From: Macrostomum lignano
Lineage: Eukaryota
Direction of reading: 5' to 3'
Length of the DNA: 46,400 nt
NCBI GenBank assembly: GCA_002269645.1
Contig: NIVC01004427.1
Coordinates: forward strand, 1-46,400
Shown here: piece by piece, positions 1-46,400 of the stretch
Numbering within the stretch: the stretch's first letter is position 1
Layout: each line of letters opens with the position of its first letter
The notes under the pieces: generated by a model
Told to the model about the DNA's origin: nothing
Databases searched by the model: none
What the model saw: the letters and a program-made list of their open reading frames with translations, nothing else
Position numbers and translations under genes: made by a program

Positions 1-176
1 CCCCTCCTGTAGCTGGACAATTGTAATAAATTCAGCCTCACGAACAGCCTGGATACTTGCTACTGGACTGCCGCCCCCTGCAACTTGTCACCGTAATTCG
101 TTAATGTAAACATTTATCAGGCATGAATTTGCAGAGCTGTGATTCATTCTGCAGTGTGTTCTCGCGTTTCACAGTT

Positions 177-2202
177 GAATGGGACTGTGTGTCTCATGAA
201 TGGCACTGTGTCTCTCATGAATGGCACTGTGTCTCTCATGAATGGCACTGTGTCTCTCATGAATGGCACTGTGTCTCTCATGAATGGCACTGTGTCTCTC
301 ATGAATGGCACTGTGTGTCTCATGAATGGCACTGTGTCTCTCATGAATGGGACTGTGTCTCTCATCAATGGGACTGTGTGTCTCATGAATGGGACTGTGT
401 CTCTCATGAATGGGACTGTGTCTCTCATGAATGGCACTGTGTCTCTCATGAATGGGACTGTGTCTCTCATGAATGGCACTGTGTCTCTCATGAATGGCAC
501 TGTGTCTCATGAATGGGACTGTGTCTCTCATGAATGGGACTGTGTGTCTCATGAATGGGACTGTGTCTCTCATGAATGGCACTGTGTCTCATGAATGGGA
601 CTGTGTCTCTCATGAATGGGACTGTGTGTCTCATGAATGGGACTGTGTCTCTCATGAATGGGACTGTGTCTCTCATGAATGGGACTGTGTCTCTCATGAA
701 TGGGACTGTGTCTCTCATGAATGGGACTGTGTCTCTCATGAATGGCACTGTGTCTCATGAATGGGACTGTGTCTCTCATGAATGGGACTGTGTGTCTCAT
801 GAATGGGACTGTGTCTCTCATGAATGGGACTGTCTCTCTCATGAATGGGACTGTGTGTCTCATGAATGGGACTGTGTCTCTCATGAATGGCACTGTGTCT
901 CATGAATGGGACTGTGTCTCTCATGAATGGGACTGTGTGTCTCATGAATGGGACTGTGTCTCTCATGAATGGGACTGTCTCTCTCATGAATGGCACTGTG
1001 TGTCTCATGAATGGCACTGTGTCTCTCATGAATGGGACTGTGTGTCTCATGAATGGGACTGTGTCTCTCATGAATGGGACTGTGTGTCTCATGAATGGGA
1101 CTGTGTCTCTCATGAATGGCACTGTGTCTCATGAATGGGACTGTGTCTCTCATGAATGGGACTGTGTCTCTCTCATGAATGGGACTGTGTCTCTCATGAA
1201 TGGCACTGTGTCTCATGAATGGCACTGTGTCTCATGAATGGGACTGTGTCTCTCATGAATGGCACTGTGTCTCATGAATGGGACTGTGTCTCTCATGAAT
1301 GGGACTGTGTGTCTCATGAATGGGACTGTGTCTCTCATGAATGGGACTGTCTCTCTCATGAATGGCACTGTGTGTCTCATGAATGGCACTGTGTCTCTCA
1401 TGAATGGGACTGTGTGTCTCATGAATGGGACTGTGTCTCTCATGAATGGGACTGTGTGTCTCATGAATGGGACTGTGTCTCTCATGAATGGGACTGTGTC
1501 TCTCATGAATGGGACTGTGTCTCTCATGAATGGGACTGTGTCTCTCTCATGAATGGGACTGTGTCTCTCATGAATGGCACTGTGTCTCATGAATGGCACT
1601 GTGTCTCACGAATGGGACTGTGTCTCTCATGAATGGGACTGTGTCTCTCATGAATGGGACTGTCTCTCTCATGAATGGGACTGTGTCTCTCTCATGAATG
1701 GGACTGTGTCTCTCATGAATGGCACTGTGTCTCTCATGAATGGGACTGTGTGTCTCATGAATGGGACTGTGTCTCTCATGAATGGGACTGTGTCTCTCAT
1801 GAATGGGACTGTGTCTCTCTCATGAATGGGACTGTGTCTCTCATGAATGGCACTGTGTCTCTCATGAATGGGACTGTGTCTCTCATGAATGGGACTGTGT
1901 CTCTCTCATGAATGGCACTGTGTCTCTCATGAATGGCACTGTGTCTCTCATGAATGGGACTGTGTCTCTCTCATGAATTGGACTGTGTCTCTCATGAATG
2001 GGACTGTGTCTCTCATGAATGGGACTGTGTCTCTCATGAATGGGACTGTGTCTCTCATCAATGGACTGTGTGTCTCATGAATGGCACTGTGTGTCTCATG
2101 AATGGCACTGTGTCTCTCATGAATGGGACTGTGTCTCTCATGAATGGGACTGTGTGTCTTATGAATGGGACTGTGTCTCTCATGAATGGGACTGTTTTTC
2201 TC
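177..2202. repeat. Minisatellite, ~21-bp unit CATGAATGG(G/C)ACTGTGTCTCT, ~95 copies with 19/21/23-bp length variants
   Basis: Direct tandem periodicity; length variants come from gain or loss of one CT/GT dinucleotide. All ORFs here are translations of the repeat. Confidence 0.97.
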
Positions 2203-3662
2203 AGGAGTGGCTCTGTCTTTGTCGTCCTAGTGCCTTTTTGTCCTTATCATCGGCATTAACAAAACTGCATGCAAAAAAGAACTCAGTCGTTCCCACTGTG
2301 CTCGATGCCATCCATCCCTGCTTCAACTCCCATCCTACATAAAATGGGATCAATATGAGCTCAATTGAGCAATAGGCAGCCAGCCAAAGCACGAGACCTG
2401 GGCACAGACAGGCACACGAAAACAGCAATCGCTCTTTGTTGTCAACAAAAGCACTTTTGAATGAGCCTTTTTGGCTTTTATCGTTAGAACTCACCCGAAT
2501 CAATGGCCAAGCCGCAGGGGCAGAGGAGAGTCGCAATGATCATGGGCAGAACTGCTCTCCATCCAGTCCGCATGTTAAAGAGGCGCAGCATTTCAGCTCT
2601 GAAGTCTTTTCGTTGCAGATCTACAAGTCTGGCAAAATTAGCTTCTTCTGAAATCTATTTCTGCTTTCTTCTCCTGTTGCAGCCGTCTTCTGGCTCTGGC
2701 TCCGTCTGCTTCTGACTGGCCCGGCTCGGTTGGTTGGCAGGAAGGCCGACGGGTCTCCTCCAAGCTCAAGGGCGAGAGAGAGAGGGGGGAGAGAGAGAGA
2801 GACGGAGGGAGACGGCCACTCACTGGGCGGCTTCGAGCGCTTTCTGTCCAATTCGGAACTTCGGGGTTGTCGAGGTCCTTGAACGACGCCTCTGGTCTCC
2901 AGCTGTGTCGCCCTTCTTCTTCTTTTCTTTGTAAGCTCGTTCGCGCCGCTCCAGAAGCCCAAGCTGGAGTCGGTGATTTGCCGTTTTTTATAGGAAACGG
3001 AAAAATGAGCCACGTATTCAGCCGCCCTGCCGGCTCTGTCCGCCTCTCTTCTCCCGTGCGCCGGTGCAGCCCCCCTTCCGGACTGGCTTTGTCACAATAC
3101 GGAGTCTGCTGCACTGAGGGCGCTCCCGGGCTCATTAATTATTAGTTAACCTGGCCCAACGGGTTTTCCCAAGCCCGGGACTTCCACACAGCTTCCCTGG
3201 CTCTCCATCCCCCCACTCAATTCCCCAATCGGTTGCATCCGGGCGGGCAGAGACGGATGGAGGAAGGCGGTCTCCCCTGTTTTTTGGGAGTAGCCAAAAC
3301 TGCAAAAAACAACAGGTAGAACGGGACGACTACCCCCCCCCCCTCCTCACCTCTGGAAGCTGGAAGCGGCCAAGTGAAGTTTTATTTGTTTCCCAAATTT
3401 TCCGCAGCCAGTTGGCGCCAAAGCGAGGTGAGGCTGGATTATGCGGCTGTAGTTTGCTGCTGTCAGAAAAAGCAGATTTTGCTGCATCCGTTATTTGGCT
3501 GTCGGAACCTCTAATCTGGAAATATCTGAATTTATTACAAATTGTTGTGGCCAATTATGCATTCAATCCAATTATAGCATTCTTTACTCTGAGCTCAACC
3601 CGATAAAAATGCCTTAAAAAATTCATATTTACAATCTATAGATTATTAACTGAGACTAAGAA

Positions 3663-3919
3663 CAGCATTAGCTGGTGTCTGTGGCCCTAATCCAGGGTTC
3701 AGACCATAGACTGTAGCTTCTGTTGCTCTAAAGCATTAGCAGCATTAGCTGGTGTCTGTGGCCCTAATCTTAGGGTTCAGACCATAGACTGTAGCTTCTG
3801 TTGCTATCAAGCATTAGCAGCATTAGCTGGTGTCTGTGGCCCTAACCCCGGGGTTCAGACCATAGACTGTAGCTTCTGCTGCTCTCAAGCATTAGCAGCA
3901 TTAGCTGGTGTCTGTGGCC
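3663..3919. repeat. Tandem repeat, 77-78-bp unit, ~3.3 copies
   Basis: Units start at 3663, 3740, 3818 and 3896 with CAGCATTAGCTGGTGTCTGTGGCC, followed by CTAA..GGGTTCAGACCATAGACTGTAGCTTCTG in the full units. Confidence 0.92.
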
Positions 3920-4153
3920 ACATCAGACTGCAGACTGCTGACGGCTACGCACCAATTGGGATGAAGAAAAAAGCAAACAGGATGCAAAAAAGATATAGTC
4001 GAACCAATTTTAAAAGCAACAGCAAGGCTTCTAAAGCATCTGCTTATTTGCAAATTGGTTTGGTTCAAGACCGCCAGACCAACTGCTTTTTTTGCTTTTT
4101 GCAGCGTCGGCCAGATTTACTGGTCCCGCCTGTTTGAGTAAAAGAAAGAGAGC

Positions 4154-4155
<2 letters not shown>

Positions 4156-4208
<53 letters not shown>
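4156..4208. repeat. (GA)n microsatellite
   Basis: Perfect GA dinucleotide run. Confidence 0.95.
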
Positions 4209-4210
<2 letters not shown>

Positions 4211-5201
4211 GTTGCGAGCAGATTAGAGCAGGCCCAGTCATCAGGAGAAGGGGTCTGGAAGAGATTGAAGGATGCCCATAAGAGGTCTGCCCGATCTGGA
4301 CCATCTGGCTCGATCTTGGCTGTCTAGCGGAGCCTTTTTAATGAAAAACGAAGACTGGGCCTCGATTTTATCCCCTCTGGTCTCTCGCGCACGAGCTCCT
4401 CAGCTCTCATCCGACGTGAGGCGCGCGACTCTAAAAAATTTCTCCCCTCTCCCCCCCCTCCTCAAGAAAACTTACCCCGGGACCCATCAAACTCGACCGC
4501 ATCGCTCCCTAGGGAGGTGTTTTTGTTAACAGTTTCGCTGATGAGAACGCGGTCTGGTGGGGGGGGGCGGCGGGAGAGGAGGGTTGATTGCGAGAATGGA
4601 AGCTCGGGCCACGAGGAGGATGCAGCCAGATGGACCCAGTCTTGCATTTGCATAACCCGAGCAGGCTCGTCCTGGGGTAAAAACTAATTTTATCTATTAA
4701 AAAGTAACCGCTTCGATGACTGAGCAATGCGATGGCTGCAAAATTTTAACAGTGCGTGTCCATGGCGTCATTTCGTCACCATGGCCCCTTAGGTCTCGGT
4801 TGCTTCGCTAGGCCTTGCTACCTCTAGGACTACCCCCATAGCTACCCCATCCTGCCTCTCCGGTGTTGAGAATGCGGATCCCACCTTGGCCCCAACACGG
4901 ATCTCTTCGACGCTTTCATGCCCGAGAATCTCTGCCAGCTCGTCCGCTACCAAAGGGCTACCGGGCAAGCGACCATTCACCTCCTGGACGCTGCGGACAC
5001 CGGCACCACCAGAAGCAACAGTCAGCAACTGTCACCAGAAACAGTCTAAAGTTCCACCCTCCAAACAAGATGAAAATTTTACTTATTGCGACAACTTCTT
5101 ACTCACAACTCAACTTTCCAGTTACGCAAATGTGGTGCGCAGCCTATGCGTGTACAATGCACTTTCTCTTGCTCTCTAGCCAACGTGCTCAGCACCCCCA
5201 A

Positions 5202-5312
5202 TGTATTACGTAACTCATTGCTGCACGTCGGCAGCTGCGTGAATATATATCGCAAATATACGGCTCTTAGAGGCCAAGATTCTTACCCGCCAAGCGGACT
5301 ACGAGCAATACA
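5202..5312 (+). repeat. 5' LTR, 111 bp
   Basis: Begins TGTATT and ends AATACA (perfect 6-bp terminal inverted repeat). 5234-5312 is near-identical to 7671-7749. Confidence 0.85.
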
Positions 5313-7592
5313 ATGGCGTCGCAGCTAAACTTACCAAGCCCAGCGCGCTTGGACCTGCGAACAGACCCCAGCACCCCACACCCCAGATCCGTGACCAGGT
5401 GATCGCCGGCTGCAGTTCAGAGAAGCTTCGCCGCAAGCTGCTAGCGATCGACAATGTCGACCTGGAGCAGGCGCTTCGGGTGGCCAGAGCCATGGAGACA
5501 GCAGAGACTCCGGCAAGCCTCATGGAATCTAACGAGGCGGCGGTACAGCGACTTCGGCTTCGAGACACTGGTGCAGCGGCCTCATCAGTAGAGCGCCTAG
5601 TTAAGGGACCAGCCAAGCAGCAGCCAGGCAAGCAAGCCACGTGCATCAGATGCGGAGTCCCAGGCCATCGCACATGCAACGCAGCCATAGGCAAGACGTG
5701 CAAGCGCTGCGGCAAGCGAAACCACCTGGCGAGGGCCTGCCTCTCCCGGCCGTTGGAGGCCGTCCGCGCCCTGCAGGCCGACAGCGACAGCTCAGAGCCG
5801 GAGGACAGCATCTTCTGTCTGACCGTGGCGGCCACCGGGACGGCTACAGCGGGCGCCCGCACAACAGTGCTAGTCGACTCAACGCAGCTGGAAGTCCTGG
5901 TCGACAGCGGGGCCGATTGCAATATCTTGACAGAGAGAGCCTGGCGGAAACTTCCGCGACCCCCGCAGCTGCAGACAACTCGCAGAAAGGTATTCGCCTT
6001 CCGCTCTTCAGAACCGCTCAGCATCCTGGGAGCCTGCAGCCTGCAGGTGACAACCGGCCAGGACAGCCAGGAGGTTCGCTTCATCGTTGTCCCCGGCGAC
6101 GTCGAACGGCGCTACAGCCAGATTGAGCGCGAGGCCCTGGGCGTCAAGTTCGGCTGCTTGAAGTTCGCCTTTTACCTGGAAGGCTGCCCGCACTTCGATA
6201 TCTACACCAACCACAAGCCGCTGCTCGGGATCTACAGAGCAGACTCAAGGCCGCCGCCCCGGCTCGAGCGTATCATGCTGCAGCCCCAGCAATTCACGTT
6301 CAAGCTGCACTACCGCAAAGGCGAGGACAACCCGGCAGACCCGCTGAGCCGCAATCCGCTGCCAAGCGCATCGTCACACAAAGACGAGGCTGAGGACACC
6401 AGACTGTGCAACGCCGTTGTCCAAGCGGCCACCCCGAAGTGCCTGACCGTTGACAGGATCCGGGCTGCAACCGAGAGAGACCCAGCTCTGGTGGTCGTCA
6501 TGCGCGCCTTGGCAACGGGAAACTGGAGCTGCGGCGCGGCGAGCCCTGTGCACAGTTTTCGGTCCCTCAAAGACGAACTGAGCGTTCACGCAGGCCTTCT
6601 GCTCCGGCGAAACAGAATCGTGATCCCGGCAGAGCTTCGGTAGCTGACAATCGGTTTAGCGCACCAGGGCCACCTCGGACAGAAGAGGACGTGCGACCGA
6701 CTGTAGCGTAAGATCTGGTGGCCTGGCATGACCAAGCAGGTCGAGGCGGTCGTCACTAACTGCCTCACGTGCCAAGCGGCCCGGACCGACGGCGCCGTTA
6801 AACAACCGCCGATGCAGCCGACTCCGCTTCCGTTGGGGGCCTGGCAATCGCTCAGCGTCGACGTGTGTGGACCATTCCCTACGGGCGAGAACGTAGTGGT
6901 CTTGTTGGACTACTTCAGCCGCTACCCGGACCTCTACGTGGTGCGAAGCCTCACCAGCGCCAGCGTCATCAACTGCGTCATGGCCTCATTCAGCCGCTTC
7001 GGGGTGCCGCAGCAGATCACTACGGACAACGCCACCTACTTCACGAGCGAGGAATTCAGTGTGTTTCTGGACGGCCTCAGGGTTCGACAGCGCAGGATCA
7101 CCCCGCTCTACCCGGCGGCGAACGGCGAGGTGGAGCGCTTCAACCGCAGCCTCAACAAGGCCATCAACGCCGCCACGGCCGACGGCAAGGACTGGCGGCA
7201 GGCGATTCACGAGTGGCTGCTCGGATACCGCAACTCTGTGACCGCACGACTGCACGCCCAACGACCTCATGTTTAACCGAGAGACCGGCGACATCCTGCC
7301 ATCCGGCCTGACAAAGCAAACCGGCAGCTCCGGACGGCAGCTGCAGCGCCACGACTGCGGCTACAAGCAGGCGATGCGCAAGGCGGCCGACACGCGGCGA
7401 TCGGCTGCGCCACACGGCATCCTGGCAGGCGCCCACGTGCTGCTCAGAAACCGCGGCAAGGCGAAGCTGCGCTGTCCGTTCGACCCGCGGCCTTGGCTTG
7501 TCAAGGCAGTCAGCGACGACACCCTGACGCTGCAACGCGGCACGGCAGTCATTCGGCGGCATGTGACCGAGATGAAGCCGCTGGGACCTTGA
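5313..7592 (+). pseudogene. Degenerate gag-protease-(RT deleted)-RNase H-integrase polyprotein
   Basis: Gag IRDQVIAG..LRRKLL and CIRC..H..C / CKRCGKRNHLARAC knuckles; protease VLVDSGADCNIL; RNase H ERRYSQIEREAL..TNHKPL; integrase HQGHLG..CLTC, VDVCGPF, TDNA and NGEVERFNRSL. In-frame TAG at 6641 and 6704; frame breaks near 5380 and 7265. Confidence 0.9.
5314..5325 (+). promoter_or_regulatory. Primer-binding-site candidate TGGCGTCGCAGC
   Basis: Starts with TGG (complement of tRNA CCA) one base after the LTR end. The implied tRNA has a G discriminator, as in Ser-primed elements (inference). Confidence 0.55.
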
Positions 7593-7661
7593 CGAGCTGG
7601 ACGGCAATCAGCGGCCGGGGGCGCCGGTGACGGAGGTAAATCCGGCCAACGACGGCCCGAT

Positions 7662-7749
7662 TGCACAGCTGCTGCGTGAATATATATCGCAAATATACGG
7701 CTCTTAGAGGCCAAGATTCTTACCCGCCAAGCGGACTACGAGCACTACA
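7662..7749 (+). repeat. 3' LTR, 5'-truncated or diverged
   Basis: Matches the 5' LTR from GCTGCGTGAATATATATCG to GAGCA(C)TACA. The first ~30 bp of the LTR and a clear polypurine tract are missing. Confidence 0.8.
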
Positions 7750-8809
7750 GCAAATAAGCCGCCGCGAGGAAGGGAAAGTTGATTGAATCAATAATAAACG
7801 TCATTCGCACAAAATCATAAGTTTTTATGCCATATGCAGTTAGAATCGCGATGCTTAATGACGCGTGTGGGATCCCCTCGCACGCGACTCTGCGGGGCAT
7901 CTGCCTTGGAGGGTGGAACTTTTGACTGTTGCTGAGTATAACTAATTCTATATGGAAAGCCAGTTCAGTTTTTCAACAGGAGACAAATCATTTAGGACAG
8001 AGACCATATAAAAATCAGTAGCCAATGCCGGGTAGAAGCCGGCCATCTCTCTCCCCATCCGCGGAGACCACTTGAGAAATAGACATCGCGTGAGAGCATA
8101 AGTCCTTTTGCCTTTCACTAGAAGCAGCGGCCGCCATAGCCAAACGGCATGACAACACACAAGCCTCTGGCTGGGCGGCCTTCAGACAGCCCGCTACTAT
8201 TGAATGAAAAATCATAATTGAAGAAAGAAAGCGTAATGCATAATGCAGATCTGTCTGCATTGCTTCATTGATTACTCACTCAGCTCTAGTCTACGTACCC
8301 CTATACTAAAGGATTTTTTCTCAAATCAAAGCTCTCTGACAGGCGTCAGTGCTCGTTAAATGTTTGATCAGTCAAACAATTTTCAAGACTGCATCGACTT
8401 GCGGTATCAGTGTACAGTCAAATGCTGATTCGGCATTCAGAATTCGGGTAAGCTTCTTGATCTTGCTTCCAAACAGTCTACTAGAAGTAGCTATGCAAGA
8501 CTACTTAGCTGTGAGTAGTATAAATTTGACTAGATTCAATTTGCAATCTTGTTGTCTGACAATTGGCCGACAAATCGGGTTGGTTGGTAATTTGATAAGA
8601 ACGAATGCGACTTGGTCGAGGGTTGTATAGAAGGAAGCTTGGCTGTGTCTCAGGTTTCTTAGCCCCAGGGCGACGGTGGTGGGGTGAGAAAATCAGCAGC
8701 ACAATTCGCCAAACCTTGACAAGCAGTTCAGAATGGCATCGATCTTGCTTTCGCCAATGTGCCCGGCTCATAAATCTTATTATATAGCTATCTCAGCATG
8801 CGGGAATTA

Positions 8810-9054
8810 GGATGGGAATCGCCATGGATTTTAAGATGGGGGGAGCAAAGCCAAGATGTGCATCATTTTGAGAATCAGTGTTGTCAGTGCTCATTTTGGC
8901 GCCAAAGGCGCTATATTTTGGCGTCTGAAGAAAAATTGTTGATTTTCCCAACGGATTACAAGGTGGGGTGGGGGGACAAAGCATTAGCATGTCCCCCATA
9001 GCTTTTTCTGGGGGGACATGCCCCCCCCCTGTCCCCCCCGGTGGCGACGCACTG
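8810..9054. mobile_element. Possible degenerate MITE / DNA-transposon relic
   Basis: The right end reads CAGTGCGTCGCCACCGGGGGGGACAGGGGGGGGGCATGTCCCCCC on the minus strand, resembling G-run termini of non-autonomous DNA elements. The left end (ATCGCCATGGATTTTAAGATGGGGGG) is only weakly similar. Confidence 0.3.
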
Positions 9055-9698
9055 GCATTAGAAAAATATGACATGGGAGAGAAATTGTAAAGAAAATCCT
9101 GGAATTTCAGTTGGCAAACACTGGGAATGGTTTATAGGATAATTGCTTTGATACCGAATAGAAGACACGTGCCGCCAAGGGTGCATTACGCTGGTACAAC
9201 AACAATAAGTCAAAAAAAGAGGTTCCAGAGTGAGTCCAAGAGTGAAGCAAGATCCCAGCAGTGCCCGAAGAGAATGAGCTGACCAGATATGGGAACAGAA
9301 TTGCAGACTATTTCGGATTCATTCACTCGCTTCCTCATCTACTTAAGAGAGGCAGGGGGGCTGAGCGGTCTCGGCTCACTGAAGTCTGAAAGAGTTGGGA
9401 GGGAAAGTGGCGGACCCGAGCGGATATTTAGAAACTTTTTCTCGCCAGATTTATTTAACAGCGATTTCTCTCAGAGCAGCTCTGGCTGCAGCCATATTTT
9501 ACATCCCTTCCCATCCCCGTGTCAGCCCACCGTCACTGATTGGCTCTCACAGCTGGAAGGATGGGAGCGGTTCTTCTAGGAGAGGGGGGGTAAGGAACTG
9601 CTGAAAAAGAGTAAAACTGGAACAGCCACAGTAAGAAGTCTAGCAGCAAGCAGCCAGCAGCTTTGGTTCTCGTGTTTTTTGTTTAAAACTTTGGCGCA

Positions 9699-10229
9699 AT
9701 GATTTCGTATCAGTCTTGCGCGTGCGACGACAATGCCACTGACAAGCAGTGCATTGAGCAGCAGTGGGGGCAGCCCACCACCTACACGATGCCTCAGCTG
9801 ACCGCCCTGACCACCGCTCTGGCCGTCATCTTTGCTCTCGGCCTGTTTGGCAATTTAATAACCTGCCTAGTGATTGCCCGCACCCAATTTATGAGAACTG
9901 CCACCAATTTCTACCTGTTCAATTTGAGCGTCTCAGACTTGGTAGTGCTGGTGTCCCGGCTGCCGTACGAGCTGCTCACGCACTGGCACCGGTACCCCTT
10001 CCCTAACAGCCTGGCCATGTGCGTCGGGTCCGGCTTCCTGGCCGAGATGTGCACCTACTGCTCCACGCTCACGGTCACCGCGCTCACGGCCGAACGGTAC
10101 TGCGCCATCTGCCACCCCATGAAGGTGCGCAGAGGCCGAGGCCTAGCCAGACCGGTGAAGGTTATTGCTAGCATCTGGGTGGCATCGGCCTGCTTATCGA
10201 CCGTCATGAGCTCGCAGCTTGGATTTGAG
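9699..10229 (+). CDS. Class A neuropeptide GPCR (neuromedin U / PRXamide-pyrokinin-capa receptor-like), exon 1 of 3, TM1-TM4
   Basis: GLFGNLITCLVIAR..MRTATNFYLFNLSVSDL and ERYCAICHP; donor GAG|GTGAAT at 10230, phase 0. Join 9699-10229, 10900-11194, 13471-14060 = 1416 nt, 471 aa. Confidence 0.92.
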
Positions 10230-10899
10230 GTGAATTTGAGCCCCCTACGTGTAGCTTACTTGTAATGTACGGTTCCTAAATCCCTCACAGCTTCCCGTAT
10301 TCTGCATCCTAAATTTCCTAAGAGAACTGCCCCAGTGGACACAATTGGATTCTGTAGGATGCATTAAGAAACAAATCCACTCCACACTATACAGAAACAC
10401 AATGAAACCCTTTGCTGCACTTTGCTACTCAACTGCTTTTGAATAGCTCTGGTTCAGAACCTGAAGGAACATTGTTTCATAGCTTTCCGGCGCACAGCTT
10501 GGGATAAATAATAAATGAAGAAAAAGCAGACAAGTTGCTCCTAGTCCAGAATGTAAAGACGGCAGTAAAATTTATTAGCTGTGTCGTGAACGACAGGGCA
10601 GTTAAATAACAGCCGAAATTTACTATTCTTTTGCAGCTCTGTTCGAATTTTGTTAAGATATAGTTTCTAAATATTTTATTGAGAAGAGCTTCGAATTCGT
10701 TTTATCAGCATGTCCCACCGCTGCAACTGCAATAATTATTTCCATATTTCATCAAAAGCAGCCCCCTTTTTTACTTAGTCAAGATAATCCGAATGCTCAT
10801 AAATATTTCCATTTTATCGTGAAAGGAATGTTTTGTTCAATCGTATCAACAGCAACCTGGAAAACAGGAACAAGTATTTATCATGAAACACACCGTCAG

Positions 10900-11194
10900 G
10901 TTCTGGTTAGAAACGACACCTCAACTCAGTTCAGCCCCAGGGTGCTGCAGAACTCTCGAATGTGCGAAGTTGTGAAGCCAAAGCGGATTGCCTACTCATT
11001 CCTGGTGTCCTCTCTGCTGCTGTTCGTCTGCCCGATGATTGTCATCCTGTACATGTACGTCCGCATCGGCGCCGCTGTCCACCGGTCGCTCAAACAGCGC
11101 AAAGACTCCGCCGGGTCGGGCCACAGCAACGCCAGCTTCGATCGGCGGGCTGTGCAAAAAGCGCAGGGCAGGAAGACGCTTCTCAAATTGCTCG
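10900..11194 (+). CDS. Neuropeptide GPCR exon 2 (ECL2 Cys, TM5, ICL3)
   Basis: Acceptor CGTCAG|, phase 0; MCEVV..SSLLLFVCPMIVILYMYVRIG; donor CTCG|GTGAGT, phase 1. Confidence 0.9.
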
Positions 11195-11645
11195 GTGAGT
11201 TGCAGTGGCGGGCAATGTCTTAAATGTTCACAGATTCACTAAATTTCATTATGTTAATCATAACCTTATGGGGATGTTTATGATGACATCGCAGGACGCA
11301 TCTGTCTCAGAAACCTGCAAAGGTTTCCGGACTGCGTTTACCGACCAGTGAACAACAGGAATGTCTACTAAAAGAGTTGAAATTTTAGAGGCAACTCTTT
11401 GTACAGCTGCTGTACAGAATTGTGAAACTGCAGAAGAATTCAATATGCTGCAGCTAAACTTATAAAAATTCTAAATATGTACGCATGGTTTCTATAAACG
11501 ATGTTTGCCATAGACAACTTGCTGATTGAAAATCGTAGGGAAAACGATGAGAAGTCAAGCGAATGCAGTGCAGGCGAGGTCACGGATTTTACGAGCGTAT
11601 ATTGCCTAGATGGGCCACTCCACCCGCCTGGCGTCAGCGCGAACA

Positions 11646-11735
11646 CCCCGGGGTTTTGACCATAGACTGTAGCCTCTGCTGCTCTCAAGACATTAGCAGC
11701 AGCAGCTGGTGTCTGTGGCCCTAACCCCTTGGGTT
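11646..11735. repeat. Dispersed single copy of the 78-bp unit of 3663-3919, in GPCR intron 2
   Basis: CCCCGGGGTTTTGACCATAGACTGTAGCCTCTGCTGCTCTCAAGACATTAGCAGCAGCAGCTGGTGTCTGTGGCCCTAACCCC aligns to the array unit in permuted phase. Confidence 0.85.
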
Positions 11736-12305
11736 TTCGGGGCCTCGGGGACGGCCGCTAAATACAATATCGAATGCTGGAGTTGACTCATCGTAGGTAA
11801 TAAAGAATCTGTGGGCGAGGCACACAGCAACTTGTGCACTTTTAAGCTGCTGATTTTTCAGTCACCCAAGCGTAGCAGTGCATTGACCGAAAGCTCATTT
11901 AGACATTCCTGTTTTTCACACAGTAGACGCAGTCCAGAAACTTTTGCAGCAGCCTTCGTACCAACCTTGGCTAAAAGTTTTGTCCGAATGCGCACTACTT
12001 GCCAGCCCAAGCTAGTCAGTTTTGTACCACTACCAACAGGACCTGGATATTTTTAAAGTGTTGACGCTGCAAAAAACCCCAGGCATACATCCGGTGTGCT
12101 TTTTAAGCTTAGCTTTGGCGAGAATGAAGACTGAATAGAGGAAAAAAACTGCAGTCAATCAAGGAAGTCGCATTCGTACGCCTTTGACAACTAGTAGTTA
12201 CTGTCAACAGTAGATTTTGCGGCAGCTTCATCTTGTTCTCTGTCACCGGCTCACTACTTTTAGTTCGTTCATTAGGCGTCCAATTTCTTGAAATGCGCAC
12301 TTTTC

Positions 12306-12922
12306 TGGCTCATTGAGGAGTTGCTGAGATGCCAATTGGCTCAATGAGGAGTTGCTGAGATGCCAATTGGCTCAATGGGGAGTTGCTGAGATGCCAATTG
12401 GCTCAATGGGGAGTTGCTGAGATGCCAATTGGCTCAATGGGGAGTTGCTGAGATGCCAATTGGCTCAATGGGGAGTTGCTGAGATGCCAATTGGCTCAAT
12501 GAGGAGTTGCTGAGATGCCAATTGGCTCAATGAGGAGTTGCTGAGATGCCAATTGGCTCAATGGGGAGTTGCTGAGATGCCAATTGGCTCAATGGGGAGT
12601 TGCTGAGATGCCAATTGGCTCAATGGGGAGTTGCTGAGATGCCAATTGGCTCAATGAGGAGTTGCTGAGATGCCAATTGGCTCAATGGGGAGTTGCTGAG
12701 ATGCCAATTGGCTCAATGGGGAGTTGCTGAGATGCCAATTGGCTCAATGGGGAGTTGCTGAGATGCCAATTGGCTCAATGAGGAGTTGCTGAGATGCCAA
12801 TTGGCTCAATGGGGAGTTGCTGAGATGCCAATTGGCTCAATGGGGAGTTGCTGAGGTGCCAATTGGCTCAATGTCGAGTTGCTGGGGTGCCAATTGGCTC
12901 AATGAGGAGTTGCTGGGGTGCC
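12306..12922. repeat. Minisatellite, 31-bp unit CCAATTGGCTCAATG(G/A)GGAGTTGCTGAGATG, ~20 copies (GPCR intron 2)
   Basis: Direct periodicity; the unit contains the palindrome CCAATTGG. Confidence 0.96.
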
Positions 12923-13470
12923 ATTATGATGGCCCACGAAAGGTTCAAACACGTTGGATTAAAAAATATTGACTCCACTAATTTGTTTGGCTTTGCTGGC
13001 TAGGAGTAACTTTGGAATGCGCAGGCTAAAGCAGTACCCTACTTGGATCGCTTCTAACTATAGATTTCTGGCCTCAATGCAGCTGAGAGCAACTAGAGAG
13101 GCTGGGAGAGAGAATTGCCGAACAGCTTTTTTGCCCATCTCGCTTGCTGATGGGAATTCGAAAAGCAACAGAAAACCTGTAAAGCCGAGGCCAGCGCAGA
13201 GTGGCAAAGAGATTGGTACGCGGAGGGTCGAGGTACTTCGTAGGATTTTCGGGAGGGGGGGGGCGGCAGTCTCCCACTGTATGAAGCAACTGTTTACCTG
13301 AACCTTGTAGACGCACAAAAAGGTTTTTTACGAAGCAGTGTAAAATGGGGACGAAAATAGGATAAAGTGAATCCAGCCAGTTTGTACAGTTGGTCCTCGT
13401 GTTTTAGGTTCAAATTTCCGCCACAGCAGAGACAGTTGAGTCAAAATCCATCCTCTAACCGAAATTCCAG

Positions 13471-14060
13471 TGGGCATCGTTCTCGCCTTCTTCATCTGCT
13501 ACGCTCCGTTTCACCTGTCCCGCATTCTGGCTGACGTGGTCTCCAAGGACGCCTACTGCCAGTCCTGCGTGGCCACGTGGGTCAACCAGAACCTGTTCCA
13601 CATCTCCGGCCTCCTGTTCTTCGGCTCGTCAATCGTGAACCCGATCCTCTACAACTTGATGTCGCTCAAGTTCCGCCGCGCATTCCGCAGCATCATGATG
13701 CGAGCGTGCCGACGGGGCCGCGGCAACCGGCACTGCGTCATCGTCTGCCATCGGGGCGGCGCCAGACGCTCCGCAGCCCGCCGAAGGGTAGAGATGGAGG
13801 CTGCAGCCGCTGGCGAGGGCCAAGCAATTCGACTGCAGCTCCGGGCGCCCGCGGAGGCCGGCGGCGCAGCCGTCAGTGGCAGCGGCGGAGGCGGCGGCAG
13901 CAGTTGCAGCGGCAAGGCCGCAGCCGCGGCCGGGGGAGCAGCAGCAGCAGCCGCAGCAGCCGCAGCGACTGGAGGCCACGGTTCAAGAAGTCTCTCGCGA
14001 AGCCGCAACTGCGAGGACCCGTTCGGAGCGCAGCGAATGTCGGCGGAAACCAAGCAGTGA
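13471..14060 (+). CDS. Neuropeptide GPCR exon 3 (TM6, TM7, helix 8, Ala/Gly-rich tail)
   Basis: Acceptor TTCCAG|TG completes a Val codon; FFICYAPFH and SSIVNPILYNLMSLKFRRAF; stop TGA at 14058-14060. Confidence 0.92.
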
Positions 14061-14387
14061 TCGTCTGCGTTGATTCGACTATTCCGCAAAGCTATGGCTT
14101 AACGCAAAAACTTCAACGCCACTGCCCTGCTGTCAAGCTCGTTAAATTGTGTCTACTATAAAATAGCATTGTTTAAACTCGAAGTTCGCGCGCTGTCGGC
14201 TCACAGAAAAATATAGAAAATACTATTCTGTAAGTCTTGTCTTGCCTCTCGCTTTTTCTCGCCGTGACTCGTGGCACTCTCCAAGCCACTCTAACCTGAC
14301 GGCTGCAACTCTTAGGGCCCTGTTATCGCAGTTAGGCATGAAGCTACTCAAGCTGCAACCTCCCGACCTTTGTAACCCGGCGAGCAT

Positions 14388-17300
14388 TTCACTAGATGCT
14401 GTTTAAGGAGGTGCATCGTGAGTCGTGAGTCGGCAGTTCACTAGGATGATGTTTGAGGAGCTGCATCGTGAGTCGTGAGTCGGCAGTTCACTAGGATGAT
14501 GTTTGAGGAGCTGCATCGTGAGTCGTGAGTCGGCAGTTCACTAGGATGATGTTTGAGGAGCTGCATCGTGAGTCGTGAGTCGGCAGTTCACTAGGATGAT
14601 GTTTGAGGAGCTGCATCGTGAGTCGTGAGTCGGCAGTTCACTAGGATGATGTTTGAGGAGCTGCATCGTGAGTCGTGAGTCGGCAGTTCACTAGGATGAT
14701 GTTTGAGGAGCTGCATCGTGAGTCGTGAGTCGGCAGTTCACTAGGATGATGTTTGAGGAGCTGCATCGTGAGTCGTGAGTCGGCAGTTCACTAGGATGAT
14801 GTTTGAGGAGCTGCATCGTGAGTCGTGAGTCGGCAGTTCACTAGGATGATGTTTGAGGAGCTGCATCGTGAGTCGTGAGTCGGCAGTTCACTAGGATGAT
14901 GTTTGAGGAGCTGCATCGTGAGTCGTGAGTCGGCAGTTCACTAGGATGATGTTTGAGGAGCTGCATCGTGAGTCGTGAGTCGGCAGTTCACTAGGATGAT
15001 GTTTGAGGAGCTGCATCGTGAGTCGTGAGTCGGCAGTTCACTAGGATGATGTTTGAGGAGCTGCATCGTGAGTCGTGAGTCGGCAGTTCACTAGGATGAT
15101 GTTTGAGGAGCTGCATCGTGAGTCGTGAGTCGGCAGTTCACTAGGATGATGTTTGAGGAGCTGCATCGTGAGTCGTGAGTCGGCAGTTCACTAGGATGAT
15201 GTTTAAGGAGGTGCATCGTGAGTCGTGAGTCGGCAGTTCACTAGGATGATGTTTGAGGAGCTGCATCGTGAGTCGTGAGTCGGCAGTTCACTAGGATGAT
15301 GTTTGAGGAGCTGCATCGTGAGTCGTGAGTCGGCAGTTCACTAGGATGATGTTTGAGGAGCTGCATCGTGAGTCGTGAGTCGGCAGTTCACTAGGATGAT
15401 GTTTGAGGAGCTGCATCGTGAGTCGTGAGTCGGCAGTTCACTAGGATGATGTTTGAGGAGCTGCATCGTGAGTCGTGAGTCGGCAGTTCACTAGGATGAT
15501 GTTTGAGGAGCTGCATCGTGAGTCGTGAGTCGGCAGTTCACTAGGATGATGTTTAAGGAGGTGCATCGTGAGTCGTGAGTCGGCAGTTCACTAGGATGAT
15601 GTTTGAGGAGCTGCATCGTGAGTCGTGAGTCGGCAGTTCACTAGGATGCTGTTTAAGGAGGTGCATCGTGAGTCGTGAGTCGGCAGTTCACTAGGATGAT
15701 GTTTGAGGAGCTGCATCGTGAGTCGTGAGTCGGCAGTTCACTAGGATGATGTTTGAGGAGCTGCATCGTGAGTCGTGAGTCGGCAGTTCACTAGGATGAT
15801 GTTTGAGGAGCTGCATCGTGAGTCGTGAGTCGGCAGTTCACTAGGATGATGTTTGAGGAGCTGCATCGTGAGTCGTGAGTCGGCAGTTCACTAGGATGCT
15901 GTTTAAGGAGGTGCATCGTGAGTCGTGAGTCGGCAGTTCACTAGGATGATGTTTGAGGAGCTGCATCGTGAGTCGTGAGTCGGCAGTTCACTAGGATGAT
16001 GTTTGAGGAGCTGCATCGTGAGTCGTGAGTCGGCAGTTCACTAGGATGATGTTTGAGGAGGTGCATCGTGAGTCGTGAGTCGGCAGTTCACTAGGATGAT
16101 GTTTGAGGAGCTGCATCGTGAGTCGTGAGTCGGCAGTTCACTAGGATGATGTTTGAGGAGGTGCATCGTGAGTCGTGAGTCGGCAGTTCACTAGGATGAT
16201 GTTTGAGGAGCTGCATCGTGAGTCGTGAGTCGGCAGTTCACTAGGATGATGTTTGAGGAGCTGCATCGTGAGTCGTGAGTCGGCAGTTCACTAGGATGAT
16301 GTTTGAGGAGCTGCATCGTGAGTCGTGAGTCGGCAGTTCACTAGGATGATGTTTGAGGAGCTGCATCGTGAGTCGTGAGTCGGCAGTTCACTAGGATGAT
16401 GTTTGAGGAGCTGCATCGTGAGTCGTGAGTCGGCAGTTCACTAGGATGATGTTTGAGGAGCTGCATCGTGAGTCGTGAGTCGGCAGTTCACTAGGATGAT
16501 GTTTGAGGAGCTGCATCGTGAGTCGTGAGTCGGCAGTTCACTAGGATGATGTTTGAGGAGCTGCATCGTGAGTCGTGAGTCGGCAGTTCACTAGGATGAT
16601 GTTTGAGGAGCTGCATCGTGAGTCGTGAGTCGGCAGTTCACTAGGATGATGTTTGAGGAGCTGCATCGTGAGTCGTGAGTCGGCAGTTCACTAGGATGAT
16701 GTTTGAGGAGGTGCATCGTGAGTCGTGAGTCGGCAGTTCACTAGGATGATGTTTGAGGAGCTGCATCGTGAGTCGTGAGTCGGCAGTTCACTAGGATGAT
16801 GTTTGAGGAGCTGCATCGTGAGTCGTGAGTCGGCAGTTCACTAGGATGATGTTTGAGGAGCTGCATCGTGAGTCGTGAGTCGGCAGTTCACTAGGATGAT
16901 GTTTGAGGAGCTGCATCGTGAGTCGTGAGTCGGCAGTTCACTAGGATGATGTTTGAGGAGCTGCATCGTGAGTCGTGAGTCGGCAGTTCACTAGGATGAT
17001 GTTTGAGGAGCTGCATCGTGAGTCGTGAGTCGGCAGTTCACTAGGATGATGTTTAGGAGGTGCATCGTGAGTCGTGAGTCGGCAGTTCACTAGGATGATG
17101 TTTGAGGAGCTGCATCGTGAGTCGTGAGTCGGCAGTTCACTAGGATGATGTTTGAGGAGCTGCATCGTGAGTCGTGAGTCGGCAGTTCACTAGGATGATG
17201 TTTGAGGAGCTGCATCGTGAGTCGTGAGTCGGCAGTTCACTAGGATGATGTTTGAGGAGCTGCATCGTGAGTCGTGAGTCGGCAGTTCACTAGGATGATG

Positions 17301-20300
17301 TTTGAGGAGCTGCATCGTGAGTCGTGAGTCGGCAGTTCACTAGGATGATGTTTGAGGAGCTGCATCGTGAGTCGTGAGTCGGCAGTTCACTAGGATGATG
17401 TTTGAGGAGCTGCATCGTGAGTCGTGAGTCGGCAGTTCACTAGGATGATGTTTGAGGAGCTGCATCGTGAGTCGTGAGTCGGCAGTTCACTAGGATGATG
17501 TTTGAGGAGCTGCATCGTGAGTCGTGAGTCGGCAGTTCACTAGGATGATGTTTGAGGAGCTGCATCGTGAGTCGTGAGTCGGCAGTTCACTAGGATGATG
17601 TTTGAGGAGCTGCATCGTGAGTCGTGAGTCGGCAGTTCACTAGGATGATGTTTGAGGAGGTGCATCGTGAGTCGTGAGTCGGCAGTTCACTAGGATGATG
17701 TTTGAGGAGGTGCATCGTGAGTCGTGAGTCGGCAGTTCACTAGGATGATGTTTGAGGAGCTGCATCGTGAGTCGTGAGTCGGCAGTTCACTAGGATGATG
17801 TTTGAGGAGGTGCATCGTGAGTCGTGAGTCGGCAGTTCACTAGGATGATGTTTGAGGAGCTGCATCGTGAGTCGTGAGTCGGCAGTTCACTAGGATGATG
17901 TTTGAGGAGCTGCATCGTGAGTCGTGAGTCGGCAGTTCACTAGGATGATGTTTGAGGAGCTGCATCGTGAGTCGTGAGTCGGCAGTTCACTAGGATGATG
18001 TTTGAGGAGCTGCATCGTGAGTCGTGAGTCGGCAGTTCACTAGGATGATGTTTGAGGAGCTGCATCGTGAGTCGTGAGTCGGCAGTTCACTAGGATGATG
18101 TTTGAGGAGGTGCATCGTGAGTCGTGAGTCGGCAGTTCACTAGGATGATGTTTGAGGAGGTGCATCGTGAGTCGTGAGTCGGCAGTTCACTAGGATGATG
18201 TTTGAGGAGGTGCATCGTGAGTCGTGAGTCGGCAGTTCACTAGGATGATGTTTGAGGAGCTGCATCGTGAGTCGTGAGTCGGCAGTTCACTAGGATGATG
18301 TTTGAGGAGCTGCATCGTGAGTCGTGAGTCGGCAGTTCACTAGGATGATGTTTGAGGAGCTGCATCGTGAGTCGTGAGTCGGCAGTTCACTAGGATGATG
18401 TTTGAGGAGCTGCATCGTGAGTCGTGAGTCGGCAGTTCACTAGGATGATGTTTGAGGAGCTGCATCGTGAGTCGTGAGTCGGCAGTTCACTAGGATGATG
18501 TTTGAGGAGCTGCATCGTGAGTCGTGAGTCGGCAGTTCACTAGGATGATGTTTGAGGAGCTGCATCGTGAGTCGTGAGTCGGCAGTTCACTAGGATGATG
18601 TTTGAGGAGCTGCATCGTGAGTCGTGAGTCGGCAGTTCACTAGGATGATGTTTGAGGAGCTGCATCGTGAGTCGTGAGTCGGCAGTTCACTAGGATGATG
18701 TTTGAGGAGCTGCATCGTGAGTCGTGAGTCGGCAGTTCACTAGGATGATGTTTGAGGAGCTGCATCGTGAGTCGTGAGTCGGCAGTTCACTAGGATGATG
18801 TTTGAGGAGCTGCATCGTGAGTCGTGAGTCGGCAGTTCACTAGGATGATGTTTGAGGAGCTGCATCGTGAGTCGTGAGTCGGCAGTTCACTAGGATGATG
18901 TTTGAGGAGCTGCATCGTGAGTCGTGAGTCGGCAGTTCACTAGGATGATGTTTGAGGAGGTGCATCGTGAGTCGTGAGTCGGCAGTTCACTAGGATGATG
19001 TTTGAGGAGCTGCATCGTGAGTCGTGAGTCGGCAGTTCACTAGGATGATGTTTGAGGAGCTGCATCGTGAGTCGTGAGTCGGCAGTTCACTAGGATGATG
19101 TTTGAGGAGCTGCATCGTGAGTCGTGAGTCGGCAGTTCACTAGGATGATGTTTGAGGAGCTGCATCGTGAGTCGTGAGTCGGCAGTTCACTAGGATGATG
19201 TTTGAGGAGCTGCATCGTGAGTCGTGAGTCGGCAGTTCACTAGGATGATGTTTGAGGAGCTGCATCGTGAGTCGTGAGTCGGCAGTTCACTAGGATGATG
19301 TTTGAGGAGCTGCATCGTGAGTCGTGAGTCGGCAGTTCACTAGGATGATGTTTGAGGAGCTGCATCGTGAGTCGTGAGTCGGCAGTTCACTAGGATGATG
19401 TTTGAGGAGCTGCATCGTGAGTCGTGAGTCGGCAGTTCACTAGGATGATGTTTGAGGAGCTGCATCGTGAGTCGTGAGTCGGCAGTTCACTAGGATGATG
19501 TTTGAGGAGCTGCATCGTGAGTCGTGAGTCGGCAGTTCACTAGGATGATGTTTGAGGAGCTGCATCGTGAGTCGTGAGTCGGCAGTTCACTAGGATGATG
19601 TTTGAGGAGCTGCATCGTGAGTCGTGAGTCGGCAGTTCACTAGGATGATGTTTGAGGAGCTGCATCGTGAGTCGTGAGTCGGCAGTTCACTAGGATGATG
19701 TTTGAGGAGCTGCATCGTGAGTCGTGAGTCGGCAGTTCACTAGGATGATGTTTGAGGAGCTGCATCGTGAGTCGTGAGTCGGCAGTTCACTAGGATGATG
19801 TTTGAGGAGCTGCATCGTGAGTCGTGAGTCGGCAGTTCACTAGGATGATGTTTGAGGAGCTGCATCGTGAGTCGTGAGTCGGCAGTTCACTAGGATGATG
19901 TTTGAGGAGCTGCATCGTGAGTCGTGAGTCGGCAGTTCACTAGGATGATGTTTGAGGAGCTGCATCGTGAGTCGTGAGTCGGCAGTTCACTAGGATGATG
20001 TTTGAGGAGGTGCATCGTGAGTCGTGAGTCGGCAGTTCACTAGGATGATGTTTGAGGAGGTGCATCGTGAGTCGTGAGTCGGCAGTTCACTAGGATGATG
20101 TTTGAGGAGCTGCATCGTGAGTCGTGAGTCGGCAGTTCACTAGGATGATGTTTGAGGAGCTGCATCGTGAGTCGTGAGTCGGCAGTTCACTAGGATGATG
20201 TTTGAGGAGCTGCATCGTGAGTCGTGAGTCGGCAGTTCACTAGGATGATGTTTGAGGAGGTGCATCGTGAGTCGTGAGTCGGCAGTTCACTAGGATGATG

Positions 20301-22339
20301 TTTGAGGAGGTGCATCGTGAGTCGTGAGTCGGCAGTTCACTAGGATGATGTTTGAGGAGCTGCATCGTGAGTCGTGAGTCGGCAGTTCACTAGGATGATG
20401 TTTGAGGAGCTGCATCGTGAGTCGTGAGTCGGCAGTTCACTAGGATGATGTTTGAGGAGCTGCATCGTGAGTCGTGAGTCGGCAGTTCACTAGGATGATG
20501 TTTGAGGAGCTGCATCGTGAGTCGTGAGTCGGCAGTTCACTAGGATGATGTTTGAGGAGCTGCATCGTGAGTCGTGAGTCGGCAGTTCACTAGGATGATG
20601 TTTGAGGAGCTGCATCGTGAGTCGTGAGTCGGCAGTTCACTAGGATGATGTTTGAGGAGCTGCATCGTGAGTCGTGAGTCGGCAGTTCACTAGGATGATG
20701 TTTGAGGAGCTGCATCGTGAGTCGTGAGTCGGCAGTTCACTAGGATGATGTTTGAGGAGCTGCATCGTGAGTCGTGAGTCGGCAGTTCACTAGGATGATG
20801 TTTGAGGAGCTGCATCGTGAGTCGTGAGTCGGCAGTTCACTAGGATGATGTTTGAGGAGCTGCATCGTGAGTCGTGAGTCGGCAGTTCACTAGGATGATG
20901 TTTGAGGAGCTGCATCGTGAGTCGTGAGTCGGCAGTTCACTAGGATGATGTTTGAGGAGCTGCATCGTGAGTCGTGAGTCGGCAGTTCACTAGGATGATG
21001 TTTGAGGAGCTGCATCGTGAGTCGTGAGTCGGCAGTTCACTAGGATGATGTTTGAGGAGCTGCATCGTGAGTCGTGAGTCGGCAGTTCACTAGGATGATG
21101 TTTGAGGAGCTGCATCGTGAGTCGTGAGTCGGCAGTTCACTAGGATGATGTTTGAGGAGCTGCATCGTGAGTCGTGAGTCGGCAGTTCACTAGGATGATG
21201 TTTGAGGAGCTGCATCGTGAGTCGTGAGTCGGCAGTTCACTAGGATGATGTTTGAGGAGCTGCATCGTGAGTCGTGAGTCGGCAGTTCACTAGGATGATG
21301 TTTGAGGAGCTGCATCGTGAGTCGTGAGTCGGCAGTTCACTAGGATGATGTTTGAGGAGCTGCATCGTGAGTCGTGAGTCGGCAGTTCACTAGGATGATG
21401 TTTGAGGAGCTGCATCGTGAGTCGTGAGTCGGCAGTTCACTAGGATGATGTTTGAGGAGCTGCATCGTGAGTCGTGAGTCGGCAGTTCACTAGGATGATG
21501 TTTGAGGAGCTGCATCGTGAGTCGTGAGTCGGCAGTTCACTAGGATGATGTTTGAGGAGCTGCATCGTGAGTCGTGAGTCGGCAGTTCACTAGGATGATG
21601 TTTGAGGAGCTGCATCGTGAGTCGTGAGTCGGCAGTTCACTAGGATGATGTTTGAGGAGCTGCATCGTGAGTCGTGAGTCGGCAGTTCACTAGGATGATG
21701 TTTGAGGAGCTGCATCGTGAGTCGTGAGTCGGCAGTTCACTAGGATGATGTTTGAGGAGCTGCATCGTGAGTCGTGAGTCGGCAGTTCACTAGGATGATG
21801 TTTGAGGAGCTGCATCGTGAGTCGTGAGTCGGCAGTTCACTAGGATGATGTTTGAGGAGCTGCATCGTGAGTCGTGAGTCGGCAGTTCACTAGGATGATG
21901 TTTGAGGAGCTGCATCGTGAGTCGTGAGTCGGCAGTTCACTAGGATGATGTTTGAGGAGCTGCATCGTGAGTCGTGAGTCGGCAGTTCACTAGGATGATG
22001 TTTGAGGAGCTGCATCGTGAGTCGTGAGTCGGCAGTTCACTAGGATGATGTTTGAGGAGCTGCATCGTGAGTCGTGAGTCGGCAGTTCACTAGGATGATG
22101 TTTGAGGAGCTGCATCGTGAGTCGTGAGTCGGCAGTTCACTAGGATGATGTTTGAGGAGCTGCATCGTGAGTCGTGAGTCGGCAGTTCACTAGGATGATG
22201 TTTGAGGAGCTGCATCGTGAGTCGTGAGTCGGCAGTTCACTAGGATGATGTTTGAGGAGCTGCATCGTGAGTCGTGAGTCGGCAGTTCACTAGGATGATG
22301 TTTGAGGAGCTGCATCGTGAGTCGTGAGTCGGCAGTTCA
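14388..22339. repeat. Satellite array, 50-bp unit GTTTGAGGAGCTGCATCGTGAGTCGTGAGTCGGCAGTTCACTAGGATGAT, ~159 copies
   Basis: Near-perfect head-to-tail repeats with no unique spacers; one 1-bp deletion near 17054 shifts the phase. Confidence 0.98.
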
Positions 22340-22389
22340 GTGATGTTCGCCGTGAGTCGTGAGTCGGCGAGTTGTTCGCCAGATGTTCG

Positions 22390-22735
22390 CAGCGCGAGAT
22401 CACGATTGCGGATGTGGCCCCCTTTCCCCAGCGCGAGATCATGATTGCGGATGTGGCCCCCTCTCCCCAGCGCGAGATCAATATTGCGGGTGTGGCCCCT
22501 CTCCCCTGCGCGAGATCAATATTGCGGATGTGGCCCCTCTCCCCAGCGCGAGATCACGATTGCGGATGTGACCCCTCTCCCCAGCGCGAGATCACGATTG
22601 CGGATGTGACCCCTCTCCCCAGCGGGAGATCACGATTGCGGATGTGGCCCCTCTCCCCAGCGCGAGATCACGATTGCGGATGTGACCCCTCTCCCCAGCG
22701 GGAGATCACGATTGCGGATGTGGCCCCTCTCCCCT
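22390..22735. repeat. Minisatellite, 39-40-bp unit CAGCGCGAGATCACGATTGCGGATGTGGCCCCTCTCCCC, ~9 copies
   Basis: Direct periodicity, abutting the end of the 50-bp satellite. Confidence 0.93.
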
Positions 22736-23837
22736 TGAGCGAACAGGTCACATGACCAACTGCCCGCTTGGCACCACAAGGAGGTGAGCAGCTCAAAACC
22801 AAGCTATTCTGTAAATATCCAGACCAAAGACTTCTTCGTCTTTGTTGAAAAATAACCCGAAACGAAAAGTGCTTCAAAGATGAATTTTTTCCTGGAGCAA
22901 GTGAGGCGGAGAAGCTGGATTTGGTAAGTCCCATCGGGCAAGAAGATCCGGCAAGTCGCAGCCAAATTAATGGGGCAAACTAATTAGATCTTTAATTTCT
23001 GCGAACCATAATTCATCGCAGCATGCAGACTTACAATGGAAGGAAGGCATAGCATTGGCCTTTGTCAGTTTTCTTCCCCCAGTCTGTAACTTTCTTCTTT
23101 CAGATTATGCAAATAGGCGCGGAGAAACCCGGGCCGGAGACGCGGGCCGGAAGAAGGGCCTTCATCCGCTGCGGAATAGAACGGAGTCGGGAGCGCAATG
23201 CGGTTTTGCCGTTTTCTTCGAATTCTGCCCCTCCTCTCGGGGGAGAGGAAATGAGCTTTAATTACAGACATTTCTAATTGATGCCTCATTCAACGGAGCT
23301 TCGATGACAGAAAAGCTCGACTGAATCTAAAATCTTTTTCGACCGATCATGAATATGGATATGCATTCTATCCTATTTTGAGCAGTAAAAATTGATTTGT
23401 AAAGAACATTTCTTCTCATGATTATTGAGGCTAAGGCTTAATATGCCGCTGTACAATGTGGTGCAGTGTGTTTACCGTGCCTGCTTGTGTCTGCGAGAAT
23501 TAATTATATAGAAGTGCCCCGCAACCGACTTCCGCAGAAGTGATTTAGACTCGACTGCGCCGCTAAAAGTCCTTACACTGTCTTCTTGCCCAGCCACTGT
23601 CTTTCGCAACCCTCCCCCCCGCGCTTCTCTCTCAGCGCTATCACGCGAATGCCAGTGCTGCCAGCCGCCCACCGGGAGCGCCGGAGGGTAACCCAGATAC
23701 AGCTCGCGTTAATGCGCTGTCAGTCACATTTCATCAGCTCTATCTCAGCATCTCCACGCGGCTCTCATGGCCTCCCCTTCTGTCTATCTAGCACTTCCTT
23801 ATCTCGACCTGCACAAGGCAAAGAGCGGGCAGCCGGG

Positions 23838-23840
<3 letters not shown>

Positions 23841-23923
<83 letters not shown>

Positions 23924-23926
23924 CTA

Positions 23927-23959
<33 letters not shown>

Positions 23960-24022
23960 CTAAGACAGACAGACAGAGAGACAGACAGACAGACAGACAG
24001 AAAGACAGACAGACAGACAGAC

Positions 24023-24053
<31 letters not shown>

Positions 24054-24066
24054 TAGACAGACAGAT

Positions 24067-24100
<34 letters not shown>

Positions 24101-24122
24101 ATAGACTGACAGACAGACAGAT

Positions 24123-24203
<81 letters not shown>

Positions 24204-24216
24204 TAGACAGACAGAT

Positions 24217-24255
<39 letters not shown>

Positions 24256-24284
24256 TAGACTGACAGACAGACAGATAGACACTA

Positions 24285-24347
<63 letters not shown>

Positions 24348-24385
24348 TAGACAGACAGACAGACAGACACTAATACAGACAGACC

Positions 24386-24447
<62 letters not shown>

Positions 24448-24466
24448 GGCAGACAGACAGACAGAC
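23841..24466. repeat. (GACA)n microsatellite with GATA and CACTAAG interruptions
   Basis: Tetranucleotide periodicity. Confidence 0.96.
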
Positions 24467-25627
24467 CTAGAGAAAAGCAGTACAATAGTTTACTCAGTAA
24501 AGAAAGCGCAGTGATGAAGAGCAAGCAGGCCAGAAGCCCACAGCCTACAAGACGATAAACTGAGGCATTCAGCTGCACGAGAGCTGGGCTGGCTTCATGC
24601 ATTGTGCATACAATGTATTAGAATAAACTACACAAGAAATTCAAGCTTTGGAAGCTCCAGCCCAAGAAATAGTTTCTTCCCAACCGAGCGGCTGGGACCC
24701 GCAGGCTCAGGCCGTGAGATTCAGACGGTAGCTTGCGGTCATTCATCGCTGGTCTTTATCCATCAATTTGCGCTCTTGAAGCCTCGCTTCCTTTCTTCCT
24801 TCCTCCCGAGGCCAGCTCACAAAAGCAGGCTCACGTTGCTGGAAAAATCCCTCCCTCGTTGGTTTCCCTTCGCCTCATCCCATTGTCTGGGGAGATGGGG
24901 AGGGGGGCTGAGAGCGCTGGCTCATCAGATGGAGAAGCATTAAGAGGAGAAGAGGCGGAAGCGTGCTGAGGGACTGAATGAATGGTGCGTCAGTGCCACT
25001 GGTATATAAAGTGATTAGTAGATGAGCTCCGTCACACTTGGCTCCAACTCAAGCCTCTCTCTCGCCCTCTCTTTCTCTTTGACAAACTTCGCTTTCTCCT
25101 AAGCCCCTTCAAGCCGTCCGAAGTCACGCACTGTCCATTAAGCTTGCTTCAAGAACGGGAGAAAAAAGAAAGCTAGGCTCGTTCCTTTAAAACATCTCTT
25201 TTTGCCACTTTTCCGTCTCTATGCCTGTCCAGTGACGCGGTGGAAGTGAAAGTGCCTGGACCGCCAGGTGCCTCGGGTAGTCTTGGTAAATTGAATTCCC
25301 AAGAAAAGTTTATTTGTGCCTATAACTCAGGGCGCCGGCCGGTGCATTGCTTGGACAAAAGCCACTGATTGCTGGCAGGGCTGCTCACTGAGCAGCTAAG
25401 CAAACAGGAGGCGCCTTGTGAAAAATCATCACTGTACAGCGGCATTCCGAGCAGAGTAACCGTTTTTTTCGAATCAAGCAATAAGCGTGTTTGACAAAAT
25501 CATTTTAGAGGTCATCTCTAGATCCTCTAGACCAGGCGCTGACCGTAATATAGCCCGAGGGAGCTTCAAAGTACTTTCCTGATGACTAGTTTATGACTGC
25601 TGTCTGCCTCCTGGTCTGTACGAGTAA

Positions 25628-26448
25628 TCTTGTCTGCCTGTCTTATTTGTCTGCCTGTCTTATTTGTCTGCCTGTCTTATTTGTCTGCCTGTCTTATTTG
25701 TCTGCCTGTCTTATTTGTCTGAATGTCCACCAGTCTCAGTGTCCATCAGTCTCAGTGTCCATCAGTCTCAGTGTCCACCAGTCTCAGTGTCCATCAGTCT
25801 CAGTGTCCATCAGTCTCAGTGTCCATCAGTCTCAGTGTCCACCAGTCTCAGTGTCCATCAGTCTCAGTGTCCACCAGTCTCAGTGTCCATCAGTCTCAGT
25901 GTCCACCAGTCTCAGTGTCCACCAGTCTCAGTGTCCACCAGTCTCAGTGTCCATCAGTCTCAGTGTTTATCAGTCTCAGTGTCCACCAGTCTCAGTGTCC
26001 ATCAGTCTCAGTGTCCACCAGTCTCAGTGTCCATCAGTCTCAGTGTCCACCAGTCTCAGTGTCCATCAGTCTCAGTGTTTATCAGTCTCAGTGTTTATCA
26101 GTCTCACTGTTTATCAGTCTCACTGTTTATCAGTCTCACTGTTTATCAGTCTCACTGTTTATCGGTCTCACTGTTTATCAGTCTCAGTGTTTATCGGTCT
26201 CACTGTTTATCAGTCTCAGTGTTTATCAGTCTCAGTGTTTATCGGTCTCACTGTTTATCAGTCTCACTGTTTATCAGTCTCAGTGTTTATCGGTCTCACT
26301 GTTTATCAGTCTCAGTGTTTATCAGTCTCAGTGTTTATCAGTCTCACTGTTTATCAGTCTCAGTGTTTATCGGTCTCACTGTTTATCAGTCTCAGTGTTT
26401 ATCAGTCTCACTGTTTATCAGTCTCAGTGTCCATCAGTCTCAGTGTTT
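25628..26448. repeat. Compound minisatellite: 17-bp TCTTATTTGTCTGCCTG (~5 copies), then 16-bp (CC/TT)A(T/C)CAGTCTCA(G/C)TGT (~45 copies)
   Basis: Direct periodicity; the unit sequence drifts along the array. Confidence 0.93.
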
Positions 26449-27174
26449 GTCTATCGGAGTGTTTTAGTAGCGGATGTGTTGGCTTCCAGCCTACTTAGTT
26501 GCCTTGGTGTCCCAGCACCCGTCTATCCAATTACTGAATGTGCGTGGCGTCTGTGCCCGAGAGAATGCGGAAGCAGCGATAGCAAAGAAAGGGAGGTGTG
26601 AGAAAATCAAAAGGAGCCGATGAGGGAAGGCTAATATAGTTTAGTAACGACGCACTTCCTATGTTAAATTTGTCGACAAAGTTGAGACACTCCTTCAGTT
26701 AAACTAAGCATTAATCAAACTTTAGCTGAGTTCGCGATCCATTTAATCCGCCTTAAAAGGTTCTTTAAATTTTCCTCACTCTGATTTTGCTATATAGGAG
26801 GCTTCCATCATTTCCCGTTGACTTCAGCACGCTGGAGTTCAAGTGCGGCGGTACTTAAAAAAGTACGAGTATACTAGCCTCTCTCTCTCATGGTTCATGA
26901 TCGTCTCATGCTAAGCGAGGGATCAGGAGGCCCTGGAGGCTGATCGAGGCCACTGCTGAATTCCCGAGATAATTGGCCACTCAGCAATCAAGCTGGCATT
27001 AGAGCGGGTGGCCAGAGAGTTTATAAAGTGGCACCGGCCGAGACTGTCTTTTAGTTGGCCAGAATATTAGAGAGGAACGCGTTTTATCAATTCAGTGTCC
27101 ACTTTATCGAACGGTATGGAGCCATATGGATTGAGAATTTTATCAGATTGCATTGGAGCGGAAATATCGAAATT

Positions 27175-27456
27175 CAGTCTGAGGCGCATGGATACTGGCT
27201 ACTGGATAGTCAGTCTGAGGCGCATGGATACTGGCTACTGGATAGTCAGTCTGAGGCGCATGGATACTGGCTACTGGATAGTCAGTCTGAGGCGCATGGA
27301 TACTGGCTACTGGATAGTCAGTCTGAGGCGCATGGATACTGGCTACTGGATAGTCAGTCTGAGGCGCATGGATACTGGCTACTGGATAGTCAGTCTGAGG
27401 CGCATGGATACTGGCTACTGGATAGTCAGTCTGAGGCGCATGGATACTGGCTACTG
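27175..27456. repeat. Minisatellite, 36-bp unit CAGTCTGAGGCGCATGGATACTGGCTACTGGATAGT, ~8 copies
   Basis: Perfect periodicity; source of the SQSEAHGYWLLD pseudo-ORF. Confidence 0.95.
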
Positions 27457-27490
27457 CATGGTCAATCTGAGTCACACGGAAGCTCAACCT

Positions 27491-27742
27491 TCTGAGGCGC
27501 ATGAATAGCCAATCTGAGGCGCATGAATAGCCAATCTGAGGTGCATGAATAGCCAATCTGAGGCGCATGAATAGCCAATCTGAGGCGCATGAATAGCCAA
27601 TCTGAGGCGCATGAATAGCCAATCTGAGGCGCATGAATAGCCAATCTGAGGCGCATGAACAGCCAATCTGAGGCGCATGAACAGCCAATCTGAGGCGCAT
27701 GAACAGCCAATCTGAGGCGCATGAATAGCCAATCCGAAGCGC
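27491..27742. repeat. Minisatellite, 22-bp unit TCTGAGGCGCATGAA(T/C)AGCCAA, ~11 copies
   Basis: Direct periodicity; shares the TCTGAGGCGCATG core with the adjacent 36-mer. Confidence 0.94.
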
Positions 27743-28366
27743 TCTGAGAAATGATTCCTTTTCTCCCAGACTGCTCACAGCAGACAGCGCCAGCCAGTTA
27801 TTAGTCAACCAGTGGAAAATAACGCAAATAAAACAGTAAGACAGTTTGGCTACAAATCAAATCACAAAGCCAAAAAGCAGCTCCGAGAGAGAAGATTTCG
27901 CCTAGTTAGGAAATTGGGATTATCAAGGATCTGGCGGGGAGACGGGGCATGCTGTAAGCTGGGCACTGACTAGCCAGCAATCTGGTCAGAGCTGGTTAAT
28001 CAGGGCGAGGAACTTGCAGCCCGGAGATGAGCGAGTGAGTGAGTGAGTGAAAGGAGCAAACTCGATTTGCGGTAGGCAAACTTGCCCAGCAACTGGCCAG
28101 CCACATTCTAGATACGCCCCAGCCCTATCCCAACAAAAATTTCAGTCCCATGGGGAGACGGCGCCTCTCTGCCTAGATGATGAGGTCCATTGGGATGGAA
28201 AAATTCTTGCCGAGGGACCAACTCGGCTTTGAGCTATGAGGCCAGACTCGGGCTCAAGTACAATAGATATTTCACCCAGTTCTGTACATGGCGTTGTGCC
28301 ACATGGTGATGGCGGTCTCTGGTGCGCCTGCTCACATTGAATTTTTGTCCTCAACCGTTAACTTTC

Positions 28367-29419
28367 TTATCTGCATCTCCAACTCTCTTTATCTGCATCT
28401 CCCCTCTCTTTATCTGCAACTCCAACTCTCTTATCTGCAACTCCAACTCTCTTATCTGCATCTCCAACTCTCTTTATCTGCATCTCCCCTCTCTTATCTG
28501 CATCTCCAACTCTCTTTATCTGCATCTCCAACTCTCTTTATCTGCATCTCCAACTCTCTTTATCTGCATCTCCAACTCTCTTTACCTGCATCTCCCCTCT
28601 CTTATCTGCATCTCCAACTCTCTTATCTGCATCTCCCCTCTCTTATCTGCATCGCCAACTCTCTTATCTGCATCTCCAACTCTCTTATCTGCATCTCCCC
28701 TCTCTTTATCTGCATCTCCCCTCTCTTATCTGCATCTCCAACTCTCTTATCTGCATCGCCAACTCTCTTATCTGCATCTCCCCTCTCTTATCTGCATCTC
28801 CCCTCTCTTATCTGCATCTCCCCTCTCTTTATCTGCATCTCCCCTCTCTTATCTGCATCTCCCCTCTCTTATCTGCATCTCCCCTCTCTTATCTGCATCT
28901 CCCCTCTCTTTATCTGCATCTCCTCTCTCTTATCTGCATCTCCCCTCTCTTATCTGCATCTCCCCTCTCTTTATCTGCATCTCCAACTCTCTTATCTGCA
29001 TCTCCAACTCTCTTATCTGCATCGCCAACTCTCTTATCTGCATCTCCAACTCTCTTATCTGCATCTCCCCTCTCTTTATCTGCATCTACCCTCTCTTATC
29101 TGCATCTCCAACTCTCTTATCTGCATCGCCAACTCTCTTATCTGCATCTCCAACTCTCTTTATCTGCATCTCCCCTCTCTTATCTGCATCTCCAACTCTC
29201 TTATCTGCATCTCCAACTCTCTTTATCTGCATCTACCCTCTCTTATCTGCATCTCCAACTCTCTTATCTGCATCGCCAACTCTCTTATCTGCATCTCCAA
29301 CTCTCTTTATCTGCATCTCCCCTCTCTTATCTGCATCTCCAACTCTCTTATCTGCATCTCCAACTCTCTTTATCTGCATCTCCCCTCTCTTATCTGCATC
29401 TCCCCTCTCTTATCTGCAT
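28367..29419. repeat. Pyrimidine-rich minisatellite, 20-23-bp unit TTATCTGCATCTCC(AA/C)CTCTC, ~50 copies
   Basis: Direct periodicity; the 382/387-aa ORFs are repeat translations. Confidence 0.95.
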
Positions 29420-29696
29420 TTCCCCAAGAAGAGTAAAAATTTAGAGAAGCCTCTACGAACCCCGCCAGAAAGTGATTTGCACTGATCATGAATTTTTAAT
29501 TAGCTTTCAATCACGCAAGCAAAACCCTGATTGGCTTGTCTCGCTAGAAATCAATTCATGCTTCTAGCTTATATTTCCAATTATTACAGAGACTGAAGCC
29601 TGGACAACATGAGAGCAATTTCCTTTGCAGAATTTTATCCAACTTTCGATCGAGATTTTCTGCTTCTGTAGCTCAGTTGTTAGCTGGAGTGCGAAA

Positions 29697-30134
29697 TCCA
29701 GTTGCTAAGCGGAAGGGAGGGTCCAGTTGCTAAGCGGAAGGGAGGGTCCAGTTGTTAAGCGGAAGGGAGGGTCCAGTTGTTAAGCGGAAGGGAGGGTCCA
29801 GTTGCTAAGCGGAAGGGAGGGTCCAGTTGCTAAGCGGAAGGGAGGGTCCAGTTGCTAAGCGGAAGGGAGGGTCCAGTTGCTAAGCGGAGAGGATGGTCCA
29901 GTTGCTAAGCGGAAGGGAGGGTCCAGTTGCTAAGCGGAAGGGAGGGTCCAGTTGCTAAGCGGAGAGGATGGTCCAGTTGCTAAGCGGAAGGGAGGGTCCA
30001 GTTGCTAAGCGGAAGGGAGGGTCCAGTTGCTAAGCGGAAGGGAGGGTCCAGTTGCTAAGCGGAGAGGATGGTCCAGTTGCTAAGCGGAAGGGAGGGTCCA
30101 GTTGCTAAGCGGAAGGGAGGGTCCAGTTGCTAAG
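29697..30134. repeat. Minisatellite, 25-bp unit GTCCAGTTGCTAAGCGGAAGGGAGG, ~17 copies
   Basis: Direct periodicity, with a recurring GGAGAGGATG variant. Confidence 0.95.
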
Positions 30135-30552
30135 GCAAGCAAATGAATGACTCATAAAAGCACTAAAGCACATGAAGTCAGCCAGTTTATAGAACAGGTT
30201 AATAAAACCAAATATAAATGTTTATAGCAGAGCCGGAGCAAACAGGTGCACAATATTATTAAGAGTAGAAAATCCGAATGACAAATACACTGCAAAACAA
30301 CACAAATAAAGATCTATCAGAGAAAAGAAATAAAAACGGTCAACAACTAACTGGTGGTCTCAGTGGCGAATCAGAGATATTTTAAGAATACATGTACAAG
30401 AAGGCAAGGCAAAGTGTCAGCTAGATAGCAACTAACGAAAAATCAATAAATCTATTAAGCTCGTGTAGTGTCGATATAAATGAGTGGCAGTTTTACATCC
30501 AACTCTAGCCACAACTATCCAGTCTCTCCTCACCAGCCCATAGATAGATAGA

Positions 30553-30850
30553 TAGTGGTTAGAGTGTCGGACTCACTACTGAAACGTCGGGGGTTCGATT
30601 CCCGATCCAACCAGGAACAATTTGTGTCCTTGAGCAAGGAACTTAACTCTGCATTGCTTCAGTTCACCCAGCTGTAAAATGGGTGCCAGCATTAGCTGGG
30701 GTAATTGAGGGTGTGTGTGGCGACCCCCCAGTCCTTGGACTGAACAGCCGTACGCAGCCTTCAGATGCGCCGCGCAATAGCTGCGGCTGAGCTGTCGGTT
30801 GCACACCTGGCCATTAGGGCCAGGTGTAATCAATTATTATTATTAAAAAA
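30553..30850 (+). mobile_element. tRNA-derived SINE with CORE (MIR-like) domain
   Basis: A-box-like TAGTGGTTAGAG (30553); B box GGTTCGATTCCC (30592-30603); central TGTGTCCTTGAGCAAGGAACTTAACTCT..CTTCAGTTCACCCAGCTGTAAAATGGG resembling the MIR/CORE consensus; perfect 10-bp hairpin at 30803-30827; (ATT)n/A tail. Confidence 0.85.
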
Positions 30851-31033
30851 TTTTTATATTGCTTTCAAAAGACGAATGTTCAATGAATGTCTATGGTCCA
30901 AGTTTGCTTCTGATTCCCTAATGGGCTAGAGAGCTGAGCCACAGACTGCACTAAATTTATGGATTATGAGTGGCGAGAGAGAGATCGGATGTATCCCCCA
31001 GTTGCACTGGTGCAGCAGTCTGTGGTTAAATTG

Positions 31034-31039
31034 TTTATT
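31034..31039 (-). promoter_or_regulatory. Putative polyadenylation signal (AATAAA) of CABLES
   Basis: TTTATT on +, about 130 nt downstream of the CABLES stop. Confidence 0.5.
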
Positions 31040-31166
31040 TCAGGTATTTGCACGGATTTATGCTAGACCGTGAGGCTCCATCCACATCTACCATAGACTA
31101 CCATAGGCACCCGGTCATAGCACGCAAAATTCACGCCAGGCCAATAATCAATAGCCTGTTGCCAGA

Positions 31167-31304
31167 TCAACCGCTGACAATGCGCTGCTGGTGCGACAGC
31201 ACCTCGTAATCCGGCACTGCCAGGCTGAACTCCAGGCCGAGCAGGGCCGCCATCTCCTGGGAGAGAATCTCCCGTCTAGACAGTCGGAAGGCGCTCTCCA
31301 GCTC
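31167..31304 (-). CDS. CABLES: CABLES exon 12 (last), end of cyclin-like domain
   Basis: ELESAFRLSRREILSQEMAALLGLEFSLAVPDYEVLSHQQRIVSG* parallels the CABLES C-terminus (LEEKFRLNRRELI..LEFAL..P..EV..H..R); acceptor CCAAG|. Confidence 0.9.
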   Translation of the reverse strand, partial: ELESAFRLSRREILSQEMAALLGLEFSLAVPDYEVLSHQQRIVSG

Positions 31305-31613
31305 CTTGGAGGGGGGGGAATGAATGGCATGCGCTGCATTTGCATTTCAGAATTGAGACTCGTGCGCATCGGAGGGGGGAAGATAAACGACGGGAAAGCG
31401 GGCAAACAGATCGATAATTATGGATTCGGTATGGGGGAGTTAGATGGGGGAGATAGATAGATAGATAGATAGATAGACGTTTGAAAAAACCTCTCACGCA
31501 GTGGCAGCTCTAACCAAGGTAAGTGAGAAATAAATAAGATAGTCACAAAGGTAAAAAAATATAAGAATTATGGTAAACCGATATTTCGGCCGTGAAATGG
31601 CCTTCGTCAGGGT

Positions 31614-32204
<591 letters not shown>

Positions 32205-32296
32205 TTGCTTGCCGCAGCCAATCAAGCTGAATGCACGCACACAAGATCACCGGAAACGATTAAGGCAGCTGGAAAGCCAATGGGCGCGAGAAAGCC

Positions 32297-32731
<435 letters not shown>

Positions 32732-32749
32732 AGCAATGTCCGCACTGAC

Positions 32750-32854
32750 CTGCAGCAACACAGTGAGGTCGGGCCCTTTGATGTCGTTGAGCTTGGCAGA
32801 GAGCACCAGAGACACGGCGCACGAGTGCCGCCTGTTGAGCTTGTTAACAAAGCC
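32750..32854 (-). CDS. CABLES: CABLES exon 11
   Basis: [35 protein letters not shown] (cf. GKLNKQNRKLCAGACVLLAAK); GCGCAG| acceptor, CAG|GTCAGT donor, 35 codons. Confidence 0.9.
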
Positions 32855-32947
32855 CTGCGCAGCATAAAGGATGGCCAGACGAGAAGTCAATCAATATTCG
32901 CAGGTGAAGCGGAAAATCGGGAGAAAATTACAATTTGAAAAGCGCAC

Positions 32948-33010
32948 CTTTAACGCCAGCTTATCAAAAAATACATATGCCTGAGCTACCGCCCAGGTGT
33001 CCAGGCCGGC
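32948..33010 (-). CDS. CABLES: CABLES exon 10
   Basis: AGLDTWAVAQAYVFFDKLALK (cf. TVAMAFVYFEKLALK); TTTCAG| acceptor, AAG|GTGCGC donor. Confidence 0.88.
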
Positions 33011-33063
33011 CTGAAAGGCGAGTGATGATAGAGAGTAAATGAGGGAGGGAGAGGGAGTGAGGG

Positions 33064-33308
33064 AGAGAGAGTAAGGTAGGAGGTTGAGAGAGTAAGGTAG
33101 GAGGGTGAAAGAGTGAGGTAGGAGGGTGAGAGAGTGAGGTAGGAGGGTGAGAGAGTGAGATAGGAGGGTGAGAGAGTAAGGTAGGAGGGTGAAAGAGTGA
33201 GGTAGGAGGGTGAGAGAGTAAGGTAGGAGGGTGAGAGAGTGAGGTAGGAGGGTGAAAGAGTGAGGTAGGAGGGTGAGAGAGTAAGGTAGGAGGGTGAGAG
33301 AGTGAGGT
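33064..33308. repeat. Purine-rich 21-bp minisatellite GAGAGT(G/A)AGGTAGGAGGGTGA, ~11 copies, CABLES intron 9
   Basis: Direct periodicity. Confidence 0.93.
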
Positions 33309-33597
33309 AAATGCCAAGCCCAGTACGCAGGCAGACAGGGTCAATGCTAAGACAGCCAGTGCCATATGAGGCACTGTGCCGCATCTGGAGTGCCAACATT
33401 AGGGTCTGTTCAAGTCAGCGCGCGCTATCAGAAGAGAAGGCTGGAGAACACTCGTAACAGATATCTGAAGAGTCTAGAGGGACGCATCTGACAGGTGGGA
33501 AAATTTTAATTGCTAAGGAATTCAAAGAAATCGAATCCGCGACCTCTAGGCGACAAAGCAAAGTACACAGGGCACTGTAGTAGCCCTAGACTCAGAC

Positions 33598-33738
33598 CTT
33601 CCTGCTGACGCGAAGAGCCACCGCCTTCAGACTGCGCAATTTGCTCAGCGTGAGCTGCACCTGAGGAAATCTGTCCCTAAATTGCTGGTTCAGGTCGCGC
33701 TTTAAATCGCTTGGCCGAACGTAGCTCAGCAAAGAGGT
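33598..33738 (-). CDS. CABLES: CABLES exon 9
   Basis: TSLLSYVRPSDLKRDLNQQFRDRFPQVQLTLSKLRSLK (cf. [34 protein letters not shown]), the most diagnostic CABLES block. Confidence 0.95.
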
Positions 33739-33927
33739 CTGCGGAGGCGAAGGGGCGTTGTGTGGCGCTTCGATCAATGTACATCACAGGGCTGCTCAGC
33801 TGGCAAATCTTTCTAATTACAGTGCTCTGATCGCCGCGAGTAATTAAGGCGCGAGTTATTCCCATACAGGAAGCAGAATAGAGTACGTGTAGAACTTACA
33901 ACTCATGCTGTCATGCATGATCCCAAA

Positions 33928-34490
33928 CCCACACACAAATTATAACCCACACCCACACTCACACTATACCCAAAGCCATACTAGATGTAACTCCCACACC
34001 ATACAAATACCACACCCACATACTAAATCCCACACTCACACACTAAATCCCACACCCTACCCTAAATCCCACACCCACACACTAAATCCCACACCCACAC
34101 ACTAAACCCCACACCCTACCCTAAATCCAACACTACACCAAATCCCACACCCTACCCTAAATCCCACACTCAGAAACTAAATCCCACACTCACATACTAA
34201 ATCCCACACTCACACTAAATCCCACACCCATACTAAATTTACCACACACTAAATCCCACACCCTACCCTGAATCCAACACCCTACACTAAATCCCACACC
34301 CTACCCTAAATCACACACCAACACACTAAATCCCACACCCTACCCTAAATCCCACACTCACATACTAAATCCCACACTCACACTAAATCCCACACCCATA
34401 CTAAATTTACCACATACTAAATCCCACACTCACACACTAAATCACATACCCTACCCTAAATCCAATACCCATACACTAAATCCCACAATG
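33928..34490. repeat. Degenerate TAAATCCCACAC(CC/TC)-type repeat, CABLES intron 8
   Basis: Recurring CTAAATCCCACAC motif at roughly 18-24-bp spacing. Confidence 0.85.
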
Positions 34491-34530
34491 CCACACTGGC
34501 ATGGCAACAAGAACCAGTCTAGCCACTAAC

Positions 34531-34634
34531 CCTGAACGATGAGAAGTTGAGCACAGTCCTGTGCTTGCCGCAGACCAGCTCAGGATTGTCCAACAGATGC
34601 GGATGATAAGCCACCAGCGGTGCGGACTCGGAAA
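34531..34634 (-). CDS. CABLES: CABLES exon 8
   Basis: AYHPHLLDNPELVCGKHRTVLNFSSF (cf. YDPNLLDDPQWPCGKHKRVLIFPSY); TAACAG| acceptor, AGG|GTTAGT donor. Confidence 0.92.
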
Positions 34635-35027
34635 CTGTTAGGGAATGGGCGAAAATGATTGTCTGCAATCGAGTGTAAGCCAGATTAGCAACCCTTAGTA
34701 AGCTTTAAGTTAATCGGGGCAAACTTAGCACAGCAAACAAAGGCTAATTGTAAACATCAGAATGAAATTATTTGTGAAAAAAATCTAATAGAAAAAAGAA
34801 TAAACATTCGATGAAAACTTCGAGAGAAAGTAATCTTGAGAAACAAATGTTTAAAATAAAATTGAATACAGGCAGTTGAAAATAAATAATAATAAACTTA
34901 TATTTACAATAAAGTACATTTGTCGATACTGTTTGCTAATTGAAAATCTTACACGCATCGAGTTGGTGATACCGCCTCATGCTGCTCCTGTGCGAGCCTG
35001 ATTGAATAGTTTTGTGTAAAGTTTAGC

Positions 35028-35330
35028 AGTGAGTGTACACAGGCACCCGGCTGTAAGTGTACACAGCACTCAGCTGTCAGGCTCTCAGCTGTGAGTGTAC
35101 ACAGGCACCCGGCTGTAAGTGTACACAGCACTCAGCTGTCAGGCTCTCAGCTGTGAGTGTACACAGGCACCCGGCTGTAAGTGTACACAGCACGCAGCTG
35201 TGAGTGTACACAGGCACTCAGCTGTCAGGCTCTCAGCTGTCAGGCTCTCAGCTGTCAGGCTCTCAGCTGTCAGGCTCTCAGCTGTCAGGCTCTCAGCTGT
35301 TAGTCTCTCAGCTGTGAGTGTACACAGGCA
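35028..35330. repeat. Compound repeat (~62-bp unit x2.5, then 15-bp CTCAGCTGTCAGGCT x5), CABLES intron 7
   Basis: Direct repeats visible in the sequence. Confidence 0.88.
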
Positions 35331-35404
35331 CTGTACATGTAGAGTCAACGTCAATGTACATTCCATAAGCTATTCATGAAGTCTAGTAGAGTCGAACTGC
35401 TCAC

Positions 35405-35618
35405 CAGAGGCCAATACAGCGGAACCATTTGCCTGCCCGGAGACAGCAGCCAGTTGGCTGTATTCGTCTGCAGATACGAACCGCTTGTAGGGCGTCAGGC
35501 CCCCGCTGATGCCGCTGCCGCTGCCGCTGCCGCTGCCGCCACTGCTGACGGACAGCTGGCCGTCTAGGTAGCGACGTCGCAGCGCAGAAGGTTGCAGCAG
35601 ATGGGCGTAGGAGACGTA
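35405..35618 (-). CDS. CABLES: CABLES exon 7
   Basis: YVSYAHLLQPS (conserved VSY..LL.P motif), then a Ser/Gly tract; CACAG| acceptor, TCTG|GTGAGC donor, phase 1. Confidence 0.85.
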
Positions 35619-35685
35619 CTGTGGGATACAGCGTGTTTTTGATGCTGCTAGGGAATTCGAGCTGAAGACTGCGGTGGCGGTGGCT

Positions 35686-35864
35686 CAGCAATTGAGGATC
35701 TGGGAGGCTGGCCCAGCAACTGAGGGATTTGGGAGGCTGGCCTAGCAACTGAGGGTCTGGGAGGCTGACCTAGCAACTGAGGATCTGGGAGGCTGGCCTA
35801 GCAACTGAGGATCTGGGAGGCTGGCCTAGCAACTGAGGATCTGGGAGGCTGGCCCAGCAACTGA
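35686..35864. repeat. 28-bp minisatellite AGCAACTGAGGATCTGGGAGGCTGGCC(T/C), ~6 copies, CABLES intron 6
   Basis: Direct periodicity. Confidence 0.9.
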
Positions 35865-35910
35865 GTACAACTCTAAGAACAGCAGGAGTCTCCTGAGCAC
35901 AATGGCAGAC

Positions 35911-36037
35911 CTGTCCCTCATCCAGACGCAGCTGGAAGGTGGGCAGCGAGGCGGTCAGGTCCAGTGTTGGCGAGGTGCTGCCGCTCAGCTGCTGCTGGCT
36001 CTGCCGCACTGCATCGGAGGCGGAGGCCGCGTCGCTT
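35911..36037 (-). CDS. CABLES: CABLES exon 6
   Basis: SDAASASDAVRQ..LRLDEGQ; TTTTAG| acceptor, CAG|GTCTGC donor; phases match both neighbours. Confidence 0.8.
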
Positions 36038-36422
36038 CTAAAAGAAGTTAGAAACAGAAAAACTTCAATATGAATTGGGCATAAGAAACGTAGGCTCTTT
36101 TTAGGACAATTTTTAGAATTCTGCGCCTTGGTCAAAGGAAAAGAAGAGTCGATACAAAAACAAAGGTGCTTGGCCCGCGTCTAAATTTATCGGTGACGTT
36201 AATGCTCAACAGCTGTCGCCTCTCACGCGCAGTCCCTAATCATTGTGCTGTCCGTTTGAGCATGCCAAAGAATAATTATCACCCCAATCTGTGACGATAA
36301 TTCTCAAAAAGACGGCTTTAAAAAAATAAATTAACTTCCTAAATAGTTTTAGACTCAGAGCTGCTTGCTTTTACTGCAGAAGGATTTGTCCGCGAACTTT
36401 TGACACAAACCTCGTAGTTTAG

Positions 36423-36542
36423 ACTAACTAACTAACTGACTAACTAACTAACTAACTAACTAACTGACTAACTAACTGGCTGACTGACTAACTAACTAAC
36501 TGACTAACTAACTAACTAACTAACTAACTGACTAACTAACTG

Positions 36543-36581
<39 letters not shown>

Positions 36582-36582
36582 G

Positions 36583-36629
<47 letters not shown>

Positions 36630-36734
36630 GACTAACTAACTAACTAACTGACTAACTAACTAACTGACTAACTAACTAACTAACTAACTAACTGACTAAC
36701 TAACTAACTAACTGACTAACTAACTAACTAACTG

Positions 36735-36777
<43 letters not shown>

Positions 36778-36778
36778 G

Positions 36779-36820
<42 letters not shown>

Positions 36821-36821
36821 C

Positions 36822-36879
<58 letters not shown>

Positions 36880-36890
36880 TTGACTAACTG

Positions 36891-36937
<47 letters not shown>

Positions 36938-36938
36938 G

Positions 36939-36989
<51 letters not shown>

Positions 36990-36990
36990 G

Positions 36991-37047
<57 letters not shown>

Positions 37048-37058
37048 TTGACTAACTG

Positions 37059-37101
<43 letters not shown>

Positions 37102-37102
37102 G

Positions 37103-37161
<59 letters not shown>

Positions 37162-37162
37162 G

Positions 37163-37251
<89 letters not shown>
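36423..37251. repeat. (TAAC)n microsatellite with TGAC variants, ~830 bp, CABLES intron 5
   Basis: Tetranucleotide periodicity. Confidence 0.96.
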
Positions 37252-37252
<1 letters not shown>

Positions 37253-37311
37253 CAAGTAGTTAGGTCAGGCATCAAACTACCTGTCCCCTCAGCAACAAAC
37301 CCAAACCCTAC

Positions 37312-37392
37312 CTGTTAGCAGTGGTCTCCCTGCAATACTTGACCACCGAGAATACGCAGAAAGGTGCTTGACAGCCGGCGGCGAGAATCCAG
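37312..37392 (-). CDS. CABLES: CABLES exon 5
   Basis: (R)WILAAGCQAPFCVFSVVKY (cf. RIVLIS..SFCSIFSVLPY); TTTTCAG| acceptor, AG|GTAGGG donor. Confidence 0.85.
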
Positions 37393-37487
37393 CTGAAAAA
37401 TTATTTGTAAAACTTAATCAACAATTTCTCATTGACTTGGATTGACAATAAAGTACATTTGGAACCTTTCGAAATCGCAGACCTTAC

Positions 37488-37644
37488 CGTTCAGCCTGAG
37501 GGCGCTCCTTCCTCCCGGCCGAGCAGCAGTGATAGAAGGCTCTGGGCGGTGGCGAGCACTGCGGGAACGGGGCGGACGGCTGCTGCAGAGGCGGCAGCGG
37601 CTGTTGCTGGGCAGACGAACCCGATTTCTGGCGCTGTCTGCCAA
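37488..37644 (-). CDS. CABLES: CABLES exon 4
   Basis: GRQRQKSGSSAQQQ..RKERPQAE; donor ACG|GTAAGG. The frame is fixed by exon 5; the exact acceptor among tandem AGs is less certain. Confidence 0.72.
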
Positions 37645-37852
37645 CTGCCAGCGGTGGGGATGGCGGGGAGGGAGAATTGAAATTAATTATACATGTGCTT
37701 GATCTAGTAACTGGAGCCCCTAAATAAAAGTCATTGATGGGAAGAGTCATTGGTTCATTGATGCATGGTTAACTGTATCACTAAGTCACGAAGCCTTGGG
37801 CCACAATGTTACTGAGTAAGCGGTGGTTGCGTCATCACGAAATTTGGCCTTT

Positions 37853-38470
37853 GTGTCATTGGTCATTGGATTATGGAATCATTGGATCATAGGGTTATTG
37901 GGTCATAGGATAATTGGATCATTGGATCATGGGGTCATGGGTCATTGGTTCATGGGGTCATTGATTCATTGGGTCATTTGGTGATGGAATCATTGGGTCA
38001 TAGGGTTATTGGGTCATAGGATCATTGGATCATTGGATCATGGGTCATTGGGTCATTGGTTCATGGGGTCATTGATTCATTGGGTCATTTGGTCATGGAA
38101 TCATTGAGTCACAGGGTGATTGGGTCATTGGGTCATTGAGTAATTGAGTCATTTGGTCATGGAATCATTGAGTCACAGGGTGATTGGATCATTGGGTCAT
38201 TGAGTAATTGAGTCATTTGGTCATGGAATCATTGAGTAACAGGTTGATTGGATCATTGGGTCATTGAGTCCTTGGATCATTTGGTTATGGAATCATTGAG
38301 TCACGGGGTGATTGAATTATTGGGTCATTGAGTAATTGAGTCATTTGGTCATGGAAACATTGAGTCACAGGTTAATTGGATCATGGGTTGATGGGGTTAT
38401 CGGTCATCAACTCAAATCAGTGATCGGGTCATTCGAACTATTGAGTCAACAAGTGATTGGGTCATAAAGT
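37853..38470. repeat. Degenerate (GGTCATT/GGATCATT/GAGTCATT)n repeat with higher-order duplications, CABLES intron 3
   Basis: Recurring 7-9-bp motif, with 60-80-bp block duplications. Confidence 0.85.
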
Positions 38471-39046
38471 TAGGGCTCATCAGTAAATTGAATGAGTCAT
38501 GCATATAAGCCATGGAGCTATTTGGTCATTGAACCGGTCAAATTTTCAACAGTCAATTCTCTTACACTTGAATAGAATTTACATATTGAATTGTACTAGC
38601 AATCCAGCCCTCACATGTGAAAAGTTCACCAGAAATTTCATTCACACCAAAAGTTGAAAAAGTAATGACAAAACCATCGCTAAAAAGTAAATGTTGACAG
38701 AAAAATGATTGACAAATATTAAACTTTTTGTTTGCAAAATTTTACAACAAAAAGCAATACATAAAAGCATGGAAAAAACTGTTTTCAATTTCTCGAAGGA
38801 AAACAACGGATTGAAAAAGTAATGTTGTTGACGCTGAATCAACTCTGATTGTTATGCAGGAACTGGTAAAACAGATTTCCAAGATTTTATTTACATTAAA
38901 CTCGATACTCACCTTACAGGCTAGAAGGTAAGAGATTGTCTACGTTTCAGACGGGTTTTCGACTATTTTTTATAAACAACATCTACGGCAAACTATAAAT
39001 TCAAATGGTTAACGAAAACGAAAGTATTATGATAGCAGCGTAATTA

Positions 39047-39449
39047 TCATGTGACAGCTGTGTGACAATCATGTGACAGCTGTGTGACAATCATGTGACA
39101 GCTGTGTGACAATCATGTGACAGCTGTGTGACAATCATGAGACAACTGCGTGACAATCATGTGACAGCTGTGTGACAATCATGTGACAACTGCGTGACAA
39201 TCATGTGACAGCTGCGTGACAATCATGTGACAGCTGTGTGACAATCATGTGACAGCTGTGTGACAATCATGTGACAGCTGTGTGACAATCATGTGACAAC
39301 TGCGTGACAATCATGTGACAGCTGTGTGACAATCATGTGACAGCTGTGTGACAATCATGTGACAGCTGTGTGACAATCATGTGACAACTGCGTGACAATC
39401 ATGTGACAGCTGTGTGACAATCATGTGACAGCTGTGTGACAATCATGAC
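39047..39449. repeat. 22-bp minisatellite ATCATGTGACAGCTGTGTGACA, ~18 copies, CABLES intron 3
   Basis: Direct periodicity. Confidence 0.95.
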
Positions 39450-39572
39450 AACCTTGCTTCAACTAGCCGGAATTATAAATTTTAGACCTAGTAAAAGGAA
39501 ACTACAAAGGCTAAAATCAATCATCAGAAAGATGACATACAATTAGTTTCTGACAATGCGCATTGAACTCAC

Positions 39573-39637
39573 AGATGCCTTCGAAACCGCGACTCGACCG
39601 GGTTCTTGTCCGTCTGCGACTCGCCAGGCCTGTTTGA
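39573..39637 (-). CDS. CABLES: CABLES exon 3 (65-nt small exon)
   Basis: TTTGCAG| acceptor and TCT|GTGAGT donor; phases 2 and 1 reconcile exons 2 and 4. No homology support, and all three frames are open. Confidence 0.62.
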
Positions 39638-39925
39638 CTGCAAATACGAATATAAATCAATCGATCTACTCTTATTAGTAGTCTAGTAGGAAAAAATCAC
39701 AACCGGTTGAGAAACCCAACAATGGCTTTGGTAAATAACATTAGGAAATTACAGGACACCCCACAAGTAGGGCAATTAGGGATATCCACAGTGAGGGATA
39801 ACTTCAATTAGACACCCCGATTAAGATACCATCAGAACACCCTAATCAGAACACCTTAATTAGAACACCCTAATTAGAAAGCCTAATTACGACACCAAAT
39901 TAGGACACCAAACTCCGAAACTCGC

Positions 39926-40350
39926 CTGGCAGCCAGCCCGTCCTCCGGAACGGCGACTTCCGAGCGGCAGGAGATGGCCGACAGCTGCAGCATCAGCCCG
40001 GAGCTGGGCGCCTCCGCAGCCGTCGCAGCCGCCACATCCTCTATAGCCAGCACGGAGCTCCGATTCGACGAAGAGGCTCCGGACCGCTGCCGACTACGAG
40101 ACGTCACTGCGAATCCGGGCACGTCGCCGCCGCCAAGCTCCGGCACGCTGAGAAGGGGGACAGTCAGCACCGCGGGCGGCGGCAGTGGGGGCGGCAGGGA
40201 CGACGCGTGACCGACGAACGCGGGCGCAGTCGGAGGGGCGGCTGACGCCGAATCGACTGAAAACGACGAAGCGACAGACATTCGGCAGGTTGCAGCGACG
40301 GCGGCGGCGGCGGCCGGGGCGGGCAGCGACCGCTCCCTGGTGGCGACGGG
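39926..40350 (-). CDS. CABLES: CABLES exon 2, low-complexity Ala/Pro/Ser region
   Basis: Open GC-rich frame between repeat blocks; acceptor TTCAAG| phase 0; donor CAG|GCGAGT (GC-AG). Both boundaries are inferred. Confidence 0.65.
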
Positions 40351-40402
40351 CTTGAAGGATAGTGCGATGGGATGGGCATGAAGACACAGAGAATTGCAGT
40401 GA

Positions 40403-40455
<53 letters not shown>

Positions 40456-40456
40456 A

Positions 40457-40553
<97 letters not shown>

Positions 40554-40813
40554 CTAAGACAGACAGACAGACAGACAGACACTAAGACAGACAGACAGAC
40601 AGACAGACACTAAGACAGACAGACAGACAGACAGACACTAAGACACTAAGACAGACAGACAGACAGACAGACAGACACTAAGACAGACAGACAGACAGAC
40701 AGACAGACACTAAGACAGACAGACAGACAGACAGACACTAAGACAGACAGACAGACAGACACTAAGACAGACAGACAGACAGACAGACAGACACTAAGAC
40801 AGACAGACATACG

Positions 40814-40849
<36 letters not shown>

Positions 40850-40884
40850 CTAAGACAGACAGACAGACAGACAGACAGACACTA

Positions 40885-40937
<53 letters not shown>

Positions 40938-40957
40938 CTAAGACAGACAGACATACG

Positions 40958-40993
<36 letters not shown>

Positions 40994-41028
40994 CTAAGAC
41001 AGACAGACAGACAGACAGACAGACACTA

Positions 41029-41061
<33 letters not shown>

Positions 41062-41081
41062 CTAAGACAGACAGACATACG

Positions 41082-41117
<36 letters not shown>

Positions 41118-41221
41118 CTAAGACAGACAGACAGACAGACAGACAGACACTAAGACAGACAGACAGACACTAAGACAGACAGACAGACAGACAGACAGAC
41201 ACTAAGACAGACAGACATACG

Positions 41222-41257
<36 letters not shown>

Positions 41258-41292
41258 CTAAGACAGACAGACAGACAGACAGACAGACACTA

Positions 41293-41327
<35 letters not shown>
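40403..41327. repeat. (GACA)n microsatellite with ~20 CACTAAG interruptions and four CATACGGACGGA markers, CABLES intron 1
   Basis: Tetranucleotide periodicity; markers at 40808, 40952, 41076 and 41216. Confidence 0.96.
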
Positions 41328-41335
41328 GCGGGCAC

Positions 41336-41626
41336 CTGAGCGGGCACCGCAGTGGAGCCGCCGTCCCCACCGAGAGCAGCGGCCTCATTGCCAGCCAAGT
41401 AGACGCCGTCCAACGAGATGTTGCTGAGGAAGTTCAGAGCCGCGATGCGTCTTCGGGCTTTTGACTTGGCCGCCGTTCGGCTCCGCTTCGAGGGGATCGG
41501 CAGAGCGTCGCCGAGATGCCGCCCGACGCCGACCGAACGGTCGGTAGAGGCGGCCTGCGCGGCGGCAGCCCAAACGGCGGCCGCTTCAACAGCGGGCGGC
41601 ACCTCCTTTGACGACGCCGGCTTCAG
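41336..41626 (-). CDS. CABLES: CABLES exon 1 (5'-most exon found; lacks ATG)
   Basis: RRRIAALNFLSNISLDG is the conserved CABLES N-terminal motif; donor CAG|GTGCCC. Join 41626-41336, 40350-39926, 39637-39573, 37644-37488, 37392-37312, 36037-35911, 35618-35405, 34634-34531, 33738-33598, 33010-32948, 32854-32750, 31304-31167 = 1911 nt (637 codons including stop). Confidence 0.85.
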
Positions 41627-41642
41627 CTGAAGTGAAAAGGGG
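41627..41642 (-). promoter_or_regulatory. Unpaired 3' splice acceptor CCCCTTTTCACTTCAG, candidate SL trans-splice site
   Basis: Pyrimidine tract plus CAG in phase 0 with CABLES; in-frame TGA at 41665-41663; no convincing upstream coding exon or donor before MCM9. Confidence 0.55.
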
Positions 41643-41667
41643 CCGGAGTTGGCGCTGATGCATCAGA

Positions 41668-42321
41668 GGATAGAGTGGGAGATGAGGAGATAGAGTGGGA
41701 GATGGGGGATAGAATGGGTGATGAGGGGATAGAGTGGGAGATGAGGGGATAGAATGCGAGATGAGGGGATAGAGTGGGAGATGAGGAGATAGAGTGGGAG
41801 ATGAGGAGATAGAGTGGGAGATGGGGGATGGAATGGGAGATGAGGGGATAGATCAGTGGGAGATGAGGGGATATGGGAGATGAGGGATAGAATGGGAGAT
41901 GAGGGGATAGAGTGGGAGATGGGGGATGGAATGGGAGATGAGGGGATAGATCACTGGGATATGAAGGGATAGAATGGGAGATGAGGGGATAGAATGGGAG
42001 ATGAGGGGATAGAATGGGAGATGAGGGGATAGAATGGGAGATGAGGGGATAGAATGGGAGATGAGGGGATAGAATGGGAGATGAGGGGATAGAATGGGAG
42101 ATGAGGGGATAGAGTGGGAGATGGGGGATGGAATGGGAGATGAGGGGATAGAATGGGAGATGAGGGGATAGAATGGGAGATGAGGGGATAGAATGGGAGA
42201 TGAGGGGATAGAATGGGAGATGAGGGGATAGAATGGGAGATGAGGGGATAGAATGGGAGATGAGGGGATAGAATGGGAGATGAGGGGATAGAATGGGAGA
42301 TGAGGGGATAGAATGGGAGAT
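41668..42321. repeat. 20-bp minisatellite GGGAGATGAGGGGATAGAAT, ~32 copies, between MCM9 and CABLES
   Basis: Direct periodicity; almost no C on +, hence almost no G on the transcribed strand. Confidence 0.95.
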
Positions 42322-42419
42322 ATATAGAAGGACACGAATTTAGCTGAGATAGGGTCAAATAAAAGGAAAGATTCTCGTTATAGAAAACAGCAAAGCAAAA
42401 AGGAGGAAGACCAATAAGC

Positions 42420-42425
42420 TTTATT
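42420..42425 (-). promoter_or_regulatory. Putative polyadenylation signal (AATAAA) of MCM9
   Basis: TTTATT on +, ~190 nt after the inferred stop, followed on the minus strand by a U-rich tract. Confidence 0.5.
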
Positions 42426-42617
42426 ACAACCGAAAGTTAAAAGTCCTGCTTTCAAAAGAAAGACAGAAATGAATTGCTTGAAATTAATTAGCTTCAAAAA
42501 AGCATGCAGAGCAAAACTGGGTGGCCCCGCTTTGAAGTAACAGTAAAAAGAGCGAAACACTGACTGAGATGGAAAACATATAAGTACATGTACTTATATC
42601 TATTGGGGAAAATGCAA

Positions 42618-44218
42618 CTACAAATCAAAATCTGACTCGTTGAGCAGTTCGTCGATGCTGAACAGTTGAGCCGCACTGGCCTCGGCGGGAGCATCTAAAG
42701 CGGATTTGGGGGCGGATTCGGGAGCGGATTTGGGGCGGATTCGGGAGCGGATTTGGGGGCGGATTCGGGAGCGGATTTAGGGGCGGATTTGGGGGCGGTT
42801 TTTCGCGGATCTTGGGAGCATTCAAAAGCCCTCAACTTGGCCATTGTGCCCTGAGCAAGCGGACGGCTTGAAAGACCACCGCCGCCGCCGCCTGCAGAAG
42901 CCGTTGACGAAGACGTCGTTGGCACAGCAGACAGCCGCTTGAACGCAAACCTCTGACTCGGCTGCTGACTATTGGTGATGGCGGCAGCTGGTGATGGCGG
43001 CGGCAGCATCGGAGCGCCTGAGAGCCTGCCAGAGTTCTCCGGCTGAGTCTGGTTGGTATCCATGGCAACGACAGCCGCTGTTTTTCCGCCGACGGCCTCC
43101 TTCGGCGTCTCCAGGTTGTCAATAATGTCGGGAATGTTAAAATCGTCAATGGAAAATATTGGACAAAACGCGTTGGAAGCCTTCAAACCGGAAGTGGCCG
43201 GACCGGAAGTGGCCGAACCGGAAGTACCCAGACCGGAAGTAGCCGGGCCGGAAGTAGCCCGACCGGAAGTGGCCGGAACGGAAGTGGCCGGAGGATTGAA
43301 AACTCGGTCGCTATTCTGCCCAGCCTGAAACCAGTCAGTCTGAATGTCGAACTGCAATGCGGCGCTAGACGCTGAAGAAATCGATTGAACGAGAGTATTG
43401 GCGACATTGTCAACTGCTAGCGACGACTTGGCGTTTTCCCATTTTCGCTTGTCGTTGTCCTCGTCATTGTTGTCGACGTCATCGACAATCGTGCGGCGAC
43501 GCTTTGCCGGCGAAGCCGACGATGCCGAGGAGGCCAGGCGCGACTTCTCGCCGGCGCGGAACTCTTGACGCGACAGCGCCAGAACCGGCCGACCGCCCGG
43601 CGGAGACAAATTTATCACCGACGCAGCATCGATAGCGTCACCGATCATAGTTCCAACTTCTCCGTCGACGGCGGACGCCAGCAGACGGTGCAGCCCGAGT
43701 GCGGCCAGCAGCTGGCGGGCCTCCTGAGCAAACTCGGCATCCGGCTGCTCCGGGAAGCCGGCTAGCGGCCCGACACCCACGCCGCCGCCTCTGCCATTTC
43801 CTGGAACCAGAGCGGCGCCGACCATGGAGGCTTCAACAACCGAGACGGCCATGAGCGCGTCCAGCAGGCTGACAGTCGGCCTGAGCATCAGCCTGGCGTG
43901 AGCTTCGGCCAGCCGGATGCAGCTCTCCAATAGGCGCGTGGTTGTCCGCGCGGCGCTACGATCGGCGCCAAGTTGATCCGGCGTCGTGGCCGCCCGCTGG
44001 CGCTGATAGTAAGCGGTCAGTACGGCGCCGGCCTCGGCTCCGATGGTCGGGTTGATGCTGCGAGCGTACGCAAAGTAGGCCTGCAGGCGCTCCAGGTTCC
44101 ACACTGGCTGCCGCCGCTGCTGCTGCTGGGGTTCACTCGCTGCCGGCGCCAATGTCGGCGCGTTCTCCTTGTCGTTGGCCGGCGACTCGTTCGAGTCCTC
44201 GGAATCTTCGGGTCGTCG
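42618..44218 (-). CDS. MCM9: MCM9 last exon (end of AAA+ region plus long disordered C-terminus); requires two 1-bp corrections
   Basis: WNLERLQAYFAYARSINP, YYQRQR and ARTTTRLLESCIRLAEAHARLM. Acceptor CTCCAG| at 44219. The frame continues to ..LFSIDELLNESDFDL* (TAG 42620-42618) if one base is restored in the G4 run at 42732-42735. Confidence 0.82.
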
Positions 44219-44378
44219 CTGGAGCGGTGAAATAAGAGAAGTTGAAGATTCCAAAATCTCAAACAGCTTTTCAATTTCTATCTAGTAGCGCAATAGCAAT
44301 CTCAAGTCCCCATCCCGTGTCTAATCCCAATCAACAACAATTATCCCAATCAAATCCCTATAAAAGAACGGGGCGCAC

Positions 44379-45027
44379 CGCTCGATAAGGGCCTTGAGCA
44401 CGTGCTCAGACACGGCGGCATCCCAGGCCGGGTCGCCCCTATCCAGCATGACCAGCACGAGGTCGAAGCGGCTGAGCAGCGGGCTGGCCAGGTTGGTGTT
44501 GACGCTGAGGCTCTGGCCGGTGTCCAGCTTGCCGTGCGGGTTGGTGGCGGCCAGCACGGAGCAGCGGGTGTTGAGCTTGCACACCAGGCCGGCCTTGGCC
44601 ACGGACAGGGTCTGCTGCTCCATGGCCTCGTGAATGCAGGTCCGGTCCCGCTCGCCAACGGAGTTGAACTCGTCAATGCAGCAGACTCCGCCGTCGGCCA
44701 GCACGAGAGCTCCGGCCTCCAGGGCCCACTGGCCGCCTTCGCGAACTGCGGCGGCGGTCAGGCCGGCGGCGCTGCTGCCGACTCCGGTGGTGAGCACCGA
44801 GCGGCTGGCGAGGCGGCTGGCAAAGCGCAGGAACTGCGACTTGCCGGTGCCCGGATCGCCAATTAGCAGCAGGTGCGGCTGGCCGCGGGTCCGGTGCCCG
44901 CTCTCGGTGGACTTCTGGACACCGCCGGCCAGGGTGAGGGCGACGGCCAGTTTGGCCAGACGGAGGCCGCACAGCTGCGGGCAGATGCCGGCCAGGATTC
45001 GATCCCGGGCCAGCAGCGGCTGGTCGC
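44379..45027 (-). CDS. MCM9: MCM9 AAA+ ATPase exon
   Basis: [21 protein letters not shown], Walker [37 protein letters not shown] (Walker B), [24 protein letters not shown], arginine finger SRFDL. The wording is MCM9-type rather than MCM2-7 or MCM8. Acceptor TACAG|, donor CG|GTGCGC. Confidence 0.95.
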
Positions 45028-45077
45028 CTGTAGTGGGGAAGGGGAAGTTAGGAACCACACGTAGTTGACAGGTATGC

Positions 45078-45775
45078 GAATTGTGACAGCAGGGAATTGT
45101 GACAGCAGGGAATTGTGACAGCAGGGAATTGTGACAGCAGGGAATTGTGACAGTAGGGAATTGTGACAGTAGGGAATTGGAGTGACAGCTTGGAGAATCA
45201 GAGCAGGTGACAGCAGGGGAATCAGAGCAGGTGACAGCAGGGGGAATCAAAGCAGGTGACCGCATGGGGAATCAGAGCAGGTGACATCATAGGGAATCAG
45301 AGCAGGTGACATCATGAGGAATCAGAGCAGGTGACATCATGGGGAATCAGAACAGGTGACAGCATGGGGAATCAGAGCAGGTGACAGCAGGGGGAATCAG
45401 AACAGGTGACAACAGGGGAATCAGAGCAGGTGACAGCAGGGGGAATCAGAGCAGGTGACAGCAGGGAAATCAGAACAGGTGACAACAGGGGGGAATCAGA
45501 GCAGGTGACAGCAGGGGGAATCAGAGCAGGTGACAGCAGGGAAATCAGAACAGGTGACAGCAGGGGGAATCAGAACAGGTGACAGCAGGGGAATCAGAGC
45601 AGGTGACAGCATGGGGAATCAGAGCAGGTGACCGCATGGGGAATCAGAGCAGGTGACAGCATGGGGAATCAGAGCAGGTGACCGCATGGGGAATCAGAGC
45701 AGGTGACAGCATGGGAATAAGAGCAGGTGACCGCATGGGAATCAGGCAGGTGACCGCATGGGGAATCAGAGCAGC
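45078..45775. repeat. Compound minisatellite: 16-bp AATTGTGACAG(C/T)AGGG x6, then ~25-bp GGGAATCAGAGCAGGTGACAGCA(T/G)G x~23, MCM9 intron
   Basis: Direct periodicity. Confidence 0.93.
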
Positions 45776-45798
45776 AGCCCCCTGCAGCCCAGGCTGAC

Positions 45799-46024
45799 CA
45801 GCGGAGGCCCAGTAGTCGTGGAACTCCTTGCGCCTCTCGTTGGTGACCAGCTGGCAGCTGCGCTGGGCGCCAAGGCTCTCCTCCAGCGCGCAGCAGCGCA
45901 GCACGAGGTCGCACTCGCGCCGGCTGGCCGGGCAGCAGCGTCTGCCAGCGGCGCAGCACAACGCCGACACCTGGACGTCCTCGCCTGGCTGACAGGCGTC
46001 GACAAGGTCGTGCTCGAGACACAC
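45799..46024 (-). CDS. MCM9: MCM9 OB-fold exon (5'-most in window; the gene continues beyond the right edge)
   Basis: VCLEHDLVDACQPGEDVQV..CDLVL..KEFHDYW (cf. LEDDLVDSCKSGDD..CDVEIVL..EFEDFW); GGCAG| acceptor, G|GTCAGC donor, phase 1. Confidence 0.88.
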
Positions 46025-46189
46025 CTGCCGGGATTTGGGGTTTGAGATGGCTTTCGGGTCGAATGCTGCCATTTAAGAGAGTTGTACACATGCTCATATT
46101 CCTATATGATCCCAAATGATAATCCGATCCCATTTTATTCCAAATCCGTAACATCCTAATCCCTGCTTAATCTCAGGTTTCTCCTCAAG

Positions 46190-46400
46190 CCAAAAGTCCC
46201 TACTTAACTTTTAAATCCCCGCTTAACTCTAAAATCACTACTCAACCCTAAAATCCCTACTCAATCGCTTAAAATATCTCTCAACCCAAAATCCCAACTT
46301 GTCTTACAATCCCTACTCAACCTCTAAAATCTCCTACTCAACCCAAAATCCCTACTCAACCCTAAAATCCCCACTTCAACCCTAAAATCCTGCTCAACCC
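46190..46400. repeat. Degenerate AACCCTAAAATCCCTACTC-type repeat, MCM9 intron (runs off the window)
   Basis: Recurring 18-20-bp motif. Confidence 0.8.

What the first reader, a model, noticed from the sequence alone, without database searches (positions are those of the whole stretch)
41336..42620. Candidate MCM9-CABLES operon with an ATG-less downstream gene whose start codon would be donated by the spliced leader
Seen: CABLES exon 1 carries the conserved RRxAALxFLxNISLDG motif but no Met; the first in-frame ATG is in exon 2, downstream of that motif. An in-frame TGA lies at 41665-41663. A strong acceptor TTTTCACTTCAG sits exactly in phase 0 at 41627. The only things upstream are a 654-bp repeat, ~100 nt of U-rich sequence, and the co-oriented MCM9 AATAAA (42420) and stop (42618). 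Without the repeat, polyA signal to acceptor is ~140 nt. Established knowledge: flatworm spliced leaders end in AUG, which can act as the initiator, and SL trans-splicing resolves operons with short U-rich intercistronic gaps. Inference: SL-AUG + CTG AAG.. gives MLKPASSKEV.., a 637-aa CABLES whose translation depends on trans-splicing and which is co-transcribed with a DNA-repair helicase. The host identity is itself inferred.
Basis: partly seen in the sequence, partly recalled or inferred. Interest (0 to 1): 0.9.

Follow-up and report, generated by a model that had tools for sequence, protein, structure and literature searches.

The report
CABLES gene lacking own start codon
In the flatworm Macrostomum lignano the CABLES gene lies about 0.8 kb behind MCM9 and its first coding exon has no start codon, so it most likely borrows the AUG that ends the trans-spliced leader; this mechanism is already documented in flatworms, so it is a plausible new example that still lacks RNA proof.

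Summary
The sequence observation holds. The window is Macrostomum lignano. On the minus strand, CABLES exon 1 (41626-41336) encodes the conserved CABLES N-terminal box. It has no in-frame ATG in the 109 codons after an in-frame TGA (41665-41663). It is preceded by a consensus acceptor, ttttcacttcag|CTG, in phase 0. MCM9 lies upstream on the same strand. Its only AATAAA (42425-42420) is 793 nt from the acceptor, or 139 nt without a 654-bp minisatellite. That tract contains no usable ATG and only five AG dinucleotides.

The published M. lignano spliced leader ends in ATG. About 30% of its genes are trans-spliced and about 15% lie in operons. Repeat-adjusted spacing between trans-spliced neighbours peaks near 100 bp.

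No RNA evidence could be reached with these tools, so trans-splicing at 41627 and co-transcription with MCM9 remain inferences.

The mechanism is not new. More than 40 Schistosoma mRNAs are reported to need the leader AUG, and Macrostomum operons with repeat-inflated spacers are described.

One correction: as assembled, MCM9 stops at 42697-42695.

Verdict: a probable new member of a known kind, of modest interest.

The parts
44324..45271 (-). Open frame containing the MCM9 exon that encodes the AAA+ P-loop domain
   Evidence: Pfam MCM P-loop domain, E 3e-75. Best solved-structure match is human MCM9 at 295 bits, against 212 for the next MCM.
42695..44281 (-). MCM9 last exon (AAA-lid domain and a long low-complexity tail), up to the stop codon as assembled (TAG 42697-42695)
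   Evidence: Pfam MCM_lid, E 1e-16. Frame and stop read.
42618..42802 (-).
   Evidence: Tandem Repeats Finder. Three-frame translation shows the +1 shift.
42420..42425 (-). MCM9 poly(A) signal AATAAA, the only one between the MCM9 stop and CABLES
42322..42419 (-). 98-nt U-rich unique spacer (48% T, 71% pyrimidine)
41668..42321 (-). 654-bp minisatellite (CCTCATCTCCCATTCTATCC)n. On the sense strand it has no ATG, 4 G and a single AG.
41661..41665 (-). TGATG: the in-frame stop TGA (41665-41663) overlapping the out-of-frame ATG (41663-41661)
41627..41642 (-). Candidate trans-splice acceptor ccccttttcacttcag. It matches [T/C]TNCAG and leaves the next base (41626) in phase 0.
   Evidence: Motif from PMC8629364.
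41336..41626 (-). CABLES exon 1: 97 codons, no ATG, donor CAG|gtgccc
   Evidence: 100% identical to UniRef A0A1I8FUA0.
41405..41455 (-). Conserved CABLES N-terminal box RRRIAALNFLSNISLDG
   Evidence: Alignment with 11 orthologues gives 10 invariant columns. 78% identity over 23 residues to an oyster CABLES1-like protein.
40351..41335 (-). Intron 1, almost entirely a (CTGT)n microsatellite
39926..40350 (-). CABLES exon 2. It holds the first in-frame ATG of the gene (40281-40279). Its 3' end is uncertain (39926, 39922 or 39914).
31167..39637 (-). CABLES exons 3-12 (39637-39573, 37644-37488, 37392-37312, 36037-35911, 35618-35405, 34634-34531, 33738-33598, 33010-32948, 32854-32750, 31304-31167) with the cyclin box. 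Stop is TGA 31169-31167.
   Evidence: Spliced model with canonical sites and no frameshift, supported by a related-species transcript contig L001. Pfam Cyclin_N, weak and below the curated cut-off.

Best explanation
This is the 3' end of the Macrostomum lignano MCM9 gene followed, on the same strand, by a CABLES gene whose mRNA 5' end is made by spliced-leader trans-splicing.

Proposed mechanism:
1. The spliceosome joins the 35-nt leader (...UUAUUGCAUG) to the acceptor that ends at 41627.
2. This discards the upstream pyrimidine-rich tract together with its out-of-frame AUG.
3. The last three bases of the leader then sit directly in front of CUG AAG CCG, so translation starts at the leader's AUG.
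4. The product is MLKPASSKEV..., a CABLES protein of about 637 aa with its conserved N-terminal box at residues 59-75.

The pre-mRNA most likely begins at the MCM9 promoter, giving a two-gene operon. Cleavage and polyadenylation after AATAAA (42425-42420) and trans-splicing 793 nt downstream would then separate the two messages. The 654-bp minisatellite is a neutral insertion into an original spacer of about 140 nt.

Shown here: the anatomy, the gene identities, the phase, and the absence of any alternative in-frame start. Taken from the literature: the leader sequence and the existence of operons. Inferred: use of this acceptor, initiation at the leader AUG, and co-transcription with MCM9.
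For: **Coding status of exon 1**
- It carries all 10 invariant residues of the CABLES N-terminal box, and every orthologue starts upstream of the box.
- The reading frame has no ATG from the upstream TGA to the donor.

**Upstream tract**
- Between AATAAA and the acceptor, the only sense-strand ATG is the out-of-frame one at 41663.
- The five other ATGs upstream lie before the poly(A) signal and have no GTRAG donor.
- Of the five AG dinucleotides in those 793 nt, only the one ending at 41627 both matches the published trans-splice motif and yields an open frame.
- Acceptors this strong occur about once per 5.8 kb on this strand.

**Integrity of the CDS**
- The rest of the CDS is intact over 12 exons, which argues against a decayed copy.

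**Literature**
- PMC8629364: the M. lignano leader ends in ATG; 30% of all genes and 45% of genes with a human homologue are trans-spliced; 15% lie in operons; repeat-adjusted distance between trans-spliced neighbours peaks near 100 bp; repeats are said to inflate operon spacers.
- PMC9851317, citing Cheng et al. 2006: more than 40 Schistosoma mansoni cDNAs need the leader AUG.
- PMC10468722: the ATG in Macrostomum leaders is noted as a likely start codon.
Against: - No RNA-level evidence was obtained.
- Five paper supplements mention neither gene.
- Only fragmentary gene models from the older ML2 assembly exist in the protein collection.
- The assembly shows possible 1-nt homopolymer differences nearby. 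One is the 11-nt unit in the MCM9 12-mer repeat. The other is GGGG here against an apparent GGG in the ML2 model P0001. The C4/T4 run at 41642-41635 could therefore be one base too long.
- Most trans-spliced M. lignano genes are not in operons (PMC8629364), so the operon part rests on distance alone.
- MCM9-CABLES adjacency is absent in the one non-flatworm genome checked, the annelid Dimorphilus.
Confidence: 0.45

Rival explanations
1. CABLES is trans-spliced at 41627 and uses the leader AUG, but it has its own promoter in or near the roughly 0.8-kb spacer. Under this reading it is a monocistronic trans-spliced gene, not part of an operon with MCM9.
For: - About 60% of trans-spliced M. lignano genes are not assigned to operons (PMC8629364).
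- Nothing here demonstrates read-through past the MCM9 poly(A) signal.
- The adjacency is not conserved in the annelid Dimorphilus.
Against: - Only 98 nt of unique, U-rich sequence plus a simple minisatellite lie between the poly(A) signal and the acceptor region.
- The repeat-adjusted distance of 139 nt falls at the published operon peak near 100 bp, not in the second mode of the distribution, which lies beyond the 1-kb cut-off.
Confidence: 0.25
2. The gene has an ordinary start codon, the ATG at 41663. The window carries one base too many in the CCCC/TTTT run (41642-41635), through assembly error or a variant in this copy. The true N-terminus would be MHQRQLRPFSLQLKPASS...
For: - An ATG sits 37 nt upstream of 41626, one base out of frame.
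- Two other possible 1-nt homopolymer differences occur within 1.2 kb.
Against: - All 12 CABLES exons (1.9 kb) join in frame without any correction, so indel errors in this stretch are not frequent.
- This reading leaves the phase-0 consensus acceptor with an 11/12 pyrimidine tract as a coincidence, expected about 0.01 times (and my arithmetic).
- The 5' UTR would have to start inside a minisatellite or be read through from MCM9.
- If the acceptor is used at all, this ATG is removed from the mRNA anyway.
Confidence: 0.1
3. Exon 1 is spliced in cis to an unrecognised upstream exon that carries the ATG. That exon would lie inside or beyond MCM9.
For: The acceptor at 41627 could in principle serve cis-splicing. 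The window ends inside MCM9, so sequence further upstream was not seen.
Against: - There is no ATG with a phase-compatible consensus donor anywhere between the MCM9 stop region and the acceptor.
- An exon further upstream would have to lie within or beyond a co-oriented gene of more than 4 kb.
- In orthologues the box is within 8-45 residues of the Met.
Confidence: 0.05
4. The N-terminal box is not translated from an AUG in this copy. Either translation starts at the exon-2 Met (40281) or at a near-cognate codon such as CUG 41626 or GUG 41602, or this is a decaying duplicate in a neopolyploid genome.
For: - M. lignano carries several CABLES copies, seen as multiple divergent ML2 models.
- The neighbouring MCM9 copy has a frameshift in its tail as assembled.
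- In-frame near-cognate codons exist in exon 1.
Against: - The 97-codon exon is open and its box is intact at all invariant positions.
- The whole CDS is intact.
- Without trans-splicing, the out-of-frame AUG at 41663 would precede any near-cognate start.
Confidence: 0.08

Closest known systems
Schistosoma mansoni mRNAs that require the spliced leader's 3'-terminal AUG as initiator (Cheng, Cohen, Ndegwa & Davis 2006, J Biol Chem 281:733; seen only as summarised in PMC9851317 and PMC12582326)
   Same: - The flatworm leader ends in AUG.
- The acceptor is in phase with an ORF that has no AUG of its own upstream of conserved coding sequence.
- The leader therefore supplies the initiator Met.
   Different: - The species is different: a free-living macrostomorph, not a trematode.
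- The case here is inferred from genomic sequence only, whereas the schistosome cases rest on cDNAs and translation assays.
Macrostomum lignano operons as defined by Ustyantsev & Berezikov 2021 (PMC8629364)
   Same: - The genes are adjacent and co-oriented.
- The acceptor motif is [T/C]TNCAG.
- The repeat-adjusted spacer of 139 nt is near the published peak of about 100 bp.
- A tandem repeat inflates the raw distance, exactly as that paper describes.
   Different: - The defining requirement, leader-containing reads at the downstream gene, could not be checked.
- That paper does not, in its text, name this gene pair or discuss leader-donated start codons.
slORFs: open reading frames created by spliced-leader addition (slORFfinder, PMC9851317)
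   Same: The ORF exists only on the trans-spliced mRNA, with its start codon contributed by the leader.
   Different: - slORFs in that study were called from RNA-seq plus ribosome footprints in nematodes, trypanosomes and Oikopleura, often from non-AUG codons.
- Here the start is a true AUG, the ORF is the canonical conserved protein, and there are no footprint data.
Caenorhabditis elegans SL2-type operons (my own knowledge, and as summarised in PMC8629364)
   Same: - A short U-rich intercistronic region of about 100 nt lies between the upstream poly(A) signal and the downstream trans-splice site.
- Most operons contain two genes.
   Different: - M. lignano has a single leader with no specialised SL2.
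- The nematode leaders do not end in AUG.
- The spacer here carries a 654-bp minisatellite.

Membership tests
mRNA whose initiator AUG is donated by the flatworm spliced leader | The organism has a spliced leader that ends in AUG | tested here: met
   The organism was identified as M. lignano. The published leader is CGGTCTCTTACTGCGAAGACTCAATTTATTGCATG (PMC8629364). The feature rests on the literature; no leader gene lies in the window.
mRNA whose initiator AUG is donated by the flatworm spliced leader | The acceptor is in phase, so the leader AUG reads straight into the conserved ORF | tested here: met
   CAG|CTG AAG CCG falls on a codon boundary. The frame is open to the donor and through all 12 exons.
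mRNA whose initiator AUG is donated by the flatworm spliced leader | No genomic in-frame AUG lies between the upstream in-frame stop and conserved coding sequence | tested here: met
   109 codons from TGA 41665 to the donor hold no ATG. The conserved box lies at codons 58-74 of the exon.
mRNA whose initiator AUG is donated by the flatworm spliced leader | The leader sequence is observed joined to this acceptor in RNA | not testable with these tools
   No M. lignano transcript data were reachable. Supplements of five papers have no entry for the gene.
mRNA whose initiator AUG is donated by the flatworm spliced leader | Translation actually starts at the leader AUG | not testable with these tools
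   This needs ribosome profiling, N-terminal proteomics or a reporter assay.
M. lignano operon (operational definition of PMC8629364) | The genes are immediately adjacent and co-oriented, with nothing on the opposite strand between them | tested here: met
   MCM9 and CABLES are both on the minus strand. The spacer holds only a minisatellite and 139 nt of unique sequence, and Rfam finds nothing there.
M. lignano operon (operational definition of PMC8629364) | Repeat-adjusted intergenic distance is below 1 kb | tested here: met
   793 nt from the poly(A) signal to the acceptor, or 139 nt after subtracting the 654-bp array.
M. lignano operon (operational definition of PMC8629364) | The downstream gene is shown to be trans-spliced, or a polycistronic precursor is detected | not testable with these tools
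   Same limitation as above: no RNA data were reachable.
CABLES (CDK5 and ABL1 enzyme substrate) family | C-terminal cyclin-box region homologous to named CABLES proteins | tested here: met
   471 hits, the best of which are named CDK5 and ABL1 enzyme substrate 1 or 2. 40% identity over 260 aa to an oyster CABLES1-like protein, E 8e-62. Pfam Cyclin_N scores 20.7 bits, below the 23-bit cut-off.
CABLES (CDK5 and ABL1 enzyme substrate) family | N-terminal RRRxAAxxFLxNISLDG box | tested here: met
   Ten invariant columns across 12 sequences.
MCM9 | The AAA+ MCM domain is closer to MCM9 than to MCM2-8 | tested here: met
   Human MCM9 chains score 295 and 292 bits, the next MCM 212 bits, and MCM8 165 bits. 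Pfam finds MCM and MCM_lid. The N-terminal part of the gene lies outside the window.

The most novel reading that the evidence does not exclude
CABLES protein synthesis in Macrostomum may be obligatorily gated by trans-splicing. Only the leader can give the message a start codon, and the competing out-of-frame AUG at 41663 is removed in the same step. The AG-poor, 81%-pyrimidine spacer of about 790 nt, including the minisatellite, might then act as a length-variable element that tunes how efficiently the downstream cistron of an MCM9-CABLES operon is resolved. That would couple a DNA-repair helicase and a CDK regulator in proliferating neoblasts.
Probability: 0.07. Interest if true: 0.55.

Novelty: new member of a known kind. 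Interest (0 to 1): 0.3.

Why it matters
If confirmed, this would be a clean example, in a genetically tractable flatworm, of a conserved regulatory gene that cannot be translated unless its mRNA is trans-spliced. M. lignano has transgenesis, so the dependence could be tested directly with reporters.

It also has a practical side. Gene models that trim the leader, or that demand a genomic ATG, will truncate such proteins or mark them as fragments. The only public models found for this exon are Met-less fragments. Annotation pipelines for flatworms should therefore allow the leader's ATG.

It does not change current understanding of trans-splicing, because the mechanism and this operon architecture are already published.

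Tried and rejected
**Searches for RNA or independent DNA evidence**
- An exact-protein look-up of the ML2 fragment P0001 found nothing on record.
- A scan of metagenome contigs with the first 27 nt of exon 1 gave no match.
- A HMMER search of 1.84 billion representative proteins with the exon-1 peptide gave no hits at E <= 0.001. The box alone is too short to score, and no leader-initiated product surfaced.
- Supplements of five M. lignano papers contain neither CABLES nor MCM9.

**Related-species transcript**
- A Logan contig from run SRR28338165 (76% identical protein) covers only the middle and 3' part of the gene. It helped fix exon 4 but says nothing about the 5' end.

**Synteny**
- The Paragonimus heterotremus CABLES locus has a 3.7-kb run of N where an N-terminal exon might lie and only 2.5 kb upstream, so it is uninformative.
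- An apparent N-box hit that I first attributed to Paragonimus belonged to the annelid Dimorphilus locus. There the gene has a normal ATG and no MCM neighbour.

**Readings rejected**
- The repeat as coding sequence, promoter or RNA gene: no ATG, no Rfam match, and it is one of about 20 ordinary tandem arrays that fill 44% of the window.
- A leader RNA gene in the window: none found.

**Left unresolved**
- The exact 3' end of exon 2 (three variants, 636-641 aa) cannot be resolved without RNA. It does not affect the 5' end.
Full report
**Identity of the window**

The exon-1 peptide is 100% identical to a UniRef entry from Macrostomum lignano. All close protein hits are fragmentary M. lignano models from the older ML2 assembly. 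It is a free-living macrostomorph. The window is very rich in tandem repeats: about 20 arrays cover roughly 20.3 of 46.4 kb.

**Check of the observation**

All statements below refer to the minus strand.
- The reading frame runs ...L*CISANSGPFSLQ|LKPASSKEV...KARRRIAALNFLSNISLDGVYLAGNE...AVPAQ|gtgccc.
- The in-frame TGA is at 41665-41663, and the donor follows 41336.
- There is no Met in the 109 codons in between.
- The acceptor ccccttttcacttcag ends at 41627, and the next base starts a codon.
- An ATG at 41663-41661 overlaps the TGA and is one base out of frame. It opens a short out-of-frame ORF of about 25 codons.
- The 20-mer array occupies 41668-42321 with 32.8 copies.
- AATAAA at 42425-42420 is the only poly(A) signal in the interval.
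- From the end of the signal to the acceptor is 793 nt, or 139 nt without the array.
- The first in-frame ATG of the gene is in exon 2, at 40281-40279.

One point needs correcting. As assembled, the MCM9 frame ends at TAG 42697-42695.

**Gene identities**

The upstream ORFs carry the MCM P-loop and AAA-lid domains. They match human MCM9 structures at 295 bits, against 212 bits for the next MCM and 165 bits for MCM8.

For the downstream gene:
- A query made of the exon-1 box plus the C-terminal exons returned 471 hits. The best named ones are 'CDK5 and ABL1 enzyme substrate 1/2'.
- I assembled a 12-exon coding sequence (41626 to stop 31169-31167) in which every junction but one is GT-AG and no frame correction is needed.
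- Three variants differ only at the end of exon 2 and the start of exon 4, giving 636, 637 or 641 aa. The 637-aa variant uses a GC donor at the end of exon 2.
- The model aligns with an oyster CABLES1-like protein at 40% identity over 260 residues (E 8e-62), and again over the N-terminal box.
- A transcript contig from a related species (run SRR28338165, 76% identity) supports the middle exons.

**Is exon 1 coding?**

Yes. I aligned it with the N-termini of 11 CABLES proteins from molluscs, arthropods, unidentified Logan and JGI transcript contigs, and vertebrates. The box RRRxAAxxFLxNISLDG is invariant at ten positions. In every orthologue the initiator Met lies 8-45 residues upstream of the box. 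In M. lignano the box starts at codon 58 of exon 1. A start codon is therefore required upstream of 41455, and the genome does not provide one in frame.

**What lies upstream**
- Between the poly(A) signal and the acceptor, the sense strand is 81% pyrimidine (370 C, 274 T, 126 A, 23 G).
- It contains a single ATG, the out-of-frame one at 41663.
- The other sense ATGs (42694-42505) lie before the poly(A) signal, in the MCM9 tail or 3' UTR. None has a phase-compatible GTRAG donor.
- The same 793 nt hold only five AG dinucleotides.
- Three of them (42374, 42344, 41954) would put the leader AUG in the frame that runs into the TGA at 41665.
- One (41655) gives the out-of-frame short ORF and does not match the motif.
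- Only the AG ending at 41627 matches [T/C]TNCAG, has 11 of 12 upstream pyrimidines, and opens the CABLES frame.
- Acceptors of that quality occur 8 times in 46.4 kb on this strand. By my arithmetic, about 0.01 would be expected by chance in phase 0 within the roughly 70 codons between the stop and the box.

**What the literature adds**
- The M. lignano leader is the 35-nt CGGTCTCTTACTGCGAAGACTCAATTTATTGCATG (PMC8629364).
- 30% of its genes, and 45% of genes with a human homologue, are trans-spliced. 15% are assigned to operons, mostly of two genes.
- The enriched motif at trans-splice acceptors is [T/C]TNCAG.
- Once repeats are subtracted, the distance between trans-spliced neighbours peaks near 100 bp. 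The authors state that repeats have inflated operon spacers.
- Wudarski et al. report that about 7% of assembled transcripts are polycistronic precursors (PMC5730564).
- The 3'-terminal AUG is a general feature of flatworm leaders and can initiate translation. More than 40 S. mansoni cDNAs are reported to require it (Cheng et al. 2006, as summarised in PMC9851317, and PMC12582326).

**Best explanation**

The CABLES mRNA most likely begins with the leader joined at 41626, and the leader's AUG starts the protein (MLKPASSKEV...). I put that component at about 0.7.

The pair also fits the sequence-based criteria for an M. lignano operon. The genes are co-oriented, nothing lies between them, and the repeat-adjusted spacer is 139 nt. 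The criterion that matters, RNA evidence, is missing, and most trans-spliced genes in this species are not in operons. I put the full statement (leader AUG plus operon with MCM9) at 0.45, and the 'trans-spliced but own promoter' variant at 0.25.

**Rivals**
  - Two possible 1-nt differences nearby keep this alive. One is the 11-nt repeat unit in MCM9. The other is GGGG here against an apparent GGG in ML2 model P0001.
  - Against it: 1.9 kb of CABLES coding sequence needs no correction. The rival would also leave the phase-0 consensus acceptor unexplained.
  - If the acceptor is used, that ATG is spliced away in any case. I give this rival 0.1.
- *Hidden upstream cis exon.* No candidate lies in the spacer, and it would otherwise have to sit inside or beyond MCM9. 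I give it 0.05.
- *Exon-2 Met, near-cognate start, or decaying duplicate.* This conflicts with the intact, conserved box and the intact CDS. I give it 0.08.

**Comparison with what is known, and novelty**

The proposed mechanism matches that of the schistosome mRNAs that depend on the leader AUG. The architecture matches the M. lignano operons already described, including the repeat-inflated spacer.

The sequence-level defining features of both classes were tested and met. The RNA-level and translation-level features could not be tested. I therefore file this as a probable new member of a known kind.

I found no paper that names this gene pair or lists leader-dependent start codons for M. lignano. 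The gene-level observation may be unreported, but the principle is not new.

MCM9-CABLES adjacency is not seen in the annelid Dimorphilus, where CABLES has its own ATG. The only flatworm locus I could fetch, from Paragonimus, is uninformative because of an assembly gap.

**Verdict**

Interest is modest (0.3), because the finding is a well-argued instance of published biology rather than a new mechanism. It is decidable in an afternoon with existing M. lignano RNA-seq.

Noticed in passing
window 42699-42802 (minus strand): The MCM9 C-terminal tail contains a 12-nt coding repeat (..APKSAPES..) in which one unit has 11 nt (CCCC instead of CCCCC, near 42735). As assembled this shifts the frame and stops MCM9 at 42697-42695, 26 codons before the natural-looking end ...FSIDELLNESDFDL* at 42620-42618. 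It is either a homopolymer assembly error or a real frameshift in this copy.
   Followed up: partly
window ~41372 (minus strand), compared with protein P0001: The ML2-assembly model A0A1I8FUA0 reads ...AALGGTAAPLRCPLR|ERSLP where the window encodes ...AALGGDGGSTAVPAQ|PVATRERSLP. This fits a GGG/GGGG length difference compensated by a different exon-2 acceptor. The window version splices with canonical phase 0.
   Followed up: partly
window 14384-22339: An 8-kb satellite of a 50-bp unit (159 copies, 99% identical) with strong GC skew (about 0.39). It is the largest of about 20 tandem arrays that together fill about 44% of the window.
   Followed up: no
window 5243-7273 (plus strand): A retrotransposon pol fragment with zinc knuckle, aspartyl protease, RT-RNase H and integrase domains. 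It looks like an LTR-type element and the reading frames are broken into pieces.
   Followed up: no
window 9687-10262 and 13440-14057 (plus strand): Two exons of a rhodopsin-family G-protein-coupled receptor (Pfam 7tm_1, N-terminal and C-terminal halves). They are separated by about 3 kb that includes a 31-mer tandem array.
   Followed up: no
window 40403-41327, 36423-37252, 31614-32731 (CABLES introns): Several CABLES introns consist almost entirely of tetranucleotide microsatellites of 0.8-1.1 kb: (ACAG)n, (ACTA)n and (TAGA)n as written on the plus strand. Intron 1 is (CTGT)n on the sense strand, starting right after the donor.
   Followed up: no
proteins P0001-P0008, P0023, P0050 (UniRef, M. 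lignano ML2 models): The public ML2 models of the CABLES copies are Met-less, frame-shifted fragments. They carry unrelated automatic names (OAR, PHM7_cyt, SPATA6, DUF4476, DUF3591, Mab-21, myotubularin). At least three sequence-distinct copies of the gene seem to exist.
   Followed up: partly
window 39926-39573 and 37644-37637 (minus strand): The exon 2 / exon 3 / exon 4 junctions are ambiguous. A GC donor (CAG|gcgagt), a weak GT donor (GGA|gtttgg) or a phase-0 donor (CGA|gtttcg) each give an open frame, paired with one of two AGs 7 nt apart at exon 4. The related-species transcript favours the upstream AG.
   Followed up: partly
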